IMG/VR virus record: IMGVR_UViG_3300033143_002710
From: a virus
Taxonomy: Duplodnaviria > Heunggongvirae > Uroviricota > Caudoviricetes
Reading direction: 5' to 3' (one strand)
DNA: 64,000 bases
In this document: positions 1 through 64,000 of the stretch, in pieces
Layout: every line of letters begins with the position of its first letter
How positions within the stretch are numbered: position 1 is the stretch's first letter
Notes under the pieces: model-generated
Databases searched by the model: none
Seen by the model: the letters and a program-made list of their open reading frames with translations, nothing else
What the model was told of the DNA's origin: nothing
Position numbers and translations under genes: made by a program

Positions 1-1768
1 TTTGATTGTTGATGCCGAGTCTATCGAGTGGTAGTCCAACCGCGTAAGCGACTTCAGTTGCCAACTCAACCTTATATCCTGACATCGATCCAGAAAGGTC
101 GACGACCAATTGAACGTCAACGTCCTTGGTTGTCATTTTATGAACGCGCCGAAACACTCTGTCGTCACCCGTTGGCACACGATGCAATGCTGAGCCGTCC
201 AGCTTTCCAGATCGAAAACCAGGTATCTTCCTGTCATACGATCTGGCTTGAATCATTCTTTGAAGGCGCTTGGTCAGTTGACCTATGTGCTTTGCAATGT
301 CTTCTTGTCGAACTCGAACGTAAGAGGTGTTGACGTTTTTCGGAGTGTAGCGTTCGATAACGTCTGCGTCCTTAGTGAGCGGCCAGTAGTCTACAGAACT
401 CAGAGCCTTGTCCATCTCTTCACCGATCAATTCATTTGCAAGACTCTCCATGTCTTTCATGTCCTCCATCGCTTCAAGCATTTTCTCCGCTTCAGATTCA
501 AAATCGGAAATGTCCTCTTCTTCCTCTTCTTTCTCTGGTTCCGGTTCGGGTTCGCCTTCTGGTGAAGTTGATCCGCTCTCTTCTTTTTCTTCTCCAGTTT
601 CTTTTCCGTCTTCACTGGTAGCGTCATCACCCTCCGCGTCTTCACCTTCTCCGCCCTCAGTTGATTCTTTTTCGTCCGAGTCAACTTCGTGATCTTCGTC
701 TTTTCCCTTTTCTTCTTCGTCACCTTCGTCACCTTCGTCACCTTCGTCACCCGACTCAGACCCGCTATCGTCTTTTGGCTCCGACTTTTCGACTTCTTCA
801 TCATCAGGCTCATCGTCTTTTCTCGAATCGGGTGGGCGAAAGTCTTCGTCGTCCTCATCAAAATCATCGTCTTCAGAATCGTCACCCTTTTCGCATTCGT
901 CATCGCCTAAGACAGACTCTTCGTCATCATCGTCTTCTATTGGAGACTCAGGGTCTGGTTCTCCATCTCCGTCCGGATCTTTTGGAGGATCGAGTACGTC
1001 GTCCATGCTTGGCTCGGGTGGTTCACCTGGCTCGCCATCCGAACCCGGCTCGCCTTCTCTTTCGGACCTCTCTTTTTCACGCTCCTTCTTACGTTTTTCC
1101 CGCTCTTCTTCTTCCTCTTTTTCTTTCCATTCCATGAGTCTGTTCTTCATGGCTACCGCCAATAACAAGCCGTCATTAGAATTCTTGATATCAGGTATCT
1201 TCTCGATGATATCAAGTCCGATAATTTTCTTGATGTCCTCGAAAGCCTCCCATCTGGTTGACATGAATTCTTCCGCAGCTTCGTTACCTGCCCACGCATG
1301 AATAGCGATTGGCAAACCTGTCGCTACGATATTTGGACGACTGCCGCTGGCAATAGCCGCGTCGAGCGGCTCCTTCAACATCTCTTCGGCTATGAACCCC
1401 CAAACCTCCAGGAGATTGTGTTTGGAACCGGCGTAGAGCTTTTTCATCTCACGCTCTATATATGTGTCTTCGAGAATGTTCCCAACCATTCCTGCTCCAG
1501 ACTTAATTGCTGCCTTTACGCATTTGAAATCCGTAAAAAGAACGTGGGCGCACTCGTGATCTACAAAGCCTTGCACCGCTTTGATAAGGCGATCAGATGC
1601 GTTGTCCGGAACGTATGGGATATTGATTCGTTTTGGATTGCCCGTGACTGGATGCCACTCGACAAAGGCTCGTGAGCCAGCTTGCGTTACCGGCACTGAC
1701 TTCTCTGACAGAGCCGAGATTATAACCTTTATAGTCTCTCTTAGAATTTCTACTTTCGTCAATCTCAT
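1..1768 (-). CDS. VWA-domain protein (CobT-like) with long acidic low-complexity linker; partial, continues beyond window start
   Basis: Manual minus-strand translation from ATG at 1768..1766, preceded by GGAGGTGG RBS. About 230 aa of D/E-rich linker are followed by a VVDLSGSM MIDAS motif typical of von Willebrand A domains. No in-frame stop is reached before position 1, which explains why the ORF track does not list it. Confidence 0.75.
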   Translation of the reverse strand, partial: MRLTKVEILRETIKVIISALSEKSVPVTQAGSRAFVEWHPVTGNPKRINIPYVPDNASDRLIKAVQGFVDHECAHVLFTDFKCVKAAIKSGAGMVGNILEDTYIEREMKKLYAGSKHNLLEVWGFIAEEMLKEPLDAAIASGSRPNIVATGLPIAIHAWAGNEAAEEFMSTRWEAFEDIKKIIGLDIIEKIPDIKNSNDGLLLAVAMKNRLMEWKEKEEEEEREKRKKEREKERSEREGEPGSDGEPGEPPEPSMDDVLDPPKDPDGDGEPDPESPIEDDDDEESVLGDDECEKGDDSEDDDFDEDDEDFRPPDSRKDDEPDDEEVEKSEPKDDSGSESGDEGDEGDEGDEEEKGKDEDHEVDSDEKESTEGGEGEDAEGDDATSEDGKETGEEKEESGSTSPEGEPEPEPEKEEEEEDISDFESEAEKMLEAMEDMKDMESLANELIGEEMDKALSSVDYWPLTKDADVIERYTPKNVNTSYVRVRQEDIAKHIGQLTKRLQRMIQARSYDRKIPGFRSGKLDGSALHRVPTGDDRVFRRVHKMTTKDVDVQLVVDLSGSMSGYKVELATEVAYAVGLPLDRLGINNQ

Positions 1769-1798
1769 TGACCACCTCCGATTTGATTAGCCGATCTT

Positions 1799-1840
1799 GC
1801 TGGCGACTCATTGCTTATGGTACAGCAAAAAGTCGCCAGC
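1799..1840 (-). other. Compound stem-loop in the 5' leader of the VWA gene (10-bp outer stem, 5-bp inner stem)
   Basis: GCTGGCGACT ... AGTCGCCAGC forms a perfect 10-bp inverted repeat enclosing TTGCT/AGCAA. No U-run follows on either strand, so it is not a classical intrinsic terminator. Confidence 0.5.
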
Positions 1841-1871
1841 GGGGTAGGTGACTTTGATACTACCTGGATGG

Positions 1872-1946
1872 TAGTGAGGGGTGGACTCGAACCACCGACC
1901 AACGGGTTATAAGCCACGCTGCTCTAACCTGCTGAGCTACCCCACC
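1872..1946 (-). tRNA. tRNA-like element with degenerate anticodon stem (possible pseudo-tRNA); 3' CCA encoded at 1871..1869
   Basis: The reverse complement gives a canonical acceptor stem (GGTGGGG/CCTCACT with two G-U pairs). The D-arm (TAGCTCAGCAGGTTAGAGC) and T-arm (GGTGG TTCGAGT CCACC) plus discriminator A and CCA are also canonical. The 17-nt anticodon region GCGTGGCTTATAACCCG cannot form a 5-bp stem. Confidence 0.5.
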
Positions 1947-1953
1947 TTAATTT

Positions 1954-3327
1954 TTATCCCCACTCTCCAACGGACGGATCAGCCTTATTCTTTCTGTCGT
2001 TTTCGATATCGTAGGCGTCTTTGTCATCGCGAAACCACTTGAATCGAGGGTGTCTCATACTCTTGTCGGGCGTGACTTCGTGGAACCAGACTTCGACAAC
2101 CTTTCCGACCAAATTACCGGCATTATGATCAATCCACAGTTGCGCTCGTTCAACGTCCGAGAAACCACCGCCGACGTTCACTTTGACGCCGTTGAAATCA
2201 ACGATGATAGCGCCAAGCATTCCTTCGTACTTACCAGTGCCTTCTTCTGCTCCAATGATAACAACGTCCTCTTCTTCCTGGCCCTTCATTTTCATCCAGT
2301 CGACATTCCTGCGTGGATGATACAGCCCGTCGATACGCTTGAGAATAAGACCTTCAAGTCCACGCGCTCGAACACCATCGTAAATGGCGGTTATTTCTTC
2401 AAACGTTCGAACGATATAGCTGGGCGGCAGAATTACCCCATCGTCCTCACCGAGATTCGCAGCGTCATATACCTGCCGCAATTCTTTGTGCCTTTCTTCG
2501 TAAGGGACAGATGGATTTGGTTTGCTGCGAAGCTGCTGAAAGACCTCGAGTGGGAAGGCGTCGAAACAATAAAACTTACCATTCTCGAATTTGTGACCCG
2601 CCTTGCGGCCCTGTCTCATTGTGTCAGCGAAGTTTTCACCCATCAGTTCGCCGTCGAACACCATAAGCGTCTCAGGTTTCCACATATCGATACCCTCTTC
2701 GTACATGGTCTTCAAGGTGTTGATGACGTTATCGCTGATCGAATCAACCAGCTTGCCTGATCGTGTTCTGAACTCGAACCCGTCCTGGTTGCCAATGGCG
2801 AGCAGGCGCATACCATCGTATTTCGGCTCGACTCTGATTGGATATTGAATCTTTGCCTCGTCGAACTTGTGGGCCAGCATCACATCAAAAGAGAATAAAG
2901 TTCCTGGCCGCACACGATTCACTGTATTAGCGCCAGCACCAACGCGTAAATCCTTCGACAGAATCTTAATCAAAAGATCGTGTGACGGGCCGTCGTACTC
3001 ACCTACTACACGACGAATCACATCTTTTGCCGCGTTGCCAGTCAATGATCTGTTTGCTAGATCGATTAACAACCTGAAGAAAGACGATCCTTTGTAATCG
3101 TCCGCAGTTAGCATTTGACCGGTTGATGAACCTTCGATGCCTTCCAAGAACGAGAGGTCTTTGATGCCAAACGTAATCATTGGATCGAGAGCCTGTACGA
3201 TGATGACCCTGAACAGTTCGTCGTTCAAACTCTCCTTCATCACCCTCTCTTTGTCTTTACGACCGGGCCAATCCCCAATCTCCTGAATCATTTTCAGAAC
3301 TACGGTGCTATTTGTCATCGGCTTCAT
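1954..3327 (-). CDS. ATP-dependent DNA ligase
   Basis: KYDGMR (motif I, KxDG adenylation lysine) and EGLILK-type motifs, plus an OB-fold-like C-terminus. The likely start is the second ATG at 3318, preceded by AGAGGA. Confidence 0.9.
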   Translation of the reverse strand: MKPMTNSTVVLKMIQEIGDWPGRKDKERVMKESLNDELFRVIIVQALDPMITFGIKDLSFLEGIEGSSTGQMLTADDYKGSSFFRLLIDLANRSLTGNAAKDVIRRVVGEYDGPSHDLLIKILSKDLRVGAGANTVNRVRPGTLFSFDVMLAHKFDEAKIQYPIRVEPKYDGMRLLAIGNQDGFEFRTRSGKLVDSISDNVINTLKTMYEEGIDMWKPETLMVFDGELMGENFADTMRQGRKAGHKFENGKFYCFDAFPLEVFQQLRSKPNPSVPYEERHKELRQVYDAANLGEDDGVILPPSYIVRTFEEITAIYDGVRARGLEGLILKRIDGLYHPRRNVDWMKMKGQEEEDVVIIGAEEGTGKYEGMLGAIIVDFNGVKVNVGGGFSDVERAQLWIDHNAGNLVGKVVEVWFHEVTPDKSMRHPRFKWFRDDKDAYDIENDRKNKADPSVGEWG

Positions 3328-3610
3328 CCTCTATAATTTTATTCACCAGATCAGCGTGACTCGCTGAGTTTTCCGATAGAGCTTCCTCCATCGACAAATC
3401 TCTCTTGACAGGTGGGTCTATTCGAACCTCCATGCCAAGACTTTTCTTTTCTCGCGGCGGATCAGGCTCGCAGAAGTTTTCCGTGGTTCCGATCACAGGT
3501 GGGTCATCTTTCTTTGCCGTTTTGAGATACTTCTTTATCTTCTCGAACAAAGCAATTGAAAGGAATCCGTTTTCGTCTTTCGTTTCTATACTCATGCCCA
3601 ACCTCCCCAT
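3308..3610 (-). CDS. hypothetical protein (probable start at 3595; ATGA overlap with upstream stop)
   Basis: Minus-strand ORF in the gene block. An internal ATG at 3595..3593 overlaps the stop of 3592..4347 (translational coupling). Confidence 0.5.
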   Translation of the reverse strand: MGRLGMSIETKDENGFLSIALFEKIKKYLKTAKKDDPPVIGTTENFCEPDPPREKKSLGMEVRIDPPVKRDLSMEEALSENSASHADLVNKIIEDEADDK

Positions 3611-4347
3611 TCTGAACCGCGTATGACGCTCGGCTCTGGTATGTGAATTTCAGCTTTACTTTCTATTGTTGTGACTGACGATGCCACCATCTTGTCTCTC
3701 AAGCCGTCAGCCAATTGTATTATTTCCTTGATTCTATCCCCATCCATAGGGGAGTGTGACACTGGCTCACCGCCCAACACATCTGCTAAATCGTCCTTAG
3801 CTGATGTCATAAATTCGTCTATAGCAAGTATATTATCAGCATATTTACCGCCGCTCTTGAATGTAGCTTTAACCCTTGAGGCCATCCCTTGATTTAATTG
3901 ATTGCAAGTAACGGTCTCATCGTCTAAATCAATTATGCCGAACATCGTCTTATTGAAACAGGCTTCACTGTCCCATGCGTCATCAGCCCCTACTATTTGT
4001 AGTCTTAGTTTTGCCTTTTCATGGTTGCTTGCTTCCAACGCTTTGCCGAGATTTTTCAGAGGACCAATAACTGAATACTCGGCATCACCAACCATTTCCA
4101 GATCAATGTTTTCGTCCAAAGCGTTCATAGATGATTTTGCAATTCTTCCTGACAAATATTTGCCAAGTAATAAGTCCGTTCTGAATGTCTTTATATATCC
4201 ATCTGGTTTGCCACCCCAGGACTCTATCAGCATTCTTGTCGTCGCGTCAGTCCTGCTAATTACGTCCCAGACGTATCGCAGGGTCATTTTACCATGACCG
4301 TTTCTACGTCTGAATTGTAAGGACTGTACGCTAAAATCTATTGCCAT
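3592..4347 (-). CDS. hypothetical protein (251 aa)
   Basis: Long ORF preceded by GGAGGTGA RBS. No recognisable motif. Confidence 0.6.
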   Translation of the reverse strand: MAIDFSVQSLQFRRRNGHGKMTLRYVWDVISRTDATTRMLIESWGGKPDGYIKTFRTDLLLGKYLSGRIAKSSMNALDENIDLEMVGDAEYSVIGPLKNLGKALEASNHEKAKLRLQIVGADDAWDSEACFNKTMFGIIDLDDETVTCNQLNQGMASRVKATFKSGGKYADNILAIDEFMTSAKDDLADVLGGEPVSHSPMDGDRIKEIIQLADGLRDKMVASSVTTIESKAEIHIPEPSVIRGSEWGGWA

Positions 4348-4420
4348 TGGTCACCTCCAACCGTATGTTTGTGTTTCGATTTCTGAAGTATGCCATATAT
4401 AAGAATAGAAAACATCACGG

Positions 4421-5524
4421 CTATAGCAGTTGCCTAAGCAACTCCATTTTTTGACCTGGAATGGCTAAGTCTTTCGCGCTATAATAGCACTTGATTACTT
4501 CTTCCGGGCGCATCTCGTTCGGGTCTTTACCGTCAGGTAATATCGCGACTCGAACTCTTAGACCCAATCTCTGTAGTCGCACTGCCGCTTCGAGTGCTTT
4601 CTTGAGGGCGCGTCTTTCGCCATCCCACATGAAGGTCACTCGTTGTAATCCCAGGCGCTGTAGCTTCACGAAGCAGCCAACCTGATCATCACCATCGGAA
4701 GAAATATTATCAGACAAGTGCATTCCAAAGGTAGCTGTCACTCCAACATTGGCAAGATCAATGTCGGCTCGCATAGCTTTGAGAACAGACCAACAATCGA
4801 ATACGCCCTCGGTCACCACAATCTCTTTCTTCCCCTTCGCGAGATTTCCACCGTAAAGAAAGCGTCCACTCGCTGGCAAGCCTGGTGGGAACAGGTACTT
4901 TCTATCACTCAGACCTGGTACATCTCGACCTTGGAAAGTGACTTGCTCTCCGTCTAGGTTGAAGATGGGAATCACAACTCTTTCCCCGTAGTATTGAATT
5001 CCTTCCCTTTCCCCTATAGAATTCGACCACCGAAACTCACCGCCGTCGCAATAGCACAAGCCGAACTCTTTGGACATTTCGGCTGATATTCCACGATTGC
5101 TTAGATATTCCATATGATTGCCGTGTTCATCTGGAATCGACACGCATCTTGATGGAAATAATGGGCCGGTTGATATTATCGGTGGGGCGGCTGGTAGAGG
5201 CGCTCTCTTTGGTTTCCAGCCGTGTCTCGCTGCTAATCTCTTTAGATAGGTAATTACATCTTTCGCTGGCGGATTGCTAAGTTGTTCGCGTATGAACGAA
5301 TACTTGTTGAAGGTCTTTTGATGACAGTCACCGTGAAAGCAATTGCCAAGGCCAGACTCTTGATTTATCCAAACTCTCCACTTTCGATCACCACAGGCTG
5401 GACACTCTTGAATGTTGAATTGTGGGCCTGATGATCCCGTTCGTTCCTTGTATTCGATACCCTCGTATTCCAAAAAGTCGATTATGTCTAGATGTTTTAA
5501 CGCCTCTGTTAATTCCGATCCCAT
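4421..5524 (-). CDS. DNA primase (DnaG-like: CHC2 zinc finger plus TOPRIM)
   Basis: CPACGDRKWRVW...CFHGDCHQK zinc-binding motif and TOPRIM VVTEGVFDCWS (EGxxD). Confidence 0.85.
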   Translation of the reverse strand: MGSELTEALKHLDIIDFLEYEGIEYKERTGSSGPQFNIQECPACGDRKWRVWINQESGLGNCFHGDCHQKTFNKYSFIREQLSNPPAKDVITYLKRLAARHGWKPKRAPLPAAPPIISTGPLFPSRCVSIPDEHGNHMEYLSNRGISAEMSKEFGLCYCDGGEFRWSNSIGEREGIQYYGERVVIPIFNLDGEQVTFQGRDVPGLSDRKYLFPPGLPASGRFLYGGNLAKGKKEIVVTEGVFDCWSVLKAMRADIDLANVGVTATFGMHLSDNISSDGDDQVGCFVKLQRLGLQRVTFMWDGERRALKKALEAAVRLQRLGLRVRVAILPDGKDPNEMRPEEVIKCYYSAKDLAIPGQKMELLRQLL

Positions 5525-5589
5525 TGTTACCTCTGTATATGGTGTTGTAGCTTACGTCGCCCCAGGCCGCACTACAAAGGACTGGTCCT

Positions 5590-5808
5590 TCATTTCAGAC
5601 CTACTCCCATGCAGTTTATCCAATTGTCAGTTCCGTCTAAATAAAACTCTTCACATTTTTCCGGCAGACTTATTCGATGTCTTGCCACTTTCTTTTCAAC
5701 TTTCTCTACCGGCAAAACATTGAATACAGTCCCAACAATAAAACACAAGATGATAATTATTGTCGTAATGACGGTCGATTCAAAAGGCTTCATTTTGAGT
5801 TTACACAC
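5590..5808 (-). CDS. small membrane protein
   Basis: Hydrophobic segment TVITTIIIILCFIVGTVF. Minus-strand ORF. Confidence 0.4.
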   Translation of the reverse strand: MCKLKMKPFESTVITTIIIILCFIVGTVFNVLPVEKVEKKVARHRISLPEKCEEFYLDGTDNWINCMGVGLK

Positions 5809-5814
5809 CCGACT

Positions 5815-6033
5815 TCATGCACGATCCGAGTCCTCGTTATGAGGGTTTACACTTGGCGGATTATTCTCACCAAAATGACCGTTATTCCGAATGTCTGCCC
5901 ATGACCAACTTTCGGCCCCACTTACGTGCAATATAAAGCTGATCTCACCTTCTGGTAATTCCGGGTGATTAGTTTCGCGGAGAATCTTTTGTACTGCACT
6001 CGCTATTTGTTGTTTTTGACTCATTGAAAACAT
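5815..6033 (-). CDS. hypothetical protein
   Basis: ORF in the co-oriented block. Confidence 0.4.
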   Translation of the reverse strand: MFSMSQKQQIASAVQKILRETNHPELPEGEISFILHVSGAESWSWADIRNNGHFGENNPPSVNPHNEDSDRA

Positions 6034-6036
6034 AAT

Positions 6037-6411
6037 TTACTCCCGTCCTTTCTCAGTAGTCTTCTTGTATCGACACGGATTACGTTCTTGTCTTGCTCGA
6101 CGCTCTTGATGCGCTAATGACCAGGCATCATCGGTCAGTTCAACCCAATTAGTTCCTTGTCCGTTATGATCTTTAATAACTATACGACCGAACCCGACAA
6201 ACCCATTTTCCGCCCAACATTTAGCAATCTGAATATCGTCTTCATTCAGACGACGCATATCCACTCGGCCACCAAGATCAACAGCGCATGTTTCGAAGTA
6301 CAATAGTAACGACCGCTCATTACGACTCATTTTATTAAGATTCATCGTCGTTCTCCTGGTTTGAATCATCTGGAACACCTTCCAGAGCCTCGCACAGACT
6401 CTTTGGGTCAT
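6037..6411 (-). CDS. hypothetical protein (likely shorter, starting near 6330-6345)
   Basis: ORF overlaps the upstream gene. Internal ATGs lie just downstream of the 6335 stop. Confidence 0.45.
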   Translation of the reverse strand: MTQRVCARLWKVFQMIQTRRTTMNLNKMSRNERSLLLYFETCAVDLGGRVDMRRLNEDDIQIAKCWAENGFVGFGRIVIKDHNGQGTNWVELTDDAWSLAHQERRARQERNPCRYKKTTEKGRE

Positions 6412-6691
6412 TGAATATCGGCCCTCTGTATTCCATATTGTGAACGTGCAAGAAAACCCAGATGCTTTTATACCTATCGCTTTGGATAACGTATTCGTAC
6501 TGCTTGATGAAATCTCTGGCGCAATCTCTCACAAGCCTGAGCTTTGTTCTTTCCTTCTTGAGCGTGTCGACCTCATCAGACATGGTGTTGATTAATTTGG
6601 CGGCATCATTGAGTTTTTGTCTATCTACTGACGACATAAACTCTGGCGTATTCGATCTGGCCGAAAGCCATTTTGATAATTCGTTTTTCAT
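6335..6691 (-). CDS. hypothetical protein
   Basis: ORF in the co-oriented block, with charged coiled-coil-like composition. Confidence 0.45.
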   Translation of the reverse strand: MKNELSKWLSARSNTPEFMSSVDRQKLNDAAKLINTMSDEVDTLKKERTKLRLVRDCARDFIKQYEYVIQSDRYKSIWVFLHVHNMEYRGPIFNDPKSLCEALEGVPDDSNQENDDES

Positions 6692-6927
6692 TTTTGATTA
6701 CCTGAGATAGTAATTGCAACGTGCGCGAGCCGTCTAAATTCATCCATGAGTTCGTCAGATGGCGGGTTATGCTCAATCAATTCCTCAACAAACACCTGCC
6801 AGTCAGTGTTTTCGGCGATTAGATTTTCAACCGCTTCGATAAGCTCCCGAATGTTATCCATATCCTTCTTGCCAAGAGCATTTATTTGCTCATCAGGATA
6901 TTGAGATTTGATTTTTTCTATATTCAC
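6688..6927 (-). CDS. hypothetical protein
   Basis: ORF with a 4-nt overlap with its downstream neighbour. Confidence 0.45.
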   Translation of the reverse strand: MNIEKIKSQYPDEQINALGKKDMDNIRELIEAVENLIAENTDWQVFVEELIEHNPPSDELMDEFRRLAHVAITISGNQK

Positions 6928-6944
6928 TTTGATGTCTCATCTAC

Positions 6945-7238
6945 TTACGTTTTTGCACCGAGAAATTTCTCGATCTTCATTGATATCTTAGCACCAAACA
7001 TGCTGCCGCAAGCGGTGCCAATGATGTATGGCGCAAACAAAGCGTAGCTTAGTTCCGCCGTAAACAACTCTCTCATCATAAGCAACCAAATACCGTTGCT
7101 GAAAACGGCGCAGAAACCGTTGTACAACATATGATCTCGATTCTTTGACCTCGATGTCATCGTGAAGGCTATGCTTTGCACAAAAGCTAACACTAGAATG
7201 AATAGTAACGGCGCGACTGTTAGTATCGTCTGTTCCAT
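6945..7238 (-). CDS. hypothetical membrane protein
   Basis: Two or three hydrophobic helices (LLFILVLAFVQSIAF, GIWLLMM, YIIGTACGSMF). Confidence 0.45.
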   Translation of the reverse strand: MEQTILTVAPLLFILVLAFVQSIAFTMTSRSKNRDHMLYNGFCAVFSNGIWLLMMRELFTAELSYALFAPYIIGTACGSMFGAKISMKIEKFLGAKT

Positions 7239-7257
7239 ATTTATCCCCTTGTTTTGG

Positions 7258-7331
7258 TTGGCTCGGTAGGAATCGAACCTACAACCTCTCGCGTATCAGG
7301 CGAACGCTCTAACCAAATGAGCTACGAGCCA
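7258..7331 (-). tRNA. tRNA-Ile (anticodon GAT)
   Basis: Reverse complement is TGGCTCG TA GCTC ATTTGGTTA GAGC G TTCGC CTGATAC GCGAG AGGTT GTAGG TTCGATT CCTAC CGAGCCA A. Full cloverleaf, anticodon loop CTGATAC. Confidence 0.85.
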
Positions 7332-7431
7332 TAAATTTAGCATGTTGGCCTACCAACTCCGGGGTGCGACTCCCGCACAGATCACGCTGTACACGGTTAG
7401 CTTTGCCCAATCGGGCGGCGGCTCTACCTGG

Positions 7432-7504
7432 TGCCGAATCGAGGAGTCGAACCCCGGACAAACTGCTTACAAGGCAGTTGCTCTACCAACTGAGCTAATT
7501 CGGC
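7432..7504 (-). tRNA. tRNA-Thr (anticodon TGT)
   Basis: Reverse complement is GCCGAAT TA GCTC AGTTGGTA GAGC A ACTGC CTTGTAA GCAGT TTGTC CGGGG TTCGACT CCTCG ATTCGGC A. Perfect acceptor and anticodon stems. Confidence 0.85.
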
Positions 7505-7513
7505 GAAATTTGG

Positions 7514-7585
7514 TTGGTCGGGTAGGGCTCGAACCTACAACCTCCGTAGTACAACACGGGCTCTGCCAATTGGAGCTACCGACCA
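7514..7585 (-). tRNA. tRNA with non-canonical 16-nt anticodon stem-loop (candidate GTA/Tyr-like anticodon)
   Basis: The acceptor stem (TGGTCGG/CCGACCA), D-arm (GCTC...GAGC) and T-arm (GTAGG TTCGAGC CCTAC) are canonical. The anticodon arm CCGTG TTGTAC TACGG has a 6-nt loop, or a 4-bp stem with an 8-nt loop. Confidence 0.6.
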
Positions 7586-8902
7586 TTATTCGACCGCTAA
7601 TATCCTAGCTATGAATTTGCCACGATCCAGAGCGGTCTGTACTTTGATTGTAACATCAGCGGCCTGATTTCTGGAAGCGGCAAAATATAACCTTCTGATT
7701 CCTCTTGTTACTTCGTCTGCCGTAGCGTTGATTGATATCAACAGATCGCAGGTTCTGGCCTTATTTATGTCGTCTGATATGTCAGTCATCTTTGCTACGG
7801 CCGCCTTCATGCCTTCTCGATTTGTCTGCGTTGCTGAAAGCATTGCCAGGTCATGTTGCTGTGCGATACCTCGTAGGTCGATGTAGATGCGCTTTGAGTT
7901 CTCGATCACATCATCCATCGTCCTTGTTGGAATCATCAGATCGGCGTAGTCGACCACAACGAGATCGAACTTGATTCCCATCGCGTCATATCGACTGATC
8001 AATCTGTTCAAGTCCTGCGGCGTCATCGCACCAGAAGGAAATTCGTGTAGTTTGAACACCCCGCCCTTTGCCATTGCGGCGTTGACAGAATCGAAAACCT
8101 CCTCTGATCGAGAGGCAATCTCTGAAAATGGTATCTCGGATATGCTGGCGTCCAATCTTTCGGCTACGATCTTGGAGGCGACCTCAAGCGTCACATATAA
8201 GACGTTGAAGCTGAGTAGACAGGCTGCTCTTGCAGCATCAATCAGCATGGTTGTTTTGCCGGATTTCGCACCGCCCATGATCAGGCTGAGTTCTTTTCTG
8301 CCCCAGCCCTTGTGGTACAGCATCGCGTCCATTGGTCCGATGCCCGTAGGGATGCCATCGTGAACCACCCTACCCGCTGTGATATCGTCTCTAAGCGTCT
8401 TTCTGCCCAAAGACTCACCAACGTAGTCATATGCCCCTAAAGTATCGTCACAGCCCACCTCGTTGGCTTTGCGCACTATTTCCTCGACTGTATCAAAGTC
8501 TCCCTTTTCAATTAGATCGACTGAGTTAAGAATTGCGTCTGATAGAGCCTGGTGTTTGGCGAATTCAGCCACCTTATCGACGATGAAATCTCTGTCGACA
8601 ATCTTGAGGGCTATTAGCTCAGCCAGCTTGCCTTTGACATCTGGAATCATGTCCTTTCTGATTCGAGACTCTTTGATCCCCTTGGTCAAAACTTCTTTGA
8701 TGACGCCGGGGTCTGCTGGGAGCCTGCGATACTTCTGGAAATGATCCTGCCATATGGCAAACAAAGAACCTTCAATCTCGCTTGTGAAATACTCTGGCCT
8801 TATGAGTCCGTCTGTTCTTATACAGAAGTCAACGTCACGTAAGGCCAGTGCAGCCACGCAAGACTGAAACTCCTCATCGAAGGAATATGTTGCAGTCGTC
8901 AT
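7586..8902 (-). CDS. DnaB-like replicative DNA helicase
   Basis: Walker A GGAKSGKTT, Walker B LVVVDYADLM and a DnaB-type N-terminal domain. Confidence 0.9.
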   Translation of the reverse strand: MTTATYSFDEEFQSCVAALALRDVDFCIRTDGLIRPEYFTSEIEGSLFAIWQDHFQKYRRLPADPGVIKEVLTKGIKESRIRKDMIPDVKGKLAELIALKIVDRDFIVDKVAEFAKHQALSDAILNSVDLIEKGDFDTVEEIVRKANEVGCDDTLGAYDYVGESLGRKTLRDDITAGRVVHDGIPTGIGPMDAMLYHKGWGRKELSLIMGGAKSGKTTMLIDAARAACLLSFNVLYVTLEVASKIVAERLDASISEIPFSEIASRSEEVFDSVNAAMAKGGVFKLHEFPSGAMTPQDLNRLISRYDAMGIKFDLVVVDYADLMIPTRTMDDVIENSKRIYIDLRGIAQQHDLAMLSATQTNREGMKAAVAKMTDISDDINKARTCDLLISINATADEVTRGIRRLYFAASRNQAADVTIKVQTALDRGKFIARILAVE

Positions 8903-8905
8903 GGA

Positions 8906-9286
8906 CTACTCTTCGTCTGGGCCGTGTGTCTTGTTCTTGTCGCCGTGAACGTGGAGGTTGAAGCTCTCGATGCTGTGCTTATACACGATCTGAGTGTGAT
9001 GTTCGGCGTTGGTCAGTTTTTGCCCTACAACTTCATCATCGTCGGTTCTCTCGAGCATAACCGCTTCTCGCAGAGAGATCGTGAATCGATCACTACCCGC
9101 CAACTCGCCAACCATTATCAGGCCAGACATCATCATAAGTCTGATCGTCGTTCCTGGCGGCGTCAGTTTTGCGATCAACTGATCGTGCCCTTCCTTTTTG
9201 GATTTTACTCTTTGCTGGGTGTGCGCCATTACCCTTCCTTTGTCGTCTGCATCCAATGCTTCCGCAAGTACATTTTCTCTTGACAT
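8906..9286 (-). CDS. hypothetical protein
   Basis: ORF immediately upstream of the helicase gene (the next stop is adjacent). Confidence 0.5.
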   Translation of the reverse strand: MSRENVLAEALDADDKGRVMAHTQQRVKSKKEGHDQLIAKLTPPGTTIRLMMMSGLIMVGELAGSDRFTISLREAVMLERTDDDEVVGQKLTNAEHHTQIVYKHSIESFNLHVHGDKNKTHGPDEE

Positions 9287-9298
9287 TTTCCCTGCTCC

Positions 9299-9988
9299 TT
9301 ATTCATAAAAGTTAGCGTACATTTCCAAACCAAAATACCGTTCGTTGTTAAGATAGTGCCAATTGCGAACCGGGTCCGACTTTGTGTCTAGCCAATCCGA
9401 ATAAGCCTCTTCCCATTCTTCTTGATGCTGCTTGCGCTCGTTATTATAGCGTAAAAAATAGTCCTCATGATCTGGCATCTGTGGCATTCCCGATGCCGAC
9501 AACAATTCCCAATCCTCAAGTACAGGTATGATCACATCTCGTCTATACATTTCCTGTGGTCGAGGTAAATCTTCGAAGTAATCTTCTGCCTTACTGAAAA
9601 ACTGCTGGCAGTAAAATCCATATGGCATTCCAGCCTCATCACAGTATCGTCTTGCTTTCCAGAAAGCTCTCGCTCTGGCCTGTGCTTCGATGAATGGATT
9701 CCAGTTTCTATCTATGAACGGATACGAAACCAAATCCCATCTCTCTGAATTGTCACCCTCTCTTCTGTCGTGAGCCTGTCGCCATGCAAGACCGTATGCT
9801 ATTGCAAATAGAGTCGTAGCGTGTGCCGGGTGAATAGGTCGATAGTCCCACCATTTTGTTTTATACAGAACTGCCTCATCCTGTCTTTGCTTCAACGGAA
9901 TGTGTCGCAGGACTTCAATGTCCCATTGAGCATCACTCAATCTTTCGATGAACGCTTCCGCTTCTACTGGTAAATGGTCTTTATTCAT
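9299..9988 (-). CDS. hypothetical protein (W/Y-rich, 229 aa)
   Basis: Long minus-strand ORF. No recognised motif. Confidence 0.55.
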   Translation of the reverse strand: MNKDHLPVEAEAFIERLSDAQWDIEVLRHIPLKQRQDEAVLYKTKWWDYRPIHPAHATTLFAIAYGLAWRQAHDRREGDNSERWDLVSYPFIDRNWNPFIEAQARARAFWKARRYCDEAGMPYGFYCQQFFSKAEDYFEDLPRPQEMYRRDVIIPVLEDWELLSASGMPQMPDHEDYFLRYNNERKQHQEEWEEAYSDWLDTKSDPVRNWHYLNNERYFGLEMYANFYE

Positions 9989-10020
9989 CTTGATATTATA
10001 ACGAGATGAATAAAGCCTTT

Positions 10021-10326
10021 CTACAGAACGTTATAAGTTCCAACCACACCAGCATTAAGGCTTGCTGCTGTACCGCCCGTGACGTTTGCTCTAGCTATGT
10101 ATTCACCCGCCCCAAGTTCAATCGTTCCAAAACCTATAGCCGACAGACTTACAGCGGTTGGAAACCATGTCACACCTTCGTCGGGAGAAATATCAATGAC
10201 GACGGTTGCGCCACCAAATGTTCCCCAAACAAAAAACGTAATTCTTCCTGTTTGAGAATTCTTAAGATAAAACTTCTCCGTGTCAGTGGCTACATTTCCA
10301 GCCTGCGCGGTCATAAACTGTTTCAT
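10021..10326 (-). CDS. hypothetical protein (Gly/Thr-rich, beta-rich composition)
   Basis: Co-oriented ORF. The overlapping plus-strand ORF 10006..10344 is judged antisense noise. Confidence 0.45.
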   Translation of the reverse strand: MKQFMTAQAGNVATDTEKFYLKNSQTGRITFFVWGTFGGATVVIDISPDEGVTWFPTAVSLSAIGFGTIELGAGEYIARANVTGGTAASLNAGVVGTYNVL

Positions 10327-10366
10327 TGGTCTTGCTCCTATTAGATAGTAAAATTATAACCTATTA

Positions 10367-11695
10367 TTACTTTCCTGGCCACACGCCAGGGTTGCCAGCG
10401 CCTTCTTCTTCCGTTCTGTAATACCAGTCACCCGCTACCACAGAAAAGTCCGTCATCTGCACGTAATCCATATTTGTAGATTTCGATTCGATGTTGCAAT
10501 TTGCCATTAAGAATCCGTTGGCCCACTTCTCGCCTTCACAATACGTCGCTTCTCGTTTATGTCCTGCACCAAGCTGATGCCACTCGTAGGCACCGAACAT
10601 TGGGCTGAACTTGGAATACATTTCGTGCCTGTGATGGTGGCCGTTCCAACCTGGCATACCAAGGTCTTTGCCGTGTGCGAAGTGATGCGCGATGAAAATG
10701 TCATAGTAGTTTCTGTACGACTTGGCTAACTCCTTCCGCATGTCGTGCTTGTTTGTTGCCGCCAGGTCTGCCTTTGCGACGTAGTTGATCTCGTATCGGT
10801 CGAGTCCGAGTAGCTTGGGTATCGTCAGGCCATGTAGGTCTGACAGAACTGCTTTGAGTGCTGGTGTGGCGTCTGCAAGGTGAATTAGCATTCGCGCTTC
10901 GTGGTTGCCCTCGATAAGATCGATCTGCGTATCCGGACAAGCTTCACGTAGCGGCTCAAGAACATTCTCGTGAACGAATTTGATGCGACCTGTTACGTCC
11001 CACTCACGAGGGTCGACGTTGTATCTGCCGAACTCTGGAAGATCAAAGATGTCACCGTTTAGGCAAATGATATCTGGGTTGATTCGTTTGGCCGTGTCTA
11101 TGAACACTCTCAGCCAGAAAGGGTCGCACTCGATATCGTGAAGATCGCTACCCACCAGGATTGTCTTGTACTTGCTACCGTTGTCTCGAACGTACTTGTC
11201 CTCGAGTCCGATACGCTCTTCACCAAGTCTGCGATAAACATCACGGCTGACATGGGTGGCGATCTTCCTTTCCATTCCATGAGCCGCTCTAGACAGTTTT
11301 ATCTTGGCTTGGCGCTTGAACTCTTCGAAGGTGCCAAAGTGCCTGTTCCAGACTGACTCGGCTATTGCCCCGTTACATCGAAAGAAATTCCTGGAAATGA
11401 CTTGATCTGGATGGGCCTCTGCAACTTGTCGCAACTCTTGTATACAGTCTTCCGAAGTCATGAAGCCGCTGAATTTAGAGGGCGACTCCGACATAAGAGT
11501 GCGATCTTCGTATATCTTTTTACTTCTTGCAACTAGTGGTGGCAGATTTGTTTCACCTTCTTTGCGACGAATTCGATACTGCGCCGCCTTGTTCTTTATT
11601 GTTTGTGGTGCGAGTTTTAGCTTTGTCGCTACGTCCTTGATTGAGGGGTAGGCTTCGAGATTGTTGTATATCTTCGCAAATCGTTTAGGACTCAA
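10367..11695 (-). CDS. calcineurin-like metallophosphoesterase with N-terminal HTH-like region
   Basis: Phosphoesterase motifs ILVGSDLHD, LNGDIFD, GNHE, AHHFAHG and GHHH. The N-terminal segment KDVATKLKLAPQTIKNKAAQYRIRR is HTH-like. Confidence 0.8.
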   Translation of the reverse strand: MSPKRFAKIYNNLEAYPSIKDVATKLKLAPQTIKNKAAQYRIRRKEGETNLPPLVARSKKIYEDRTLMSESPSKFSGFMTSEDCIQELRQVAEAHPDQVISRNFFRCNGAIAESVWNRHFGTFEEFKRQAKIKLSRAAHGMERKIATHVSRDVYRRLGEERIGLEDKYVRDNGSKYKTILVGSDLHDIECDPFWLRVFIDTAKRINPDIICLNGDIFDLPEFGRYNVDPREWDVTGRIKFVHENVLEPLREACPDTQIDLIEGNHEARMLIHLADATPALKAVLSDLHGLTIPKLLGLDRYEINYVAKADLAATNKHDMRKELAKSYRNYYDIFIAHHFAHGKDLGMPGWNGHHHRHEMYSKFSPMFGAYEWHQLGAGHKREATYCEGEKWANGFLMANCNIESKSTNMDYVQMTDFSVVAGDWYYRTEEEGAGNPGVWPGK

Positions 11696-11705
11696 GGTAA
11701 ATTCC

Positions 11706-12203
11706 TTATTGGTCTAGGGATGACTGTTGAATGTCTATCCACTCAATCAGCGCGTTTAGCTGGGTATAAACCTTGTTGTACTCGATTGCTAAGGCTGTGT
11801 CGGACTCAAGTAAATCTGCTCTGGTAACAGTGGAGGCTTTTCGGCCTTCTTCATCAGACTCGTCGGTGGTGCCTTGCAGACTATCTGTGCGAAGCTCTCC
11901 ACTTCTTGCATTGTTGAGCATCCGGACACTGCCAATAGGAATGTTGCAAGCAATGGGATCAATTTCACGGTCGACATATTTGATTACCTCTTTCTCAACG
12001 ACCTTTTCGACAATTCGAATCTCGGCCTGGCGAACTGCTTCTTCTACCACGATCTCTTGCATTGGCTCCTGAGCTTCGGTTACTTCTTCTATATACTCGA
12101 TCTGCTCAGATGGCGACGGGTTTATGGTTTTGACTGCAATCCAAAAACCCAACGTCACACCTATAACAACCAGTGCTAGATATTTGTAAAACCCAGATAG
12201 CAT
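11706..12203 (-). CDS. i-spanin (Rz-like): N-terminal TM plus periplasmic coiled coil
   Basis: N-terminal TM YKYLALVVIGVTLGFWIAV followed by charged coiled-coil-like sequence. An o-spanin gene is embedded in another frame. Confidence 0.7.
   Translation of the reverse strand: MLSGFYKYLALVVIGVTLGFWIAVKTINPSPSEQIEYIEEVTEAQEPMQEIVVEEAVRQAEIRIVEKVVEKEVIKYVDREIDPIACNIPIGSVRMLNNARSGELRTDSLQGTTDESDEEGRKASTVTRADLLESDTALAIEYNKVYTQLNALIEWIDIQQSSLDQ
11789..11977 (-). CDS. o-spanin (Rz1-like proline-rich lipoprotein) embedded within the i-spanin gene
   Basis: Signal peptide with lipobox LAVSGC. The mature part is short and Pro-rich (PPTSL...KPPLLPEQ). It lies wholly inside 11706..12203 in a different frame. 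Confidence 0.7.
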   Translation of the reverse strand: MSTVKLIPLLATFLLAVSGCSTMQEVESFAQIVCKAPPTSLMKKAEKPPLLPEQIYLSPTQP

Positions 12204-12409
12204 TATTTTCCTTTGGCGGCAGCGAAATAACCCGCTACGTTACTCACGCCATAAATAGTTAATATTGCTGAGATTATATCAACAAACTCTTCGCCGCTAA
12301 CATTCCCCGCAAAAAGAGCGACGTTTGCCATGAATAGAGATGATGCCGTCAGTATAAATTTTCTCGAACTATAGCGACTCTCGGCTGCTGTTTCTAAATT
12401 AGATGGCAC
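12203..12409 (-). CDS. holin-like small membrane protein (two predicted TM helices)
   Basis: 68 aa with two hydrophobic helices (FILTASSLFMANVALFAG; VDIISAILTIYGVSNVAGYFAAA). Its stop overlaps the i-spanin start. Confidence 0.45.
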   Translation of the reverse strand: MPSNLETAAESRYSSRKFILTASSLFMANVALFAGNVSGEEFVDIISAILTIYGVSNVAGYFAAAKGK

Positions 12410-13016
12410 CTATCACCTCCACTACACCCATGTAACCGGTTGTCTCGCCTTTGGCAGATGTCATTTTGTAACTTCGAACATCACCCTTGAACGCTACATC
12501 GGCGGTGTCCATAAATTCAATAATCATTTCAAATTCTCTATTGTGTTTGATCGCGTCATACCAGGCTTTTGCTACCCTGTCTCTTTGTGACGGGTGAACG
12601 ACGTTTATCCAGCCAGAGCCTCTTACTTCCTCTATGGTTCTGCCGGTGTGTCTTGCGTACGCTCTGTTTGCCCAGGTGCAATCGCCCTTTTCGTCTGTGA
12701 TGAATATCATCTCTCTGTCATTGTCCATGCGCGCTCTTTGGACTTCAACATTGCTCCAAGTCATAGACTCGATTCTGTTTAAGGTCTCTTCATTTCGAAT
12801 CACAGAGTCTCGTAGAGACGCCCCGCCATTCGTCTTTAACTCAGATACGATGAATTCAATGTCTGCCGACATCTTGGTTATTTGCTCTTGCATTGCGTAC
12901 ATCATCCAACCAGATACCTTGGCCCAAATTTTAGGAACTAATCTCCATGCGGTAGCGATGGCTACTATCGCGCCTCCCATAATCTTACCAATCTCTATAA
13001 GAGGGTTCCAGTCCAT
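12399..13016 (-). CDS. membrane-anchored PAS-domain protein
   Basis: N-terminal TM (IMGGAIVAIATAWRLV), then a ~115-aa region matching the PAS consensus (MIFITDEKGDCTWANRAYARHTGRTIEEVRGSGWINVVHPSQRDRV...). No output domain. Confidence 0.65.
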   Translation of the reverse strand: MDWNPLIEIGKIMGGAIVAIATAWRLVPKIWAKVSGWMMYAMQEQITKMSADIEFIVSELKTNGGASLRDSVIRNEETLNRIESMTWSNVEVQRARMDNDREMIFITDEKGDCTWANRAYARHTGRTIEEVRGSGWINVVHPSQRDRVAKAWYDAIKHNREFEMIIEFMDTADVAFKGDVRSYKMTSAKGETTGYMGVVEVIGAI

Positions 13017-13148
13017 CTTATTTCATTCCCTTGTTGTAAATAATGGGCCGCGTCAGATACATAAGTATATCAGTTTCTTGGGCACAGTTGGTATTCTCCG
13101 TCATTAATCCATCCGGGAATAATCGACCTAATTATCGCCCTTAATAGA

Positions 13149-13415
13149 TTACAGATAGCTGGCGTCCCGCAATCGCGAGTTTATTCCGACGGGCAACGAT
13201 GAGAAGAACGCACCCACTTCAGCGACGGTCGTAAACCCATCAATGGACAACTCCTCTATCAGATCATCTTCGCTGTCGCTTACGACTGAAATTTCCAACG
13301 TGGCAGGAAACGGAACAACATTCACGGCTGCTCCGACGGGAATTGCAATATTACTCAGGCCAGATCGAATCTGCGCCCGTGTATATGGGTTAGAAAAATG
13401 CATTAATACTATCAT
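13149..13415 (-). CDS. hypothetical protein downstream of the tail fibre gene (possible fibre assembly factor)
   Basis: 88-aa ORF whose start abuts the J-like gene stop. The function is a guess from position. Confidence 0.4.
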   Translation of the reverse strand: MIVLMHFSNPYTRAQIRSGLSNIAIPVGAAVNVVPFPATLEISVVSDSEDDLIEELSIDGFTTVAEVGAFFSSLPVGINSRLRDASYL

Positions 13416-16400
13416 TACGTGTTCCTTATCTTCTTGATCGTAAGACTGGTACTTGTTCCAACCTGATTACCAGTCGTTCCAGATTCGTCGTTCTGTTGCA
13501 GCCGAATTGTATCATTTGCGACGAATAGGGCGATGAACGTACTCGTTACGCTTGCCGGACGAGTGTTGGCCTTATAAATCAATTGGCGAGACTGCGATCC
13601 TGACAGCACCGTGGTCGTTCCGTTTTTCGTTACTCGACAACCAATAGAGTCGTTCGTCGCTCCGCCAGTTGGATGATAATTGAAGTTATATGTTATTTCA
13701 TAATATCCTGGCGAACTGATCGTAACAACGTCAGCCGAAATCGTGTAGTTAGCGTCAGGATCGTAGACTTCTGTTGTTAGGTCCATCGTTTTCCATGTTG
13801 TACTTCCTGATAGTGCCAGAGAACCGGCCCCAACAAAAAAGCCTGGCTTTGACGCTGGTGAAATATCTGCCGCACTAGCTTCATCTGCGTTTGCTACTGT
13901 GAATTTAGGGTCGAATAAACTACCGGCAGTTTTTTCATAGCTTATTCTGAATTCATATACAGAATCCGCTACTGTCGATGAATAATTGAATGATCGTGTG
14001 GCGTTTAGAGTATGACTCCAGTATTCTATTTCCTCTTCTTGCGGATCTACGTACTCCTCATATACGCCAGTAAAATTGTACGAAGCGCCCGCAACGTCGT
14101 TCCAACCTCCACTGTCTATATTGACCTGCCACTTAATTGTCCAAAGCGCACGAACCTTGCCGCCAATGCCAAATCCAGAATCGTCATCTACGAATTGAAA
14201 ATTTAGAAGTATATCTTGACCCGCACTTGTAATTGAAGTGCCGATAGTAAGTGCTTTTGTTGCTGGCCCGGCCGTTACGTCAACAGGCGTTGCAAAGCTA
14301 ACATGTCCACCCTGTCCTCCACCGGACAATCCCAATCTCAATGCCAAAGCTGAAATTCCAGTCTGAGAATATGCATTGGCGGTATTCAAACTGTCAGGCG
14401 AAAAATCTCCCAGCAAGGTCATTACTAGATCGCCATTCCCATCTTCTGTTAAACCAAACAACACTGTTGTGTCGTCGTCAGGTCTGAAGACTTGAATAGG
14501 GGAATTAGTATCTGACAGTCTCAATCTTGGACTGGCGTTTGCATCTGCGCCAGGAGTTCTCGTATCCAACTGGCCGATTATTGCAGCCAAAGAACTCAAG
14601 TCCGCTATTTCGATTCTGCCCGCAGTAATGTGCTGCGAAGATAACGTCATGGGTGAGGTTATAGTTGCGTTCGCAATCAAATTTGCGGCTGAAGCATTGT
14701 ACGTTCCGATGACAATATGCTCTGTTGTAGGGGTAAAATTTACCCACTCCGTATTGTTATCGTATTGCCACTGAACTGTGCCGATTGTGGCCGAGGATTG
14801 CATTCGACAAGCTGCCATATCTGTGCTGGCACCTAGCGGCGCTGTGGTTGTGAAAGCTCCTAATTCAGCCGTGTCAAAAACCAAGAAGCCTTGGTTTTCT
14901 AATTGAGAGGTCGTGATATAGGCGTTCGGTATAGCTACCGCAACCCCATCGAAAAGAAGAGAACCTGGAACATCTGCTGGTGTGCCGCTATTAAATCCGT
15001 GAATATACATGTCACCAGGGCTACTTGCCACTGTGAACGTCTTTGTGTTGAATCTTACTGCCGCCACAACAAGACCATCTACACCCGCTACTCCGTCTGC
15101 TCCGCCAATTCCGACAACCTGGGCGGCATTAAAATCGGCAGTTGGTACGGAGTCTGTTGCCGTATTCGAACTAGCGACTGCTTGCCTTTGCCACAGATAA
15201 TCTCCAGCCGCAAGAGTTGGTGCATTCTGCGTCCAACCATTTAGAGTGCCGCCCGACAATACTCCAGTAGAAAACGTGTAAGTAAATGTTCCGCTAAAGG
15301 CAGATGGAGGGGTTCCGCCATCTGTGTTGCTGGCAAAAAGTGTTACCGTTGCGTTGTTAAGACCTGCATCGCCATCAGCACCATCAGCACCATCGCCACC
15401 ATCAGCGCCGCCAATTCCGACAACCTGGGCGGCATTAAAATCGGCAGTTGGTACGGAGTCTGTTGCTGTATTTGAACTTGCTGGCGCTTGCCTTTGCCAC
15501 AGATAATCTCCAGCCGCAAGAGTTGGGGCGGTTTGTGACCAACCGTTTGGTGTTCCACCCGATAAGACTCCGGTTGCAAATGTATAGGTAAATGTTCCGC
15601 TAAAGGCAGATGGTGGAGTTACGCCACTGGTGTTGCTAGCGAAAAGCGTCACCGTCGCATTGTTAAGACCATCTGTGCCGTCACCACCTGTATCTCCAGT
15701 ATCTCCCGTTTCTGCTAATTTTTGAGCCGCTTGCCATTCAGCGGCGAGAATTTCGTCTGTGGCGGCAGTGTTACTTGCCGTTGCAAACGACGCCCACAGA
15801 AAGTCATCGGTTCCGGCTGCTGGTATGGTGCTTGTCCATCCATTATCGAGCGCATCCAGTGCGCCAGTCGCAAACGTGTAAGTGGCTGAAGCTGTTGTAG
15901 GCAACGTTGGTGCGCTGTCTGTTGCTGTGCGCTGGTAAATATAAACAGTAGCGACATTCAGTCCATCTGTTCCATCTGTTCCATCTGTTCCGTCCGTTCC
16001 GTCTGTTCCTGTTCCGCTTGAAACAACCGCCGCCGCAAAATCTGCGGTTGGAACCGAATCTGTTGCCGTATCTGCCGACGCTACCGCCTGTCTTACCCAT
16101 AAAAACTCACCTGCCGCTACGGTCGGTGGGTCTTGTGTCCAGCCATTAGGCGTACCACCAGAAAGAATCGCGGTTGCAAACGTATAGGTAAATGTTCCAC
16201 TAAATGCAGATGGCGGCGTTACATCGCTGGTATTTTTATTGTAAAGATAAACCGTGGCATTATTAAGGCCATCGGAACCATCACCTCCAGTTGCGCCATC
16301 TGCACCGTCTTCTGCCAAATGCTGTGGTGTTTGCCACTCACCCGTAAGAATGTCATCTGTCGCCGCTGCTGCACTAGCCGTAGCTAAAGTTACCCAAAGA

Positions 16401-19400
16401 AAAGGATTCGAACCCGCTGCCGGTACAGTGTCGGTCCAGCCATTATCTAGACCTGTGATGTTTCCCGTTGAAAATGTAAATGTCGCTGTGACACTTGGCA
16501 CAGACGGTGCTGAGTCCGTAGCTGTGCGCTGATAGATGTATGCTGTTGCTACATTCAGTCCGGCATCGCCGTCAGCGCCGTCAGCGCCGTCAGCGCCGTC
16601 TTGCAAAATTAATACAGGCGCGGACCAATCGGCAGACAGAACGTCATCTGTTGTTGCCTGAGAACGAGCCGTAGCTGATAGCGCATACAAAGGGTCTGAT
16701 CCAGCGGGTATGGTTTTTGACCAGCTATTGCCCGGCGTCCAGTCTGCTGTCGAGAAGGTGTATGTTATTGATACGCCTGGATCATCCGTTGGAGCTACCG
16801 CCGCTCTCTTGAAAGCAGTTAGTGTTGCTGTGTTGAAACCGTCCGACCCTGGCGACCCTGGCGTTCCATCTGCACCGTCTTCTGCTAAATGCTGTGGCGT
16901 TTGCCATTCGCCCGTAAGAATGTCGTCTGTTGCTGTCGCTGCGCTGGCCGTAGCTAAAGTTACCCAAAGAAAAGGATTCGAACCCGCTGCCGGTACAGTG
17001 TCGGTCCAGCCATTGTCTAAGCCAGTGATAGCTCCTGTAGCGAATGTCAAAGTTGCCGTTACGCTTGGTACAGATGGTGCGGAGTCAGTTGCTGTACGCT
17101 GGTAAATATATGCTGTTGCTACATTCAGACCGTCACCACCGTCAGCGCCGTCCTGTAAAATTAATGCAGGGGCGGACCAATCGGCACTAAGCACATCGTC
17201 CGTTTCTTCTGTTGAAAACGCAGTTGCCGATAGCGCATACAAAGGGTCTGATCCGGCTGGCATTGTTTTAGACCAGCCGTTTCCTGGTGTCCAATCTGCG
17301 GTTGCGAATGTGTACGTTATCGACACACCCGGATCGTCGGTTGGTGCTGACGCTGATCGTTTATAGGCGATTAGTGTGGCTGTATTGTAGCCATCTACAA
17401 ATTCTATTGGTTGAAGATCGGTCGGCGTTGTCGCAACCCAAGCACTCGAATTACCATTGCTGTCAACCGCACGTATCCAATAAAAATAACTATTGGCGGC
17501 AATCGTTGCCTGAACATCTTCGTATGAAACCTGTAACTTGTCTGTGGTAAATATAATTGTTGCGCCAGGTTCGTCGTCTGTTGTGTTTCTCTTGATATCG
17601 CAACCGGCAAAATCTGAATCAACAGGATTGACCCAGCTAACTTGAAGACCCACTGTTCCAATCGAGATGGCTGCACTTGTTGGTACACCAGGAGCGATAA
17701 CGTCTCCGGTCATTGTTAGTCCCGTAATCTCCGGCGCTGTTGAGTTTAGAGCGAATCTGCCGTCAGAACTCATTGCCACAACGCGAACATCTGCGGCATC
17801 GTTAAGACTAACCTCGACTGTGGTGCTTAGCCCGCCTCTTTGAATCTTCGCAAATTCGTAGCCTCCTCCACCTATGTTAAGCTCCACCAGAACTCCGGCA
17901 TAGTTTTCAAAGTTCTCTGGTAAATCCCAGGAAATATCTATTACTGGTCTTAATATCCCGCCTATACTCACGCTTCCTTCTACCGCATCAAGATTGATAA
18001 CGTGAGGTACGATTCTGCTTTGACCGGTGTCCGGCTCTGGTTGGACCGTTAGCGGCGTCCAATCGTATATTTGCTCGTCGTAGGTTGCCCCCGTAATCGT
18101 AACCTCGAGATTTTTGTTAATGTCGAGTTTTGTAACTCGCCACTCACTTTCCATAATGGTGTCTTCACCTACCATGTAGATGAAATGCTCTGACGGAGCA
18201 GAATCTAACGCCGAATTAAGAGGTATAGTTGTCAGATCGCCGCTGGTCGCTGCCACAACATCTCTGATTTCGATTGCATCCGTTTCTATCAAATCAAGAG
18301 AGTCTGTAACCGAAAGACCGCTTACGTCATCAACCCAAATTGTGTCCGTGTCTACTCTAGTTATTCTTACGTCAACGGTGTGATCGGCCGTCAACCAACA
18401 TCTATTGATATTTGTTGCACCAGCGTATCCGCTAAGCGTTATTTTTCTACCTGTGATGTCCGTTATCGTCGCAACATCTCTAACCAGATAATCAAATCTG
18501 GCCATGAACTTGTATGATTTAGCACCGTCAAATGTTATTTCTCTATCGACCTCCATACTTGTAGTTGTGCTTCCAGAGACAAACCTACCTCCCACAGACC
18601 ATTCTGGTTGATCATGTTGAAGGGCAAATACGTCTCCAACTACAACCGCTATCGCCTCCATTGGCGACTTAAATGTTACGACGCTTTTGAGATACCTGTT
18701 GTTCAGTAGCATATAGGTTGCTTCTTCTGCGGCCCTTGTTTTATCAACGATTCCATACATCGTTGCACTAGCCGTATTTTGTGCAGCACCCGTTACGCTC
18801 AAGGCGTCGTAGACCTTAATCGTTCGTCTTTTGAATCGATCCGACTCATCAAAGTAATGAAGCTCTACTTCATTAGCTCTGTCACTCAAGGATAACCACT
18901 TCTGATTAAAACTTCCCTTTATGATATTTCCAACCGTAAACATCTGCGAAGGCGCTATCGCTCTGTCGATTGCAACCGAGTATTTCGTTCCCATTTTGAT
19001 CGGACGAGCGTGGCCAGCACGAAAGATATGCATGGATGCGTCCCAAAGATTTGATGCCGTATCAAATACACCTTGAAAAGTCAGACCTTCGGCATCACAA
19101 TACTCTCCCCACTCAATCCAGGCGTCTATATCTATTCTTGATTCATCTACGCTACCTCCAAATCTTTGATTGGTAAGCGCATCATAAACTACCCATGCGG
19201 GATTTTTACTTGGACCGCTCGACCACACTTTATTGATAGAGTCCCAAAATTTAATAACTCGACCTGAGTTCAAATACGTAACCGTAGGAAAGCTAGATAA
19301 CTGATCTGTCAGTCGAATCTTTAACCCAAGAAGAGCGGTGTGCTTATATGTCACCGTATCGTTGACTATTTCATTGAGATCAGTCCACGTAATGGCGTCT

Positions 19401-20803
19401 CGAATCTTTGGATCGGTCGATTCAACAGTGGTTCGTCTTACGCGAATGTCATAGGTGTCCTGGTCAAGATCGGGACTGTAAAAACTGAATCTTACCGCAC
19501 TTGTTTGCGCTTTCGTTATGATGGTTGATTTTCCATAGACCGCCTTGTGCTTAACAAAGCCAACTACATTTTCATCCACATCAAAGATAAACTCTCTATT
19601 GTGACTGCCTGCTACATGTATATGATCTCCGGCATCACGAAAAGTCGTTCTGTCTTCATACGGAACGCTCGATGTGACATTTCCATCGGCGTCATAAACA
19701 TTGTACGGATAATATCTGTACCACTCATCTACATCTGATACAAAACCCTGGTCCTTTAATGTGGTCCAGATAGTCGGCTCACTAACTTTTTTATATTCTA
19801 TTTCGAATATGACCTGGACCACTGATCTGGTTCCGTCATCATTATATTGAACCAAACCTTGTGGCGCAACAAAGTCCAGCCTGAACGCATCTATTGTGCC
19901 TGTTGTTCTTGTTTGAAATGTGTCCGTTACAGATGTGGCTACAGATATTGGACTGACGGTATTTCCGAACCATTCAATTATGTTATCGTTGTCGGTGTCT
20001 CCAAGACGTATTTTCACCTCTGCATCTAAAAATCCAGCTATGTCCTGTTCATTAAGCTCTATGTCACTTATGCCTGCGCTAACACCTTCGCCCGCATTCA
20101 ACAGTAGATAAAGATATTGAGCGCCAGCCTGGTTTCTGGTGTGGAAATTTATGATATTTCCGGCCATTCTAAAGGGGCCGTAACAAACTGGAAGTGGGGT
20201 GCCTTCATCAGAAGTATTTTTTGCTCCGTCGATACCATAGGTTTTGGAATCTTCAAAGCTACTTGATCCTCCCAAAGCATCTGGAGCTATTGGCGGTAAT
20301 ATTGCATTTACAAGTAGAGAGCCTGCTATTACGAACGCAATCTCAATTGCGCTCGTGGCAAATGTCCCAAACTCAAACGCCCCTGCAAACTCTGGAGCGT
20401 AAATGGTAATAACAACCATAAGAACTAGACGCAATATCGCTTTACTATCGTTCTCGTCTCCACCGCCCGGAACTTCAAAAATAACAACCACATCGCCTTT
20501 GGCTATGAGACTGTCCTTCCAATCTTCCTTTGGAATTATGTCGCCGTTTATACTAGCTACTATAACCTCGTCGGGTAACTCTCGAGCCTTCTTGGATATC
20601 ACATCAAAAATAGAAAGTCGCTCTCCTACTTTCTTAAATTCGTGGGTATGTTTGGTGTTGTCAAACGGATTTGTGGAATATATGACGCGAGCCATACCTT
20701 CAGGAATTGGGGCAACCCTGAGTTTGGCGTTCGACTTTAATTCTGCTTTACAGAGGCTCATAATATCCCAATACTCTACGTTCCCAAATTCGCAGGTACT
20801 CAA
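13415..20803 (-). CDS. central tail fibre / host-specificity protein (lambda gpJ-like) with an N-terminal gpI-like region, ~9 internal repeat modules and collagen-like linkers
   Basis: 2462-aa ORF. The N-terminal ~230 aa resemble tail assembly protein I (EGMARVIY..., a hydrophobic segment, PLPVCYGPFRMAG). gpJ-like regions follow. The central part contains ~90-aa modules (YTFATG..NGW..P.AG..LW...TDD/S) separated by (G-X-D)n triplets such as GTDGTDGTDG and GADGADGADG. A distinct C-terminal domain follows. Confidence 0.9.
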   Translation of the reverse strand: MSTCEFGNVEYWDIMSLCKAELKSNAKLRVAPIPEGMARVIYSTNPFDNTKHTHEFKKVGERLSIFDVISKKARELPDEVIVASINGDIIPKEDWKDSLIAKGDVVVIFEVPGGGDENDSKAILRLVLMVVITIYAPEFAGAFEFGTFATSAIEIAFVIAGSLLVNAILPPIAPDALGGSSSFEDSKTYGIDGAKNTSDEGTPLPVCYGPFRMAGNIINFHTRNQAGAQYLYLLLNAGEGVSAGISDIELNEQDIAGFLDAEVKIRLGDTDNDNIIEWFGNTVSPISVATSVTDTFQTRTTGTIDAFRLDFVAPQGLVQYNDDGTRSVVQVIFEIEYKKVSEPTIWTTLKDQGFVSDVDEWYRYYPYNVYDADGNVTSSVPYEDRTTFRDAGDHIHVAGSHNREFIFDVDENVVGFVKHKAVYGKSTIITKAQTSAVRFSFYSPDLDQDTYDIRVRRTTVESTDPKIRDAITWTDLNEIVNDTVTYKHTALLGLKIRLTDQLSSFPTVTYLNSGRVIKFWDSINKVWSSGPSKNPAWVVYDALTNQRFGGSVDESRIDIDAWIEWGEYCDAEGLTFQGVFDTASNLWDASMHIFRAGHARPIKMGTKYSVAIDRAIAPSQMFTVGNIIKGSFNQKWLSLSDRANEVELHYFDESDRFKRRTIKVYDALSVTGAAQNTASATMYGIVDKTRAAEEATYMLLNNRYLKSVVTFKSPMEAIAVVVGDVFALQHDQPEWSVGGRFVSGSTTTSMEVDREITFDGAKSYKFMARFDYLVRDVATITDITGRKITLSGYAGATNINRCWLTADHTVDVRITRVDTDTIWVDDVSGLSVTDSLDLIETDAIEIRDVVAATSGDLTTIPLNSALDSAPSEHFIYMVGEDTIMESEWRVTKLDINKNLEVTITGATYDEQIYDWTPLTVQPEPDTGQSRIVPHVINLDAVEGSVSIGGILRPVIDISWDLPENFENYAGVLVELNIGGGGYEFAKIQRGGLSTTVEVSLNDAADVRVVAMSSDGRFALNSTAPEITGLTMTGDVIAPGVPTSAAISIGTVGLQVSWVNPVDSDFAGCDIKRNTTDDEPGATIIFTTDKLQVSYEDVQATIAANSYFYWIRAVDSNGNSSAWVATTPTDLQPIEFVDGYNTATLIAYKRSASAPTDDPGVSITYTFATADWTPGNGWSKTMPAGSDPLYALSATAFSTEETDDVLSADWSAPALILQDGADGGDGLNVATAYIYQRTATDSAPSVPSVTATLTFATGAITGLDNGWTDTVPAAGSNPFLWVTLATASAATATDDILTGEWQTPQHLAEDGADGTPGSPGSDGFNTATLTAFKRAAVAPTDDPGVSITYTFSTADWTPGNSWSKTIPAGSDPLYALSATARSQATTDDVLSADWSAPVLILQDGADGADGADGDAGLNVATAYIYQRTATDSAPSVPSVTATFTFSTGNITGLDNGWTDTVPAAGSNPFLWVTLATASAAAATDDILTGEWQTPQHLAEDGADGATGGDGSDGLNNATVYLYNKNTSDVTPPSAFSGTFTYTFATAILSGGTPNGWTQDPPTVAAGEFLWVRQAVASADTATDSVPTADFAAAVVSSGTGTDGTDGTDGTDGTDGLNVATVYIYQRTATDSAPTLPTTASATYTFATGALDALDNGWTSTIPAAGTDDFLWASFATASNTAATDEILAAEWQAAQKLAETGDTGDTGGDGTDGLNNATVTLFASNTSGVTPPSAFSGTFTYTFATGVLSGGTPNGWSQTAPTLAAGDYLWQRQAPASSNTATDSVPTADFNAAQVVGIGGADGGDGADGADGDAGLNNATVTLFASNTDGGTPPSAFSGTFTYTFSTGVLSGGTLNGWTQNAPTLAAGDYLWQRQAVASSNTATDSVPTADFNAAQVVGIGGADGVAGVDGLVVAAVRFNTKTFTVASSPGDMYIHGFNSGTPADVPGSLLFDGVAVAIPNAYITTSQLENQGFLVFDTAELGAFTTTAPLGASTDMAACRMQSSATIGTVQWQYDNNTEWVNFTPTTEHIVIGTYNASAANLIANATITSPMTLSSQHITAGRIEIADLSSLAAIIGQLDTRTPGADANASPRLRLSDTNSPIQVFRPDDDTTVLFGLTEDGNGDLVMTLLGDFSPDSLNTANAYSQTGISALALRLGLSGGGQGGHVSFATPVDVTAGPATKALTIGTSITSAGQDILLNFQFVDDDSGFGIGGKVRALWTIKWQVNIDSGGWNDVAGASYNFTGVYEEYVDPQEEEIEYWSHTLNATRSFNYSSTVADSVYEFRISYEKTAGSLFDPKFTVANADEASAADISPASKPGFFVGAGSLALSGSTTWKTMDLTTEVYDPDANYTISADVVTISSPGYYEITYNFNYHPTGGATNDSIGCRVTKNGTTTVLSGSQSRQLIYKANTRPASVTSTFIALFVANDTIRLQQNDESGTTGNQVGTSTSLTIKKIRNT

Positions 20804-21128
20804 TTGTCACACCGCCTGTTGATTTAGTGGTGTGAATAAATTTTTTGTAAGGCAATAAAAAACCAACATGCATCGACATTGGCAGTTTAATTAAAATGGT
20901 GCAGCCAGGCTTAGGCTCTACCTCAACCCACTCATTTACCTTACCCATCATCATAGCAATAATCTCCGCACCTTGCGAAGACGATCCGTAATCTGCTATA
21001 TCAATGCCGATCCTTTTGTGCATTTCCATCAGTAAACCGTAGCAATCAAATGTCTCAGGGCCACGACCGCCATACTCAAATGGAGCGCCGATCAGATCAC
21101 AAAACTCAACATCTTGCGCGCTAACCAT
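20748..21128 (-). CDS. tail tip protein with NlpC/P60 peptidase fold (lambda gpK-like, MPN domain not seen)
   Basis: Catalytic-like FDCYGL and MHVGFL motifs. Positioned between the L-like and J-like genes. Confidence 0.7.
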   Translation of the reverse strand: MVSAQDVEFCDLIGAPFEYGGRGPETFDCYGLLMEMHKRIGIDIADYGSSSQGAEIIAMMMGKVNEWVEVEPKPGCTILIKLPMSMHVGFLLPYKKFIHTTKSTGGVTIEYLRIWERRVLGYYEPL

Positions 21129-21789
21129 ATCTTATTCCAGTTCCTTTGAGACCTGGATAGCCTCCAAAATTCGGAGCGTTTGAGTGAAACCCACATCCAT
21201 TTGCACCCTGCAATGTAAGATCGCAAGATGATTCAACACCAACATAGCCGCACTCATCAGATTTATATCTCCATCGACACCTGTCACGCATCTGTGAGCT
21301 ATTTGGAAATCGTCTGGCTAGAATATTTTCCGCACCCAACTGGAAATTAACAACATAATCATTTGCAGACGAACCGATGATCTCAAAAATTTCCTCTAGC
21401 TCTGGCTCCTCAGATAAATTATCGGAATTCACAACTCTCATAATGACAGTCGATCCGGTTGCTCCGGAGTATTCATTCATCTTGTTCAACAGAATCTTTT
21501 GGAAGTCTTGCGCGGTTAATGAAATCTGCGGAACCCCGCCAGCCTCGTGCTTCATTTTGATATCGAACGGATACGCTTGGTAAATATTGGAATCGTAGGT
21601 TATATCTTCATTGTTGTTGACTACGTATTCCGTCTCGACAACAAGACCTGTATTTGTGTCAACAAATTGAACCTCCAGCAACACCAGCCATGCATTGGCC
21701 GAAGCTATCTTGTTTTTTTCAACCGCGTTTACTACTGAAAATGACTTTGACACTATACTTGCTCCAGTGTAATGTCCGTTATCTCCCAA
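21121..21789 (-). CDS. minor tail protein, lambda gpL-like
   Basis: The C-terminus CRWRYKSDECGYVGVESSCDLTLQGANGCGFHSNAPNFGGY matches the gpL Fe-S cysteine/DECGY/NFGG region. Confidence 0.8.
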   Translation of the reverse strand: MGDNGHYTGASIVSKSFSVVNAVEKNKIASANAWLVLLEVQFVDTNTGLVVETEYVVNNNEDITYDSNIYQAYPFDIKMKHEAGGVPQISLTAQDFQKILLNKMNEYSGATGSTVIMRVVNSDNLSEEPELEEIFEIIGSSANDYVVNFQLGAENILARRFPNSSQMRDRCRWRYKSDECGYVGVESSCDLTLQGANGCGFHSNAPNFGGYPGLKGTGIRYG

Positions 21790-22118
21790 CGTCTCAATGC
21801 GGCCATACCAACGTACTTAATTTTTGGCTGACTCATAAACCTTACGGTGTACGTTGTTGCGTCTGCTGGATTGAGATATGTGAATGACGCCGAACCTCCC
21901 ATTTTCGCGTCCCAGAAGTCGGCAAAACTGTCCTTTTGAGCGTCTGTTAAATCCGAGAAGCCCGTTGTCCATGTTTTCCTGGGCAAGCGAGTATAGCGAG
22001 ATCGACTGACGGTATAGCCACCTTCAACCTCTGCCATTTTTGCCGGGTTTGCTTGAGCCACGCCAAAATACTTAGAGTTTTCAAGTCCCGCTAGTGCTAC
22101 TGTTGGAAAATCTGCCAT
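21753..22118 (-). CDS. minor tail protein, lambda gpM-like
   Basis: Size and position match. The C-terminal pattern GGSASFTY...EQV resembles gpM. Confidence 0.6.
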   Translation of the reverse strand: MADFPTVALAGLENSKYFGVAQANPAKMAEVEGGYTVSRSRYTRLPRKTWTTGFSDLTDAQKDSFADFWDAKMGGSASFTYLNPADATTYTVRFMSQPKIKYVGMAALRRWEITDITLEQV

Positions 22119-22131
22119 TATCGTTTCCTAA

Positions 22132-25100
22132 TTATCTCGTTGCTGACTTTAGTCCGTCACGAAAACCGCCTGGTCGACCAGCCGCCTTAAGTACAACATC
22201 AAGAACATAACTCTCTCCGTCAAATTCAATTCCGCCGCTCTCTTCAGCGTCGACAGGAACCCCAGACTCATTTATAACATTCACGGTTACGTCCGGCATT
22301 TGACCGCCCCCGCGTCCGCCGCTTATCGAAACGGGTATACTTCTACCATCAGGCAACGGAACATACGCCTCATTCATATCGCCCTCACCGAATACAGATA
22401 TCTGAGGTTTGGTTGCTATACCCCCTCTAGCATATTGTTTGATGGGGCCGTTTGAAGACATAACCCCTCCAAGAGCAAACATACCAGCAAACGGATTAAA
22501 GCCATCACCGCTTCCGTCAAGACTGCTTGTGTTTATACCTGAATTGGTTGTTCCAGTTGTTCCACCTATCGAAGCCATGACAGCGCGAACAACCAAGGCC
22601 CTCAGAAGAATCTTCAAAAGATCGGAAAGAAGCGACTTTGCAAAATCCTTGAATGCGAATTTTCCTTCCGCTATTCCATCAACAAATGTATCGACGAAGT
22701 TACTCATCCAGTCCGCATAAGACGCCTCCAGTTTACCTCTGGTGTCCTCCCAATCTTTCAACATACGTCGCAAAGGGGTCGTGTCTTCGAACGCCTCCGC
22801 TCTCTTCACACGAAGCTCCTCGTAAAGACGAGTCATCTCCTGTATATTTTCCGCCTGTGCGTTTTCCAAAAGAAACGACTCTACTTGCTGGTCGAACAAT
22901 ATCTGCTCTGCCTTAAATCTGTCTCTGGCATTTTGAATTCCAGCTACATCTAGCTCCTCTATTTCCCTTCTGATTTTCAGTATTTCTTTATCTATACTTG
23001 TAGACGCCTGCACCGAAAGCAACTCGTCTCTCAGGGCAATCATCTTCTCCATTTCATCACTGCCCTCTTCGATACCAATCGCAATACTTGCAAATAGCAT
23101 ACGTATCTTTCGAAGACTACGACCTGGAACCTCACTGAGATTCTTACCAACTGCGTCTGCAAATATAAGGGCCTCTTCTTTTGCCTTTGCCAGAGTTGCT
23201 GTTGCCGATTTCATTGCCGACTCGAACGACTTTTTGGCCTTTACTTCGTCACTCAGTTTGTCAATCTCGAAAAGAAGAGGGATTATTTCTCTCATCGCCT
23301 GCTTCATTTCCTCACTCCATTCGGAAACATTCCCGAAAATCTTACCGGAGTTTACTTTAGCTATGAAGCTTGCCAGCCTTGTGCCTTGCTCTAGCAATTC
23401 GGCATTAAGACTTGCCACTTTCCCTTTTGAGTTGCCGATGATTGTGTTAAGAGATGACGTATAGCCTTCCATCGCCTTTTTCGCTGCGGACATAAGAACT
23501 GTCCCCGACGCTATATGCGCAAGATCATTCGCAACCCTTAGATTTTCAGACCTTGCCACATTTGCAATTTCAATAAGAGCGGCTATCGCCGTTTCCTTTT
23601 TAACTTCCCAGTCCGACCTGTCTTTCTCATTTAGCTCACCTCGCATAGCGAAGTCTGCATTATTGATAATGTCTCTGGCTTCGGACGCCTTTTTTACTGC
23701 AAGCGCGGTCTGAGCAGTCTGAAACTCCTCCCAATTAGCAAGACGCTCCTTGAGTCTTTGTTTTGCGTCTATCTCGCCCTTTTCAAATCTAGTATCGATT
23801 TCAGAATCGTTAGATCGAGCCAGATTTCTAGCCTCTTCGAGACTATCTCTAAACGCCCCCATCATCTCTCTTCTGGCCGCACCCGCTCTTCTTCTTGCAG
23901 CACCTTCGGTTGCGTCAGATATTACCTTTTCTGTTTCGGCTAAATTCTTTTCTAAATTAGCCACCATACCTCTTTGGGCTGCTATCGAGTCCTCGAGTAT
24001 CTTCGCTGTTGATTTCTGACCTGTATCGTTTGCAGCCTTAAGACTGCCGATCATACTATTCAGAATCCTTTTCTGTTCTGCTACTCGTTTTCTACCTACC
24101 ATCACTTCTGTTTTGGCAAGATTAATGCTGGCCTCAGACGCTGCCTCGCCATACTTTCTTACCTGTTCGATACCTGTTTCTGTCGCCTCATTAACCGACT
24201 TCGAAGCTCTCCACCATCCCCAAAGTGCGGCAGCAACAGACAGTATGATGCCGATAATACTTGACAGTCTTAGCGCCTTGAGTGCCTTGCCGACCATTCC
24301 TACGCTACCACCCAGCAATCTCATTGCTGCCGCTGCCTTTGCTGTTTTTCCAAATAGCGGCGCTAGACCCGCCACTGCCAACAATGACAGTGTTCTCGTC
24401 ATCTGCCTCAATACTACGTTGGTTAGCATAAGGGCTTTTAATATTCCCATAGCCTTCCAAGCACCCCAAGCAGCTACGACCTTCCATATCATCTTTGAAT
24501 GTTCACTCAGCCACGTAACCGACTTTCTAATGGCGTCGACCAGAAGCACGAATGCTTTGACCATGCCGCTGGCAATATCAATGCCGAATCGACGAACGGC
24601 TGGATCATCCAACTGCTCGATCAAAAGTTTGACTTCACCCTTGACCGCCTCAAACAACCCACTGGCCTCGCCCATCTCCTTCAACGTCAACTGCCAGACC
24701 GTAGACAGTCGAGCCAGGGAGCCTATGTACGTCTCCATAAGTCTTTGTGATGCGCCACCAAACGTAAGGTCAAACTCTGCGAACAGCTTCTGTAGAGCCG
24801 GTTTTGCTACAACAGCACCCTTTGAAATGGCATCCACCATATCGCCAACGGACATGTTCATACCACGCGCCAGTAGTACCATCGCCTGTGGAACTGCTTC
24901 ACCCATCTGCTGGCGAAGCTCCTCCATGCTTATAACGCCCTTACCAGCCATCTGCTGGACTGCAATGGTCGCTCGATGCAAGATGTCACCAGTACCACCA
25001 AAAGCTGATACAGCGTCAACCAGAGCGTTTAGAGAGCCAGTAGCTGGGTCGACTCCAACAGATTTGAACTTGACCCACGAACTTGTGAGTTCCTTGACTG

Positions 25101-25497
25101 CAAACGGGGCATTCTTGGCCAGGTCAATTACCTGGTTGAATTGGTCCGCCGCGTCAGTCATCTTCTCCATAGCGGTGACGCCCTTGCTCATTCCAGTAAG
25201 CAGAACGTTCAGTCGTTCGAATTCGGCGGTGACATCGACAATGCCCTGAACCAGACCGCCTGACACTCGCCATGCGGTTCTCAGGGCGTCTCGCAAAAGA
25301 CCAAGGGTGACTACGGTGTGTCGAAATGAGGTACTGAGATTGCGAACGTTCTTTTCGTGGCGCTTAACCTTTCTGTCGGCCTTTCCGACCACAGTTGAAA
25401 ACGCTTTTAGAGCTTCTTTTGAACCACGGATTCTGGCCTCGAAATTCTTCGAATCCAGGGTCAGTTCGACCTCTAACTTGGAAATTGTAGTTGCCAC
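22132..25497 (-). CDS. tail tape measure protein
   Basis: 1121 aa, largely coiled-coil/alpha-helical, with internal hydrophobic segments and a C-terminal GGV...YARGGI...PLPDGRSIPV region typical of tape measure proteins. Confidence 0.9.
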   Translation of the reverse strand: MATTISKLEVELTLDSKNFEARIRGSKEALKAFSTVVGKADRKVKRHEKNVRNLSTSFRHTVVTLGLLRDALRTAWRVSGGLVQGIVDVTAEFERLNVLLTGMSKGVTAMEKMTDAADQFNQVIDLAKNAPFAVKELTSSWVKFKSVGVDPATGSLNALVDAVSAFGGTGDILHRATIAVQQMAGKGVISMEELRQQMGEAVPQAMVLLARGMNMSVGDMVDAISKGAVVAKPALQKLFAEFDLTFGGASQRLMETYIGSLARLSTVWQLTLKEMGEASGLFEAVKGEVKLLIEQLDDPAVRRFGIDIASGMVKAFVLLVDAIRKSVTWLSEHSKMIWKVVAAWGAWKAMGILKALMLTNVVLRQMTRTLSLLAVAGLAPLFGKTAKAAAAMRLLGGSVGMVGKALKALRLSSIIGIILSVAAALWGWWRASKSVNEATETGIEQVRKYGEAASEASINLAKTEVMVGRKRVAEQKRILNSMIGSLKAANDTGQKSTAKILEDSIAAQRGMVANLEKNLAETEKVISDATEGAARRRAGAARREMMGAFRDSLEEARNLARSNDSEIDTRFEKGEIDAKQRLKERLANWEEFQTAQTALAVKKASEARDIINNADFAMRGELNEKDRSDWEVKKETAIAALIEIANVARSENLRVANDLAHIASGTVLMSAAKKAMEGYTSSLNTIIGNSKGKVASLNAELLEQGTRLASFIAKVNSGKIFGNVSEWSEEMKQAMREIIPLLFEIDKLSDEVKAKKSFESAMKSATATLAKAKEEALIFADAVGKNLSEVPGRSLRKIRMLFASIAIGIEEGSDEMEKMIALRDELLSVQASTSIDKEILKIRREIEELDVAGIQNARDRFKAEQILFDQQVESFLLENAQAENIQEMTRLYEELRVKRAEAFEDTTPLRRMLKDWEDTRGKLEASYADWMSNFVDTFVDGIAEGKFAFKDFAKSLLSDLLKILLRALVVRAVMASIGGTTGTTNSGINTSSLDGSGDGFNPFAGMFALGGVMSSNGPIKQYARGGIATKPQISVFGEGDMNEAYVPLPDGRSIPVSISGGRGGGQMPDVTVNVINESGVPVDAEESGGIEFDGESYVLDVVLKAAGRPGGFRDGLKSATR

Positions 25498-25502
25498 CTA
25501 AG

Positions 25503-25844
25503 CTACCTTATTTGCACCATGTCTCTCAAGCCAGCAAGACCTTCGCTGTCCAACTTAGGCGCTTCGAGAGCAATAACTCCAATCTGCTGCTTGAGGCGTT
25601 CGTGCATATCTTCGTATCCGTCCTTACTCCCAGATGCGACCATCAAATCAAGAGTTTGGATACTGCCCGTTGCCTCTATTCTCGATACGTTCTTGTCAAA
25701 CAACCAGAACCGCTTTACTGGCATCGATAGGACTTCGTTTGGAGAGAGTGAGTATGTGCTGCAAACCCTGCAAAACAAAAATCCAAAATCTATTGTTACT
25801 GGTCCGTCGAGGTCTTCTCCTCCGGCTCCAGTATTACTTTTCCC
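25503..25844 (-). CDS. tail assembly chaperone frameshift extension (gpT-like; G-T fusion via -1 frameshift)
   Basis: The -1 frame is open from the slippery site through the 25503..25778 ORF (manual translation GKSNTGAGGEDLDGPVTIDFGFLFCRV...). Confidence 0.7.
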   Translation of the reverse strand, partial: GKSNTGAGGEDLDGPVTIDFGFLFCRVCSTYSLSPNEVLSMPVKRFWLFDKNVSRIEATGSIQTLDLMVASGSKDGYEDMHERLKQQIGVIALEAPKLDSEGLAGLRDMVQIR

Positions 25845-26215
25845 TCTTCTGCGGCCTCTGCGATTGCCGCTTCAGCGCCTTCAGCGCCCAACTGACCGGT
25901 AAACTTAATCAGAGCCGTCAGCTTGACGATTGGAAGAGCTTCTATTTCCTTTCGAGGACATGTCGGGAACTGTCGACTAAGAACCTCGATCATACTTTGC
26001 ATGACCTTCTCGTAACCCTCGTTGTCCATATCACTCGGGTCTAGTTTGGATTGTTCACCGGATAACTTCTGCGCCCACACAAAATCCGCAACTGACATCT
26101 CCGCCATCTCATGCTTGTTGCCGTTTATTAAGATAGAGACTGCGACCTCTGGTGCGAGTGCATCAAGATCAAGAAAACGAGCTTCGGTCTGGGTATTTTT
26201 GGTGGGTTTGGTCAT
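25796..26215 (-). CDS. tail assembly chaperone (gpG-like)
   Basis: 139-aa acidic protein directly upstream of the tape measure gene. A slippery heptamer lies 13 codons before its stop. Confidence 0.75.
   Translation of the reverse strand: MTKPTKNTQTEARFLDLDALAPEVAVSILINGNKHEMAEMSVADFVWAQKLSGEQSKLDPSDMDNEGYEKVMQSMIEVLSRQFPTCPRKEIEALPIVKLTALIKFTGQLGAEGAEAAIAEAAEEGKVILEPEEKTSTDQ
25838..25844 (-). promoter_or_regulatory. programmed -1 ribosomal frameshift slippery heptamer GGGAAAA (G GGA AAA in the G frame)
   Basis: Seen directly. The plus-strand TTTTCCC at 25838..25844 reads GGGAAAA on the minus strand, in phase with the gpG-like codons GAG GGA AAA. Confidence 0.7.
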
Positions 26216-26246
26216 TTTGGTACTCCCTCTAAAGAGTCAATAAATA

Positions 26247-26272
26247 GTGGCGGCCCCTTCTGGAGCCGCCAC
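26247..26272 (-). terminator. stem-loop between major tail and chaperone genes (partial terminator/attenuator)
   Basis: GTGGCGGC-10nt-GCCGCCAC 8-bp stem, followed on the minus strand by TATTTATTG and then a GGGAG RBS. Confidence 0.45.
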
Positions 26273-26302
26273 CGCTTTTACTTTCGTTCGACAATCAGTC
26301 TA

Positions 26303-27109
26303 TTACGCTGATGTGTCTCCGACTTGGAACAACAGTCCACCCTGGGTGTCATCAGGATAAGCGTTGAACTCGACATTGTAAATCCGCTCCTCGTCCAGCT
26401 TGAAGCTGAATGTCAAGGCACCGCCAGTTGCAGCCAGTGGAACCGTAAAGTCTTCGTTCAAATCTGCGCCAGCCGAAACTGGATGCAGTTTGAGTGTGGA
26501 CGCCAGAGCCAGGAGATCGGCCGAGATGTTCGTGGTGACATCGACGCGCTTGCTGCCAGAAGCAGAAGGTGTCGTATCGGTAACCGTATCGAATGCACCA
26601 GGGCTGTCCGTTGCTTCGATTGCAATGTAAGACTTTCCTGAAACTCGAGCCGTCAAAATCAGATCGTCGGCGGGTGCTGTTGCGTCCATCGCACGAGCCG
26701 GATCAGCGTTGACCACAGCTAACAGTCCATTGGCCAGATCAGCAGGAACGGTACTTGTCGTCAAAAACTCGTAATCGACGCCATTTACGGTGATTCTGTA
26801 GATGGTCGCGTCGACCGGCAGGGCTTCAACGAAAGTCGTAACCTGCTTGGTTGCGTTATCGATGAATGTGTTGCCCGGCATGATATCCTTGAGAATTTCA
26901 AGGGTCGTCTCAGCCAGTGGACAACGAACCACACACGTTCGAGCGGTAATGTATTCTTTGATTGGAGTGTTGCCGAATTGATCGATCATCGACTTGTACG
27001 TTTCGGTGGCTACTTCAACCTCGACACCGCCCTTGGTGTAACCCAGGTCGACACCGCCGAAAACGATAGTGCAAATGCCGAGCTTGACATTGGTTGTGGA
27101 TGACGACAT
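26303..27109 (-). CDS. major tail protein (gpV-like, with probable C-terminal Ig-like extension)
   Basis: 268 aa in the position of the major tail protein between the U-like and G-like genes. Beta-rich. A stem-loop lies downstream. Confidence 0.7.
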   Translation of the reverse strand: MSSSTTNVKLGICTIVFGGVDLGYTKGGVEVEVATETYKSMIDQFGNTPIKEYITARTCVVRCPLAETTLEILKDIMPGNTFIDNATKQVTTFVEALPVDATIYRITVNGVDYEFLTTSTVPADLANGLLAVVNADPARAMDATAPADDLILTARVSGKSYIAIEATDSPGAFDTVTDTTPSASGSKRVDVTTNISADLLALASTLKLHPVSAGADLNEDFTVPLAATGGALTFSFKLDEERIYNVEFNAYPDDTQGGLLFQVGDTSA

Positions 27110-27125
27110 GCGTTGTATCTCCTAA

Positions 27126-27518
27126 CTAGGTGCAAAAATTGATATCGTAGATAACTAACAACTCAATGTAGTCACCCTCCGACACCGGAAAAACCATCGG
27201 AACTATGCGTGGTCGAATGAAGTTCACTGCAAGGCCACCATATACACCGCTTTCGTTGATCGTGAGGGCGGTCGACATAGCATTTGCGGTGGCTTCACCT
27301 TTCGCATGTTCTGTAGCCCTTACAATAGCATAAAATTCCGTCGAGAAATATCCCGGTAGCTCGTGATCGATGGGAGTTCCCAGCGGTGCGTCCTTCAGTA
27401 AGATGGCTGAATCCACCCTATCTGGCATCTGATACACGAAAATATCCTTCCCAGCACCGGTGTAGTTACCCAATCCGGAGTCTTGTAAATGTTGTGCGAT
27501 GTTCAGTAAGTAACTCAT
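27126..27518 (-). CDS. tail terminator protein (gpU-like by size and position)
   Basis: 130 aa directly upstream of the major tail gene. Confidence 0.55.
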   Translation of the reverse strand: MSYLLNIAQHLQDSGLGNYTGAGKDIFVYQMPDRVDSAILLKDAPLGTPIDHELPGYFSTEFYAIVRATEHAKGEATANAMSTALTINESGVYGGLAVNFIRPRIVPMVFPVSEGDYIELLVIYDINFCT

Positions 27519-27539
27519 TTTTAAGCCTTTATTGAAATT

Positions 27540-28052
27540 CTATATAAGACCGCGTTCCATCGCGGACTTGAAAGCCTTCTTGAAACGCCTGTGCCATTTT
27601 ATCTCAAGAGCGTCTATCGTTCTGCCAAAAAATACACCGCCAACATATGTGCCTTGTGGCGATCTTTTGACCCCTAATCCCGCCAGTTTGCGCTTATTTA
27701 CGTACCCTTCTTTTTCCCTTGATCGAGGGCCGATAGCTTCGAAATTACCACTCTCTATCTTCAGGAGATAATCCCTTACGTATCGACCTTGTGCGTCACC
27801 ATTGCTACCCCTTTTCTTCGGCACTTTTTGATCTTCATTTATCCAGATAGTCCAACTATCTGCGCTATTCCTTTTGATTCGAACCGCTCGCTGTAATGTT
27901 CCGCTCTTGTACGGAGTGAGCATCCTCATGACTGCGTGTGTTTCTTCGGCCGCTTCCTTGAGGCGATTTCTCAATGCCAGGTTTGCTCTTTTGCCTCTTT
28001 TCCTTAATTCATCTGAAACTTGATTGGCTGAGAAATTTGCCTTTAGGCCCAT
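27540..28052 (-). CDS. tail completion protein (gpZ-like by size and position)
   Basis: 170-aa basic protein. Order FII-Z-U-V as in lambdoid phages. Confidence 0.5.
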   Translation of the reverse strand: MGLKANFSANQVSDELRKRGKRANLALRNRLKEAAEETHAVMRMLTPYKSGTLQRAVRIKRNSADSWTIWINEDQKVPKKRGSNGDAQGRYVRDYLLKIESGNFEAIGPRSREKEGYVNKRKLAGLGVKRSPQGTYVGGVFFGRTIDALEIKWHRRFKKAFKSAMERGLI

Positions 28053-28384
28053 ATTACTAAATCCACTTCGTCGTGATCGTGTGCGCCTCCCATAACGTGT
28101 CTTGGGTCAATCGCGATGACCCTCAGTGTTTGTCCACTGACTTCTACCTTTGAATTTATCGATGCTATTCCTGGAGCCAGTAATATTCTCGCCTCTGATG
28201 TTCTTTCATTACCCGATCCTCTCGAGGCAGCCGAGTCTGTGCGAACAGACGTTGGGCCGGACTTCAACGAAAGGCTGATGATTGCGCATTTTGTGCTTAT
28301 CGAATCACCAAGTTGTTCGGCCCCATAGACATCGAATCCGATTGTCGGGGTTACTGTGCAAGGAATTCTGGGTCTCATTCTCAT
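28043..28384 (-). CDS. head-tail joining protein (gpFII-like by size and position)
   Basis: 113 aa with synteny to lambdoid head-tail connector genes. Confidence 0.5.
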   Translation of the reverse strand: MRMRPRIPCTVTPTIGFDVYGAEQLGDSISTKCAIISLSLKSGPTSVRTDSAASRGSGNERTSEARILLAPGIASINSKVEVSGQTLRVIAIDPRHVMGGAHDHDEVDLVIWA

Positions 28385-28399
28385 AATTAGATTATAGCA

Positions 28400-29524
28400 C
28401 TAGGCTCCAAATGATCCAAAGACAACTGTTGGGCCGCTGACTGCCACCGTGACTGCTATCCAACCTACGTCCCCGTTGTTTCTATTTTCAACCCCAAGAA
28501 ATAATGATCCTGTTGGGAATCCAACATTGTCATCGAACGTGATTGATGTTCCGTCTGCCGCCACACTCTGAACTGTCATTTCTGTTGCACCGACAAGCGT
28601 CTCTGTTGCGTTGAGATAAACTCTCGGCCATATGAATGAATTACCAGAAGCTGTAAATTTGGTAACTGATGGGCTGCCGTCAGCAGTTTGATCTGCGCCA
28701 CCGCTTGGTCCGATTGCTGCACCACTTGCCTCTACTGGCGTGATGCTCGGTGATCCATCGGCCGTTCTAATTGTCTCCGCTACGCCAGCCGCTTCAACAG
28801 GTGTGATTGAGGGCGAACCATCTGCTGTTTCAATCCTCTCTGCTACACCGGCAGCCTCAACTGGTGTGATACTTGGTGATCCGTTTGCCGAACGCTCTTG
28901 TCTTGCTGTACCGGCAGCTTCAATTGGAGTGATTGAAGGTGAGCCATCTGCTGTTTCAATTCTTTCTGCTACACCGGCCGCTGTAATTGGGGTGATTGAA
29001 GGCGAGCCATTTGCCGTTTGATCTGCTAAAGCTCCAAGGTCAACAATCCACTTGAACGCACCAACTTCTACGCCGCGCTGATTACTTGGATTGCCCGTTG
29101 CGCCGCTTGTTTGTATTAGTGCTATAAGAACCTCTGATCCGTCAGGGTCTGTCAGTAAGTTGGCATTCCACTTACCAGAAATAACTTCGCCGGGATTGAG
29201 AGTGGTAGTTGTTCCTGTCGCAAGAACGGAAACCTGTGTATAGGTAGAGGATATAAGCTCCCAAAGTTCTAGTGACCAACCAGGATCGTTGCCGCCTGAT
29301 GCGGATTTTCTTATCTGTACGCGAAATTCCTGAAGATCAACACCTACTGCTGGATTACTTGTTGGATCAGCTATAAGTGCCCGAACAGTGGTATTACCGG
29401 CACCGTCCCAAACTAGCCAATTGCCGTCTGGAGAATCAGGATCGTCATCAACATCTGCGATACTTGGCGCTGTGTAATTAGTTCCTATTTGTAAGCTAGT
29501 GGCAAGTTTATTTTCAATAGCCAT
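28400..29524 (-). CDS. tandem-repeat virion protein (22-aa repeats TADGSPSITPVEAAGVAERxx) with conserved C-terminal SGPTVVF..GA tail
   Basis: About 6 copies of the 22-aa repeat encoded by 66-bp DNA repeats. The N-terminal ~170 aa are non-repetitive. The C-terminus VAVSGPTVVFGSFGA resembles that of 34733..35647. Confidence 0.7.
   Translation of the reverse strand: MAIENKLATSLQIGTNYTAPSIADVDDDPDSPDGNWLVWDGAGNTTVRALIADPTSNPAVGVDLQEFRVQIRKSASGGNDPGWSLELWELISSTYTQVSVLATGTTTTLNPGEVISGKWNANLLTDPDGSEVLIALIQTSGATGNPSNQRGVEVGAFKWIVDLGALADQTANGSPSITPITAAGVAERIETADGSPSITPIEAAGTARQERSANGSPSITPVEAAGVAERIETADGSPSITPVEAAGVAETIRTADGSPSITPVEASGAAIGPSGGADQTADGSPSVTKFTASGNSFIWPRVYLNATETLVGATEMTVQSVAADGTSITFDDNVGFPTGSLFLGVENRNNGDVGWIAVTVAVSGPTVVFGSFGA
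28740..29021. repeat. 66-bp in-frame tandem repeat array (coding)
   Basis: Seen as repeated protein units and as mirror-image repeated plus-strand ORF 28740..29021. Confidence 0.8.
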
Positions 29525-30723
29525 TACGCGAATCCCGTTCCTGTTATTACGAGGCCAGTGTCTCCATCAGTCCAGGACTCTGTGCCGTTTACATCTGTAA
29601 TTTTAACAGATGTTCTTACACCTTGACCACCTGAGATCACATTGCTGATAGATGGGGAGCCGTCCGCTGTCAACTTTCTTTCAGCAACACCCGTCGCTTC
29701 AACTGGTGATATTTGCGGCGAACCATCTGCCGTTTTTCTTGATGCTGCCGTACCAGCAGACTCAACTGGTGTGGTCGATGGTGACCCGTCTGCTGTTATC
29801 TCTCTCTCTGCTGCACCAGATGATTCGACAGGCGTGATGCTTGGTGAACCATCTGCCGTTAGCTCTCTCTTCGCAGAACCGGTCGATGTTATTGGCGTGA
29901 TGCTTGGTGCGCCATCAGCCGTTATTTCTCTTCCAGCCGTACCCATCGCTTCCACTGGAGTTATGGACGGTGAGCCGTCTGCTGTCAATTCTCTTTCAGC
30001 TACACCCGCTGCTTCCACTGGTGTTGTAGATGGTGAACCGTTTGCTGACTTCTCCTGTCTTGCTGAACCAGAAGATTCTACAGGGGTAATTGAAGGTGAG
30101 CCATTCGCTGTTTGATCCGCAGCACCAGGGTTTAATACCGCCGTACCCGCTGCTTCAACTGGAGTTATGGACGGTGATCCATCAGCCGTCAGTTCTCTTT
30201 CTGCAACTCCGGCAGCCGTTATTTTGGTTGTAGACGGTGAACCGTTTGCAGACCTTTCTTGTCTTGCTGAGCCAGACGATTCTGCCGAAGTTATGCTTGG
30301 CGCACCATCTGCCGTTAATTCTCTCTCAGCGACACCTGATGCTTCAATGGGTGTTATGGACGGCGCACCATCTGCCGTTAGCTCTCTTTCAGCAACTCCA
30401 GCCGCAGTGATCTTGGTTGTGGTTGGTGCGCCGTCTGCCGTCTGCACTCGTTCTGCTGAACCAGATGACTCTACCGGAGTGATACTTGGTGAGCCATTTG
30501 CAGATAGCTCTCTCTCAGCGACACCTGATGCTTCAACGGGGCTTATGCTAGGGGAGCCATTTGCCGAACGCTCTTGTCTTGCTGTACCGGTTGCTGTTAT
30601 AGGGGTTATGCTTGGCGAGCCATTTGCTGTGGGACTCCCTGCTTCGGCAGGTGGCGCACGAAAGCGCCTCCGATAAATCGGAGTAAATGACCCGTCTCTT
30701 CGAAAAACGCCGCCGCTAGCCAT
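29524..30723 (-). CDS. tandem-repeat virion protein (about 15 copies of the same 22-aa repeat)
   Basis: Almost entirely repeats (ELTADGSPSITPVEAAGVAER variants). Its stop overlaps the start of 28400..29524. Confidence 0.7.
   Translation of the reverse strand: MASGGVFRRDGSFTPIYRRRFRAPPAEAGSPTANGSPSITPITATGTARQERSANGSPSISPVEASGVAERELSANGSPSITPVESSGSAERVQTADGAPTTTKITAAGVAERELTADGAPSITPIEASGVAERELTADGAPSITSAESSGSARQERSANGSPSTTKITAAGVAERELTADGSPSITPVEAAGTAVLNPGAADQTANGSPSITPVESSGSARQEKSANGSPSTTPVEAAGVAERELTADGSPSITPVEAMGTAGREITADGAPSITPITSTGSAKRELTADGSPSITPVESSGAAEREITADGSPSTTPVESAGTAASRKTADGSPQISPVEATGVAERKLTADGSPSISNVISGGQGVRTSVKITDVNGTESWTDGDTGLVITGTGFA
29642..30676. repeat. 66-bp in-frame tandem repeat array (coding, about 15 units)
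   Basis: The same repeat family as 28740..29021. The plus-strand ORFs 29642..30115 and 30167..30676 are antisense shadows. Confidence 0.8.
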
Positions 30724-31420
30724 ACATAACGCCCAAACGCCTTGTCACTCTTTTACGCGCACTTGGTTCTTTTATAAATACAGCAATCAACCCTGCTCCA
30801 TCTACTGCCGCATTGTCCCATGTTGCCTGACCACGGGCGGGTTCTTGTCCTGTCAAAACCTTATGCGCGCTTCCCATAAACGTGTCGCCTGTTGGAAGGG
30901 CGGTCGGATCGATATCTTCGATATATGAATTAACCCAAGAGCCGATTGCGTCTCCCTGGTCTATAGGCTCTCCACCCGCTAAAACGATAGCTATAGAATC
31001 TGGCCCAGCGAGACTTTCGGTTTCGCCAGAATCGAATGCTGTTCCAGTCTGTTCGCTAATCATAGCCATTTTGTCTAAAGGATCGGTTTTGAACGGACCC
31101 TCTATATGGTACAAAATACCACACATAGCCGCAGAAGCTGACGTTCGAAATGTTACTAGCTCTTCGTCGCCAGCCGCTATTTTATACCATATATTGTAGA
31201 AGCCTCCCACGCCGTCGTACGCCTCTATAGGAGCCTTTGTCCATATATTTTCACCGTCGTCTTGAGGGACTAGCGACGTTGCCGCTTCAACATGATGACA
31301 TGCTACCAGCAAGTTTCCGGCTATAGCAGTTTGAGATACGTCATTCATATCAACAGCAAATATCGCCGCTGTAGCTACAAACGATTGCGGCGGTGAGGTG
31401 AGTAAATCGCCAAAGGCCAT
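30716..31420 (-). CDS. hypothetical virion-module protein
   Basis: 234-aa ORF in the co-oriented structural block. Confidence 0.55.
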   Translation of the reverse strand: MAFGDLLTSPPQSFVATAAIFAVDMNDVSQTAIAGNLLVACHHVEAATSLVPQDDGENIWTKAPIEAYDGVGGFYNIWYKIAAGDEELVTFRTSASAAMCGILYHIEGPFKTDPLDKMAMISEQTGTAFDSGETESLAGPDSIAIVLAGGEPIDQGDAIGSWVNSYIEDIDPTALPTGDTFMGSAHKVLTGQEPARGQATWDNAAVDGAGLIAVFIKEPSARKRVTRRLGVMYG

Positions 31421-31425
31421 TGTTG

Positions 31426-31878
31426 TTACCCTATTTCTTCGAACTCGATCTCGTAAGCCAATGTTACTGAGGTAACGGCGATTCCAAGATTGATAGCGAA
31501 GAAGTGACCGCCACGAATAATCGGACGCTGCTCTGGAGTCCAGATTTTCTGGTAACCAGCAAGCAGTGAAATGCCTTCGCGCACCAGAAACTCTTCACCC
31601 GTCGAGATGTCGACCGAATGATTGTCTTCGGCTGTACCGGCAAATGCCGCATCACCAAAGTCTTTCTTCTCGACGTTTGCGACAATGTTTGTGCCCGTAC
31701 CAGAAGCTGTATAGCGGCCCATAGTCAATAGGGTGCTATCGTCAGTCTCGCTAGTAGACTGAGATACAGACACCGAGTGAATGACAACTATTCGATTAGC
31801 TACTGCGCCAATCTCAACAATTGTCTTTGGCCCGGTGAACGCGGCTATTGTGTTTGATAAAATATACTTTCTGCCCAT
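31426..31878 (-). CDS. hypothetical virion-module protein
   Basis: 150-aa ORF. Confidence 0.55.
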   Translation of the reverse strand: MGRKYILSNTIAAFTGPKTIVEIGAVANRIVVIHSVSVSQSTSETDDSTLLTMGRYTASGTGTNIVANVEKKDFGDAAFAGTAEDNHSVDISTGEEFLVREGISLLAGYQKIWTPEQRPIIRGGHFFAINLGIAVTSVTLAYEIEFEEIG

Positions 31879-31888
31879 GACGGGACTC

Positions 31889-33121
31889 CTACATAGTTAA
31901 AAGGGTTTTCATTGATCGTCGTCGTTCTTTGATTATGTGGTACGGAAATGCCGATGGTGCTTCGCCAACTACAAGAATCTTTTCATTGTACTTTTGAACT
32001 CCTGCATCGTCATATATATATGCAAAAACAGTGTCGACGCCGCGAATATAGATATGCCCTGATAGCCAGTTGCAAGTGATCGCATCCATTTCTTCGTTAA
32101 GGCTACCCCAAAGAGCGCCATCATTGGTGCTGGACATATAATAAATATCTTGATCGACGCCCTGTGCGCCACCGCCAGAGTAAAGTGCGTGGAGGTTGCC
32201 GTTTTCCTCACCGATTGAATGAACCCCAAAATTACCGTTAGCGAATACCTCTTGCGCGCTTGAAATAAATCTAGCGGCTAATGTTGAAATATCATCGGAC
32301 CCGTCTTCTACTGCTCGAATACTGTTTATCGTATTTATGCTGCCAGCGTTACGAGTATAGGCCCAGCACATGCGCTGAGTTCCAGCGTCCTCGTACGACA
32401 CTGCGTTAGTGATAGTGGTCAACGCTTCAGTGCTGCCAAGATTAATGGCGGCAATCGTTGTACTTAAAACGTCAGATGGATCGAGCGTTCGCGCCTCATA
32501 TTCGATGTACGTTGAGAGCGAGCCACCGCCAGTTGTTTTCGTCCACAATAGGTGCATATCGTCAGTTAGCGGACCCTTGGTGATAACCGGGTTTCCAAAA
32601 TGAATCGCACTTGCGTCATCTATTGCAACTGGGCCTCCCCATGTTCCACCCGTTCGCACGTTAAGGTCGATACGCTCTTTCTGCGCACCATGAACAGTCT
32701 CACTTGCGCCATTGTACGCAACCACAACATCGCCGTCCGAACGAACCGATATAGATATCCACTGATTGAGTGGTAAAAATGTCGTAATTGTTTCGATTAC
32801 TTCATTCGTAATAACCCACGCATCGGTCGCCATGTTGAATGTGTGATAACGATAATTTTGGTTCGCACCTGACACTTCTGCCGTGGCGATATGCAGAACG
32901 TCGCCGTCTTGATATTGACTTACGACATTGGCAATTACGCCGAGAACTGGATTATTTGCCGCGTCCTGGATGGCCCATGATGATGTTGGGTCAGTCGCCT
33001 TGAATACGTCAACCCCCGTTCCATTAATCGATACAGCGTAAAAACTTCCACCGCTTGATTTTCTTGGCGGATAAAACCCACCAACTTGAGCGGTTGATTG
33101 AATTGTAGTTGGCAAAGCCAT
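31889..33121 (-). CDS. hypothetical protein, beta-rich (possible propeller-like fold)
   Basis: 410 aa with repeated G/S/T-rich segments. No catalytic motif recognised. Confidence 0.55.
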   Translation of the reverse strand: MALPTTIQSTAQVGGFYPPRKSSGGSFYAVSINGTGVDVFKATDPTSSWAIQDAANNPVLGVIANVVSQYQDGDVLHIATAEVSGANQNYRYHTFNMATDAWVITNEVIETITTFLPLNQWISISVRSDGDVVVAYNGASETVHGAQKERIDLNVRTGGTWGGPVAIDDASAIHFGNPVITKGPLTDDMHLLWTKTTGGGSLSTYIEYEARTLDPSDVLSTTIAAINLGSTEALTTITNAVSYEDAGTQRMCWAYTRNAGSINTINSIRAVEDGSDDISTLAARFISSAQEVFANGNFGVHSIGEENGNLHALYSGGGAQGVDQDIYYMSSTNDGALWGSLNEEMDAITCNWLSGHIYIRGVDTVFAYIYDDAGVQKYNEKILVVGEAPSAFPYHIIKERRRSMKTLLTM

Positions 33122-33741
33122 TACGGAGCTACCAATTCAAAAGTGCCGGTGGTTATCACACGATGGCCTGTCAACGTCGCCAGGTCTTGTGCTGTTCTGA
33201 ACCCTGACGGTGTGTAAATCCAAAACTTCTTAGCCGTTGATTGATCGAACAAAGTCACCATCGTTAAGATTTCAGCATCTGTCATTCCGTCCGTTACCAT
33301 GTCCTCGGTGCAAATCCACGTAGGAGCGCCGCCCAGAGCCGCCCCAATCGCTTGTCTCGACTCTTGGGTACTCATGTCCTCATTGAGAACCAACTCCTTA
33401 GCCCTGGCCGCTGCGCCTATCTCCACGGAGTCGTCTGAGTCTTTCTCTGCTTGGATATAAACCGATGTGTCGGTTCCTATCGCTGAGCAACCAATTCTGT
33501 TTCGAAGAGCCTTGACACCCCAACCAAATCCAGCGCCTACAATCAACACTCGATCAGAAGCATCTATGGCTGGCGTAATTATAGGAAGAATGCCTTTCCA
33601 ACGGGCAACCATAATTGGTCGCATAAAGTATTCGTGATAGTTTATTCGAACCTCTGGACGAGTATTTGGATGACCACCCATGTGCCTTTCTACACGAAAG
33701 GAATACGATGCGTCAAAGTCTGATTTTGTCCAAGCTGCCAT
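33121..33741 (-). CDS. putative SAM-dependent methyltransferase-like protein
   Basis: Rossmann motif I-like VLIVGAGFGWG, followed by an acidic AIGTDTS motif II-like segment. Weak assignment. Confidence 0.45.
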   Translation of the reverse strand: MAAWTKSDFDASYSFRVERHMGGHPNTRPEVRINYHEYFMRPIMVARWKGILPIITPAIDASDRVLIVGAGFGWGVKALRNRIGCSAIGTDTSVYIQAEKDSDDSVEIGAAARAKELVLNEDMSTQESRQAIGAALGGAPTWICTEDMVTDGMTDAEILTMVTLFDQSTAKKFWIYTPSGFRTAQDLATLTGHRVITTGTFELVAP

Positions 33742-33764
33742 ACTACCCTCTTTCAGAAAATAAA

Positions 33765-33797
33765 AAGGCGCTGGCCCAATTACATGAGCAGCGCCTT
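33765..33797 (-). terminator. rho-independent terminator downstream of 33873..34244
   Basis: AAGGCGCTG-15nt-CAGCGCCTT 9-bp stem, followed on the minus strand by TTTTATTTTCT. Confidence 0.65.
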
Positions 33798-33872
33798 TCG
33801 TGGATTATTATCGGTCTCCACCTACCGCACCCTCAATGGAGTGTGGTAGATAGTGGCGTCAAAATCTCGCTA

Positions 33873-34244
33873 TTAAGCCGGTACGTCTATCGAGAACGTT
33901 GTCAGTTCAACGGTATCCGTCGCCCCAACAATCAGCGAAGACATATTGATGTCTGCGCCTGATGTAGCAACCGTTCCCGTAATCTTGAGAACAGCGCCTG
34001 ATGCAAAAATCTGGAAGGCATCAACTGCGCCAGCATTACCCGTCGCATTGGTGTCCTGAATTGGTTGGCCTGCCATTGTGATAACGCCAACAGCGGCGGA
34101 ACCAAACGCCGGATTCTGGAAGGTAATTGTTGCAACCTCCACCTGTGCGCCAGTCTGGAATTCGAGATAACCCGCCGTTCCAATTTCCGCGTCAATCGCG
34201 TCTGCTGCTGCGTTTCGAACAGCCGTTTCTAAAGTTAGTGCCAT
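33873..34244 (-). CDS. hypothetical virion protein followed by a strong terminator (candidate abundant protein)
   Basis: 123 aa, Ala/Thr/Gly-rich and beta-like. A terminator lies immediately downstream. Confidence 0.55.
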   Translation of the reverse strand: MALTLETAVRNAAADAIDAEIGTAGYLEFQTGAQVEVATITFQNPAFGSAAVGVITMAGQPIQDTNATGNAGAVDAFQIFASGAVLKITGTVATSGADINMSSLIVGATDTVELTTFSIDVPA

Positions 34245-34250
34245 GCCAAA

Positions 34251-34460
34251 TTACTCCTTTGAAGGCTTCGCAGCAGGAGCAGGTTTCTCGAGAACTTCGA
34301 GAACCCGCCCATATGAATTTTGGAACTCAACAAGGGCATCTTTGGCCTTCTTGTAGTTGTTCTTACTTTTGTCGAAGGAGTCGCGAGCCTCGTTAAAGGT
34401 TTCCTTTAACTCGGCCTGTTCTTTCTTCAATCCAACAACCGTAATCTGTCTTTCCGCCAT
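34251..34460 (-). CDS. small coiled-coil protein
   Basis: 69 aa, charged/helical. ATGA overlap with the upstream gene. Confidence 0.45.
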   Translation of the reverse strand: MAERQITVVGLKKEQAELKETFNEARDSFDKSKNNYKKAKDALVEFQNSYGRVLEVLEKPAPAAKPSKE

Positions 34461-34657
34461 TACTTCCTTCCTTCTTCAAATTGGGCCGGGTCAACTCCGG
34501 GGTCGTACTTAATGTCGCCGTTGGCTTTGCGAACTACCGCTGTGCCTCGCAATCTTGCTCCTGGTCTTCCCAAAAGCTCCTTGATATCTTCCGGGTCCAT
34601 AGCTTCCAGTTGTTCCTGCGTGAAAACCCGTCTCAAAACTTTCTGTTGTTCGTCCAT
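34460..34657 (-). CDS. hypothetical small protein
   Basis: 65-aa ORF. Confidence 0.4.
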   Translation of the reverse strand: MDEQQKVLRRVFTQEQLEAMDPEDIKELLGRPGARLRGTAVVRKANGDIKYDPGVDPAQFEEGRK

Positions 34658-34732
34658 CCTGGTCTCCCTTAAACGACTGATTGGCCGCTTACAGAATAAG
34701 CGAGGTGACTATTCACCCCGCTTACTTATATA

Positions 34733-35647
34733 TTACGCTCCTACCGCTACGAATACAACCGTAGGACCAGCAGAATCAACAATCGCATCGATGTCAACCG
34801 ACAAAGCGACTCCGCCAGATTTCGTTCTAAACTCAAGCGCACCATAATTGATGGCGGCTCCGTTTCCACAGGTTATACCTGAAGTCTCGGCAGCAGCAAG
34901 GGTCTTCTCTGCTATACCACCGCCAGATGTCCATGTGAAATCGTTGACCGACTGAACACTGTGGTTGGCCAATGTGACATGCGAGATACCACCTTGGTTT
35001 GTCCATCCTGCCAGAATAGCTAGAGTTAGTAATGTGTCGCCGAATGTCTGGCCAGTATAATCCGCTGCATCAAGAGCGATGTAAGCAGCGCCCGTTAATG
35101 CGTCACGCGCCCAGAAAGAATCTTCGGCATCTGTTTGGTTTGCTCCAGAATCGTCGACTCGAGCCTTGAAATAGTTTTGATCGCCAGGGGCGTCCGACAC
35201 GATTGGTGCCGTTCCTATGGTCTCGATGAACGACCAACCAACCTGGAATGAAATTGCCGTTTGGTTTCCACCGGCCATAAATGGGTCATTTTCGAGAGTT
35301 ACCCTGTCCGTTGAAACCAATGCCAGAATAATATAAAAACCGTCTGTAATTGTTGCGTGTGAAATATACAGAGCGTCACCCGCTGCAAGACCGGTATTTG
35401 AAGCTATGTTTAATTCATCCAACGTATCGTCATATGTCGCCGTTGTACCGGCCAATACGACTGTGGCAGCAGGAGTAAGCGAAGATTTGACTGAGCTTGT
35501 TCCGGGGAATCCAGACGCTTGATCAAGCCAAGCCTCTACTACCGTCGCGACATCGAAACTTGACGCGGCAAATACAAACTGAGCGTTAAGACCGTCGAGA
35601 ATTGGATCAGCGGCAGATGCACCAGCGCCGTTTATTAATAGTGCCAT
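34733..35647 (-). CDS. hypothetical virion protein sharing a C-terminal motif with the repeat protein 28400..29524
   Basis: The C-terminus DSAGPTVVFVAVGA aligns with VSGPTVVFGSFGA. Confidence 0.55.
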   Translation of the reverse strand: MALLINGAGASAADPILDGLNAQFVFAASSFDVATVVEAWLDQASGFPGTSSVKSSLTPAATVVLAGTTATYDDTLDELNIASNTGLAAGDALYISHATITDGFYIILALVSTDRVTLENDPFMAGGNQTAISFQVGWSFIETIGTAPIVSDAPGDQNYFKARVDDSGANQTDAEDSFWARDALTGAAYIALDAADYTGQTFGDTLLTLAILAGWTNQGGISHVTLANHSVQSVNDFTWTSGGGIAEKTLAAAETSGITCGNGAAINYGALEFRTKSGGVALSVDIDAIVDSAGPTVVFVAVGA

Positions 35648-35657
35648 GTTTTATTTC

Positions 35658-35870
35658 CTAGGTCTTCAGTGCCCAAATGCCATCGGAGACTACGTGCCTC
35701 TCCATGAATGCGATACGGCTTATGCCGAGCGCCCGCGCAAAATCATTTGGCCCATCGGCGTCTTCATTTGCCTTGTCCAAAATCTCGTCGATTTGAGGCA
35801 TTGAGAGCGGCGTCCCATTAAGTTTCCTCAGAAACCTTGGCACGTAGTTCAAACTCTTGAAATCGCTCAA
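35658..35870 (-). CDS. hypothetical small protein
   Basis: 70-aa ORF. Confidence 0.4.
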   Translation of the reverse strand: MSDFKSLNYVPRFLRKLNGTPLSMPQIDEILDKANEDADGPNDFARALGISRIAFMERHVVSDGIWALKT

Positions 35871-36033
35871 CCTTTTCTCCTCGCTCTCATGTCGATGAAC
35901 TTATTCATTGATGCAGCACAACGACTGCAAACCGGAACATACGGCTCACCCATGTGTTTCCAGATGTAAAACCGCCTTTCGCAAGAACAGGTCACACGCT
36001 TCAAAAGGCTTACCATATCAGACTCTTAGTTTA

Positions 36034-36381
36034 TCATACAAAAATTTTGACCGCATCAACAATACTCTTCTCAACCTTGAATCTCACAACGTGAGAGGGT
36101 CTGATTAAAGTGCCATTTGCGTCATTTGTGAAAACCTGAACCATGTATTCACCTGGCTCTGTGAAATCGGTAGATTCGATATCAAAATAAACGTGACCGG
36201 TTACGGCGTCCAATACCTTTGCCAGCGGGATCGTTCTTGAAACAATCGAGCCATTTGGTCTGCCAATAACACCTTTGACCTCCCCTTCCTCCAGATTGCT
36301 CATATCGATGCCCGTTTTGATTGAAAACGAGAAACCCGCTTCACCAGGATAAAATACTTCTTCCAATAAAATATGTGCCAT
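36034..36381 (-). CDS. hypothetical protein
   Basis: 115-aa ORF. Confidence 0.5.
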   Translation of the reverse strand: MAHILLEEVFYPGEAGFSFSIKTGIDMSNLEEGEVKGVIGRPNGSIVSRTIPLAKVLDAVTGHVYFDIESTDFTEPGEYMVQVFTNDANGTLIRPSHVVRFKVEKSIVDAVKIFV

Positions 36382-36929
36382 TATGCTGCTCTCTCCGCCC
36401 CGATCACTTCAAGCGTTGGCCTGACTGTGACTGAGTTTGTGTGATATGTATATTGTACTGCAAATCCGTCGATCACTTCTAGCGTCAAGGTGGTTATATC
36501 CTCTCCCCCTAGCGGAACTGCAACAGAACCAAAAATCGTATAGTTACCGGCGATGTCACGAACTCGACCTTCAAGCTCGTAAAACCCATTGATAATGGAC
36601 GCAAGAGGAACCGTTATTCTCCAAACGTCATTTGGTATCCCCGGTGTTTCATCTGGTACAGCGACAGTGGGATAAGACACTCTGAGACTGTCTGAGAGAC
36701 GCTTGAGCGTCATAAAGCCATCTACCCCATCATAGTCTTCAACATAGTCAGAATCCAGCACACCAAGCTCTTCACTGGACTTGATGGTCAGGAGCATATT
36801 GGTAAATGCACCCCTGGGAAACACAACGTCCACGCCGTACCCCACCGTGCCGACGCCAATGGTATTTTGAGACCTAATCGCATTCACGATTTCTGTCTGT
36901 CGAAGTCCGGCCGTTAGGATCTGAGTCAT
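36381..36929 (-). CDS. hypothetical protein
   Basis: 182-aa ORF with ATGA-type overlaps on both sides. Confidence 0.55.
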   Translation of the reverse strand: MTQILTAGLRQTEIVNAIRSQNTIGVGTVGYGVDVVFPRGAFTNMLLTIKSSEELGVLDSDYVEDYDGVDGFMTLKRLSDSLRVSYPTVAVPDETPGIPNDVWRITVPLASIINGFYELEGRVRDIAGNYTIFGSVAVPLGGEDITTLTLEVIDGFAVQYTYHTNSVTVRPTLEVIGAERAA

Positions 36930-37618
36930 ATCAAAATCCCTTGGCTTCCTGGATGGAGATATTTTGATTTCATCTCTGGAGTAATATCGACCAGATCAAA
37001 TTCTATTCCGTCACTCAAATGGTCTGGTCTATTCAGGGTGACACTCTTGCGATTCTCAGAGCTAATATCTCCAATTGCCAGATCATTCGCCAGCCCGTAG
37101 TAGTATTGTGAGCTATGCGCCTTCAAATATATTTTGGTATACCAAATCTTACCAGCTTTGTCCTTGTACGTGAATGTATTCGGCTTGGTTATGTGTCTGA
37201 GAGCTTGCGCTTTGGCCGAAACATGTTTGTCTTTGGGCAATGTGTTGATGACTGTCTGAACCTGTCTAAACAGGGAGCTTACCGCCTGGCTATCGCGAGA
37301 TATTTGACGAACGATCTCGATCTGAAAGTCATATAAGTTTGCGACCATCTCCGGAGTCTCTATCCAACCAACCACGCCTTTTATTTCCTGGGTGATTGAT
37401 TTAGCAATACTCCTTTCCGTTCTCGCAGCTTCACCACCTACGGTAGATAACTTGCGATCAAGTTGACTTTGAGCCTTTGAACTTGGAACGGCTGGTGAAT
37501 AAACGGCCGACATAAACTCACCACGCATCGCGGCATGGATTGCGTCGTATCGTCCAATTAAGTCTCGTTTGGCCCTTTCAATGATTTGTCTAAGCCTGAC
37601 TGCTTTTTCCGCATCCAT
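36926..37618 (-). CDS. hypothetical protein
   Basis: 230-aa ORF. Confidence 0.55.
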   Translation of the reverse strand: MDAEKAVRLRQIIERAKRDLIGRYDAIHAAMRGEFMSAVYSPAVPSSKAQSQLDRKLSTVGGEAARTERSIAKSITQEIKGVVGWIETPEMVANLYDFQIEIVRQISRDSQAVSSLFRQVQTVINTLPKDKHVSAKAQALRHITKPNTFTYKDKAGKIWYTKIYLKAHSSQYYYGLANDLAIGDISSENRKSVTLNRPDHLSDGIEFDLVDITPEMKSKYLHPGSQGILI

Positions 37619-37619
37619 G

Positions 37620-38381
37620 CTACGTCCTTGTTATAACTGGCGTCCAGTTGATGTACTTGCCGACATACTGCAAGGCGTGTCGAGACAGCGCCAGCGTCAG
37701 TGTCGCTCTGGGCCGATAGAATTGTGATACTTCACCCTGAGAAGATGACTGCAACCCATCGTCGATATCCTTTTCAATCGTCGAGCCTCCCAGGTGATAG
37801 TCTGCCTGTGCAAGTTGTGCCATGCGAAGATCGTGTTGATGCCTCGAGTCGAGCAAGGCCCATTCTGCCAAAGTCAAAAGATCAAGAGTCTTCACCTGGT
37901 AGGTGTCATCTGTGAAGTTGAATTGCCAGTTGAACCCGCCGAATCTGTCATAGGCTTGAGTCATGGCAGACCTGCGATGATCTTCGTTAGCAGCGCCCCA
38001 CCCTTCGAGAATTATTCCGCGAGAGTGTAAAAGGGCTTCCTCATACGTCTGAAAGGAATTCGAAAGCAATACCAGAGATGCTTTTAGTTCGACAATGTAG
38101 CCCGCTCGAATTATGATCGAGTCTGTGGCCGTTGTCATCGTTAGAATTACTTGTCGATAACCTCGAACGATGTCTGCCGCCAATGCATTATCTGCCCCCT
38201 GGATTACAATAGAGGCTTCACCGGTTGTTGGTATCACTGGAATGTTTGTCGTCGCTACAACTTCGACACCGAACTCGTTTACGACCGTATAGTCGAGTGC
38301 TATCGGAGTTATCGATTCCCCCTCGTCATCGACGAAGGGCATCTTTACCGTTACATCGACGCTTGGCTCAAAAATCCTCAA
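37620..38381 (-). CDS. hypothetical protein
   Basis: 253-aa ORF. Confidence 0.55.
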   Translation of the reverse strand: MRIFEPSVDVTVKMPFVDDEGESITPIALDYTVVNEFGVEVVATTNIPVIPTTGEASIVIQGADNALAADIVRGYRQVILTMTTATDSIIIRAGYIVELKASLVLLSNSFQTYEEALLHSRGIILEGWGAANEDHRRSAMTQAYDRFGGFNWQFNFTDDTYQVKTLDLLTLAEWALLDSRHQHDLRMAQLAQADYHLGGSTIEKDIDDGLQSSSQGEVSQFYRPRATLTLALSRHALQYVGKYINWTPVITRT

Positions 38382-38386
38382 GAGAC

Positions 38387-38980
38387 TTACTCCTCGGCAG
38401 CGTCGTCAAACCCATCGCTATCGGGAGTTGGTTCGGAAACTTGCTTCGACAGAATGTTCTGGATCAGATCGCCAATTGACCGGCCTTTGACATTAAGAAT
38501 GTCGCCAACCTCTCTCAAGCCAGAGATGCCTTCTGAGTCGGCAATTGCCTCAAGCTCTGACAATGACCAAACGCGAGGGTCTTTATGCTCTTCGCCTGGC
38601 TCGTGGAATCCAACGTTGTCATCGACAAAGCCGCCGTCGTCTTCTTCCATTGGTTCGTCAGATAACGCCTTTCCAGCAGACTCTTCAACCTCTGCCATTT
38701 CAGCCGCCTCGATGTCACTCTTTCGAGGGCTGACGACAGAAGGGAAGTCGGCAGCAGATACTTCGCCGACTTGTTCAAATTTGTACGTGTTCGGATTCAA
38801 GGCCCTTCCATCTTCATCTTCGCAAGAACATGATGCGCCGAGTAAAAGTGCCATCCTTACTGGAATGGCTTCGACTGATTTGCCGTCTTTGAATAGATGA
38901 CGCCGAAGATAACCGTTGTACGTTTGCATACCCGGCTGAGTGATCGTAACTCGAATCAATTTGTCGTAAGCGGTTGGCAT
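38387..38980 (-). CDS. hypothetical acidic protein
   Basis: 197 aa with an acidic C-terminal half. The first gene after the capsid terminator. Confidence 0.55.
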   Translation of the reverse strand: MPTAYDKLIRVTITQPGMQTYNGYLRRHLFKDGKSVEAIPVRMALLLGASCSCEDEDGRALNPNTYKFEQVGEVSAADFPSVVSPRKSDIEAAEMAEVEESAGKALSDEPMEEDDGGFVDDNVGFHEPGEEHKDPRVWSLSELEAIADSEGISGLREVGDILNVKGRSIGDLIQNILSKQVSEPTPDSDGFDDAAEE

Positions 38981-39008
38981 GTTAAATTCCCTGTTTGTTA
39001 AAAACGAA

Positions 39009-39035
39009 AGGGGGGTAGAATTTAATCCTACCCCC
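39009..39035 (-). terminator. rho-independent terminator downstream of the major capsid gene
   Basis: GGGGGGTAG-9nt-CTACCCCCC stem, followed on the minus strand by TTTCGTTTTT. Confidence 0.75.
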
Positions 39036-39066
39036 CTTCTAGACCTTGGGTCAAGACCTACTCAGC

Positions 39067-39975
39067 TTAGGAGCTAAGCAAACCTTCGTACTTGGCGAGC
39101 GACCGCGTAGACTTCAGCACGAGGCCAGAGTACCATTTCAGTCGGACGCGCCATGCATCCTTGTTCTGTACCGTGCCGATGTTCTCGACTCGAATACCGG
39201 CAGACGCTCCACCGAAGATTGCGTGTACGCCGTCTTGCTCGTTCAGGCGAATGGCGTAGATGCCCATGCAATCTGTCTTCGTACCCTTCGTTTCGTCGGC
39301 GTTGACGAAATCGTTCTTCAGAATCGGAATACCGTTATGCGTGAGCATCGGACGGTCGAAGTTCTTCAACTGAAGCATGTTGGCGTCGGTGCCGCCACCA
39401 ACAGTTCGCAGGAGGTTACGATACTGCCGGATCGCAATGCTGTTCATGATGAAAGCGTCTGGGCCGTTAGGCACCTCGTCTTCCAACTCGTCAAGCATGG
39501 ACAGGGTAAGTGCGTCACCGTTCGCGCCAGCACCCGTGAGAGTCTGACCGGCAACTACGAGATTGACAAGACCGTCGAATTCTTTCGGGCTGCCTGTTTC
39601 GTCACCGTTGATGAAAGTGTCGCTCCACTTGCGGCCAAGACCCTTCGCCTTCAACGCGATCTGAATAGCCAACTGCTCATTGGTATCAGACATTGTTTCG
39701 GACAGGAACTTGTCAACATCGACATCGCCAGCCAGAATTTTCAGCGTGGCAACGACGTTCGTGAAGGTGACAGCCTCTTCGGTAACCGCATCATTCGGAT
39801 CGAGGAATGTACCCTGTGACTCCGTGTTCTCGCGGTTGTAGACGTAAGCCTTACCATTCGTCTTCATGAAAGGAATAACCTGGAAGACATCATCGTGAGT
39901 GATGATCTCCTCGATCACGCCGCGCTGTAGATCGTTGTTGGAGAGCTTCTCAGCTTCAACCTTCAATAATGCCAT
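39067..39975 (-). CDS. major capsid protein (HK97-fold, T7-like size)
   Basis: 302 aa between the scaffold gene and a strong terminator. Composition and length are typical of phage major capsid proteins. Confidence 0.75.
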   Translation of the reverse strand: MALLKVEAEKLSNNDLQRGVIEEIITHDDVFQVIPFMKTNGKAYVYNRENTESQGTFLDPNDAVTEEAVTFTNVVATLKILAGDVDVDKFLSETMSDTNEQLAIQIALKAKGLGRKWSDTFINGDETGSPKEFDGLVNLVVAGQTLTGAGANGDALTLSMLDELEDEVPNGPDAFIMNSIAIRQYRNLLRTVGGGTDANMLQLKNFDRPMLTHNGIPILKNDFVNADETKGTKTDCMGIYAIRLNEQDGVHAIFGGASAGIRVENIGTVQNKDAWRVRLKWYSGLVLKSTRSLAKYEGLLSS

Positions 39976-40052
39976 TTGTGTAACTCCCTAAAAAGAAGAT
40001 TCTAAACCAATGACCTACAACGGTCACGACTGCCTTCAGACTTAATTATGCG

Positions 40053-40988
40053 TCAGTCGGAACCTAACTTCAACCCCTTTGCTTCTTTGAGTAGGCCGTC
40101 TTTGAGACCGGCAGCAATACGAGAGGCTCCTGGAGCTACACCTGGCGGATCATCATCAGGTCCGCCCAGAGGATCTGTCTTCGACCTTGCTCCCGGCTTA
40201 ACCTTTGATCTGTAAAGGGATTTCTTGTCCGGATCAGCGTCGACAATCTTTTCGAAAGCCGCGTCAAACTCAAGATTTACCCCGGCACCGTCAACCAGTG
40301 GCGCTCGTCCATCGACGCCAGAAGGTTTGTTGTATCCGACAACATTGCCGCTTTCGTCACGCTCAAAATGCGCACCATAAAGTGTTCGCGCTTTCGCCGC
40401 TGGAAGATTTAATCTTTCCTGGATAAACTTCGAGGCACTAAAGGTATTGCCGATACTGAGATTATCAATTTCAGTATCCTTCCCTGCGAGCTTCGCATTC
40501 AGATCCGCAATGATTTCGTCTTTGCCAGTGACAATGACTGCATGTGCTTCGTTCATCTGATCTTTGACCTGAGTAAACTCGCCAGCAGCGATCAGAGCCG
40601 CTTCGTCAGCGTCCTTGTTTTTCTGAAGCATGTCTTTGACCGCAGTCAAATCGATTCCTTCCCATGCTTTGGCCGCTTCTTTCAATGCCGCGACTTCACC
40701 GGACAGAGTGCCGATCTTTTCCTTCTTCTTCATTACTTCTGTGAGAAGGGTTTTTTCCTTGTCGGTAGGCTTTGGATCGGGATCGGGATCGGGGTCTGGA
40801 TCAGGATCGGGGTCTGGATCAGGATCGGGGTCTGGATCAGGATCGGGGTCTGGATCAGGATCGGGATCAGGATCGGGGTCAGGGTCTGGATCGCCATCTG
40901 CACCGACAGATCGGTGAAACCCTGGATTTTCATCATAAAAAGCATTCCAACCATTTACGTCATAATTGTCTAATTCGATACTCATCAT
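40053..40988 (-). CDS. scaffolding protein with (DP)23 dipeptide repeat
   Basis: ATG at 40988 preceded by GAGAGG. 23 consecutive Asp-Pro repeats, then a helical K/E/A-rich region. Lies between the portal and capsid genes. Confidence 0.65.
   Translation of the reverse strand: MMSIELDNYDVNGWNAFYDENPGFHRSVGADGDPDPDPDPDPDPDPDPDPDPDPDPDPDPDPDPDPDPDPDPKPTDKEKTLLTEVMKKKEKIGTLSGEVAALKEAAKAWEGIDLTAVKDMLQKNKDADEAALIAAGEFTQVKDQMNEAHAVIVTGKDEIIADLNAKLAGKDTEIDNLSIGNTFSASKFIQERLNLPAAKARTLYGAHFERDESGNVVGYNKPSGVDGRAPLVDGAGVNLEFDAAFEKIVDADPDKKSLYRSKVKPGARSKTDPLGGPDDDPPGVAPGASRIAAGLKDGLLKEAKGLKLGSD
40750..40905. repeat. GATC-rich 18-bp tandem repeat (GGATCAGGATCGGGGTCT) encoding the (DP)n tract
   Basis: Seen directly. 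About 15 GATC sites within ~150 bp. Confidence 0.85.
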
Positions 40989-41068
40989 ACAGACCTCTCT
41001 CTTGGTCAACTCGGTCCAATCTTGGACCTACTTCTCGTGGTGCTGGAATTCAAACAAAGAGAATTCTC

Positions 41069-42619
41069 TTACTCTTCATCGTCCTTATCAGCGGAACTGT
41101 TATCACCATTATCCGACGAATCGTCTTCAAATGCAAAGTCTTCTGGCGCAGGGGGCCAATCGTCGCTATCAATCTCGTCAAACATCTTCTTCTTTAGGGC
41201 CTCTGATATGGTCGGGAAGAGCTTCTCGACCAGGGTCTTCATTTGCTCTTTTCGAACCGTGTCTGGCGCAGAAACCAGCGATAGGCTTCCTGCAATTTCA
41301 AACTCGCTCGCTAATCCGCGAACGTCAAAGTTATCGGCCCATGTAATATGCGCTGGGTCATGCGCCTGGTCGCCGTTCCACGCAGCTACCAGATCAAGTA
41401 TCTCATTCTCCGCCTTAGACAGAGTTTTCGACTTGTTGATAAGCAGGGCGTTCACTCGCTCAAAGTCATACGCTTTAGCTACGCCGGAACTGTTGTCGAT
41501 CCCCATAGAGTTATCCTCTTTGGTTCTCTCTCCGGCCATTCCGACTGAGTGATATATCTCGTTGATGATCGTGCGAATAGCTGTAATAATCAATTCAGCT
41601 TGAGTTGGGTCTGGCGATATAAATGCCGGAGCCATTCCGCCCTCTCCATTGAACAGAAAGATTCGTTTGGTTCCCATTTCGGTCAGCTTCTCAGTGGCCT
41701 TTTCTTCTTCGCCTGGCATCAAGCCTTGCGCTGGCATTGCCAACTGCGAGAAAGTCTGGTCCTGAATTATGGCGTCAAGATTGGATAGATAATTTGCCAC
41801 CGCACGATCCTGATATGCGATGTCGTTAATTAACGCTGGCGAACTGTAAGGATCGTCGCTATCCATATGGTCGACTATTACGACCGGGACTATTCCGAGA
41901 TCGTGAACCCCTTCGCTAAAAAGCTCAACCTTTCTTTTGGAATCTTCCGTTGTCTCAATCTTGCCTTCACTGTTCATTGCGTAACGAAACAGGTGCCAGG
42001 AATTCTTCCTCCACAATCTGAATTGTTCGCTTTGGCCTACGGCTTCACCAAATGGGTCGTCATCATTTCGATACTTCTCTCGAAGCAGAATCCAGTTTAG
42101 TTTGCCTAAGCTATCAAAGGACATGTCAAGAGCGTCTTGAGGACCAACCCAATATGCATAGGTCTGGACATCTTCTTCGTCAGCCTCAGAGTCTGGCGTT
42201 TCCGTCGCCGTGTTGTCGACGACGATGTAAATTCGTCCGGATATCGAAGACCGCTTACAGACCTGAGACATCAGATAATTAATGTCGTACCCTTCGGAAG
42301 TGGCCGACTTCCAGAATTTCTTAATCGAATCTTGCGCGTCATCCTCATTTCTGGAAACGTCAGTTCGAAACACGTACTTATTTACGAGATCGACGACCTC
42401 ACGAGAATGGTTGAAGCGATATGCTCGCTCCTGTCTTTTTTCATATTCTTTGTCACCTTCCTTGATGTACTTGAAGATGTTGTCCTTAAACCAACCACGG
42501 CCGCCCTCATAACACGCCTCCATAAATTCCCAATGGGATTTACGTTCCGTATATTCGGGGTGTCGCCTCTGCGCAATCTTGGAAACATCGCGCTCTTGTG
42601 ATTTCAGTTCTTCTGCCAT
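41069..42619 (-). CDS. portal protein (T7 gp8-like head-to-tail connector family)
   Basis: 516 aa with an acidic C-terminus, located between TerL and the scaffold gene. Confidence 0.75.
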   Translation of the reverse strand: MAEELKSQERDVSKIAQRRHPEYTERKSHWEFMEACYEGGRGWFKDNIFKYIKEGDKEYEKRQERAYRFNHSREVVDLVNKYVFRTDVSRNEDDAQDSIKKFWKSATSEGYDINYLMSQVCKRSSISGRIYIVVDNTATETPDSEADEEDVQTYAYWVGPQDALDMSFDSLGKLNWILLREKYRNDDDPFGEAVGQSEQFRLWRKNSWHLFRYAMNSEGKIETTEDSKRKVELFSEGVHDLGIVPVVIVDHMDSDDPYSSPALINDIAYQDRAVANYLSNLDAIIQDQTFSQLAMPAQGLMPGEEEKATEKLTEMGTKRIFLFNGEGGMAPAFISPDPTQAELIITAIRTIINEIYHSVGMAGERTKEDNSMGIDNSSGVAKAYDFERVNALLINKSKTLSKAENEILDLVAAWNGDQAHDPAHITWADNFDVRGLASEFEIAGSLSLVSAPDTVRKEQMKTLVEKLFPTISEALKKKMFDEIDSDDWPPAPEDFAFEDDSSDNGDNSSADKDDEE

Positions 42620-42669
42620 TCGGAAGTGCTTCCTATAAGAATGTAAATTATCTCATCGTAGACGATGAT

Positions 42670-43914
42670 TTACAAGGATATGCCAGCGATGATGATCTTG
42701 CGCAGCGGGTATTTGAACTCGATTGCGTAACCCAAGGCGTCGGCCGAGTGTTCTGTTCCCATCTTTTTATCTACTTCACGACAGCCTTCCTTGTAGATTG
42801 TTTGCTCCAATGAGTCTATCAGGTGTTGGCAGCCGCTGTCGACCCGTAGCCTGGTCGAACCATCTGCCGCCCGAAGCATTCTGTTCACGCAATTCACTCT
42901 ATCAGCCACTGGCGGGTGTTTTCTTCGATGATAGATTCGCCTGTAACCAGACTCTCTAAAGATGTCCAGATCAGTCTCGCCTCGAGCATGTTGAGTGTAC
43001 GCACCCGCTGGATCAGGAAATATCGCCGTGACACTCTTGTACCGCCAATGCCTTCTGTCCAGTTCACTCACTGCCTCTGCTGTTGAGCTATTTGGCAGCA
43101 CAATCTCGTCTATTACCCAAACCTCACCGTTCTTCTGAGGCTGCATAACGACAGCAGACATTGGGTCTCTGTTGAAGTCCTGACCAACCCACAGTGGTAG
43201 CTCCTTGTTGAACTTGTACTCGCCAACATGAACAGACCTGTCAAATGGGTAGTAGACCCGGCCGCCCATAGTCTCGAACGACGCCTCAAACTCCTGCTTG
43301 AAAGATCGCTCGTCCATGTCTTGTCGTGCCTGTTCGATTTCTGACGCTGGAACAAACGGGCTGTCGATTGATTTGAACTGCCAGCTTTCCCACCTTTTGG
43401 CTGCGACTAGCTTTGGGTTCTGTCCGAACTGGTACACATCATGGAGATAATTGAATGATTTCGGCGTGCCGATGAAGGTAGCTCTGCCAGCAGTGGTTGC
43501 CAGCGTTGGTCGAAGTGCCTTCTTCCATGTGTCAGGGTGCATGTCCTGAAACTCATCCAGCACCACATGATTCAAACCTACACCGCGCAAGGAGTCATAT
43601 TTGTCCGCACCCTTGAGTGTAATAATTGATCTGTTCTTCAGCAGAATATACAGACCGGTCTCGTTGGTCTTTCGTATCCACGCTCTAGGGATGGCGTCCA
43701 GAAGCTCCGGCCACATGATGGTTTTTGCCATCGCATAGGTTGGAGCGACGTACCAGACCAGTTGTCGTGGTAATGCGGCCGCCCTAATCATCTCGGTTCT
43801 GCCAAGTTGAGTTTTGCCCCAACGTCTACCGGCCACCACAACTTTGAATCGCGCCAGCGACCGCCACACTATGGCCTGGCCTTTGTGCAGCTTTAGAGCT
43901 TTTGCGCGAGACAT
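42670..43914 (-). CDS. terminase large subunit
   Basis: Walker A VVAGRRWGKTQ, ATPase followed by an RNase H-like nuclease region (IFPDPAG...). Confidence 0.9.
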   Translation of the reverse strand: MSRAKALKLHKGQAIVWRSLARFKVVVAGRRWGKTQLGRTEMIRAAALPRQLVWYVAPTYAMAKTIMWPELLDAIPRAWIRKTNETGLYILLKNRSIITLKGADKYDSLRGVGLNHVVLDEFQDMHPDTWKKALRPTLATTAGRATFIGTPKSFNYLHDVYQFGQNPKLVAAKRWESWQFKSIDSPFVPASEIEQARQDMDERSFKQEFEASFETMGGRVYYPFDRSVHVGEYKFNKELPLWVGQDFNRDPMSAVVMQPQKNGEVWVIDEIVLPNSSTAEAVSELDRRHWRYKSVTAIFPDPAGAYTQHARGETDLDIFRESGYRRIYHRRKHPPVADRVNCVNRMLRAADGSTRLRVDSGCQHLIDSLEQTIYKEGCREVDKKMGTEHSADALGYAIEFKYPLRKIIIAGISL

Positions 43915-44567
43915 TAGACTCCTTCCCCAGCTATCTCGTCCGCGAGTTGGTCGATTGTCTTCTCGCTTTCCTTGATCTCAAGATCAGGGTCACCAAGCCT
44001 TTCAATTTCATCCAACTCGTCTTGAGTAAACTCCTCAATCGGCAATACCGGAATCTCATCGCCAGCGTCTGGTTCGCGATCCAAACCTGTGATTGCCCAC
44101 CTATCTGCGCGAGCCATCTGAATACCTGCCATCGCCAACTTCAACGTTGCAATGTCATCCTTCGCGTCAGAAATTGGAGTTTCGTCATTTATCGCCTTGG
44201 CTATTCTGGCGAATATCAGCTTCGCTATTGTCGTAGCGTATTTGTAATGCTCGTCCTTCGAACTCTTGATCCGCTTGATATTGTTTGCGGCGTCAGAGAT
44301 CATCTCTCTTGCCGTTTCATCTTTGGCTGCTTCAGCGTAGACCTCTGCTTTAGAACCCTTCTCGATGCCGCGCTTCGATAGGGCCTGGCTCAGATACGAT
44401 GCGTTCGCTCCGAATGTTGTGGCTAGGTCTACGAGTGTGAAATCACCTGACGCCCACATCTCCTCGATCTGGCCCCACTCAGTAGGAGTGAGACGCTTTC
44501 CAGTTTTGAGAGGCGTCTTTTTCTTTCGAATCGGTTTCTTTCTTATTTTTCTACTGGCAGCAGTCAT
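43914..44567 (-). CDS. terminase small subunit (HTH)
   Basis: The track ORF 43914..44633 starts at TTG. A more likely ATG at 44567 gives MTAASRKIRKK..., with a basic N-terminus and HTH FTLVDLATTFGANASYLSQALSKRG. It lies immediately upstream of TerL. Confidence 0.6.
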   Translation of the reverse strand: MTAASRKIRKKPIRKKKTPLKTGKRLTPTEWGQIEEMWASGDFTLVDLATTFGANASYLSQALSKRGIEKGSKAEVYAEAAKDETAREMISDAANNIKRIKSSKDEHYKYATTIAKLIFARIAKAINDETPISDAKDDIATLKLAMAGIQMARADRWAITGLDREPDAGDEIPVLPIEEFTQDELDEIERLGDPDLEIKESEKTIDQLADEIAGEGV

Positions 44568-44696
44568 AGCCCACCAAGTAAAAATGGGCCGTCGCCAAGA
44601 GGGACCAGGGGGTGTGCGACGACCCGTTGACAACCGTTGTAAAGATATATTTTATCACAAAATTCAATTTACTATTCCCGAAATCGCTAAATAAAT

Positions 44697-44717
44697 CCCC
44701 GTGCCGGGGTCTTTTCT
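44697..44717. terminator. short GC hairpin with flanking T/A runs (possible bidirectional terminator)
   Basis: CCCCG-TGC-CGGGG followed by TCTTTTCT on the plus strand, and by ATTTATTTAG on the minus strand. Confidence 0.35.
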
Positions 44718-44838
44718 CAGCCGTCGTTTTCCCTTTGCTATAATAACTCTTGGACCCTTGGGGCTTAGACCTTAAATACTCTAAAAGCTAATTAAAGCGA
44801 AAAATTAAAATCCCCGGAATGAAATCCAATCCACAGAA

Positions 44839-45153
44839 TTAGACCTCACTCGCAAGCTCCCTGGAAAGAACCCTGGACATGGCTTCTGGTGTCGAGGTTC
44901 TTTTTCTGGATACAAATTCGTAACCATTTTTTGTGGCACACAAGGTGATACGTCTCCTGGCTCTGCGCTTCTGGGTTTCTTTCTTTTCAATCATACCCTT
45001 TGATATCAGATTTCGAATGATGAACTGGATTGAGGGCTTATTTGTGTCATAAAAGACTCTCTGGATTATTTCGTCCAGATCACAAAAGGAGCCATTTGAA
45101 TTTGCTCTTACAATGACTGTTAGTACATTTTCTTGCTTGTCCGTGAGTATCAC
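44839..45153 (-). CDS. winged-helix DNA-binding protein (MarR-like)
   Basis: FIIRNLISKGMIEKK-type recognition helix and a basic C-terminal wing. Confidence 0.5.
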   Translation of the reverse strand: MILTDKQENVLTVIVRANSNGSFCDLDEIIQRVFYDTNKPSIQFIIRNLISKGMIEKKETQKRRARRRITLCATKNGYEFVSRKRTSTPEAMSRVLSRELASEV

Positions 45154-46052
45154 GATTGTTCTCCATCTAATAAAATCAGCTTTTCTCCGGTCGCTTGCCT
45201 GTCAAAAGCCGTGAGTGGTAGGGTGTCTGGAATCTTGCGTCCAAAGTCTGGATTCTCGTACACGCCGTATTCGGGCATGGCAAAGACCAACTGTTGCGTG
45301 TTGCGCAACACACTCTCTATGGGCATGTCTTCCATTACTCGGCGTTTCTTTTCCAATCTTACATCGCCAACGCCCTGTTTTTCAAGGGAACTGCGATAAT
45401 AATAGAAATTTCGAAGTAAAGGTTCCAGCCCTTTTCTTTCACTTTCTGACTTCGCCATCAGTTCATCTCTGAGGGCAATGTAGTCTATTGGGTTACAGTC
45501 GAAGTGCAGACCGAAAAACTCAATTCCCTCTTTGTAGTAAGGTGATCGACGCGGTTTGGTGAACAAGAATCCCGCCTTTTGAGCGAACTGATTGTATCTG
45601 CTCATGGAGGATTGTATTTCAGCGAATCTCTTACCTTCCATTCTGGCCGCCAGGTTCAACGCTCTCACCGCCACACCGATTCCTCGATACATTGTGTCGA
45701 CCACGGTGCGCGAATTCAGACACACATTCTGGTTCAGCCATTTGAATCGATGAACGTTCGTTATTCTGGTGTCTCCTCCGCCTGCTGCCAATATAGGAAA
45801 CAATTCATGTCGAGATTTCAGCAAACCACGCGGAGAAGTCATAACGACACACCCGACCAGATCATCAAACAGACTTATTCGATACACTCGTCCAGCCGTT
45901 CTGCCTGTCGATTTGTAATGCAACTCGTGCAGAGCTTCCCAATCCGACTTGTCTCCCGGCGAGATTATCATCTTGCGAAGAAGATCGAATTTAGCGGGCA
46001 CGAGCAGGCGCTGGATCTCGACATCGACAATTGCTGAAGAATTTTTACTCAT
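45150..46052 (-). CDS. GNAT-like acetyltransferase domain protein with C-terminal extension
   Basis: Segment NSRTVVDTMYRGIGVAVRALNLAA matches GNAT motif A (R/Q-x-x-G-x-G/A). The remaining ~150 aa are unassigned. Confidence 0.45.
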   Translation of the reverse strand: MSKNSSAIVDVEIQRLLVPAKFDLLRKMIISPGDKSDWEALHELHYKSTGRTAGRVYRISLFDDLVGCVVMTSPRGLLKSRHELFPILAAGGGDTRITNVHRFKWLNQNVCLNSRTVVDTMYRGIGVAVRALNLAARMEGKRFAEIQSSMSRYNQFAQKAGFLFTKPRRSPYYKEGIEFFGLHFDCNPIDYIALRDELMAKSESERKGLEPLLRNFYYYRSSLEKQGVGDVRLEKKRRVMEDMPIESVLRNTQQLVFAMPEYGVYENPDFGRKIPDTLPLTAFDRQATGEKLILLDGEQS

Positions 46053-46063
46053 CTGTTAAATTT

Positions 46064-46336
46064 CTACTTTTTCTCTGGAATTGTGTTGACAATCTCTTTG
46101 AATTCGTCGAATGGTAAATACCAAAATGGATATCTTTCTTTGAACGGAGCGTCTTTTGGTAAGCTCGTGTTCATCAGATATGGAAACACTTCAGGGTGAG
46201 TTGCGATAAACGCAATGACTCTCAGCACATTCATTAGATTGCTGGCATCCCAATGCCCTGATCGTAAAGCTCGAAAGGCTACAAGTGCAATGAAAGAAAA
46301 GAATCCTAGGCCGTAGCCAACAAAGAAGCTACTCAT
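46064..46336 (-). CDS. small membrane protein
   Basis: N-terminal TM FFVGYGLGFFSFIALVAF. Overlaps the ATPase gene by 8 nt. Confidence 0.45.
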   Translation of the reverse strand: MSSFFVGYGLGFFSFIALVAFRALRSGHWDASNLMNVLRVIAFIATHPEVFPYLMNTSLPKDAPFKERYPFWYLPFDEFKEIVNTIPEKK

Positions 46337-46973
46337 TTTTATCTCCTCGAGAAATTTCCACTTTATCTCTGAATCTCTTTTTCACAACCAGGGATGGCCC
46401 CAACTCTTCCAGGAGATCCTCGTGGGTGGTGGCCACGATCAAAGTCTTTCCCTCTTTTCGAGCGTGTTTCTGTAGAGAGAACGCAACAATCTTTGCCGTA
46501 ACGCGATCAAGAACGGCACCAAATTCATCAGCAACCCATACATCTGCTGGTAGATTTAACAGGTGGGCCAGTCTCAGTCGATATCGCTGACCATCGGACA
46601 ATTCACTTGGCTTACGAATGAACAGATAAGCGTCATTCAAACCAACTCTGGATAGGATCATCAGAGCTTCTTTTGTAGTCTTGCCAACTTGGTCGACTAG
46701 CGGAACATTTTCGAGTTGAACATCGTCAATATTCATCACGACTTGGTTATCGAGTTGCAGCGCCGTTTCACATTGTTTCAGCAGCACCGTTTTGCCAGAT
46801 CCAGATTGACCTGTTATATAGACGACATCTCCGTTTTCGATTTCCATTTCGAAATCCTCAAACAAGATGAACTCTCGATCATCAAGCCCTAGTCCAAAAG
46901 ACTCGGCGACTTCGATTACTCGATCAGTTCGCGCTACCTTTGTGGAGAATTTCTTGCTAACTGTGAATTTCAT
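46329..46973 (-). CDS. stand-alone ABC-type ATPase (214 aa)
   Basis: Walker A GQSGSGKT, ABC signature LSDGQRYR, Walker B VWVADEF and H-loop ATTHED. Confidence 0.75.
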   Translation of the reverse strand: MKFTVSKKFSTKVARTDRVIEVAESFGLGLDDREFILFEDFEMEIENGDVVYITGQSGSGKTVLLKQCETALQLDNQVVMNIDDVQLENVPLVDQVGKTTKEALMILSRVGLNDAYLFIRKPSELSDGQRYRLRLAHLLNLPADVWVADEFGAVLDRVTAKIVAFSLQKHARKEGKTLIVATTHEDLLEELGPSLVVKKRFRDKVEISRGDKNE

Positions 46974-47048
46974 AGCCTTTCCTGTGATAAATTTACGATT
47001 TCGATGAATGGATTTGGCTACCTGGCCGCCTAAGCCGTCACCTGGATG

Positions 47049-47729
47049 CTAATTGTTGTCAAAATAGTCTTTGGCTATTGCTACCAGTGCCTTTGCTGTG
47101 TCTACCTCATAGACACCTCGCATTGTACTGAGCCACCTCGCCACTAATTTTGCGTCCCCTGCTTCGAAAAATCCAAACCCCAGAACTTCCTTTATTGGAA
47201 CGCTTCTGTCTTTTGCATCTGCGCTGTCTGATTTTGCGTCGGAGACATTTTCGTTTGTGATGTCATCTTCACCGACCAGGGCTGACAAGTCCATCGAGCC
47301 AAGGTCTTGAGACATGAACTCGAGTTCCTTTTCTGACAGACCCATAGCGGCCATCAAATCGTCTGCGTCGTCTTCTGCGATCTCCATGATCTCAGCGTTC
47401 AGGATATTTGTATCAACGTCGCCAACAGCCACACGATTGTCCGCTATGCGACTGGCGTTCGCTTCTTTAGCTGTCATGTCGGTTCGAACAAGAACGGGCA
47501 CATGGGTGTACTTTAGATAGATTGCCGCAAGTCGTCTACCGTGCCCTTTTATGATTACCCCAGCGCCGTCAATTACGATTGGAACATCGAAGCCGAACTT
47601 CTGGATTGACAGGGCGATGCTCTTGACTTGCTTTTCGTCGTGAATCTTGGCGTTTCCTGGGTACGGGTGAACCTGCTCTATTGGCCAGCTTTCAACCTTT
47701 CCTTCGCCTGCTAAATTATTTGTAATCAT
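47049..47729 (-). CDS. ParB/Srx-like nuclease-domain protein
   Basis: ParB N-terminal domain with the GHGRRLAA box and the downstream VPVLVR...ADN pattern. Acidic C-terminus. Confidence 0.75.
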   Translation of the reverse strand: MITNNLAGEGKVESWPIEQVHPYPGNAKIHDEKQVKSIALSIQKFGFDVPIVIDGAGVIIKGHGRRLAAIYLKYTHVPVLVRTDMTAKEANASRIADNRVAVGDVDTNILNAEIMEIAEDDADDLMAAMGLSEKELEFMSQDLGSMDLSALVGEDDITNENVSDAKSDSADAKDRSVPIKEVLGFGFFEAGDAKLVARWLSTMRGVYEVDTAKALVAIAKDYFDNN

Positions 47730-48099
47730 TGCGGTATCTAAGCTCCTCTTTGAATAGCTCTCTTGAACTTCCGATTGATTTCTCTGAGTTCAATATGGTC
47801 TCAATGTGACTCGTTTTCATATCCATAAGGAATATTCGCTTGAGCGGTTGGTCGCCTTTCTTACCAAAAGTTCCCCATCTGAAATGCTTTCTGTTGTGTT
47901 CGTGAACGCCTTCTATTTCGACTATCGACAGGTCTTCTGCTTGGACCTCATTTGTTGATCGACCAAAATAGCTCATTCCTCCGTCTACCACGTAGAGTTC
48001 GCCGTTCTCGTCTTGATACGCCACGTAATCGTGTCGATGAAAGCTCTCGATGACTGTGCCGTCAGGGGTTTTCATTGCGTTGCGAAATATTCTACTCAT
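47716..48099 (-). CDS. hypothetical protein
   Basis: 127-aa ORF between the two ParB-like genes. Confidence 0.5.
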   Translation of the reverse strand: MSRIFRNAMKTPDGTVIESFHRHDYVAYQDENGELYVVDGGMSYFGRSTNEVQAEDLSIVEIEGVHEHNRKHFRWGTFGKKGDQPLKRIFLMDMKTSHIETILNSEKSIGSSRELFKEELRYRNDYK

Positions 48100-48736
48100 C
48101 TTTTTCCCCTAGCAGCAGAAAGACCAAAGCGTCTCCTGCATTTGTGAGTGCATTGCTTCCATCGAAACCCTGGGCTTTCATTATTTTGTTGATCACCTCT
48201 GAAATCTCTTCAGCATCTCTTACTGGAACCTTGAATCTCATAATGGTATCGGTTGGCGGAGCTTTAGTTTCATCTACCAGTGGAACGTCGTCGTCATCGT
48301 CAAGGTTCAAATCGTCGATGTCTATTTCGCTAGTGGCGATGATGGCCGATAAATCGTTGTCAGAATAGGGAAGAAAGGTTGTAATGTCTTCCAGATCGAG
48401 TTCGGCTAATACTTCTGCGAGCTTGCCTGCGTCGTCATGACCCCATCGACCGTTATCTGCCAGACCGATCTCTTTTGCCGTTACATCGTCAATCTCGCCA
48501 AGGTTGATTACCGGTAACTCAGTGAGACCCAGGCGAATGGCCGATTCCCATCTGTGGTGTCCACCCAAAATCTCCAGAACTCCGACGTCCAATTCTCGCG
48601 CTATAATTGGTTTGAAGAATCCGAGTCTTTTAATACTCGCGTCCAACTTGTGTTCGGACGCTGGATCGAGGACGTTTGGGTTCCAGGGATTGCCTCTTAG
48701 TTCGTTGGGTTCTACTATTAGGTGAGTGTAAGCCAT
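48092..48736 (-). CDS. ParB/Srx-like nuclease-domain protein (second copy)
   Basis: ILGGHHRWESAIRLGLTELPV matches the ParB box. Acidic C-terminal half. Confidence 0.7.
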   Translation of the reverse strand: MAYTHLIVEPNELRGNPWNPNVLDPASEHKLDASIKRLGFFKPIIARELDVGVLEILGGHHRWESAIRLGLTELPVINLGEIDDVTAKEIGLADNGRWGHDDAGKLAEVLAELDLEDITTFLPYSDNDLSAIIATSEIDIDDLNLDDDDDVPLVDETKAPPTDTIMRFKVPVRDAEEISEVINKIMKAQGFDGSNALTNAGDALVFLLLGEKDE

Positions 48737-48918
48737 TGTCGCTCTTTGATTGTTGCTTCGGATTTCCTTATACTATCAGTCTAATACTTTGCAGGCAAAT
48801 ATCTTGAACACCGTAACGATAATCTACAATCCGGTGGCGGCAAAAATAGTTAGCCCCACGCACCAGGTGGACCTTCATATCCAGCACATTCTGTCGTATA
48901 ACGTATCTGGCGCGGATA
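48737..48918. promoter_or_regulatory. divergent intergenic region between the minus-strand block and the plus-strand early module (expected promoters)
   Basis: 182-bp AT-rich spacer separating oppositely oriented gene blocks. Candidate -10 GATAAT/TATACT elements are present, but no confident -35/-10 pair. Confidence 0.4.
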
Positions 48919-50324
48919 TGAGTGATTCCTATCAGAGCGGTTATTGGGATGGTCGATCTAGTTTTTACGAAATGCGCAAACATAGATTCCCCGCTGGATT
49001 TGTTCCGGCAGTCATAAAGGGTCTTCGTCAATTAGGGTACGAGGTCAACTCTCGTCGAGCCAAAAAGCCAAAACCTCTTGGCCCAGAGCGTCCTATCTTT
49101 GACGAATTTCAGTACAAAGACGAACGCTACGATTTCCAAGCTGAGACCGTTGATCGACTGATAAGACACGGTTCGATGATCGCACAGGTTGCTACTGGTG
49201 GCGGCAAGTCTCGTATCGCTCAGATCGCCACCGCCAGGATACAACGTCCAACGCTTTTTCTAACCACTAGAAAGGTTTTGATGTATCAGATGAGAGGTCA
49301 TTACGTCGACATGCTAAAGTATGACGGTATGCCGAAGCACCATAAAGTAGGTGTGATGGGTGATGGGGAGTGGAGTCCGGAACCCTGGATTAATGTCGGA
49401 ATGACTCAGACACTTATCTCCAGATTAAAACCCGCTGGCGTACTTGATTCCCAAGAGAAGCAGGACGCTCAAGATAAACGAATACGAGAGACTATTGCCT
49501 TGCTCGAGCGGTTCGAGCTTGTCATTCTTGAAGAGGCTCACGAAGCGTCCGGAAACAGTTATTACGATATTATGAAACGATGTAAGAATGCTCACTATCG
49601 ACTCGCACTAACTGCCACCCCTTTCATGAAGGAAGATGAAGAGGGCAATATGAATTTGATGGCATGTGCAGGTGCCATTGGAATAAGGGTTTCTGAAAAG
49701 CAGTTGATCGACTGTGGAATTTTGGCCAGACCGGTTTTCAAATATGTCGTTCCAGAGAAGCCTAAGTTTTTGCTTAGAAACACTTCTTGGCAGGCAGCCT
49801 ATCGTCTCGGGGTCGTAGAGAGTGTTTCCAGAAATGCTTTGATTTTGCAGAACGGAATAAAGTCCTCCAAATATAACCTTCCCACTCTCGTGCTTGTGCA
49901 GCAGCAGAAACATGGAAAGATTCTCGAGGCCGCCTTTCGTAAGAATGGCGTCAGGTGTAAATTTATTTTTGGCCCAAGCAAGACGCATGAGCGCGATCTA
50001 GCTCTAAAGGAATTGGAGTCTGGCGTTATACAGGTCTTGATAGGCTCGAATATTCTGGACGTTGGTGTCGATTGTCCGGCACTTGGCATGGTCATGAATG
50101 CTGCTGGAGGAAAAGCTGAAGTCAATCTTCGCCAGAGAATCGGTCGAGGACTTCGAGCGAAGAAGGTCGGCCCAAACGTCTGCTTCTTTCTTGACTTCAC
50201 CGATATTCATAATAAACATCTTGGAAAGCATAGCGCCGCTCGACGCGGTATAGTCCAGGCTACACCTGGCTTTGCTGAGAATATACTGCTGGATTCACAG
50301 GATTTTCCATATGATTTATTCTAA
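48919..50324 (+). CDS. SF2 DEAH-type DNA helicase
   Basis: Motif I ATGGGKS, motif II LEEAHE, motif III TATP and motif VI QRIGRGLR. The track ORF starts at 48750, but the ATG at 48919 (MSDSYQ) is more plausible. Confidence 0.8.
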
Positions 50325-50354
50325 ACCTCTCTTTTCTAGTGCTATCATGCTGAT

Positions 50355-50576
50355 ATGACCTCGAACGCAGCAGAAAAAACGCCTTTGACTATTTCTTTGG
50401 AAACCAAAACGCTTGGTGTAGTCAAATTTACGGCCTTTTCTAGTATCTCTGACGCTGCGGATTACGCAATCTTACTCATATCATCAGGAGAGGCAATACC
50501 CAAGTCGATCAGGCTTGGTGATGAAGTTGTTATGAGTGAAGCCGATATCAACCTCTATTGGGAATCGTCACTATGA
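50355..50576 (+). CDS. hypothetical protein
   Basis: 73-aa ORF. Confidence 0.4.
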   Translation: MTSNAAEKTPLTISLETKTLGVVKFTAFSSISDAADYAILLISSGEAIPKSIRLGDEVVMSEADINLYWESSL

Positions 50577-50585
50577 TCCCTATTC

Positions 50586-50900
50586 TTGGAAAACGGATTT
50601 ACCAGAGTAGGAGAAATTATGTCTGATTACGATAATCGAGAATTGCTAAAGCTAATGAAGGAGCTTTCCTATCGACACTTCAATGTAGAATGGGAAAACG
50701 GACTCGAGTATATTCTTTGGCATTGGATGCACCATCCCTCTCCATTAACGGTTCATGACGAACACAGGCTTTACATGGCGCACTCTCGTGCTAAGGGATG
50801 GTTTGCGATTCTTGACGAACCCTCAGAAGGAGTTCAGTTTATGACTACCGACAAATGGATCAGACTGTTCCAGGATGAGTTTGATGGGGCGGTGAACTAA
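50586..50900 (+). CDS. hypothetical protein
   Basis: 104-aa ORF. Confidence 0.45.
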   Translation: MENGFTRVGEIMSDYDNRELLKLMKELSYRHFNVEWENGLEYILWHWMHHPSPLTVHDEHRLYMAHSRAKGWFAILDEPSEGVQFMTTDKWIRLFQDEFDGAVN

Positions 50901-50901
50901 T

Positions 50902-51117
50902 GTGGTCGCTGACAGCCCTGATGTATCTTTTGGACCGGATACGTGCAGCATATGTGAATGTGATTTTTCATTTGAAAATGAAGGTGGCGTTTCTGGCTTT
51001 ATTGGTATTATTGGCGTCTCTTTCTGCCCAACATGTCATGCCGGGCTACACGATCTCTATCTCTCGTGGTACGGCGAAGACGACAACGACGAAGTAGGAG
51101 ATAAAAATGGGAACTAA
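50902..51117 (+). CDS. zinc-ribbon protein (CxxC...CxxC)
   Basis: CSICEC ... CPTCH. Preferred over the overlapping frame 50900..51097. Its 3' end contains AGGAG for the next gene. Confidence 0.45.
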   Translation: MVADSPDVSFGPDTCSICECDFSFENEGGVSGFIGIIGVSFCPTCHAGLHDLYLSWYGEDDNDEVGDKNGN

Positions 51118-51499
51118 TTATTACTGGCATGAACAACCAGCGCCGTGCCATGCTTGCGGTCACGATAAGGCCAAGATTCTGCATATAGGCAAATCCAGTA
51201 TGGGATGGGTCTTTATGCTTCGCGTCGATCCAGAAGAGGGTCTGAACACGCTCAGAGACTGGCGAGATCGCTGGACTGAGCCCGGCTCAAAGATTTTGAG
51301 TGAGTACGGAACACTCATACAACCTTCTGGAATGAGCGAAATAATTCTTGATCGCGCAAATATGAGCGCCCCTTGGTCGGTTCAAAAACAAAAAGAAAAC
51401 GGCGCTATACAGGGTCCAAACGGTCTTTATCGTGGATTCCAAAATTTTGCGCCTATTGATGACGCCACCTATGATCTTGTTGATAAGGAATTTTTCTGA
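51107..51499 (+). CDS. hypothetical protein
   Basis: 130 aa with a CHACGH pair near the N-terminus. Confidence 0.5.
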   Translation: MGTNYYWHEQPAPCHACGHDKAKILHIGKSSMGWVFMLRVDPEEGLNTLRDWRDRWTEPGSKILSEYGTLIQPSGMSEIILDRANMSAPWSVQKQKENGAIQGPNGLYRGFQNFAPIDDATYDLVDKEFF

Positions 51500-51501
51500 C
51501 A

Positions 51502-51674
51502 TGAGAACCAAAGAAGAAGTCGAAAGTGTTAGGCTTAAAGTTAATCCATACGAGGGAAGCAAATTTCCAGGAATGACTTATGAAGAAGGTATTGAAGTTG
51601 CTTTGTCTTGGGTTTCAGGCGACACTGAAGACTTTGAGATTGAGGGAGACCCCTATTTTGACCCGGAGTACTGA
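51502..51674 (+). CDS. hypothetical small acidic protein
   Basis: ATG at 51502 directly after the upstream stop. 57 aa. Confidence 0.4.
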
Positions 51675-51675
51675 C

Positions 51676-52176
51676 ATGATAATGAGCATTAAAGGCACTA
51701 ATCTTCTAAAATTGATCGAAGAGTTTCGCGCTTATCCGTATGACGATCAAACGGGTGACGATACTGAAGTCTGGGAGCCAGGTGCCACCATTGGTTACGG
51801 CCATCTGATTAGCAAAGCTGAGTGGCCCAATTTTTGCGGCAGGCGTATCAGCACTTTTGAAGCTGATCGTATATTTGCAAAAGACCTGTTCCCTTTTGAA
51901 CTTTGCGTTAAGGATGCAATCGAAAGCTCTTTCAAGCTATTCAAAAACGAATACGACGCTTTGGTTATGCTCGCCTTCAACATCGGGAGAAGTGGCTTTG
52001 CAAGTTCGTCGGTCGTAAAGCTGATCAACGATGAACATGCGGAGACGAGTTACGACAGTTTAGAGCAGGCATGGATGGCCTGGAACAAGTCGCAGGGCAA
52101 AGTCATGCGCGGACTGATCAATCGAAGAAATGCCGAATGGCAGATATATTCCAACGGGATTTATGAACGCTGGTAA
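51676..52176 (+). CDS. endolysin, GH24 phage lysozyme (T4L/lambda R-like fold)
   Basis: EEFRAYPYDDQTGDDTEVWEPGATIGYGH has the catalytic E...D...T pattern. The C-terminus GLINRRNAEWQIY is typical of this family. Confidence 0.85.
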   Translation: MIMSIKGTNLLKLIEEFRAYPYDDQTGDDTEVWEPGATIGYGHLISKAEWPNFCGRRISTFEADRIFAKDLFPFELCVKDAIESSFKLFKNEYDALVMLAFNIGRSGFASSSVVKLINDEHAETSYDSLEQAWMAWNKSQGKVMRGLINRRNAEWQIYSNGIYERW

Positions 52177-52246
52177 GCTGCTATAATGAACACACACGTA
52201 TTCCAGTGCCATATGACGCACGATCACTAAACAAGAGGGCGGATCG

Positions 52247-52744
52247 ATGGAAGCACAGCAAACACCACTCAGAACGGCAATCATGCGCATAATGAGCGAC
52301 ATGCTTGATAATCCCTGCGAACACGGTCTGTATGATACCGGACGGTTCATGGATCGCATCGAACAACTTCTGTGCGACATGATGGCCGCACCAGAGGTTA
52401 TGCAGTTGTCTGGTTCCGAAGCAGTCTTTGGATTGCTTGCCTGGTTGACAACGAGAGACGAAACTACCGTTCTCGGTCCTCATCAGCAGGTTGACGTTAG
52501 TATTGCTACTCAATTTGTAGAGGCTAATCGTCTTGCCGAACCACGAGAGGCTTGGCATGAGTTACTGACTCACCCTAAAACTGAAGTGCCGGAAATTGCC
52601 AGTCTGTCTAGCGAAGTGGATTTTGATATCGGTAAGCCCGAATGCGGTTCTCTTCGTGCCACCTTGTTTGATTTGAACGGTAAGGTTGTCGTCACCGGTT
52701 CGCTAGAAGAAGTTATTGGCGTTCTCACGGAGAAAAAGGGGTGA
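52247..52744 (+). CDS. hypothetical protein
   Basis: 165-aa ORF. Confidence 0.5.
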   Translation: MEAQQTPLRTAIMRIMSDMLDNPCEHGLYDTGRFMDRIEQLLCDMMAAPEVMQLSGSEAVFGLLAWLTTRDETTVLGPHQQVDVSIATQFVEANRLAEPREAWHELLTHPKTEVPEIASLSSEVDFDIGKPECGSLRATLFDLNGKVVVTGSLEEVIGVLTEKKG

Positions 52745-53034
52745 TGCTTACTCTAACTCAAATTGCTACATCACTTACCGCCGTTGGCATTATCGGTGGT
52801 GGCGCTCTTACGCTCGACAGAATGCATGTTGCAACGGAAGACTTCAAAGAATACATTGAGGTGCAGCAGCAATCTGACGAAAGGGACTACGTTCTCACAC
52901 TCAAAAAGGACATTCGAGAAATCAAACTCGCGATAGCGTCGAACCCAAGTGAGGTCTATCTCATTAACGCTTTGGCCGATTCTTTGGATGATCTTTGTGA
53001 ACTTCGCCCAGACGACAGACTTTGTGAGGAATAA
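52741..53034 (+). CDS. single-TM membrane protein (possible holin/antiholin-like)
   Basis: N-terminal TM LTQIATSLTAVGIIGGGALTL followed by a charged helical region. Confidence 0.4.
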   Translation: MMLTLTQIATSLTAVGIIGGGALTLDRMHVATEDFKEYIEVQQQSDERDYVLTLKKDIREIKLAIASNPSEVYLINALADSLDDLCELRPDDRLCEE

Positions 53035-53037
53035 CCA

Positions 53038-53421
53038 ATGACGCCAGATCGTTACGATACTTTTGTGTCCGACTGTTGGATGGGCGGCGTACAACCTTTG
53101 AAAGAACAGGTTGCTGTAACCGCTCTTGGACTGGCTGGCGAATCTGCCGAGGTCATGGAAAAGGTTTTGTCTGCCGCATCAGCGTGTCTGGCTGCCGGAA
53201 ACCATGCCGAGCGAATCAAGAAGGTCACTCGCGGAGACGATCCGAAACTAAGTCATAATGTCAATGTAGGCAAAGAGCTTGGTGATATTTTGTTTTACGT
53301 ATCGAACCAGGCTCGCTTACACGGCATGACTCTTCAGGATATCATGCTGCTGAATTACGATAAGTTGTCTGGTCGGATCGAGCGTCTCGGAACTTTACGA
53401 GGTGACGGGGACAATCGATAA
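53038..53421 (+). CDS. mazG: MazG-like nucleotide pyrophosphohydrolase
   Basis: Segments GLAGESAEVMEKV and ELGDILFYV...LQDIMLLNYDKL, typical of all-alpha NTP pyrophosphatases. Confidence 0.75.
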   Translation: MTPDRYDTFVSDCWMGGVQPLKEQVAVTALGLAGESAEVMEKVLSAASACLAAGNHAERIKKVTRGDDPKLSHNVNVGKELGDILFYVSNQARLHGMTLQDIMLLNYDKLSGRIERLGTLRGDGDNR

Positions 53422-53470
53422 GGCGATCTCACTTCTACTATAATCACATTACGAAATTCAATTACGAGGG

Positions 53471-53686
53471 GTGGTCATGGGAAAGAATACGGCAAGAATC
53501 GACAACTGGTTTATAGTTGGCAATTGTCTTTGGGGCAATGTGACCGAACACAGCGTTCGACAGTTTGACCCTGACAATCTTCAGCGAACGTCCGATATCG
53601 TCAGAATTGATGAAGAGGCTGGAATTGCTGAAACTCTCAACACTCACTACACGCTCGGAAATAAACAAGAGGAACCTTTCTCATGA
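53471..53686 (+). CDS. hypothetical protein
   Basis: 71-aa ORF. Confidence 0.4.
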   Translation: MVMGKNTARIDNWFIVGNCLWGNVTEHSVRQFDPDNLQRTSDIVRIDEEAGIAETLNTHYTLGNKQEEPFS

Positions 53687-54003
53687 GAGACATTATCTTA
53701 CGCGCTGTCGAAGTAGCCAAAGGCTGGCAGTTCATACCAAGTCATTCGTTCGTCAAGATTCCTGGTCTCACCGAACCTGCCGATGTGATGCGAATCGAAT
53801 CCGTCATAATGAATGGTTTGGCGGCTCAACTCGTTTTGCAAATTGACGAGTCGGATAACTACGCCTTTCACTCAAACGATGACGGGCGATGTACCGTCAC
53901 CAATAGCGATCCGAAGAAGGATCAGCCGGAACTGTCTTCGCATCACGGAGAGTCTCGCGCTGTTAATACTCTTCATGCTATGGCTCGCGCAGGATTCATC
54001 TAA
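53683..54003 (+). CDS. hypothetical protein
   Basis: 106-aa ORF with AAGAGGAA RBS. Confidence 0.5.
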   Translation: MRDIILRAVEVAKGWQFIPSHSFVKIPGLTEPADVMRIESVIMNGLAAQLVLQIDESDNYAFHSNDDGRCTVTNSDPKKDQPELSSHHGESRAVNTLHAMARAGFI

Positions 54004-54582
54004 GTGGAAAAATCGGATTCAAAACGCGAGCGCATGGAAGAGGGCGCTCTGCTAATCACCGGCTGTCCAAGAAGCGCCACTCGATCTGTCACTAAGTATT
54101 TTGAGGATCATGGTGTAAGTCTTGGCCATGAAACTGCTGGCGAAAAGGGCACCGTTGATTGGCGACACGCTTACACGATAATGGACACGAAAAACCCGGC
54201 TTTCATTATTCAGATGACTCTCATTCGAAATCCTATCGACACTATTCGATCACTCGCGGAATTACTTACACACTGTGATCGCAGAAGTGAAACCTGGGAT
54301 TGGATACGGGCTCTTTCTACGCTTGGTAGTTGGGATGAGAAGCTGAATAATCTAGATTTTTTTGGTGCCGCCACAGACTGGTGGATAACCGTCTATGATC
54401 GTTTGATTGACTTTCCCGTATTAAAAATGGAGCATCTGCCGAAACTTCCACAGACGAATCGTCATGGGCGAATTGATCGAGGATTTGATGTCGGCGGGTT
54501 ACTTAAGGGCAATGAAGAGCTTTGGCGAGTGGCAGAAATGTACGGTTATAACCAAGAGGATTATCTCGGAGACAGTCAATGA
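54004..54582 (+). CDS. sulfotransferase-like protein (Stf0-type, PAPS-binding motifs)
   Basis: 5'-PSB-like LITGCPRSATRS and 3'-PB-like LIRNPIDTIRS. An alternative start lies at 54034. Confidence 0.55.
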   Translation: MEKSDSKRERMEEGALLITGCPRSATRSVTKYFEDHGVSLGHETAGEKGTVDWRHAYTIMDTKNPAFIIQMTLIRNPIDTIRSLAELLTHCDRRSETWDWIRALSTLGSWDEKLNNLDFFGAATDWWITVYDRLIDFPVLKMEHLPKLPQTNRHGRIDRGFDVGGLLKGNEELWRVAEMYGYNQEDYLGDSQ

Positions 54583-54956
54583 CTGACACGATCTACAGAG
54601 TTAAGATTAGGAGATACCATCTCTGTCCAATCGAAAAGTTGGAAGTTGTAAGGAGAACCGCAAAAACGGTTACTGTTATTCTCAAAGACTTCTGGCACAA
54701 AGGTAAAAACTGCGAAAGCAGATATTCATTGGAAAGCCAAGACTATCTATTTTTCGACACGCTAAAAGAAGCTGAAAATGTCGCTGAAAATATCATTACC
54801 AATCGTATGCAGGAGTCTATAACTGAAACAGAAGAATTGCGTGAACGACTCCAGGAAATATGTAAGCATGTGGCTATCAACAGTCCGTCTGATGGCAGGT
54901 GCTGTCGATGTGATTTTCGAGTGACCAATCCAGAGGATTATTGCAATGGTGGATAG
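54579..54956 (+). CDS. hypothetical protein
   Basis: 125-aa ORF. Confidence 0.45.
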   Translation: MTDTIYRVKIRRYHLCPIEKLEVVRRTAKTVTVILKDFWHKGKNCESRYSLESQDYLFFDTLKEAENVAENIITNRMQESITETEELRERLQEICKHVAINSPSDGRCCRCDFRVTNPEDYCNGG

Positions 54957-55219
54957 CTGTGAATCTCACTAACAGAAAAGGCTACTGGTTCAAATTGTTT
55001 GTTGCGTTGAGTATTTTGGTCAATGCAATATTTGGCGGTCAAATGTATGAGTCTGCTTGTGCAAAGGCGTGGCGAATGAGACATTACGGTGGATTTCGCG
55101 GACTGTGGGCTGTTATAACTATTTGGCTAATGAACTTTTTTGAAAGGGATCATTGCAGAAAAAGCGAAATTGCATACAAGAGAATTCAATCTGGACTAAA
55201 CAAGGGCAGAATCGAATGA
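54941..55219 (+). CDS. small membrane protein
   Basis: Two hydrophobic helices. Confidence 0.4.
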   Translation: MQWWIAVNLTNRKGYWFKLFVALSILVNAIFGGQMYESACAKAWRMRHYGGFRGLWAVITIWLMNFFERDHCRKSEIAYKRIQSGLNKGRIE

Positions 55220-56427
55220 TATATCATAAGGGTGAAAGAGTTCACGCGAAAATTTGGACAAACCAGGTCGAAGAGTCGGCTATGAAGCAGATCGATGATC
55301 TCTGTGGTCTGCCGTTTATTCACAAACATATAGCGGTCATGCCAGACGTTCATGCTGGTTATGGCTCGACCGTTGGCTCTGTAATCCCAACCAGAGGAGC
55401 TATCATTCCTTCTGCCGTTGGTGTCGACATTGGATGCGGAATGATGGCTATTCAGCTTGATCTTAATGCGGCCCAACTTCCGGACAGTTTGTTGGATGCC
55501 AGACTTTCTATTGAAGCCAGTGTTCCTCATGGTCGCTCCGCAAATGGAGGGCCAGGTGACAAAGGCGCTTGGGATAATTTACCGACTGATGTTGGGGATT
55601 TGTGGCGAGCCGAATTGTACGACGGTCTTATGGATATCTCTGAGCGTCATCCAAAAATTCTTAAAGGCCATGTCAACACGCATAGACATCTTGGAACTCT
55701 TGGTACGGGCAATCATTTCATCGAAGTGTGTCTTGACGAGACGGACGCCGTTTGGGTGATGCTGCACTCAGGCTCTCGTGGAATTGGAAATCGAATTGGC
55801 CAGTATTTTATCAATCTCGCCAAAGAGGATATGAGAAAGTGGTTTATCAATCTTCCAGAAAAAGACCTGTCTTATTTTCCAGAAGGCACCGATCACTTTG
55901 ATGATTATTGGAAGGCTGTATCTTGGGCGCAAGAATACGCCTCTATGAATCGTGAAATTATGATGGCTAGGACTCTCGTCGCTCTTCGTCATTCGCTGGG
56001 TTTAGGAATACACATTCAAAAGAAGGCTGTGAACTGTCATCACAACTACGTCGCGCTGGAAAATCACTTTGGTGCCAATGTATACGTTACACGCAAAGGC
56101 GCTGTTAGAGCGCGTGTGGGTGACTTGGGGATCATTCCGGGAAGCATGGGTACGCGATCATACATAGTCGAGGGACTTGGCAACAAAGATTCGTTCAATT
56201 CCTGCTCTCACGGCGCTGGTCGAATCATGAGTCGCACAAAGGCTCGAAAGATATTCACCGTTGATGATTTGGAAAAGCAGACAATTGGTGTAGAATGTAG
56301 GAAGGACTCTGATGTGATTGATGAAATCCCAGGTTCCTACAAGGACATCGACGAAGTGATGGCAAATCAGGCTGATCTCGTTAAGCCGATCCACACTCTT
56401 CGTCAGATTGTTTGTGTGAAAGGATAA
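55216..56427 (+). CDS. rtcB: RtcB RNA ligase
   Basis: MPDVHAGYG, GVDIGCGM, GTGNHFIE, HSGSRGIGN, CHHNYV and HGAGR motifs. Likely start is the ATG at 55216. Confidence 0.95.
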   Translation: MIYHKGERVHAKIWTNQVEESAMKQIDDLCGLPFIHKHIAVMPDVHAGYGSTVGSVIPTRGAIIPSAVGVDIGCGMMAIQLDLNAAQLPDSLLDARLSIEASVPHGRSANGGPGDKGAWDNLPTDVGDLWRAELYDGLMDISERHPKILKGHVNTHRHLGTLGTGNHFIEVCLDETDAVWVMLHSGSRGIGNRIGQYFINLAKEDMRKWFINLPEKDLSYFPEGTDHFDDYWKAVSWAQEYASMNREIMMARTLVALRHSLGLGIHIQKKAVNCHHNYVALENHFGANVYVTRKGAVRARVGDLGIIPGSMGTRSYIVEGLGNKDSFNSCSHGAGRIMSRTKARKIFTVDDLEKQTIGVECRKDSDVIDEIPGSYKDIDEVMANQADLVKPIHTLRQIVCVKG

Positions 56428-56502
56428 TGGCGAGTAGCTCAATGGTAGAGTGCCTGACTGTTAATCAGGGGGTTGTAGGTTCGAGTCCTACCTTGCCAGC
56501 CA
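56428..56502 (+). tRNA. tRNA-Asn (anticodon GTT), CCA encoded
   Basis: TGGCGAG TA GCTC AATGGTA GAGT G CCTGA CTGTTAA TCAGG GGGTT GTAGG TTCGAGT CCTAC CTTGCCA G CCA. Starts on the nucleotide after the rtcB stop. Confidence 0.85.
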
Positions 56503-56507
56503 GTATT

Positions 56508-56584
56508 CGGAGTGTGGCGCAGTCTGGTAGCGCACTTGCTTTGGGAGCATGGGGCCGTAGGTTCAAATCCTACCATTCCGACCA
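56508..56584 (+). tRNA. tRNA-Pro (anticodon TGG), CCA encoded
   Basis: CGGAGTG TG GCGC AGTCTGGTA GCGC A CTTGC TTTGGGA GCATG GGGCC GTAGG TTCAAAT CCTAC CATTCCG A CCA. One T-T mismatch in the anticodon stem. Confidence 0.75.
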
Positions 56585-56599
56585 ATTTGAGTCATTGAT

Positions 56600-57166
56600 A
56601 TGCAAGCCTTAGACTGGATCAATGACATTATGCGCTGGTTCGGCCAGTTTATTCCAGAGTGGGACTTGCTCGATCCGACAGAGGGCGGAGTAAAGTTCAA
56701 ACCTGGCGGTAAGATAGTCTTGCTGAAACCCGGCCATATTTATTGGTTCTGGCCTATTACGACCAATGTTTACACGATTGAGACTAAACGGCAGCCGCTA
56801 GTTATATCTCAGCGACTGACAACGGCTGATGACATTTCTGTATTGGTCGAAACCGTCATCGTATATGTGATTGATGATGTTGAGAAGGCTATCGTCGAAA
56901 CACGCGATCATGAAGATACTATTTCAGAGATCGGCGAGAAGGTCACTGTTAAGCCCGTCATGAGTAGAACTTTTGAGAATATTCGAATTGACATTGCCGA
57001 TTCGAACAAACTCAACAATGAAATCAAGTCCGGCGCTCGTTCTGAGTTGGGTGCTTACGGAGTCAAAGTTGTAGACGGTTACATATCCAGCTTTGCAGAA
57101 ACAAAAGTATTCAGCCATGACGGGTCGGGCATGGTTATAGAGGAAGACGAATATGAAGAAGAGTAA
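56600..57166 (+). CDS. SPFH (band-7/stomatin/prohibitin)-like domain protein
   Basis: The core VKFKPGGKIVLLKPGHIYWFWPITTNVYTIETKRQPLVISQRLTTADDISVLVETVIVY matches the SPFH pattern. Acidic C-terminus. Confidence 0.55.
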   Translation: MQALDWINDIMRWFGQFIPEWDLLDPTEGGVKFKPGGKIVLLKPGHIYWFWPITTNVYTIETKRQPLVISQRLTTADDISVLVETVIVYVIDDVEKAIVETRDHEDTISEIGEKVTVKPVMSRTFENIRIDIADSNKLNNEIKSGARSELGAYGVKVVDGYISSFAETKVFSHDGSGMVIEEDEYEEE

Positions 57167-57497
57167 GCCTTTTTTCACCATTGGTTTGATGATAATTCTA
57201 GGTCTGTCAATCGCAGCTACAGAGGTGTATGGCGAAGAATACTGTTATGTCCCGTATGGCGTAGGCGTCCATCCAGAGTTCGTTGCTGGAACCTCACTGG
57301 TGAAGGTGAATTGGATAGAGGGCGAGCGCGGGATGGAGGCTCAGGCTTCCTACATGTACGACGAGGAAACCAACTCCACAATATGTGTGATAACGGTTCG
57401 TATGCCCGATCAGGTTATTGGCGATCCGGATATGGATTCGTTAGGTCATGAGCTTTTACATTGCTTGACCGGTGACTTTCACGAAGGGGAACACTGA
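57153..57497 (+). CDS. small secreted protein with HExxH motif
   Basis: Signal peptide MKKSKPFFTIGLMIILGLSIAA and a C-terminal HELLHCLTGDFHEGEH. Confidence 0.45.
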   Translation: MKKSKPFFTIGLMIILGLSIAATEVYGEEYCYVPYGVGVHPEFVAGTSLVKVNWIEGERGMEAQASYMYDEETNSTICVITVRMPDQVIGDPDMDSLGHELLHCLTGDFHEGEH

Positions 57498-57748
57498 TGA
57501 AACCTGTTAAATTCCCAGAGGCTAATCGTGAACTTACGAGACCTGATGGAATGACGGAAGAAGAATGTTCGTCGTTATTTGTTTGGTCGGACGATGAACG
57601 CTGTTTAAGTCTTTGGAGACCCACCTGGCGCGAACGATTGAGATTTCTTTTTTACGGAGAGCTATGGCTTTTTGTTTTATCCGGCGATACACAACCGCCA
57701 GTGTCTTTACAGTTTCACTACCCTTTTAAGGTGAAAAATAATGGCTAA
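57497..57748 (+). CDS. hypothetical protein
   Basis: 83-aa ORF. The stop/start reads ATGA. Confidence 0.4.
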   Translation: MKPVKFPEANRELTRPDGMTEEECSSLFVWSDDERCLSLWRPTWRERLRFLFYGELWLFVLSGDTQPPVSLQFHYPFKVKNNG

Positions 57749-57944
57749 GGTTCGATTCGAAATGGAAGTTGAGGTCATGCGACTCTACACGGTGCCTATT
57801 ATGGCAGAAGATTTAGAGGGTGCAATCGTACAGGCCAAGAAGATAAACACGACTGTTCAAATAGAGGCTTTGGGTGAGCCTCAGGATCACGAGATCAATT
57901 TGGTGGGCATCTCACGCCAGGTCGGTCGGAAGATGTACCAATGA
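57741..57944 (+). CDS. hypothetical protein
   Basis: 67-aa ORF. Confidence 0.4.
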   Translation: MAKVRFEMEVEVMRLYTVPIMAEDLEGAIVQAKKINTTVQIEALGEPQDHEINLVGISRQVGRKMYQ

Positions 57945-58255
57945 AAATGGCGGCCGTTCTTCTGTCTTTATTTTTGGTCGTAGGATGCGCCAGCGAAAAA
58001 GTCAGACCTTTTGGGTCACTTGGTCTCGGATATCAAGCTGAAGGCTCGACGGATCATGTTTTACAGCGTGATCGTGAATGGCAGTGCAAAAGATGGCAGC
58101 AAGCCTGGATCGAAATAGGGGCAGAATTTAGAAACGGATGCTCAATTTCGCTGCTGCACCAATCATGGTATTTATGTGGATCGCCGTTCAATGAGCGACC
58201 AGAAGTTGACATGAATACCTTTGTTGGCAAATGCAAGATTGGAGGGTTCAAATAA
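57941..58255 (+). CDS. lipoprotein (possible superinfection-exclusion type)
   Basis: Lipobox LFLVVGC after a signal peptide. Confidence 0.5.
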   Translation: MKMAAVLLSLFLVVGCASEKVRPFGSLGLGYQAEGSTDHVLQRDREWQCKRWQQAWIEIGAEFRNGCSISLLHQSWYLCGSPFNERPEVDMNTFVGKCKIGGFK

Positions 58256-58262
58256 TAGTCTC

Positions 58263-58700
58263 ATGCCAATAGCCAATTACACAACTTCGATTAAAACCGA
58301 AAAAACTGTTGGTGAAATACAGAAGATGCTTGCTACCGCAGGAGCGGCACAAGTGCTATTTGATTTCGACGGGCCGAATGTATCAGCAATTTCATTTCGT
58401 TTGCTTTACAATGGCACGATGGTCTCTTTTAGACTACCTGCAAATGTTGATAATATTTACGTGGTGCTTCAGCGCGACGACGGTGTTCCTCGCAAACTGA
58501 AAACTACGGAGCAAGCTACTCGAGTAGCCTGGCGAATCATCAAAGACTGGCTACGGGCGCAACTTGCTATCGTTGAAGCAGAACAAGCTGAGATGATCGA
58601 AGTGTTTTTGCCTTACGCTCAGAATCCAACCACTGGTCAAACCTTATTTCGTGAATTTGAACAAGTCGGCTTTAAGTTGCTGGCAGCACCCGATTCGTAA
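58263..58700 (+). CDS. hypothetical protein
   Basis: ATG at 58263 (MPIANY...). Confidence 0.45.
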   Translation: MPIANYTTSIKTEKTVGEIQKMLATAGAAQVLFDFDGPNVSAISFRLLYNGTMVSFRLPANVDNIYVVLQRDDGVPRKLKTTEQATRVAWRIIKDWLRAQLAIVEAEQAEMIEVFLPYAQNPTTGQTLFREFEQVGFKLLAAPDS

Positions 58701-58712
58701 GAGGAGAGAAAA

Positions 58713-59300
58713 ATGAAGTCGTACATGAAAGCTCTATATATCGCCAGTTGGATTCCCGTTGTCCTGCTGCACACGTTCCCACTTGTAATGTTGTGGCCGT
58801 TCTTCGATCTGTCAGTGTGGCAGGCGTTCCTTCCTATTGGACTTATGCCGCTTGGTCTTGTCATGGTTCCGTTCGCACTGTCTCGCGATAGCTGGCCGAA
58901 ATATCTTTGGCTCTGGTGTAATGACGAAGAGGGCTGTCCTGATTGGTGGCTTAACGTTGCGGATGGTAAAGGTGGTTTCATTGGCAAGTTTCCGCGTTTT
59001 TGGTGGTACGCCGTGCGAAACCCGGTCAATAACTTTCGATTTATATTCAAGGATCGCACAGCAGAACTCGATACCAACTGGTTCGACCCTAAACCTATGG
59101 AAGCCGCAAATTTGCTGGAAGCTGGCCAAGCTATGGCGTATCGATGGGCATACGCTGGCCCGTTCGCTGGCTATCGTCAGGTCTGGCTCAACAGCAGCGA
59201 CAAGTATTCTGAATTCTGGATCGGCTGGAAAGTGAGTTCGATTGTTTCAGGTCTGGGATTCACGTTCCAGTATCGTCGCAAAAGGCAGATCGGTCAGTGA
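58713..59300 (+). CDS. Trp-rich integral membrane protein
   Basis: Two N-terminal TM helices and a W-rich body. Confidence 0.5.
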   Translation: MKSYMKALYIASWIPVVLLHTFPLVMLWPFFDLSVWQAFLPIGLMPLGLVMVPFALSRDSWPKYLWLWCNDEEGCPDWWLNVADGKGGFIGKFPRFWWYAVRNPVNNFRFIFKDRTAELDTNWFDPKPMEAANLLEAGQAMAYRWAYAGPFAGYRQVWLNSSDKYSEFWIGWKVSSIVSGLGFTFQYRRKRQIGQ

Positions 59301-59302
59301 TA

Positions 59303-59437
59303 ATGTCCATCATTGGTCATCTGCTTGCGGTCTTGGTAATCTACGTTATCGGCTATGCCATTGGGTGGGCACATGCATTCAGTTACTCGGATCATCTGAG
59401 CAATTTGCGCGATCCAGAGGCTGGTGATCGGTGGTGA
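59303..59437 (+). CDS. small membrane protein (44 aa, below the track size cut-off)
   Basis: Manual translation MSIIGHLLAVLVIYVIGYAIGWAHAFSYSDHLSNLRDPEAGDRW. Confidence 0.35.
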   Translation: MSIIGHLLAVLVIYVIGYAIGWAHAFSYSDHLSNLRDPEAGDRW

Positions 59438-59814
59438 CTACAACGCTCGAGGGCCTTTTGAGAATGACCGTTCCAATCGGCCCTGGTTGTGTTGCGCCTG
59501 AAGACACTCAGATGACACCCGACTTTCGTATTGCTGTCCAGGAAATTGATAGTGGAGGGGTGCGGGTCATCATTCACTCTTCTGGCCACGATAGCGACAC
59601 GCTGGACTTTATTGTCATTGGCAATAAACTGTTGACCCTGGAGCAGCACGAACGTAGGAAAATACTCATAGAGAGCAGGGTCATTTTGCAAAGCGCCCTG
59701 TCGATTGCTTCTCGAGAAGGCAAAGACACCAATTGGTCTGCTTTCGGGAATCGATTGAGAGTAACCTTGGAATCTCAAAGTAAACAGTTAAAGGAGATAT
59801 TGCCAGATGGCTAG
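59431..59814 (+). CDS. hypothetical protein
   Basis: 127-aa ORF, preferred over the antisense ORF 59392..59778. Confidence 0.45.
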   Translation: MVTTTLEGLLRMTVPIGPGCVAPEDTQMTPDFRIAVQEIDSGGVRVIIHSSGHDSDTLDFIVIGNKLLTLEQHERRKILIESRVILQSALSIASREGKDTNWSAFGNRLRVTLESQSKQLKEILPDG

Positions 59815-60010
59815 ATCATTCGAACTTGACGACGAGGCTCATGCTTTGGCGGAGCGATTCATAGTCGATCACACCTGCTCTGTTGATTATGCCGGGGCCA
59901 TTGGTGGTAAAATCTCCTATGAATTCACAGAAACAAGTATGGGCCTTATAACCGAGGTAAAATGCAGTTGTGGTGATAGCCAGAACTTGACGGATTACGG
60001 TCAATGGTAG
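59807..60010 (+). CDS. hypothetical small Cys-containing protein
   Basis: 67-aa ORF. Confidence 0.4.
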   Translation: MARSFELDDEAHALAERFIVDHTCSVDYAGAIGGKISYEFTETSMGLITEVKCSCGDSQNLTDYGQW

Positions 60011-60426
60011 ACTCAATGAAAATCGTCATGGAGTTCCCGCCCAACATTGAGGACATACGAAAAGTTCTCCCGTTGAAGGGTGGTGAAATCTTTGCTTGGA
60101 ATGACACAATCTACAGCCCCATGACCTCTAAATTACCACCGTGGATGATCGTACATGAAGAGGTCCATCGAAAGCAACAGGCTGGAAATCCCGAAGGCTG
60201 GTGGGCCAAATATCTGATAGACCCAGCGTTTCGCTTTGAGCAGGAACTGGAAGCGCATCAGGCGGAGTATTTAGCCTTTTGTTCGATAGAGACTGATCGT
60301 AATCGTAAGCGGGTATTTCTGAAAGGAATTGCACGAAGACTGTCGGCACCAATGTACGGTCGAGTAGCGTCTTTTGAAAAATCCAAAAGACTCATCAAAA
60401 AACCCAAAAAAGGACCAGCATCATGA
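60004..60426 (+). CDS. hypothetical protein with HEEVH motif (possible zincin-like)
   Basis: WMIVHEEVHRKQ. The motif alone is weak evidence. Confidence 0.45.
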   Translation: MVDSMKIVMEFPPNIEDIRKVLPLKGGEIFAWNDTIYSPMTSKLPPWMIVHEEVHRKQQAGNPEGWWAKYLIDPAFRFEQELEAHQAEYLAFCSIETDRNRKRVFLKGIARRLSAPMYGRVASFEKSKRLIKKPKKGPAS

Positions 60427-60668
60427 AAAAGAGTAAACGTAATTTCACCGAGAAAAGCATCCCCGAAGGTATAACTGCCTGGTATCATCACATTCGAGAT
60501 AAAAATCGAGTCATCTTCGAAACCACCTGTGATCTGATCGACAGTGTTTCCGGCGAAACCCTGGTAACAGGTCATGCTCGAGTGTCACCCAGAGATAACC
60601 CTTCCAAAAAGATCGGTCGAGCAATCTCTCTTGGTAGGGCGCTCAAACTGTATCACCTGGGGAACTGA
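60423..60668 (+). CDS. hypothetical basic protein
   Basis: 81-aa ORF. Confidence 0.4.
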   Translation: MKKSKRNFTEKSIPEGITAWYHHIRDKNRVIFETTCDLIDSVSGETLVTGHARVSPRDNPSKKIGRAISLGRALKLYHLGN

Positions 60669-60669
60669 C

Positions 60670-60822
60670 ATGAGCAACACGGTTGTTTGTTTATTGGTGT
60701 TGGTACTTCTGATTCGGCTCGACACAGCTTACATCAAGGAAGATGGCCCCGCTGCATGGTGGGTTTTCTCGTTTGCTCTGTTAATTGCGGTGATTACGGA
60801 TTTATTCAGGATGGCTATATGA
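60670..60822 (+). CDS. small two-TM membrane protein
   Basis: ATG at 60670. MSNTVVCLLVLVLLIRL...WWVFSFALLIAVITDLF. Confidence 0.4.
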   Translation: MSNTVVCLLVLVLLIRLDTAYIKEDGPAAWWVFSFALLIAVITDLFRMAI

Positions 60823-61058
60823 GCAAATTCATCAAATTCAGCAGACCCAGGAAGTCGAAAAGCAAAAAGACTCAAATATGGCGGGTGCTAACCAACGACG
60901 ACAGTCTGCTAGGTGAGATTCGCTGGTTTAGTCGCTGGCGCAGATACGCTTTCCATCCTGACGTTTACACGGTGTTCGAGCATGACTGTCTGCGAAAGAT
61001 TGCAGACTTCTGTGAGGACGAATCAAAGAAACTTCGCAAGACTTGGAGAAAAAAGTAA
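60819..61058 (+). CDS. hypothetical basic protein
   Basis: ATGA overlap with the preceding gene. MSKFIKFSRPRKSKSKK... Confidence 0.45.
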   Translation: MSKFIKFSRPRKSKSKKTQIWRVLTNDDSLLGEIRWFSRWRRYAFHPDVYTVFEHDCLRKIADFCEDESKKLRKTWRKK

Positions 61059-61279
61059 TGGACGAAAACGAACGAATGCTCGTACAAACAATGTCGGCAG
61101 TATCCCATCTCATCGAATTCCTTGATACGGGAGAACCCGTCGACCTGGCCACCGCCTTTGCAATGTTGAAAACCCCGGACATGACCAAATGGCTGGAATT
61201 CAATTCAGTGATGTTACCGCTTCGCCGCGATAGAAAGTCTTTGCTCAAGCGGCTGGCTGAAAGCAATAGTGTCGAATGA
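61043..61279 (+). CDS. hypothetical protein
   Basis: 78-aa ORF. Confidence 0.4.
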   Translation: MEKKVMDENERMLVQTMSAVSHLIEFLDTGEPVDLATAFAMLKTPDMTKWLEFNSVMLPLRRDRKSLLKRLAESNSVE

Positions 61280-61464
61280 ATAATCGAATAATTGAACAGG
61301 GCGTTAAAAATCTAAAGGAATTCGGCTATCCAGGTGTGAACGCTGATAATATTCTAACCGACATGATCTATAGCGAATTCTTCAGGTCAATGTTGAAAGA
61401 CAATCTCGGCCACTCAGCTAAGGTGGATATAGATATCAATGAGATTCTGGCGGCGTTGCCGTAG
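61276..61464 (+). CDS. hypothetical protein
   Basis: 62-aa ORF. Confidence 0.4.
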   Translation: MNNRIIEQGVKNLKEFGYPGVNADNILTDMIYSEFFRSMLKDNLGHSAKVDIDINEILAALP

Positions 61465-61479
61465 CGTCCGGAAGTATAA

Positions 61480-62229
61480 GTGCTTGGCGAACGTGTAATT
61501 TCCTGGTTTTCCTGTGGCGCAGCCAGTGCGGTAGCATCCAAACTCGCCATACAAGAATATGACGCCGTTGAAGTGATCTATCAGGAGACTCACTCGGAAC
61601 ACCCAGACAACGAACGATTTCTGGTCGATTGTGAACAATGGTTCAAACAGCCTATTATTCGACTGGCATCTGATCGTTATCATGATATCTGGGATGTATT
61701 CGAAAGGCGTCGATATCTTTCAGGCACTAATGGCGCTCTTTGCACTTCCGAACTCAAACGCATGGTTGCCGAGAAATACATCAGACACGGCATAGACCTC
61801 GAGATATTTGGCTATACGGTTGAGGAGCGAGATCGAGTCATTCGTTTTTGCAAAAACAACCCAGAAAGACGAATACGTGCCGTTCTTCTGGAACGAGGTT
61901 TAACCAAAGAAGACTGTCTTGGAATAGTCAATAAGGCAAATATTGAAATCCCCGTCATGTATAGGCTGGGCTATAATCACAATAATTGCATAGGATGCGT
62001 AAAAGCGGGATTCGGTTACTGGAACAAAATCAGAGTAGATTTCCCCGACACGTTTGATCGTATGGCCAGGTTGGAGCGCAAACTGAATATGGCCATCTGT
62101 AAATCTGACAGAAAGGGTGACAAGAGCAAGCCTGTATTTCTAGATGAACTAGACCCCAATAGAGGGCATCATCCTACAGAGCCAAAGATAAGCTGCGGCA
62201 TCATGTGTGAGTCAGAATTCGTTGAGTAG
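61480..62229 (+). CDS. PAPS reductase-family (PP-loop ATP pyrophosphatase, CysH/DndC-like) protein
   Basis: N-terminal PP-loop variant ISWFSCGAASAV and downstream CIGC. GTG start. Confidence 0.65.
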   Translation: MLGERVISWFSCGAASAVASKLAIQEYDAVEVIYQETHSEHPDNERFLVDCEQWFKQPIIRLASDRYHDIWDVFERRRYLSGTNGALCTSELKRMVAEKYIRHGIDLEIFGYTVEERDRVIRFCKNNPERRIRAVLLERGLTKEDCLGIVNKANIEIPVMYRLGYNHNNCIGCVKAGFGYWNKIRVDFPDTFDRMARLERKLNMAICKSDRKGDKSKPVFLDELDPNRGHHPTEPKISCGIMCESEFVE

Positions 62230-62404
62230 AAATGGAAGGTAGTATAAGGACTATTTTCTCATAGGTGCGGTAGTATAAGAGTGGTGCCAAAAGTTGCTCG
62301 ATGTATTGTAGGCATGGTGTAGCCGATGATGGCCACGCTCTAAGATACACGACATTGGCATGGTTTTTGTTGCGAATCATTCTCATTTGAATAATCTCCA
62401 GCGC

Positions 62405-62445
62405 ATGGGCAAAAAAAATCAGCGCCCAGAATTGGACGCTGATTT
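62405..62445 (-). terminator. rho-independent terminator (effectively bidirectional) between convergent gene blocks
   Basis: TCAGCG-12nt-CGCTGA stem. The minus strand follows with TTTTTTTT, the plus strand with TTTCGTT. Confidence 0.7.
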
Positions 62446-62463
62446 CGTTCGCTTTGGATCAGT

Positions 62464-63237
62464 CTAGAATCCAGCGTCACCAAAGAGCGTGACACGGAGC
62501 GCCAAATATACATCGCTCTCGCGATCCACGTATATTTTGCGCTCGTTTCCAGCATTGGTTCCAGCGCCCAAGACTTGCAACAGATTCGCACTTGTCGTTC
62601 GTTGGGTGCTTGCTGTAGCTGCGCTCTTGTACAGTTGGGCTTCCATGAGTCGAGACTTAAGATCGACGTCACAGTCAACTGTCAGAGCGTCTAGACGAGT
62701 CTTGTGCGACTGGTACACGCTATAAATAAGCTCATTGTCTACAGTGTCGACGTTTAAGACTTCGCAAGCGACGATGATCGAGACAAGATACTTATTTTTA
62801 TTCCATGCTGTACGTGGGTCGCCACTGAGAAGCCAACCAGCGAGTGCCAGTAACTTATCTTGTGCTTTGAGTGCCAAGTAGTCATTGCCACTGCGCTGCG
62901 CGCCAGTCTTAGAAGCGAATCCCCAGACGCGTGAGACTGCTTCAGATGGCTTTGAGAAGCCAAAAGACTGAAACATAGCCAAGAGCATGGCCATGCACTG
63001 GCGACTGTTCCACATGCTTACAGTGCGTTTGACGTCGCTTCCAGTTGGTGTGGGATGATTTTCAACCAGTGCAGCTAAGTGCTTAGCTGCACTCTTGATG
63101 GCGCTCGTGATATGACTCTTTGAGACTTGAGCGATGGACGCCAGTGCCACTGCGCCCATGCGCTCTTTGACATGCTTCGAATCAATAGACGAAACGTCTG
63201 TGATTCGTGGTGCGTTAAATTTCGATTGGTTAGTCAT
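62464..63237 (-). CDS. hypothetical protein with HTH-like segment (possible regulator or replication-initiator-like)
   Basis: 257-aa lone minus-strand gene. LASIAQVSKSHITSAIK is HTH-like. It lies adjacent to an iteron/palindrome-rich non-coding region. Confidence 0.5.
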   Translation of the reverse strand: MTNQSKFNAPRITDVSSIDSKHVKERMGAVALASIAQVSKSHITSAIKSAAKHLAALVENHPTPTGSDVKRTVSMWNSRQCMAMLLAMFQSFGFSKPSEAVSRVWGFASKTGAQRSGNDYLALKAQDKLLALAGWLLSGDPRTAWNKNKYLVSIIVACEVLNVDTVDNELIYSVYQSHKTRLDALTVDCDVDLKSRLMEAQLYKSAATASTQRTTSANLLQVLGAGTNAGNERKIYVDRESDVYLALRVTLFGDAGF

Positions 63238-63379
63238 GATTTTTTAACTCCAGAATTATGCTGTTATCGAACCAGCGACTCTCAGAGAACACGCGCCACA
63301 AGCCAATGCAATCGCGATTCTCTTATACGCTGGAAAAATCTCATTCGAATGGGATTATTTTCGCTCCCAAGTGATTGAT

Positions 63380-63720
63380 TCTATTAAGAAAAGAAAAATA
63401 AATGAAAATAATCAAAAATAATTCAAAAACGCCAAAAAATGGCCCAAAAATCACCGATCTGCGCACTTCTAAATGAGGGTAATTCGCATCAAGAATCGTG
63501 CCAAGTCCGACCAGTCAAAAGTTGGCACGATTCTTGATGAGAATGATCCGCATCGGCCCGACCAGCGAGCCAGGCTCGGATGAGAATCATTTCCCTCCTA
63601 GGACGCGAATCATCCGTATCCGCATCGGGCCGAGCCGCGCCTAGGAAACGGCCAAATGAGAAGGATTCTCATTTGCGTCCTGCCCCCGTTCCTATAGTAA
63701 AGGGAGCCTTTCCCCTATAG
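63380..63720. repeat. non-coding A-rich tract plus iteron-like direct repeats and palindromes
   Basis: A-rich run 63380..63450. A perfect 17-bp inverted repeat ATCAAGAATCGTGCCAA/TTGGCACGATTCTTGAT at 63487..63537. Direct repeats CCGACCAG x3, TCCGCATCGG x2, ATGAGAA x3. Palindrome ATGAGAAggaTTCTCAT. Three CCTAGG sites. Confidence 0.7.
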
Positions 63721-63821
63721 GATTCAGCCGAGCCGTTTTCTTAGGATTTGCCGAGAGAAATTCCTAGGCAGCGGAAGTCCGGCAAATAGGTCGGACTCGA
63801 GAGCCCGACCAGTTGATTTGC

Positions 63822-64000
63822 CTACTTCTGAATGACCAGCCCGACAGGTGGCAGAATCCACCAGTCCCACGTTCCTTCGTCCAGTCCAGACGTATATTGC
63901 CCTATGCAAAAGCAGACCCATTTCGTAGGGTGGCGGTAGCTGACGAACTTGCACTCCGCTCCGGTCCAGACTTCAACGCCTCCATCAACGTGAACCGTGA
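63822..64000 (-). CDS. possible C-terminal fragment of a gene entering from beyond the window end
   Basis: Open minus-strand frame from the window edge to the TAG at 63824..63822 (...VHVDGGVEVWTGAECKFVSYRHPTKWVCFCIGQYTSGLDEGTWDWWILPPVGLVIQK). Confidence 0.3.
   Translation of the reverse strand, partial: TVHVDGGVEVWTGAECKFVSYRHPTKWVCFCIGQYTSGLDEGTWDWWILPPVGLVIQK

Follow-up and report, generated by a model that had tools for sequence, protein, structure and literature searches.

Candidate accessory fibers of an uncultured siphovirus that pair a 21-residue repeat stalk with short recurring C-terminal endings

Two adjacent genes, A and B, in the ~107-kb genome of an uncultured siphovirus may encode modular accessory fibers of the virion, with B docked through a C-terminal peptide specific to a neighboring gene cassette and A docked by another address, a reading to which we give a probability of roughly 50%. 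The strongest result of our analysis concerns the short tail that ends B (type i), which recurs on a third gene product, C, and which suggests, from sequence comparison, a plug-in attachment of binding modules to the particle. The features discussed below are listed in Table 1, with positions in the 64,000-nucleotide stretch of DNA that was analyzed (the window).

Table 1. Features of the repeat-protein genes and of the two flanking cassettes in the window
Feature	Position	Strand	Description
Gene A	29524..30723	(-)	ORF, 399 aa: 31-aa N-terminus, 16 repeat units, conserved 30-aa ending
A repeat array	29608..30630	(-)	16 units, 21 aa (63 bp) each, except the eighth with 26 aa; the sixteenth degenerate
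A ending RTSVKITDVNGTESWTDGDTGLVITGTGFA	29527..29616	(-)	Recurring C-terminal module, type ii
Gene B	28400..29524	(-)	ORF, 374 aa: CBM-like head, 6 repeats, small beta domain, putative docking tail
B N-terminal domain, aa 1-166	29027..29524	(-)	Predicted beta-sandwich jelly roll, resembles carbohydrate-binding modules
B repeat array	28625..29017	(-)	6 units, the fifth with 26 aa and the sixth degenerate
B small beta domain (RVYLNATETLVGATEM...GWIAVTVAV)	28439..28624	(-)	About 60 aa
B C-terminal tail SGPTVVFGSFGA	28403..28438	(-)	Putative docking tail, type i; hydrophobic, 12 residues
Cassette 2 genes	30716..34657	(-)	Block holding the repeat-protein neighbors
234-aa gene (g234)	30716-31420	(-)	Same block; no homologs found outside this phage
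150-aa gene	31426-31878	(-)	Same block; no homologs found outside this phage
410-aa gene	31889-33121	(-)	Homologs fused to repeats elsewhere
MTase-like gene	33121-33741	(-)	Travels with repeat proteins elsewhere
123-aa phrog_3758-like gene	33873-34244	(-)	Travels with repeat proteins elsewhere
69-aa gene	34251-34460	(-)	Same block; no homologs found outside this phage
65-aa gene	34460-34657	(-)	Travels with repeat proteins elsewhere
Gene C	34733..35647	(-)	304 aa, all-beta, length-conserved family
C tail AGPTVVFVAVGA	34736..34771	(-)	Alignment; within-locus covariation; coil in AF2 model
Cassette 1 partner, 70 aa	35658-35870	(-)	With C in 8 of 14 loci
Cassette 1 partner, 115 aa	36034-36381	(-)	With C in 7 of 14 loci
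Cassette 1 partner, 182 aa	36381-36929	(-)	With C in 14/14 loci

Both open reading frames were recovered, on the minus strand, at the coordinates given in the initial annotation, and the ends of A (...VITGTGFA), B (...GPTVVFGSFGA), and C (...GPTVVFVAVGA) read as it had reported. Its description of A and B as largely repeats holds for A, at ~85% of the length, but not for B, in which repeats account for 35% and stand between a 166-aa globular N-terminus and a ~60-aa post-repeat domain. Strands are predicted in this small beta domain at a pLDDT of 60-69 (AF2), and the domain is kept in the proteins P0002-P0010, internal in P0010, P0013, and P0014, and doubled in P0003. A has no head domain of its own, and the 234-aa gene upstream was dropped as a candidate split head because it has no homolog among the N-terminal heads of repeat proteins at E ≤ 1e-3. 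Fusion by frameshifting or readthrough was likewise rejected, since the A/B junction is a TAATG stop/start overlap and the g234/A junction an ordinary overlapping stop/start, ATGGCTAG, with no slippery sequence apparent. In two other assemblies, A was overlooked by gene callers, which predicted antisense ORFs in its place.

The repeat unit, initially given as 22 aa (66 bp), is in fact 21 aa (63 bp): Tandem Repeats Finder returns a period of 63, and the unit quoted in the annotation itself has 21 letters. The ~21 copies counted there are genuine repeats, their number being corrected to 16 in A and 6 in B, i.e., 22, with the last unit of each gene degenerate. When aligned, all 22 units keep an exact 21-aa register, except for one 26-aa unit per gene; Ala2, Gly4, Pro6, and Gly15 are invariant in 22/22 units, and the regularity is far beyond chance. 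Unit-to-unit identity by codon position amounts to 0.66/0.77/0.42, with a pS of 0.68 and a pN of 0.27, and DNA identity between units averages 62%, with a maximum of 79%. The repeat units are old and under purifying selection at the protein level. Their composition is rich in Gly, Ala, Ser, and Pro; that they form beta structure is our proposal, the repeat region being modeled by AF2 with a pLDDT of ~55 only.

That the array might be a contingency locus or an artifact, i.e., a slippage-prone recent expansion, a disordered linker, or an assembly collapse or expansion, is barely credible to us. The great differences in repeat number among distant homologs, the low AF2 confidence, and the gene-calling failures mentioned above would fit such a reading, but third-position identity is 0.42 while four residues are invariant, and the longest exact repeat is 31 bp, with no exact match of ≥20 nt at the 63-bp offset. 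Moreover, contig L004, which stems from a different sample, matches over 3201 bp, whole array included, with 100% identity, and the sole variant observed, gene A of L005, carries an in-frame 54-bp deletion, which is not a unit length. Since an independent assembly reproduces the array exactly, with no collapse of the repeats, we consider the array neither an artifact nor a product of slippage. No gain or loss of whole 63-bp units was found across three assemblies, the units are not near-identical at the DNA level, and the comparison with L004 and L005 revealed no unit-size polymorphism. Length variation by slippage, as had been proposed, is therefore not supported on short time scales, the units having diverged and the array being identical in a second sample, but repeat number does range from 1 to ~35 units among distant homologs.

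The initial annotation could name no counterpart for the repeat, and none emerged from Pfam, PHROGs, the PDB, or cultured phages. The A repeat matched no Pfam family at E ≤ 0.1 and no PHROG at E ≤ 0.01, and its best phmmer hit among PDB sequences (E = 0.047) was an unrelated enzyme; Laminin_G_3 matches occur in just 3 of 50 repeat-family members, in non-repeat parts. Searches of Pfam and PHROGs with A, B, C, and most neighbors returned nothing, as did PDB sequence searches. A collection of 50,697 phage records, queried with the region by megablast and with B and C by tblastn, likewise yielded no match. The repeat is nevertheless present in at least 305 metagenomic protein clusters (representatives), in which it connects many different N-terminal heads to few recurring C-terminal endings. 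As far as these searches reach, the repeat family is undescribed.

The head of B is confidently predicted by AF2 to be a beta-sandwich jelly roll that can be superposed on known carbohydrate-binding modules (CBMs), e.g., CBM15/22/32, with a sequence identity of 6-12% and no Pfam CBM match. The head is thus CBM-like in its predicted fold, from which we infer that it may bind glycans. The Pfam Ig-type domains I-set, FN3, and Big_2 have no match in A, B, or C. In P0022, P0164, and P0159, repeats are joined to homologs of the 410-aa gene of cassette 2; in the last of these, the stalk is A-like and carries A's ending, which supports that head domains are interchangeable.

The initial annotation had linked A, B, and C through one shared C-terminal tail. 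B and C do share such an element, but the 30-aa ending of A is another recurring module; neither ending occurs on any further ORF of ≥60 aa in the window, B and C being the only two of type i. At almost all synonymous positions, the tails of B and C use different codons. Across 11 related loci, the last 11 residues of C co-vary with the tail of one otherwise unrelated neighbor protein: the summed tail identity within loci is 71, versus 47.3 ± 4.5 after the pairing of loci was shuffled, a value reached in 0 of 100,000 permutations, although this figure overstates independence given that the loci are phylogenetically related. The tail pairs of L013, L019, and L024 match only moderately. The type i tail is found beside C on unrelated proteins in L009, L012, L010, L016, and L020-L024, its bearers having unrelated folds and sizes from 91 to 664 aa (in L009, a lectin-like protein of 664 aa; in L012, a protein of 418 aa). 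Among the loci examined, neighbor proteins carry it only where C is present, and the repeat proteins of the C-less loci L002, L003, L006, and L026 have other endings. The same terminal motif is therefore borne by unrelated proteins of one phage and co-varies between phages. In AF2 monomer models, the B tail is unpacked and of low confidence and the C tail is coil, so that both would be free to bind something.

Gene C belongs to what appears from gene content to be a portable four-gene unit, cassette 1, made of C and the 70-, 115-, and 182-aa genes (co-occurrence was counted over the 14 loci in which a contig end does not cut C). The cassette lies between head and tail genes in this phage, directly after tail fiber and DUF4376 chaperone genes in the P2-like prophage L025; in prophage L010, it follows a J-like gene. 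None of the three partners has informative homology: the search with the 182-aa protein yielded unannotated proteins only, and the 115-aa protein matches BppU_N (PF10651) with an E-value of 0.024 and 14.8 bits, below the cut-off of 23.1. Phage fibers commonly need dedicated chaperones and fold from their C-terminus, and the shared tail could be an assembly tag instead of a virion anchor, either a C-terminal nucleation or oligomerization element or a site for a cassette chaperone, e.g., the 70-aa protein. In the window, as in 8 of the 14 loci, the gene for this helical-looking protein directly precedes C, and the within-locus covariation fits a shared chaperone equally well as a shared docking site. 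However, eleven hydrophobic residues would be very short for an oligomerization domain, no common folding pathway is obvious for tail bearers so different in fold and size, and the monomer of C has a confidently predicted fold to which the tail does not contribute, which makes the assembly tag rather unlikely.

The type ii ending of A recurs at the C-terminus of at least 16 further members of the repeat family, e.g., P0159, P0218, and P0232. We abandoned the idea that ...VITGTGFA represents the beginning of a domain, either IPT/TIG-like or equivalent to the beta domain of B, as the ending has no significant similarity to the profile of the latter (41 such domains) and as four type ii endings have no match in Pfam, TIG included, at E ≤ 10. 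The same result weighs against a split-domain, donor-strand-like assembly, in which the recurring endings would be the first strand(s) of beta sandwiches that complete truncated partner domains in trans and so chain fiber proteins together or to an adaptor. Such a split is visible in L002 and L028: the repeat proteins P0040 of L002 and P0028 of L028 carry at their C-termini the opening ~35 residues of the CBM-type domain of B (...TDIDEPVxxPDGNWLLxA), and the very next gene, whose product in L002 has 861 aa, encodes that domain without them, starting at the equivalent of about B residue 44. In the AF2 model of B, these residues form strand 1 and an Asp-rich loop, and at least 6 proteins stop exactly at that point; a VDTxGP motif before the type i tail, which we take to resemble the start of bacterial Ig-like domains, was counted in the same direction. 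Yet, L002 and L028 are related and effectively one lineage, and the window contains no truncated acceptor domain for the ending of either A or B, so that we hold split-domain assembly to be unlikely.

The A and B genes are part of a structural operon, with capsid genes, including that of the major capsid protein at 39067-39975, on one side and phrog_911, tail-terminator, and major-tail genes on the other, in an extra block of ~9 kb that is absent from the relative BUCTxx99. The hosts are likely marine Gammaproteobacteria, with Porticoccaceae / "Ca. Reddybacter" as candidates. The 123-aa product of cassette 2 matches phrog_3758, annotated as "virion structural protein" (E = 1.4e-7, residues 3-122 on positions 3-138 of 140), which we count toward the virion-fiber reading; its homologs precede repeat proteins in L002, L003, L006, L011, L026, L027, and L028, and co-occurrence of cassette 2 was seen in L002, L003, L006, L026, and L028. 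In a P22-like contig, the repeat-protein cassette sits between portal and scaffold. Because the cassettes vary in position between phages (the head-tail gap here, the settings of L025 and L010, and the P22-like contig), the attachment site, whether head, neck, or tail, does not follow from gene order, and the neck whiskers suggested earlier receive no specific support. The location of cassette 1 in L025 and L010 and the sub-threshold BppU_N match would also suit A and B being primary tail fibers or receptor-binding proteins, essential for adsorption. We find this improbable, since a complete set of distal-tail genes, among them one for a 2462-aa tail protein, is already present in the window, and since relatives with the same capsid and tail genes either are devoid of A/B-type genes (L001) or carry different heads (L009, L012), which suggests a dispensable, exchangeable accessory. 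In addition, a variable N-terminus and a conserved C-terminus represent the opposite of the polarity of typical tail fibers.

Our working model of A and B as accessory fibers assigns up to three parts to each protein, namely, an outward-facing head, a stalk in which the Gly/Ala/Ser/Pro-rich, presumably beta-forming repeat would act as a spacer of adjustable length, and a short C-terminal address. For B, the address would be the hydrophobic tail, GPTVVFGSFGA (11-12 residues), which is the element found at the end of C as well. Both tails would insert into a single acceptor site, probably by adding a beta strand to it, and this site would be encoded by, or co-evolve with, cassette 1. In this way, the particle would take up any head that has a matching tail, and the different 30-aa address of A would dock elsewhere or to another partner. 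Such fibers would likely let the phage attach reversibly to polysaccharide, be it on the surface of the host or in the host's surroundings.

Our literature search found no system matching this one among capsid fibers with CBMs or phage donor-strand docking, and the known systems resemble it only in part. T4 Hoc, like other Ig-like or CBM-bearing capsid decorations ("adherence to mucus" adhesins), looks like a dispensable accessory with proposed weak glycan binding; it has outward N-terminal binding domains on an extended multi-module body and attaches through its C-terminal part. However, A and B have no sequence or family relation to Hoc, their stalk is a 21-aa repeat instead of Ig domains, and the anchor of B would be an 11-residue tail common to other proteins. 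The CBM proteins of lactococcal and streptococcal siphophages (neck passage structure, BppA, evolved Dit/Tal) are likewise exchangeable accessories on structural proteins, and in BppU-BppL of TP901-1 and Tuc2009 an adaptor holds several binding proteins, an arrangement that the faint, sub-threshold BppU_N signal of the 115-aa protein may recall, but these systems dock by N-terminal domains, not by a C-terminal peptide, and their hosts differ from those likely here. Cellulosomal dockerins and cohesins offer an analogy only: unrelated modules carry a common short C-terminal address into a scaffold, and type-specific pairs co-evolve, but dockerins bind Ca and span ~70 aa, whereas the address here has 11-30 residues and its acceptor is putative. 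Donor-strand complementation in chaperone-usher pili, in which the terminal strand of another chain completes an incomplete beta sandwich, would be comparable only if the split-domain reading were right; the donor here would be C-terminal and supply the first strand, and the clear split belongs to one lineage. Finally, the BACON-domain repeat protein of crAssphage shares tandem repeats in the structural region, suspected carbohydrate binding, and a lineage-variable copy number, but the BACON domain is Pfam-defined, much longer than 21 aa, and itself the putative binder (PMC6949934), whereas here the 21-aa unit would be a spacer and the binder a separate head.

Phages decorate their particles with exchangeable binding modules. 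To our knowledge, the rules by which such modules attach have been worked out in few model systems only. A previously unrecognized, portable "plug-and-display" system, in which short C-terminal peptides, perhaps detached first strands of beta sandwiches, dock into acceptor domains by strand complementation, is a doubtful extension of our data; if true, sipho-, myo-, and podoviruses could equip themselves with any glycan-binding head on a stalk of 21-aa repeats, and swap one head for another, with their core structural genes unaltered. The material comprises a seemingly undescribed repeat family that is found in hundreds of metagenomic clusters and that gene callers tend to miss or mis-strand, and a possible split domain completed in trans. 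A tail of 11 residues, co-varying between unrelated proteins within the same phage, represents a testable attachment code which, if it holds, would explain how uncultured marine phages swap adhesins and would provide a minimal tag for the display of foreign domains on phage particles.

The open reading frames of the adjacent genes A and B and the C-termini of A, B, and gene C are as the initial annotation described them, but the repeat shared by A and B has a unit of 21 aa (63 bp) and not of 22 aa (66 bp), as shown by a TRF period of 63 and by parsing of the proteins. A contains 16 units and B contains 6, with one 26-aa unit and a degenerate final unit in each protein, and Ala2, Gly4, Pro6, and Gly15 are invariant in 22/22 units. 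That the genes consist largely of repeats is true of A (∼85%), whereas repeats make up 35% of B, which comprises a 166-aa N-terminal domain, the 6 units, a ∼60-aa beta domain, and the tail. AF2 predicted short strands in the repeat region of B, at a pLDDT of only ∼55.

The repeat array is not an artefact, since a contig from a different sample (L004) is 100% identical to the window over 3201 bp and a third assembly (L005) departs from the window only by the loss, late in A, of 54 bp, which keeps the reading frame. Compared with window positions 29560-29620, this deletion removes ISNVISGGQGVRTSVKIT, so that the degenerate last unit and the first residues of the conserved ending are missing. No exact direct repeat within 28400-30723 exceeds 31 bp, the length of one shared by A and B. 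Identity between units is 0.66, 0.77, and 0.42 at codon positions 1, 2, and 3, mean pS is 0.68 versus a pN of 0.27, DNA identity averages 62% (maximum, 79%), and no exact match of ≥20 nt at a 63-bp offset was found within 28400-30723. These values argue against the proposed change of length by slippage: the array is neither recently expanded nor slippage-prone, and its units are old copies kept by protein-level selection. In both public assemblies, the gene caller skipped A and called antisense open frames of 169 aa plus 157 or 167 aa over its array (L004 949-1983 and L005 1108-2172, equivalent to window 29642-30676, plus strand), so A-type repeat genes are probably underrepresented or mis-stranded in protein databases.

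As the initial annotation anticipated in naming no counterpart, the repeat had no match in Pfam, PHROG, or PDB and none in 50,697 phage records. An exhaustive HMMER search over 1.84 billion representatives yielded 305 proteins at E ≤ 1e-3, 35 of which reach E ≤ 1e-30. These proteins, of up to 2475 aa and ∼35 units, follow the approximate consensus A-S-G-x-P-S-I-x-x-x-T-A-S-G-x-A-x-x-x-x-x, with near-invariant glycines spaced alternately 10 and 11 residues. The 21-aa repeat represents a new family of spacers that is fairly widespread among uncultured phages. Homologs of B, found in metagenomes only, join the repeat to many different N-terminal domains. The 410-aa gene, separate in the window, has homologs that form the N-terminal head of repeat proteins, being joined to a stalk of repeats in the metagenomic proteins P0022 and P0164 and to a 17-unit stalk terminating exactly as A does in P0159. 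Its product contains SSTNDGALW, read as an Asp-box-like motif, and has no BNR or sialidase match in Pfam. The C-terminal endings of repeat proteins fall into a few recurring types, namely, GPTVVFGxFGA (B), RTSVKITDVNTTESWxDGDTGLVITGTGF[VLA] (A and at least 16 others), ...TDIDEPVxxPDGNWLLxA, and several more, one of them an acidic-helix type.

At two loci (L002 5638-9378 and L028 1175-5904), the C-terminus of a repeat protein is formed by the initial ∼35 residues of a CBM-type domain, and the next gene encodes the same domain minus exactly those residues, with repeats on both sides. This arrangement, clear in one lineage only, suggests that a split domain may be completed in trans, as a donor-strand-like interchain link. 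In the model of B, the equivalent residues form strand 1 and an Asp-rich loop. An attempt to read the ending of A along these lines failed.

Features of the window
Feature	Coordinates	Strand	Remark
Large terminase	42670-43914	-	Structural gene
Portal	41069-42619	-	Structural gene
Scaffold	40053-41009	-	Structural gene
Major capsid protein	39067-39975	-	Structural gene
phrog_916 and phrog_912 genes		-	Structural block
182-aa gene	36381-36929	-	Cassette 1
115-aa gene	36034-36381	-	Cassette 1
70-aa gene	35658-35870	-	Cassette 1
C	34733-35647	-	Cassette 1; 304 aa, all-beta
MTase-like gene	33121-33741		Cassette 2
410-aa gene	31889-33121
A	29524-30723	-	Cassette 2; 399 aa
B	28400-29524	-	Cassette 2; 374 aa
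phrog_911 gene	28043-28384	-	Structural block
Tail terminator	27126-27518	-	PF12691
Major tail protein	26303-27109	-	Structural gene
Tape measure	22132-25497	-	Structural gene
2462-aa tail protein	13415-20803	-	Structural gene

The window derives from an uncultured siphovirus, whose gene B recurs unchanged on a recorded contig of 107.6 kb. The capsid protein of the window shares 58% identity with its counterpart in Stenotrophomonas phage BUCTxx99 and 51-55% with the counterparts in SSU5-/nickie-like phages (∼100-110 kb). Capsid gene and tail terminator are only ∼3 kb apart in BUCTxx99; in the window, this interval holds an insertion of ∼9 kb of additional genes (28400-36929), A, B, and C among them. 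The scaffold gene contains a (GGATCG)n/18-bp tandem repeat (40774-40893) encoding a run of ∼22 Asp-Pro dipeptides near the N terminus. A 306-bp tandem duplication in the 2462-aa tail protein gene (15102-15670; copies 86% identical) duplicates a ∼100-aa segment, and several 9-bp microrepeats occur elsewhere in this gene (15372, 15962, and 16567). GC skew and gene orientation both flip at ∼48736-48750, where transcription diverges: genes to the left, including the structural block, are on the minus strand, and the other genes, to the right, are on the plus strand.

Comparison of 27 loci distinguished two gene sets by co-occurrence. In the 14 loci where the contig end does not cut C, cassette 1 pairs C with the 182-aa gene in 14/14, the 70-aa gene in 8/14, and the 115-aa gene in 7/14, at some loci with repeat proteins and at others without. 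In the window, L009, and L012, it separates the head genes from the tail genes; in a P2-like prophage (L025), it directly follows the genes for a tail fibre and the DUF4376 chaperone of that fibre; and in "Candidatus Reddybacter" (L010; GCA_041276885.1), it follows a J-like gene at the prophage end. In L010 and in a Porticoccaceae MAG (P0142), C-family genes are carried by prophages whose hosts are marine Gammaproteobacteria from the Porticoccaceae group, and no other observation bears on the host range of the cassettes. Cassette 2 consists of a 65-aa gene, a 123-aa phrog_3758-like gene, the MTase-like gene, and the repeat proteins. A P22-like podovirus contig (L002), in which C is absent, has this cassette in the portal-scaffold interval, and it is also present in L003, L006, L026, and L028. 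The Rossmann-type methyltransferase-like gene travels with cassette 2 (L003 8827-9612, 58% identity), and L026 adds a sulfotransferase (PF00685) beside that gene (3816-5454), a hint that either a virion protein or a host glycan is chemically modified. In the cultured phages Sphingopyxis phage VSN-002 and Vibrio phage K354, a phrog_3758-like gene precedes a long repeat protein whose period, judged by eye from translations, is roughly 20 residues and whose sequence differs from that of the window. In VSN-002 (P22-like; MZ127829.1), this is an unannotated 488-aa ORF (L011 5956-7422), Gly-rich and then repetitive, in an "empty" 1.5-kb gap.

The C family comprises at least 105 proteins, nearly all of ∼304 aa, with the conserved end ...D-x-x-G-P-(7 hydrophobic or variable residues)-G-[AR]. 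At nearly every C locus, one other, otherwise unrelated protein has a tail resembling that of the local C.

Tails of C and of its partner at each locus
Locus	C tail	Partner tail
Window	GPTVVFVAVGA	GPTVVFGSFGA (B)
L009	GPSLVFGAFGA	SPTIVFGGFGA (664 aa, lectin-like, no repeats)
L010	GPVMSSALLAA	APIMASALRGA
L016	GPVLTLSLYGA	GPSLFMSAYGA
L022	GPTITHSVVGR	GPTITQSIVGR
L023	GPTLSISVEAR	PPTLSMGVEAR

The shared tail is a genuine covarying element: in an unbiased score based on the best non-C ORF tail at each of 11 loci, summed identity was 71, versus 47.3 ± 4.5 under random pairing of loci (0/100,000 permutations, a figure that overstates independence because the loci are related). Recent gene conversion does not explain the likeness of the B and C tails, since their codons differ at almost every position. 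Among the ORFs of the window, the B/C tail was found in B and C only and the ending of A in A only. In monomer models, neither tail packs on its own domain, that of C being coil (pLDDT 75-82) and that of B being of low confidence.

The B/C tail is most economically read as a docking address, which would be recognized by a site coevolving with cassette 1. On this reading, B would be a hybrid that combines a stalk of the cassette-2 type and a CBM-like head with the address of cassette 1. The anchoring C-terminus first proposed for all three proteins thus survives for B and C, whereas A carries a different address. We infer the docking mechanism, the particle site, and the glycan binding alike. 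We rate the A/B system as belonging among modular phage adhesins or decoration fibres, a known kind of which it is a new variant.

Follow-up and report, generated by a model that had tools for sequence, protein, structure and literature searches.

Seven open reading frames, all on the minus strand, occupy positions 44,839 to 48,736 of a 64,000-nucleotide stretch of viral DNA (IMG/VR record IMGVR_UViG_3300033143_002710; hereafter the window). The leftward operon begins with a gene for a protein with a ParB/Srx N-terminal domain and a GGHHRW motif (ParB2, 48092..48736). This is followed by a 127-aa ORF (47716..48099), a second ParB/Srx-fold protein containing KGHGRRLAA (ParB1, 47049..47729), a stand-alone ABC ATPase (46329..46973), a 90-aa ORF in which Kyte-Doolittle analysis marks a single hydrophobic segment near the N-terminus (46064..46336), a 300-aa GNAT-fold acyltransferase (45150..46052), and a 104-aa wHTH-like protein (44839..45153) translationally coupled to the GNAT. 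Translation of the window bore out exactly the coordinates, shared strand, and partial overlaps of the original prediction, with neighbors overlapping by 4 nt (wHTH/GNAT), 8 nt (90-aa/ABC), 14 nt (ParB1/127-aa), and 8 nt (127-aa/ParB2). The predicted domains (an ABC ATPase, two ParB-like proteins, a GNAT-like protein, and a wHTH) were also correctly assigned, with the wHTH protein giving only weak winged-helix Pfam matches (E 0.004-0.08, residues 3-64) and a match to PHROG 900 (5e-18).

The start of the operon is marked by a divergently transcribed SF2 helicase gene on the plus strand (48750..50324; ResIII/DEAD/Helicase_C domains), where the sign of the GC skew flips, and the same divergent arrangement is found in phiK7B1 and Klebsiella. 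As predicted, terminase genes lie directly after the cluster on the minus strand: a TerS-like DNA-binding protein (43914..44633; PHROG 867, 4e-34; PHROG 1206 'terminase small subunit', 1.7e-3) and then the large terminase, TerL (42670..43914; PHROG 2, 3e-49). The cluster had been described as closed off by a hairpin at 44697..44717. A small GC hairpin does exist at 44697..44709, within the 205 nt that separate the module from TerS, and consists of a 5-bp GC stem followed by the T-rich tail ATTTATTT on the minus strand, but terminator-like sites in the region are not more frequent than chance (13 found versus 8.3±2.6 expected). A search of whole loci in five close relatives found a similar GC hairpin and T-rich tract, apparently near the wHTH gene or shortly past its end, and the wHTH and TerS genes are generally separated by non-coding sequence (alignment distance 72-874 nt). 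The hairpin is a possible weak terminator or attenuator. Genes for several tRNAs and for an RtcB ligase are also present in the window.

A conserved five-gene core

Gene neighborhoods were compared across 42 full-length loci from SSU5-like phage-plasmids, Nickievirus, and Rhizobium phages. ParB2, ParB1, the ABC ATPase, the GNAT, and TerL are present and colinear in 42/42, and a TerS-like gene was found in all 42 by iterated search. An iterated search also placed a wHTH homologue directly 3' of the GNAT in 80/80 related loci (worst E 4e-14), its alignment beginning 6-302 nt past the end of the GNAT alignment in 79 of the 80. Published genomes already holding the block include SSU5, nickie, phiK7B1, RHEph10, and Klebsiella phage-plasmids.

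The two remaining genes behave differently. Neither tblastn nor jackhmmer recovered the 127-aa or the 90-aa gene in any of the 42 full-length related loci, so the unit is not one of seven genes as originally proposed. The 127-aa ORF has no PHROG match and only a weak, below-cut-off match to DUF7695 (1.3e-4); at this point between the ParB genes, phiK7B1 has an unrelated 54-aa gene instead and Klebsiella has none. The 90-aa protein matches a function-unknown PHROG (28633, 4e-12), and its slot is occupied in phiK7B1 and Klebsiella by unrelated non-membrane proteins, with the ABC-to-GNAT gap ranging from 59 to 2154 nt across related loci. Both genes are thus non-conserved fillers of variable slots, and the conserved core comprises ParB2, ParB1, the ABC ATPase, the GNAT, and the wHTH protein.

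A split ABC–GNAT protein and its ParB partners

The ABC ATPase (Pfam ABC_tran, E=2.6e-12) contains Walker A (GQSGSGKT), signature (LSDGQ), Walker B (VWVADE), and H-loop (ATTH) motifs in its translation. It resembles transporter-type nucleotide-binding domains rather than the SMC/Rad50/UvrA-type DNA ABCs, and is 34% identical (E 5e-24) to gp038 of Tenacibaculum phage pT24, a phage that Iyer et al. 2021 (PMC7824862) name as an example. Homologues of both the ATPase and the GNAT carry the JGI label COG2401, 'ABC-type ATPase with predicted acetyltransferase domain'. A profile of the 300-aa protein retrieves proteins of 450-560 aa with an N-terminal ABC_tran domain (10/10 tested), and the consensus of this fused family has LSDGQ, HY[KR], YRGIG, and YNPF..KAG in common with the window proteins. 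On these sequence grounds, the ATPase and the GNAT are assigned as one functional unit, the N- and C-terminal halves of a split form of the fused COG2401 family, with the 90-aa slot at the split point.

The GNAT fold was confirmed and spans residues ~20-170 of the 300-aa protein, the rest forming a helical C-terminal domain, and its acyl-CoA motif is intact and invariant; the GNAT is presumed to be the catalytic subunit. Among PDB entries it matches small-molecule and protein N-acetyltransferases best, with RimI, Naa10/Naa50, and GCN5 among the top structural matches. Mom is one of the viral structures that it matches, as are several long proteins labeled 'endonuclease-like' or 'homing endonuclease', which may be Mom-nuclease fusions.

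ParB2 matches Pfam ParB_N (E=7.7e-9), PHROG 723 (1e-57), and, by sequence, Noc/ParB PDB entries (~1e-6), and has orthologues in Klebsiella (40% identity) and phiK7B1. ParB1 is 33% identical to ParB2 across 120 aa. It has an acidic disordered linker and a C-terminal two-helix domain, and the ParB1 model contains no HTH. The architecture matches that of a phage ParB with nucleotide-binding and C-terminal domains and no DNA-binding domain, which a DNA-modifying enzyme needs only when acting on dsDNA (PMC13229309).

Association of ParB with ABC–GNAT is not confined to the 42 loci. Triple fusions of ParB, Zn-ribbon, and ABC–GNAT were detected in five proteins (P0331, P0364, P0303, P0355, and L088) with our own HMM (2e-11 to 9e-6), two of which score 0.01 with Pfam ParB_N. 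ParB genes directly precede ABC–GNAT in Gordonia phage Mariokart, Rhodococcus phage Jace, and Pseudoalteromonas phage SL25, and of the two paralogues ParB1 is the nearer to the lone ParB genes of Jace and SL25. Fusion and adjacency link ParB to ABC–GNAT independently.

Candidate functions of the module

The original prediction held that the cluster corresponds to no described module, which does not stand, as the ATPase and GNAT are both halves of a known fused family with an already predicted role in DNA modification. In Iyer et al. 2021 (PMC7824862), with reference to Iyer 2013, a GNAT that is coupled with an ABC ATPase is predicted to place an uncharacterized acyl modification on a DNA base. 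We found no experimental work on the fused family in the literature, and the module belongs to a kind known from computational prediction. The claim that it is not a catalogued defense system held up, with PADLOC returning generic domain matches only.

We tentatively favor, at somewhat less than an even chance, a late-expressed, ParB-assisted DNA modification module dependent on ATP and acyl-CoA. The core would covalently acylate phage DNA shortly ahead of packaging, the GNAT subunit moving an acyl group from acyl-CoA onto an exocyclic base amine. The ABC ATPase, fused to the GNAT in most relatives, would form an ATP-dependent dimer whose ATP cycle holds or opens duplex DNA for the GNAT. The two ParB/Srx proteins, taken as HTH-less from the ParB1 model, would serve as DNA-engaging activators, a role lately demonstrated on dsDNA for the phage ParB-like partners of ParB-dependent thymine dioxygenases. 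The wHTH protein would act in DNA binding or regulation. The modified DNA might then resist restriction in the next host. DNA as the substrate, the chemistry, these roles, and this pay-off are what we infer from the observed folds, motifs, fused-family homology, gene-order conservation, fusions, and neighbors.

A DNA-directed role is supported by the triple fusions, by PolB–ABC–GNAT fusions on many contigs, and by the order ParB, ABC–GNAT, (TerS), TerL in Gordonia and Pseudoalteromonas phages. A Gins51_C fusion to ABC–GNAT also exists, ABC–GNAT is found within an SPbeta-like replication module, and terminase adjacency recurs in at least four unrelated lineages. Additional support comes from acyl-related neighbors: Formyl_trans_N lies directly 3' of ABC–GNAT in Gordonia, Pseudomonas Komp_PAO1_1, and Porphyromonas phages, and an aspartate decarboxylase and a CoA-transferase III neighbor it in Jace, which suggests unusual acyl donors or follow-up chemistry, typical of hypermodification. 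Against the DNA reading, acyl-donor genes are absent from SSU5-type loci, Bathyarchaeia and SPbeta-like versions of ABC–GNAT have no ParB partner, and the ABC domain is transporter-like. Literature searches turned up no account of modified bases in SSU5, nickie, or the Gordonia phages.

The N-acetyltransferase matches of the GNAT also count against DNA as the substrate and fit instead a protein acyltransferase, a less likely alternative, in which ABC–GNAT, brought to DNA by ParB and the wHTH protein, would acetylate a DNA-associated protein (a host nucleoid protein, RNA polymerase, or the phage terminase, portal, or replication proteins) and so favor late phage functions. PMC7824862 describes phage GNATs, Rac among them, that modify host proteins, and the PolB fusion and TerL adjacency are equally compatible with a target protein sitting on DNA. 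However, regulatory protein acetylation has no need of a dedicated formyltransferase, or of an aspartate decarboxylase and a CoA-transferase, alongside, and none of the candidate targets co-varies with the module in its SSU5-like, actinophage, Bacteroidota-phage, and archaeal proviral settings. That the module lies so consistently beside terminase could instead reflect a packaging role, which we consider less likely still: ParB1, ParB2, and the wHTH protein would recognize or condense pac/cos-proximal DNA and the ABC clamp would hand it to TerS/TerL, the GNAT being regulatory or vestigial. The module sits immediately upstream of TerS/TerL in 42/42 SSU5-type loci, the order ending in TerL recurs in the Gordonia and Pseudoalteromonas phages, and in Bathyarchaeia proviral loci TerL is directly upstream of ABC–GNAT in 39/72 and 57/80, with many contigs stopping right after the gene. 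Yet the replication-module and PolB-fused copies lie far from terminase, those of Komp_PAO1_1 and Porphyromonas 009a come after tail genes, and the invariant acyl-CoA and catalytic-looking residues favor real chemistry. DNA-modification genes, moreover, commonly adjoin terminases, which are among the top domains co-occurring with phage T-dioxygenases (19%). Counter-defense through DNA modification fits best among the roles originally offered, with a packaging accessory as the live rival.

Two further explanations carry little weight. Acetylation of phage tRNAs or host RNA to ac4C by an ATPase and GNAT, as by TmcA/NAT10, is very improbable. ATP-driven GNATs acting on nucleic acid are established for tRNA, and the tRNAs and RtcB ligase of the window would suit such a role, but the ATPase is of ABC type, the ParB, PolB, GINS, and terminase links all favor DNA, and the module also occurs in small phages (~35 kb) such as SL25 and the Porphyromonas phages. 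A plasmid or prophage partition system, or an ABC transporter, is effectively refuted. Many relatives are SSU5-type phage-plasmids, and public records annotate 'ParB partition protein' and 'ABC transporter ATP-binding protein'; nevertheless, the block is just as conserved in Nickievirus and in Rhizobium phages, both of which are deposited as linear phage genomes, there is no permease, and the sole hydrophobic neighbor is the non-conserved 90-aa protein (0/42). With no ParA-type ATPase, no parS-like repeats, and no HTH in the ParB1 model, the module is not a ParABS set, in agreement with the original prediction.

Comparison with known systems

Mom of phage Mu is a GNAT-fold DNA adenine methylcarbamoylase. 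The GNAT described here has no sequence-profile relationship to it (hhalign probability 0.5%), which excludes Mom-family membership by sequence, and Mom works without an ABC ATPase or ParB. TmcA, an ATP-driven GNAT that acts on tRNA, and NAT10 share with the proposed mechanism the logic of pairing an NTPase with a GNAT so that a base within structured nucleic acid is acylated; they differ in using a RecD-like helicase rather than an ABC ATPase, in GNAT family, and in having RNA as substrate. ParABS, Noc, and KorB have the N-terminal ParB/Srx fold with box I/II/III-like motifs in common with the proteins here, whose C-terminal halves are acidic and whose partner ATPase is ABC-type, in addition to the missing ParA, parS, and ParB1 HTH. 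The ParB-dependent thymine dioxygenases (5mYOX clade E and cognate ParB; PMC13229309) offer a parallel, at the superfamily level for the ParBs: a ParB without a DNA-binding domain adjoins the DNA-modifying enzyme and is needed on dsDNA, and ParB and terminase genes are frequent neighbors, although the partner there is an Fe/2OG dioxygenase rather than an ABC ATPase and GNAT. In the fused ABC–GNAT family (COG2401; Tenacibaculum phage pT24), whose function is itself only predicted, both halves are homologous to those in the window, ABC precedes GNAT in both, the LSDGQ signature and GNAT motifs are held in common, and both forms occur in phages. What distinguishes the present module is that two genes encode the ABC and GNAT halves, with a slot of variable gene content where the split falls, and that two ParB/Srx paralogues and a wHTH protein accompany them at a fixed site upstream of TerS/TerL.

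Gene order and conservation of the block

Seven open reading frames were found exactly where the original prediction had placed them (44839-48736), all on the minus strand and with overlaps of 4-14 nt at four junctions. They open a leftward operon that continues with a TerS-like gene, TerL (42670-43914), the portal and the structural genes, while a helicase gene diverges from 48750, where the GC skew also changes sign. The structural operon includes a very long open reading frame (2462 aa, 13415-20803, minus strand), presumably coding for the tape measure or another tail component. The proposed 214-aa ABC ATPase (46329-46973) is genuine: Pfam ABC_tran recognizes its nucleotide-binding domain (2.6e-12), and its translation shows the Walker A (GQSGSGKT), signature (LSDGQ), Walker B (VWVADE) and H-loop motifs. 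ParB2 (48092-48736) likewise scored above the Pfam ParB_N cut-off (7.7e-9), and the winged helix-turn-helix (wHTH) call for the last gene (44839-45153) was backed by weak matches. The hairpin said to close the cluster exists (44697-44709) but is weak, and the region shows no enrichment of such sites; in a search across whole loci, five close relatives also had a comparable GC hairpin with a T-tract near or just past their wHTH gene. The wHTH and TerS-like genes are separated by a 205-nt non-coding gap (44634-44838) that is general among relatives (alignment distance 72-874 nt) and inside which the SSU5 and Cyrano records start. This gap could be the home of a late promoter or a packaging site.

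The window's kin are SSU5-like, Nickievirus and Rhizobium RHEph10-like siphophages of ~100-120 kb, with DNA identities of 60-70% at best. Both Pseudomonas phage phiK7B1 and a Klebsiella SSU5-type phage-plasmid carry the order ParB, ParB, ABC, small gene, GNAT, small gene, TerS-like, TerL, together with the divergent helicase. Conservation was assessed in 80 IMG/VR loci recovered by a GNAT profile search, 42 of which had full flanks. ParB2, ParB1, ABC, GNAT and TerL were colinear on a single strand in all 42, and iterated searches placed TerS in every one of these loci and a wHTH gene directly 3' of GNAT in 80 of 80. The 127-aa and 90-aa genes of the window (47716-48099 and 46064-46336) were present in none of the 42. 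Because the distance from ABC to GNAT varies from 59 to 2154 nt across these loci, the ABC–GNAT split point is a variable slot. The space separating the ParB genes is another, and in different phages (loci L170-L249) both slots are filled by unrelated small genes, such as a DUF2829 gene in Rhizobium phages or one for a 183-aa protein in Klebsiella. The unit, predicted to comprise seven genes, therefore reduces to five conserved core genes plus two fillers, and conservation analysis now tells the two kinds apart. The 90-aa product, described as a membrane protein, does contain one hydrophobic segment, but its distribution, like that of the 127-aa protein, rules it out as a member of the system.

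Other genes of the window were also annotated. The rightward arm (plus strand) encodes an endolysin (51580-52176, PHROG 7), a MazG-like pyrophosphohydrolase (53038-53421, Pfam 9e-7), an RtcB-type tRNA ligase (PHROG 1075, 6e-149) directly followed by tRNA-Asn and tRNA-Pro (together 55153-56584), and an SPFH/Band-7 protein (56600-57166, Pfam 5e-13). A second tRNA cluster (Ile, Thr) lies on the minus strand at 1869-1946 and 7255-7585; two of its ARAGORN calls are aberrant, having anticodons of 4 nt ('tata') and 2 nt ('gt').

The ABC and GNAT proteins as parts of one family

By sequence, the 300-aa GNAT protein (45150-46052) matched nothing in Pfam, NCBIfam, PADLOC or the PDB, and its fold was revealed by structure prediction alone. 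It contains the acyl-CoA-binding motif A (R/Q-x-x-G-x-G/A) as R123-G-I-G126-V-A, in which R123 and G126 are invariant. An exhaustive search with a profile of the GNAT alignment returned 824 relatives, the distant ones being 450-560 aa long with their GNAT portion at residues ~200-480, and an N-terminal ABC_tran domain was detected in all ten fused relatives scanned. The profile, built from 46 homologues, matched this region of the fused proteins with E values down to 6e-24, and the A1 HMM matched the fused proteins of loci L003 (5e-30) and L004 (9e-25). The window ABC protein in turn matched Tenacibaculum phage pT24 gp038 (5e-24) and Rhodococcus phage Jace gp86 (5e-22).

An alignment of 39 fused proteins shares with the two window proteins the motifs ELSDGQ.YR, DEF..LD and ATTH, followed by HY[KR], YRGIG and YNPF.KAG, and the family consensus also carries the GxSGSGK of the window ABC. 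The window gene order, with ABC first, is the domain order of the fused proteins. In the related loci ABC lies upstream of GNAT, adjacent and on the same strand, in 42 of 42; in the window one 90-aa gene stands between them. JGI places homologues of both window proteins in COG2401 under the label 'ABC-type ATPase with predicted acetyltransferase domain'. By the sequence features tested, the ABC and GNAT proteins of the window are thus members of the ABC–GNAT (COG2401) family.

ParB partners and genomic neighborhoods

The model of ParB1 (47049-47729) comprises an Srx-like N-domain, short helices, an acidic disordered linker and a C-terminal helical hairpin, without an HTH. Its N-domain has analogues of boxes I, II and III (PY..NAK.H, GHGRR and ADNR), and the PDB and Pfam matches of the window ParB proteins are confined to the N-domain. 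O'Toole et al. (2026, PMC13229309) reported that a DNA-modifying dioxygenase depends strictly on phage ParB-like proteins for its activation, and does so specifically on dsDNA; these activators combine a nucleotide-binding domain with a C-terminal domain and lack a DNA-binding domain, and ParB and terminase genes are among the commonest neighbors of such DNA-modifying enzymes. The ParB1 model shares the architecture of these activators of 5mYOX, the ParB-dependent phage thymine dioxygenase.

In phages, PAPS-reductase-like enzymes and ParB-like proteins often occur as pairs of the IbrA/IbrB type, and the window encodes a PAPS-reductase-like protein (61480-62229, plus strand; PHROG 424, 1.5e-45; no Pfam match at 1e-3). 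This gene was set aside as a ParB partner, as 13 kb separate it from the ParB genes and it has a PHROG match but no Pfam match.

Independent links between ParB and the ABC–GNAT family were found outside the SSU5-type loci. ParB, Zn-ribbon, ABC and GNAT are joined in single proteins (P0331, P0364, P0303, P0355 and L088:7011-9011), whose ParB part matched a phage-protein ParB HMM with E values of 2e-11 to 9e-6, and Pfam ParB_N at a sub-threshold 0.01 in two of them. Three unrelated phages have a lone ParB gene directly 5' of a fused ABC–GNAT gene: Gordonia phage Mariokart (ParB gp1, ABC–GNAT gp2, a formyltransferase-like gp3 and TerL gp4), Jace (ParB gp85, ABC–GNAT gp86) and Pseudoalteromonas phage SL25 (ParB, ABC–GNAT, TerS-like, TerL), and the SL25 ParB matched the ParB1 family HMM at 6e-37. 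The nearest fused relatives are in Bathyarchaeia proviruses, which are tailed-virus-like elements often present several to a metagenome-assembled genome, with five or more contigs in one. TerL is immediately upstream of the fused gene in 39 of the 72 IMG/VR loci (set L010-L089) and in 57 of the 80 loci from GTDB genomes (L090-L169), and no separate ParB was found in either set. Many of these contigs end 0-200 nt from the ABC–GNAT gene, which suggests that either the genome itself ends or the assembly breaks there.

PolB–ABC–GNAT fusions occur on many contigs inside phage replication modules, and one fused ABC–GNAT gene is placed in an SPbeta-like replication module. The family-B DNA polymerase fusion is 1260 aa long and is indexed in 35 collection blocks, with 24 contigs read. 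Other fusion partners are a Gins51 C-terminal domain (Gins51_C) and a TFIIB repeat, and one copy has a LAGLIDADG intein within its ABC domain (unusual fusions and intein copy: P0321/P0317 from L004-L006, P0286, P0279 and P0315).

Small-molecule enzymes recur beside the fused gene. A formyltransferase-like gene lies directly 3' of it in three unrelated phage groups (Formyl_trans_N: Gordonia, 1.8e-8; Pseudomonas Komp_PAO1_1, 3e-17; Porphyromonas phage, 4e-11), while Jace instead carries an aspartate decarboxylase (2e-33) and a CoA-transferase III (2e-8); these neighbor genes are L007:1799-2446, L251:5044-5661, L253:4849-5322 and L008:6125-7236. Either set of neighbors hints at non-acetyl donors or at further processing of the adduct, and the trio seen in Jace suggests on-site production of a beta-alanyl-CoA-type donor.

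Possible function and relation to known systems

DNA-base acyl modification by ABC–GNAT proteins was predicted computationally by Iyer et al. (PMC7824862), with phage pT24 as an example, and the pT24 ABC protein belongs to the same ABC–GNAT family. The claim that the cluster matches no described module therefore fails for ABC and GNAT, which belong to the known COG2401; taken as a whole, the original prediction held as an observation and was partly supported in its interpretation. A literature search found no experimental study of the family, and searches on COG2401, MK0520, SSU5 ParB/ABC, phage-DNA acetyltransferase with ABC, and nickie restriction returned nothing relevant. This kind of module is computationally known and biochemically uncharacterised, not categorically new, and the block is already present in published genomes under misleading names; the present assignment corrects a widespread mis-annotation as 'ABC transporter' or 'partition protein'. 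Several points may be new relative to Iyer et al.: the split of ABC and GNAT into two genes around a variable slot, the pair of ParB paralogues, an obligatory wHTH gene, the triple fusions that include ParB, the formyltransferase and PanD/CoA-transferase genes that recur as neighbors, and the adjacency to terminase in multiple lineages.

A late-expressed DNA acylation system is, tentatively, the most likely reading. From the folds, motifs, homology and context observed, we infer each step of a mechanism in which GNAT would be the catalytic subunit with acyl-CoA as donor, the ABC dimer would provide an ATP-driven clamp or opening step, ParB1 and ParB2 would be activators engaging dsDNA, and the wHTH protein would serve in DNA binding or regulation. 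The resulting base modification would protect the packaged DNA. A broader proposal, which we regard as possible though doubtful, is that ParB, ABC ATPase and GNAT, with the wHTH protein, form a multi-subunit machine that puts an undescribed N-acyl base into phage DNA. The adduct would be a plain acyl in SSU5-like phages, and of beta-alanyl type or a formylated aminoacyl where aspartate decarboxylase and CoA-transferase, or formyltransferase, have been added. The machine would be tied to packaging, so that capsid-bound DNA alone is modified, and would be the same in enterobacterial phage-plasmids, actinophages, Bacteroidota phages and Bathyarchaeia proviruses.

If DNA acylation is confirmed, enzymatic DNA base modification would gain a new class, powered by an ABC ATPase and aided by ParB-like proteins, and there would be a second case of HTH-less ParB proteins as cofactors of DNA-modifying enzymes. 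Such acylation would also bear on restriction evasion and on the behavior of DNA in sequencing and cloning. Carriers include SSU5-type phage-plasmids, common in Salmonella, E. coli and Klebsiella, as well as actinophages, archaeal proviruses, and phages of plant pathogens and rhizobia that are in use, or under consideration, for biocontrol. Since several of the hosts and phages can be cultured, the question is directly testable; the system is widespread and experimentally tractable, and resolving it could reveal new DNA modification chemistry.

Other functions were weighed against DNA acylation. That the module is a protein acetyltransferase tethered to DNA is rather unlikely, and that it is an accessory for packaging initiation is improbable: the striking terminase adjacency favors such an accessory, but the PolB and replication contexts and the conserved catalytic motifs argue against it. 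Acetylation of RNA is a distant prospect, and a small share of the probability was assigned to none of the readings considered.

Partition or transport, the functions named in database annotations, failed on their defining features and were rejected, with a likelihood we consider close to negligible. As originally predicted, the block is not a ParAB partition system, its sole ATPase being of ABC type with no ParA (deviant Walker A). ParABS was further dismissed on the lack of parS, the region 43800-51000 holding only short, chance-level repeats in a search for parS-like or pac repeats, and on the ParB1 model without an HTH. No conserved permease accompanies the ABC protein as in a transporter, the sole hydrophobic neighbor being the 90-aa single-segment protein. 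The Mom family of GNAT-fold DNA modification enzymes was excluded at the sequence level (hhalign probability 0.5%). The view that no defense system could be named was borne out by PADLOC, which gave no specific system model and only generic matches (mad3/mad8 for ABC, and a model of a ParB-fused type II methyltransferase for the ParB N-domain), with none for the GNAT protein. Searches of Pfam and PHROG identified no TET/JBP-family dioxygenase among the seven proteins or the flanking genes. The window module lies outside ParABS, ABC transporters, the Mom family, PADLOC systems and 5mYOX systems; to the last of these, which unlike the window module have a TET/JBP dioxygenase, it appears alike in architecture only.

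What the first reader, a model, noticed from the sequence alone, without database searches (positions are those of the whole stretch)
54004..62229. Two sulfur/PAPS-chemistry enzymes in the early module: a Stf0-type sulfotransferase-like protein and a PAPS-reductase-family PP-loop protein
54004..54582 carries sulfotransferase PAPS-binding motifs (GCPRSATRS 5'-PSB-like, LIRNPIDTIRS 3'-PB-like). 61480..62229 is a CysH/DndC-family PP-loop protein (SCGAAS variant, CIGC). Phage sulfotransferases are rare. Together with the PP-loop enzyme they could modify DNA, a nucleotide, a glycan receptor, or a small-molecule signal. DndC-like enzymes are the ATP-pyrophosphatase of phosphorothioation. The ParB-like proteins on the other side of the genome are reminiscent of DndB/DpdB-type partners.
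Basis: partly seen in the sequence, partly recalled or inferred. Interest (0 to 1): 0.6.

Follow-up and report, generated by a model that had tools for sequence, protein, structure and literature searches.

The report
Phage mini-sulfotransferase and separate sulfur-relay enzyme
Both genes are real, but they are two unrelated accessory genes of an uncultivated phage: a rare, very small sulfotransferase in its own conserved three-gene cassette, and a common phage enzyme (PptA type) that docks onto the host's sulfur-donating enzyme IscS and probably thiolates nucleic acid to escape host defences.

Summary
Both ORFs and all four quoted motifs are at the stated coordinates.

**61480..62229 (249 aa).** It is 46% identical (E 1e-67) to PptA of Vibrio phage VH-5. 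PDB entry 21fy holds PptA together with E. coli cysteine desulfurase IscS. The protein is therefore probably an IscS-fed, SspD/DndC-like sulfur transferase and does not use PAPS. The family is very large (over 7,600 homologs).

**No link between the two.** Relatives keep the sulfotransferase cassette and the ParB genes but lack the PptA gene, which lies in a 2-kb variable island. The ParB proteins hit no DndB or DpdB model.

The parts
54004..54582 (+). ORF-A: a 192-aa 'mini' sulfotransferase. It has a 5'-PSB loop (G20-x-P-R23-S24-x-T26), a probable base at H42-E43, and a 3'-PB motif (R75-x-P77...S83).
53683..54003 (+). Upstream 106-aa gene of unknown function. Its stop codon abuts the ORF-A start. 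It is the most constant neighbour of the sulfotransferase.
   Evidence: Homolog lies directly upstream of the sulfotransferase gene in 8 of 9 lineages. No hit in Pfam, PHROGs, PADLOC or PDB.
54579..54956 (+). Downstream 125-aa gene, overlapping the ORF-A stop by 4 nt. Its C-terminus is a C-x-H...C-x-x-C zinc-ribbon-like motif followed by a conserved N-P-(E/D)-D-Y-x-(N/D)-G-G tail. This protein is the candidate acceptor or partner of the sulfotransferase.
   Evidence: Alignment. The zinc-ribbon plus tail is fused to the sulfotransferase in P0021/L002-4, and the tail alone in P0015. NP[ED]DY occurs only once per locus, always here. No family hit.
61480..62229 (+). ORF-B: a PptA-type PAPS-reductase-fold PP-loop protein. 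It has the S11-C-G-A-A-S16 motif and conserved C88, C170-x-x-C173, C239 and C243.
   Evidence: PDB 21fy_C PptA, E 1.3e-67. phrog_424, E 1.5e-45. PADLOC SspD, E 1.7e-13. AF2 pLDDT 88, with Foldseek hits to CysH, APS reductase, LarE and TtuA. IscS is in the same PDB entry.
60423..62454 (+). Variable island of about 2 kb at the end of the rightward early operon. It carries the PptA-type gene and four small ORFs.
   Evidence: In relative L006, the homolog of 60004..60426 is followed almost directly by the homolog of 62464..63237. DNA similarity resumes only at about 62454.
58713..59300 (+). DUF7338-like membrane protein. Distant homologs lie immediately downstream of the sulfotransferase gene in two more remote lineages.
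   Evidence: Pfam DUF7338, E 1.6e-4, below the curated cut-off. L008 versus L017 neighbours, E 5e-23; window protein versus L008 neighbour, E 3e-5.
47049..48736 (-). Two ParB_N-domain proteins flanking a DUF7695 protein. They are listed here only to record that they are not part of either feature.
   Evidence: Pfam and PHROGs ParB hits. No DndB or DpdB hit in PADLOC. The cassette is conserved in relatives lacking the PptA-type gene.

Best explanation
The finding covers two independent accessory genes in the rightward early operon of an uncultivated phage (contigs of 100-108 kb). They do not form a pathway.

**1. ORF-A (54004..54582): a minimal PAPS-type sulfotransferase**
- Shown: the fold and both cofactor-binding motifs.
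- Shown: an invariant H42-E43 pair at the position of the TPST2 catalytic Glu.
- Shown: a translationally coupled cassette, 106-aa gene, sulfotransferase, 125-aa gene.
- Inferred: it draws PAPS from the host, since no PAPS-synthesis gene was seen among the window proteins scanned. It then sulfates a hydroxyl on a macromolecular acceptor.
- Leading candidate acceptor: the tyrosine in the conserved acidic C-terminal N-P-(E/D)-D-Y tail of the downstream zinc-ribbon protein. Two lineages have fused that tail to the enzyme.

**2. ORF-B (61480..62229): an ortholog of phage protein PptA**
- Shown: full-length homology to PptA.
- Shown: a PAPS-reductase/PP-loop fold with eight conserved cysteines.
- Shown: PptA shares PDB entry 21fy with E. 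coli cysteine desulfurase IscS.
- Shown: the gene lies in a variable island.
- Inferred: it takes persulfide sulfur from host IscS and inserts it into an activated nucleic-acid substrate. The most likely substrate is the phage DNA backbone (phosphorothioation, as SspD/DndC do), which would serve as an anti-restriction device.
For: **ORF-A**
- Motif residues are invariant in 22 homologs and at least 90% conserved in 87 remote relatives.
- 33 of 87 relatives hit Sulfotransfer_3 (best E 2.5e-7). Seven hit Sulfotransfer_1 and three hit Sulfotransfer_4.
- hhalign places G41-H42-E43-T44 on TPST2 G-E-E99-T. The TPST2 sequence used was verified against 3ap3.
- The cassette is conserved: the upstream gene in 8 of 9 lineages, and the downstream gene or its tail in 6 of 9.
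- NP[ED]DY is unique to that position in every locus that has it.
- Fusions P0021 and P0015 retain the tail.

**ORF-B**
- 21fy_C PptA, E 1.3e-67 over residues 4-246. PptA is a protein of Vibrio phage VH-5.
- The E. coli IscS sequence is found in entries 1p3w and 21fy.
- PADLOC SspD, E 1.7e-13.
- Foldseek top hits are CysH, APS reductase, LarE and TtuA.
- A phage PAPS-reductase domain fused to Dam, carried on a two-gene P5a_red-specific segment, gave escape from Dnd in Vibrio phages (preprint 10.1101/2021.05.05.442762; cited as such in PMC13551039).

**Independence of the two genes**
- There is no ORF-B homolog in L002 or L006, which span from the sulfotransferase to the convergent 257-aa gene.
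Against: **ORF-A**
- The window protein itself matches no Pfam, PHROGs, NCBIfam, PADLOC or PDB sequence model.
- The model is only of moderate confidence (pLDDT 76.6, with the N-terminal 60 residues weak).
- The TPST2 alignment is local: 30 columns, probability 39%.
- The acceptor is not established. Three distant lineages (L008, L017, L023) lack the downstream protein and its tail. Two of them have a DUF7338-like membrane protein there instead.

**ORF-B**
- No paper describing PptA was found, so the meaning of the IscS complex is inferred. It could reflect sulfur relay or sequestration.
- The PP-loop lacks the Asp of the canonical SGGxDS motif.
- Known phosphorothioation systems need ATPase and DNA-binding partners (PMC12914056). 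None is nearby.

**Independence**
- A second, unrelated phage lineage (L021/L022) also carries both a PptA-type gene and a different sulfotransferase. A loose ecological or functional link cannot be fully excluded.
Confidence: 0.62

Rival explanations
1. One reading: the sulfotransferase-like protein and the PP-loop protein cooperate, with ParB-like partners, in one sulfur- or PAPS-based modification of DNA, a nucleotide or a glycan.
For: - Both genes lie in the same rightward operon.
- An unrelated 40-kb phage lineage also carries a PptA-type gene (72-73% identical) and a sulfotransferase.
Against: - The two genes are 7 kb apart, with RtcB, tRNAs and about 15 other ORFs between them.
- The PptA-type gene is missing from both relatives that span the region, while the sulfotransferase cassette and the ParB cassette are kept.
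- In L021/L022 the sulfotransferase belongs to another family. It sits in the tail module next to a depolymerase-like tailspike, not next to the PptA-type gene.
- The ParB proteins hit no DndB or DpdB model.
- PptA's solved partner is IscS, not a PAPS enzyme.
Confidence: 0.08
2. ORF-A sulfates a non-protein acceptor rather than a tyrosine. Candidates are an envelope glycan or lipid-linked precursor (superinfection exclusion or receptor masking), a nucleotide, or another small molecule.
For: - The broader family includes members fused to glycosyltransferase domains, GT92 and Glyco_trans_1_2.
- In two distant lineages the next gene is a DUF7338-like membrane protein.
- Glu-base sulfotransferases also include the heparan-sulfate enzymes (general knowledge).
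Against: - There is no glycosyltransferase, flippase or polysaccharide gene in the cassette.
- The closest-family fusions retain a peptide tail, not a glycan-handling domain.
Confidence: 0.3
3. ORF-B thiolates RNA, such as tRNA, instead of DNA. Alternatively it acts by sequestering IscS and so starving host sulfur-dependent systems.
For: - Foldseek scores for the tRNA thiolase TtuA and for LarE are as good as those for CysH.
- The phage invests in tRNA biology, with RtcB and six ARAGORN tRNA calls (two of them without a standard anticodon) in the window.
- A co-structure with IscS is compatible with inhibition.
Against: - The only defence-system model hit is SspD, a DNA phosphorothioation enzyme.
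- The only experimental precedent for a phage PAPS-reductase domain is escape from Dnd.
- Homologs occur in small phages with no annotated tRNA or RtcB gene in the regions examined, such as VH-5 and LESphi4.
- Eight conserved cysteines and a conserved nucleotide loop argue for catalysis rather than mere binding.
Confidence: 0.25
4. ORF-B is an ordinary auxiliary metabolic cysH: an assimilatory PAPS or APS reductase that boosts host sulfite production.
For: - PHROGs and many genome annotations name the family 'PAPS reductase'.
- The fold is closest to CysH and APS reductase.
- A C-terminal S-C239-G resembles the E-C-G-L-H catalytic tail of CysH (memory).
Against: - The Pfam PAPS_reduct hit is below the curated cut-off (18.2 versus 22.5 bits) and covers only residues 8-58.
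- There is no NCBIfam CysH hit.
- Identity to CysH structures is only 12-18%.
- The solved homolog is bound to IscS, which has no role in PAPS reduction.
Confidence: 0.05
5. ORF-A is not a sulfotransferase. It would instead be another P-loop-type nucleotide-binding protein, such as a small kinase or a PAP/PAPS-binding sponge.
For: - There is no direct sequence-model hit for the window protein.
- AAA_18 is weakly hit by 4 of 22 members.
Against: - The loop is G-x-P-R-S-x-T, without the Walker-A Lys.
- A sulfotransferase-specific 3'-PB motif (R-x7-S) is invariant.
Confidence: 0.08

Closest known systems
PptA of Vibrio phage vB_VhaP_VH-5 (QGH73774.1; PDB 21fy, solved with E. coli IscS)
   Same: 46% identity over nearly the full length, E 1.3e-67. 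The two share the S-C-G-A-x-S loop, N-N-C-x-G-C-V-K, and the C-terminal Cys pair. Both are stand-alone proteins of about 250 aa in a lytic phage.
   Different: The phage type differs: an Autographiviridae phage of 42 kb versus a siphovirus-like phage of 100 kb or more. The genomic position also differs: after the RNA polymerase versus at the end of an early operon. PptA's function has not been read from a paper, and IscS binding by the window protein is only inferred.
SspD / DndC (PP-loop ATP pyrophosphatases of DNA phosphorothioation) and BrxP of BREX type 4
   Same: Same PAPS-reductase-type domain (PADLOC SspD, E 1.7e-13). Sulfur comes from a cysteine desulfurase: DndA, IscS or SspA (PMC10853773, PMC12914056; for PptA).
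   Different: There is no hit to a DndC model. The loop is S-C-G-A-A-S rather than the canonical PP-loop S-G-G-x-D-S (motif recalled, not checked here for DndC/SspD). The protein is roughly half the size of DndC (from memory). No DndD/DndE or SspB/SspC partner genes are present. It is encoded by a phage, not by a defence island.
Phage PAPS-reductase::Dam fusion that gives escape from Dnd (Vibrio crassostreae podoviruses; Piel et al., preprint 10.1101/2021.05.05.442762)
   Same: A phage-borne PAPS-reductase-family domain located in a variable, exchangeable region. An anti-defence role was shown genetically.
   Different: That protein is a 479-aa fusion with a methyltransferase and was transferred together with a second gene. 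It was not among the tblastn hits of ORF-B. The related Vibrio phage hits are stand-alone proteins of about 290 aa at 37% identity.
Tyrosylprotein sulfotransferases (human TPST1/2) and, by analogy, Xanthomonas RaxST with its adjacent substrate gene raxX
   Different: ORF-A is about 100 residues shorter and lacks the region between the two PAPS motifs that forms the TPST peptide cleft. Sequence similarity is confined to 30 columns. No sulfation has been shown. RaxST was not compared here.
Pfam Sulfotransfer_3 (PF13469) and other annotated phage or giant-virus sulfotransferases
   Same: Remote relatives of ORF-A hit this model (33 of 87). The weak top BFVD structural hits are viral sulfotransferases, including one from Synechococcus phage S-SCSM1.
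   Different: The window protein itself is below detection by every model. There is no significant BFVD match. There is no homolog in 50,697 phage records and none in PHROGs.

Membership tests
PAPS-dependent sulfotransferase superfamily | 5'-phosphosulfate-binding loop (P-K/R-x-G-T/S-T) after the first beta strand | tested here: met
   L17-I-T-G20-C-P-R23-S24-A-T26. G20, P22, R23 and S24 are invariant in 22 homologs. G20, R23, S24, G25 and T26 are at least 90% conserved in 87 relatives.
PAPS-dependent sulfotransferase superfamily | 3'-phosphate-binding motif (R-x7-S) | tested here: met
   R75-N-P-I-D-T-I-R-S83. R75, P77 and S83 are invariant or nearly invariant.
PAPS-dependent sulfotransferase superfamily | Sulfotransferase fold | tested here: met
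PAPS-dependent sulfotransferase superfamily | Significant match to a curated sulfotransferase sequence model | tested here: inconclusive
   The window protein hits 0 families. Close homologs give a best E of 0.0011. Among remote relatives found by profile search, 33 of 87 hit Sulfotransfer_3, best E 2.5e-7. The link is transitive only.
PAPS-dependent sulfotransferase superfamily | Catalytic base (His or Glu) positioned after the PSB loop | tested here: inconclusive
   H42 and E43 are invariant or at least 90% conserved. hhalign aligns E43 with TPST2 E99, but over only 30 columns at probability 39%. The role of E99 is taken from memory of the TPST2 literature.
PAPS-dependent sulfotransferase superfamily | Transfer of sulfate from PAPS to an acceptor | not testable with these tools
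   Needs biochemistry.
Stf0-type sulfotransferase (trehalose 2-sulfotransferase) | Specific similarity to Stf0 in sequence or structure | tested here: not met
PptA family (phage; PDB 21fy) | Full-length homology with conserved loop and cysteines | tested here: met
   E 1.3e-67 over residues 4-246 versus 26-264 of 270. Invariant S11, G13, A14, A15, S16, C88, C170, C173, C239 and C243.
PptA family (phage; PDB 21fy) | Complex with cysteine desulfurase IscS | not testable with these tools
   Shown only for the VH-5 protein, through shared PDB entry 21fy.
DndC / SspD phosphorothioation enzymes | PAPS-reductase-type PP-loop domain | tested here: met
   PADLOC SspD, E 1.7e-13, residues 15-202 against profile positions 11-202 of 277. 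No DndC model is hit at E up to 1.
DndC / SspD phosphorothioation enzymes | Canonical S-G-G-x-D-S ATP-pyrophosphatase loop | tested here: not met
   The sequence reads S-C-G-A-A-S. The Asp position is an invariant Ala.
DndC / SspD phosphorothioation enzymes | Operon partners (DndD/DndE or SspB/SspC ATPase and DNA-binding or nicking proteins) | tested here: not met
   Neighbouring ORFs hit no such Pfam model, and PADLOC scans of ten other window proteins hit no Dnd or Ssp component. The four small ORFs next to ORF-B were scanned against Pfam only. The gene stands alone in other phages too.
Assimilatory PAPS/APS reductase (CysH) | Match to the curated CysH / PAPS_reduct models above threshold | tested here: not met
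   PF01507 scores 18.2 bits against a cut-off of 22.5, over residues 8-58 only. There is no CysH model among the NCBIfam hits.
DndB / DpdB-type ParB partners (claimed for 47049..48736) | Similarity to DndB/DpdB and co-inheritance with the PP-loop gene | tested here: not met
   PADLOC gives only the ParB-like N-terminal part of a type II methyltransferase model. The cassette is present in all relatives, including those without the PptA-type gene.

The most novel reading that the evidence does not exclude
ORF-A would be a phage-encoded protein-tyrosine sulfotransferase. Its substrate would be the C-terminal N-P-(E/D)-D-Y tail of the zinc-ribbon protein encoded immediately downstream, and in some lineages its own fused tail. 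That would be, to my knowledge, the first tyrosine-sulfation system found in a bacterial virus. It would also be a second bacterial-world example after RaxST/RaxX, made by an enzyme about 100 residues smaller than any known TPST.
Probability: 0.2. Interest if true: 0.8.

Novelty: new variant of a known kind. Interest (0 to 1): 0.42.

Why it matters
**The sulfotransferase.** Sulfation is almost unexplored in phage biology.
- A 190-aa enzyme that keeps only the PAPS-binding core would define the minimal sulfotransferase.
- Its fixed partnership with two small unknown proteins offers a directly testable enzyme-substrate pair.
- If the acidic Tyr tail is the acceptor, this would extend protein tyrosine sulfation to phages.

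**The PptA-type gene.** It belongs to one of the commonest phage genes annotated as 'PAPS reductase' (over 7,600 homologs), which virome studies often count as a sulfur-metabolism auxiliary gene.
- The link to IscS found here argues that such calls are wrong.
- These genes are more likely sulfur-relay enzymes used for nucleic-acid modification or counter-defence.

**For this window specifically.** The practical message is that the two genes should be annotated and studied separately.

Tried and rejected
**Direct searches with ORF-A that found nothing**
- Pfam, PHROGs, NCBIfam and PADLOC.
- PDB by sequence and by profile.
- tblastn against 50,697 phage records.
- IMG/VR pattern scan.

**Literature search for 'PptA'**
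- Five searches, plus searches on NinC, IscS and Dnd terms, found no paper on the phage protein.
- Entry 21fy is newer than the Foldseek PDB library, so its title could not be read.
- The content of the entry was inferred by searching IscS.

**Other dead ends**
- Neighbour proteins up106 and down125 gave no Pfam, PHROGs, PADLOC or PDB-profile hit.
- The promoter and terminator scan of 53000..63400 was not above shuffled expectation.
- DndB/DpdB identity of the ParB proteins was rejected.
- The Stf0 assignment was rejected.

**Second-lineage co-occurrence**
- L021/L022 carry both a PptA-type gene and a sulfotransferase. I considered this as support for a link between the two families.
- I judged it weak. 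That sulfotransferase is a canonical Sulfotransfer_1 unrelated to ORF-A, and it sits in the tail module beside a depolymerase-like tailspike. It too is absent from the phage records.

**Tail enrichment**
- [DE][DE]Y occurs in the sulfotransferase's own tail in 6 of 22 members of the close family and 0 of 86 in the broad family. It is lineage-specific, not a family trait.

Full report
**1. Observation**

Both ORFs are present exactly as described: 54004..54582 + (192 aa, called ORF-A here) and 61480..62229 + (249 aa, called ORF-B). The four quoted motifs read G20-C-P-R-S-A-T-R-S28 and L73-I-R-N-P-I-D-T-I-R-S83 in ORF-A. In ORF-B they read S11-C-G-A-A-S16 and C170-I-G-C173.

The window is part of an uncultivated phage.
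- Identical copies of both proteins lie on JGI contigs of 100-108 kb.
- The window encodes portal, terminase, tape-measure, ligase, primase and DnaB-type helicase proteins.
- ARAGORN calls six tRNA genes, two of them without a standard anticodon.
- The 10-kb stretch searched (53000..63000) has no near DNA relative among 50,697 phage records.

The region 48750..62229 is a single rightward gene block. It also holds a lysozyme, MazG, RtcB, two tRNAs and an SPFH/Band-7 protein.

**2. ORF-A is a sulfotransferase-fold protein, but not an Stf0 type**

No curated library names the protein directly: Pfam, PHROGs, NCBIfam, PADLOC and PDB sequences all give nothing. No phage record encodes a relative.

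The large protein collection holds 22 homologs (41-99% identity), all unnamed and all from metagenomes. In their alignment G20, P22, R23, S24, H42, R75, P77, T80 and S83 are invariant, and E43 is nearly invariant.

Three lines of evidence place the family among sulfotransferases.
- **Profile search.** A search of 1.84 billion representatives finds 303 relatives, mostly 170-230 aa.
- **Pfam bridge.** Of 87 relatives scanned, 33 hit Sulfotransfer_3 (best E 2.5e-7), 7 hit Sulfotransfer_1 and 3 hit Sulfotransfer_4. Across these 87, R75 and P77 are invariant, and G20, R23, S24, G25, T26, H42, E43 and S83 are at least 90% conserved.

hhalign against human TPST2 gives a 30-column local alignment. My typed TPST2 sequence was verified as identical to 3ap3. 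The alignment lays G-C-P-R-S-A-T...L-G-H-E-T on G-V-P-R-S-G-T-T...C-G-E-E-T. That puts E43 on TPST2 E99, which I recall from the TPST2 structure paper as the catalytic base.

The R-x7-S spacing of the 3'-phosphate motif is also the same in both proteins. The two PAPS motifs are only 52 residues apart in ORF-A, against 105 in TPST2. This is a stripped-down enzyme. I therefore accept 'sulfotransferase-like' and reject 'Stf0-type'.

**3. ORF-A sits in its own conserved cassette**

I collected related contigs. Across nine lineages:
- The 106-aa upstream gene (53683..54003, whose stop abuts the ORF-A start) is present in eight.
- The 125-aa downstream gene (54579..54956, with a 4-nt overlap) or its C-terminus is present in six.

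The downstream protein ends in a C-x-H...C-x-x-C zinc-ribbon-like motif followed by N-P-(E/D)-D-Y-x-(N/D)-G-G. N-P-[ED]-D-Y occurs exactly once in each locus that has it, always at this position.

Two lineages have fused this element to the enzyme.
- P0021 (on three contigs from different samples) carries the zinc ribbon plus tail.
- P0015 ends in ...N-A-E-D-Y-C-N-G-G.

Six of the 22 close-family enzymes, these two fusions among them, have [DE][DE]Y within their last 15 residues, against 0 of 86 in the broad family.

An acidic D/E-D-Y motif is the classical context for tyrosine O-sulfation. The one known bacterial tyrosine sulfotransferase, RaxST, is encoded next to its substrate gene (both points from memory). 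That makes Tyr121 of the downstream protein the best candidate acceptor. This is inference only.

Three distant lineages lack the tail. In two of them the next gene is a DUF7338-like membrane protein, related to window 58713..59300. Some broad-family members are fused to glycosyltransferase domains. A glycan or lipid acceptor therefore remains a serious rival.

**4. ORF-B is a PptA-type sulfur-relay enzyme**

ORF-B matches the following.
- phrog_424 'PAPS reductase', E 1.5e-45.
- PADLOC SspD, E 1.7e-13.
- Pfam PAPS_reduct, only weakly and below the curated cut-off.
- PDB chain 21fy_C, named 'PptA', E 1.3e-67 over almost the full length.

Reconstructing the PptA sequence from that alignment and searching the phage records identifies it as QGH73774.1 of Vibrio phage vB_VhaP_VH-5. 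This is an Autographiviridae phage, and the gene follows the RNA polymerase gene.

I found no paper on this protein, and 21fy post-dates the Foldseek PDB library. Because DndC and SspD receive sulfur from a cysteine desulfurase, I searched E. coli IscS against the PDB. Its exact 404-aa sequence occurs in just two entries, 1p3w and 21fy. PptA was therefore solved together with IscS.

Other properties of ORF-B:
- Its model (pLDDT 88) is closest to CysH, APS reductase, LarE and TtuA.
- Six cysteines are invariant (C51, C88, C170, C173, C239, C243) and two are nearly invariant (C12, C146).
- The family is huge, with 7,672 proteins at E up to 1e-10.
- It occurs as a stand-alone gene in many unrelated phages: 75 records, with varied neighbours.

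There is a genetic precedent. A segment of two P5a_red-specific genes, one of them a PAPS-reductase-domain::Dam fusion, let Vibrio phages escape Dnd (cited).

My reading is that ORF-B takes persulfide sulfur from host IscS and thiolates an activated nucleic-acid substrate, most likely the phage DNA backbone, as a counter-defence. Steps shown are the homology, the fold, the conserved cysteines and the IscS co-structure of the homolog. Steps inferred are IscS use by the window protein, the substrate and the biological role.

Points against are the loop lacking the Asp of S-G-G-x-D-S, and the absence of DndD/E- or SspB/C-like partners. Rivals are RNA thiolation and IscS sequestration. An ordinary cysH role is unlikely.

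**5. The two genes are not a pair, and the ParB proteins are not partners**

- Contigs L002 and L006 span from the ParB cassette to the convergent 257-aa gene. They contain the sulfotransferase cassette but no ORF-B homolog.
- Against L006, the stretch 60423..62454 is a variable island.
- The ParB_N, DUF7695, ParB_N and ABC-ATPase-like cassette is present in every relative whose contig reaches that far.
- The ParB proteins hit no DndB or DpdB model.

One observation points the other way. The closest ORF-B homologs (72-73% identical) lie in an unrelated 40-kb phage lineage that also encodes a sulfotransferase. However, that enzyme is a canonical Sulfotransfer_1 with no similarity to ORF-A. It sits in the tail module next to a Pel9A/chondroitinase-B-like tailspike. 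I regard this as ecological coincidence and have recorded it as unexplained.

**6. Novelty and verdict**

- ORF-B is a new member of a known, very common and currently studied family.
- ORF-A belongs to a known enzyme superfamily but to an undescribed mini-sulfotransferase branch. That branch has a phage-specific three-gene cassette and a fused acidic Tyr tail.
- Overall rating: new variant of a known kind, with moderate interest.
- The most novel reading still open is a phage tyrosine-sulfation system, at a probability of about 0.2.

Noticed in passing
window 55153..56584 (+): The RtcB RNA ligase gene (Pfam E 1e-126) is followed immediately by tRNA-Asn(GTT) and tRNA-Pro(TGG). RtcB also lies close to the sulfotransferase cassette in relatives. 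This looks like a tRNA-repair or replacement module directed against anticodon nucleases.
   Followed up: partly
window 1869..1946 (-) and 7511..7585 (-): ARAGORN reports two tRNA-like genes with non-standard anticodon loops: a 4-base 'tata' and a 2-base 'gt'. The second lies next to normal tRNA-Ile and tRNA-Thr genes. They could be frameshift-suppressor-like, degenerate or decoy tRNAs.
   Followed up: no
window 45150..48736 (-): A conserved leftward cassette diverges from the helicase gene. It holds ParB_N protein, DUF7695 protein, a second ParB_N protein, a 214-aa ABC/SMC-like ATPase (PADLOC mad3/mad8-like, E 1e-16), a 90-aa ORF and a 300-aa protein (phrog_886, 'ABC transporter ATP-binding subunit'). 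It is present in all relatives whose contig reaches that far. Function unknown.
   Followed up: partly
window 58713..59300 (+); L008 8648..9256; L017 6561..7235: A DUF7338-like membrane protein. In two distant lineages its homolog is the gene immediately after the sulfotransferase, replacing the zinc-ribbon protein. It may be an alternative partner or target of the enzyme.
   Followed up: partly
L021 8904..11658 and L022 10092..12895: Unrelated 40-kb phage contigs carry a canonical Sulfotransfer_1 gene (282-289 aa) directly upstream of a 633-651-aa ORF, which in L021 carries Pel9A-like beta-helix / chondroitinase-B Pfam hits, in the tail module. They also carry a PptA-type gene 72-73% identical to the window's. 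That sulfotransferase has no match in 50,697 phage records.
   Followed up: partly
window 56600..57166 (+): An SPFH/Band-7 domain protein (Pfam E 5e-13), conserved in every related phage contig, usually just after RtcB or the sulfotransferase cassette. It is unusual for a phage early region.
   Followed up: no
window 13415..20803 (-): A very long ORF (2,462 aa, TTG start) lies downstream, on the - strand, of the tape-measure gene (22132..25497). It is probably a giant tail fibre or host-interaction protein. It was not analysed.
   Followed up: no
window 53038..53421 (+): A MazG-type nucleotide pyrophosphohydrolase lies about 260 nt upstream of the sulfotransferase cassette, with a 71-aa ORF (53471..53686) in between. 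It is retained next to the cassette in the distant lineages L008 and L023.
   Followed up: no
window ~48000: GC skew changes sign at about 48 kb, coinciding with the divergent transcription point between the ParB cassette (-) and the helicase-led early block (+). This could be a replication origin or simply strand-biased coding.
   Followed up: no
L013 (Pseudomonas phage LESphi4) 3980..4756: In this Mu-like Casadabanvirus the PptA-type gene, annotated 'FAD synthetase-related enzyme NinC', sits between a DNA-binding protein gene and the terminase large subunit gene. This hints that some family members act at or near DNA packaging.
   Followed up: no
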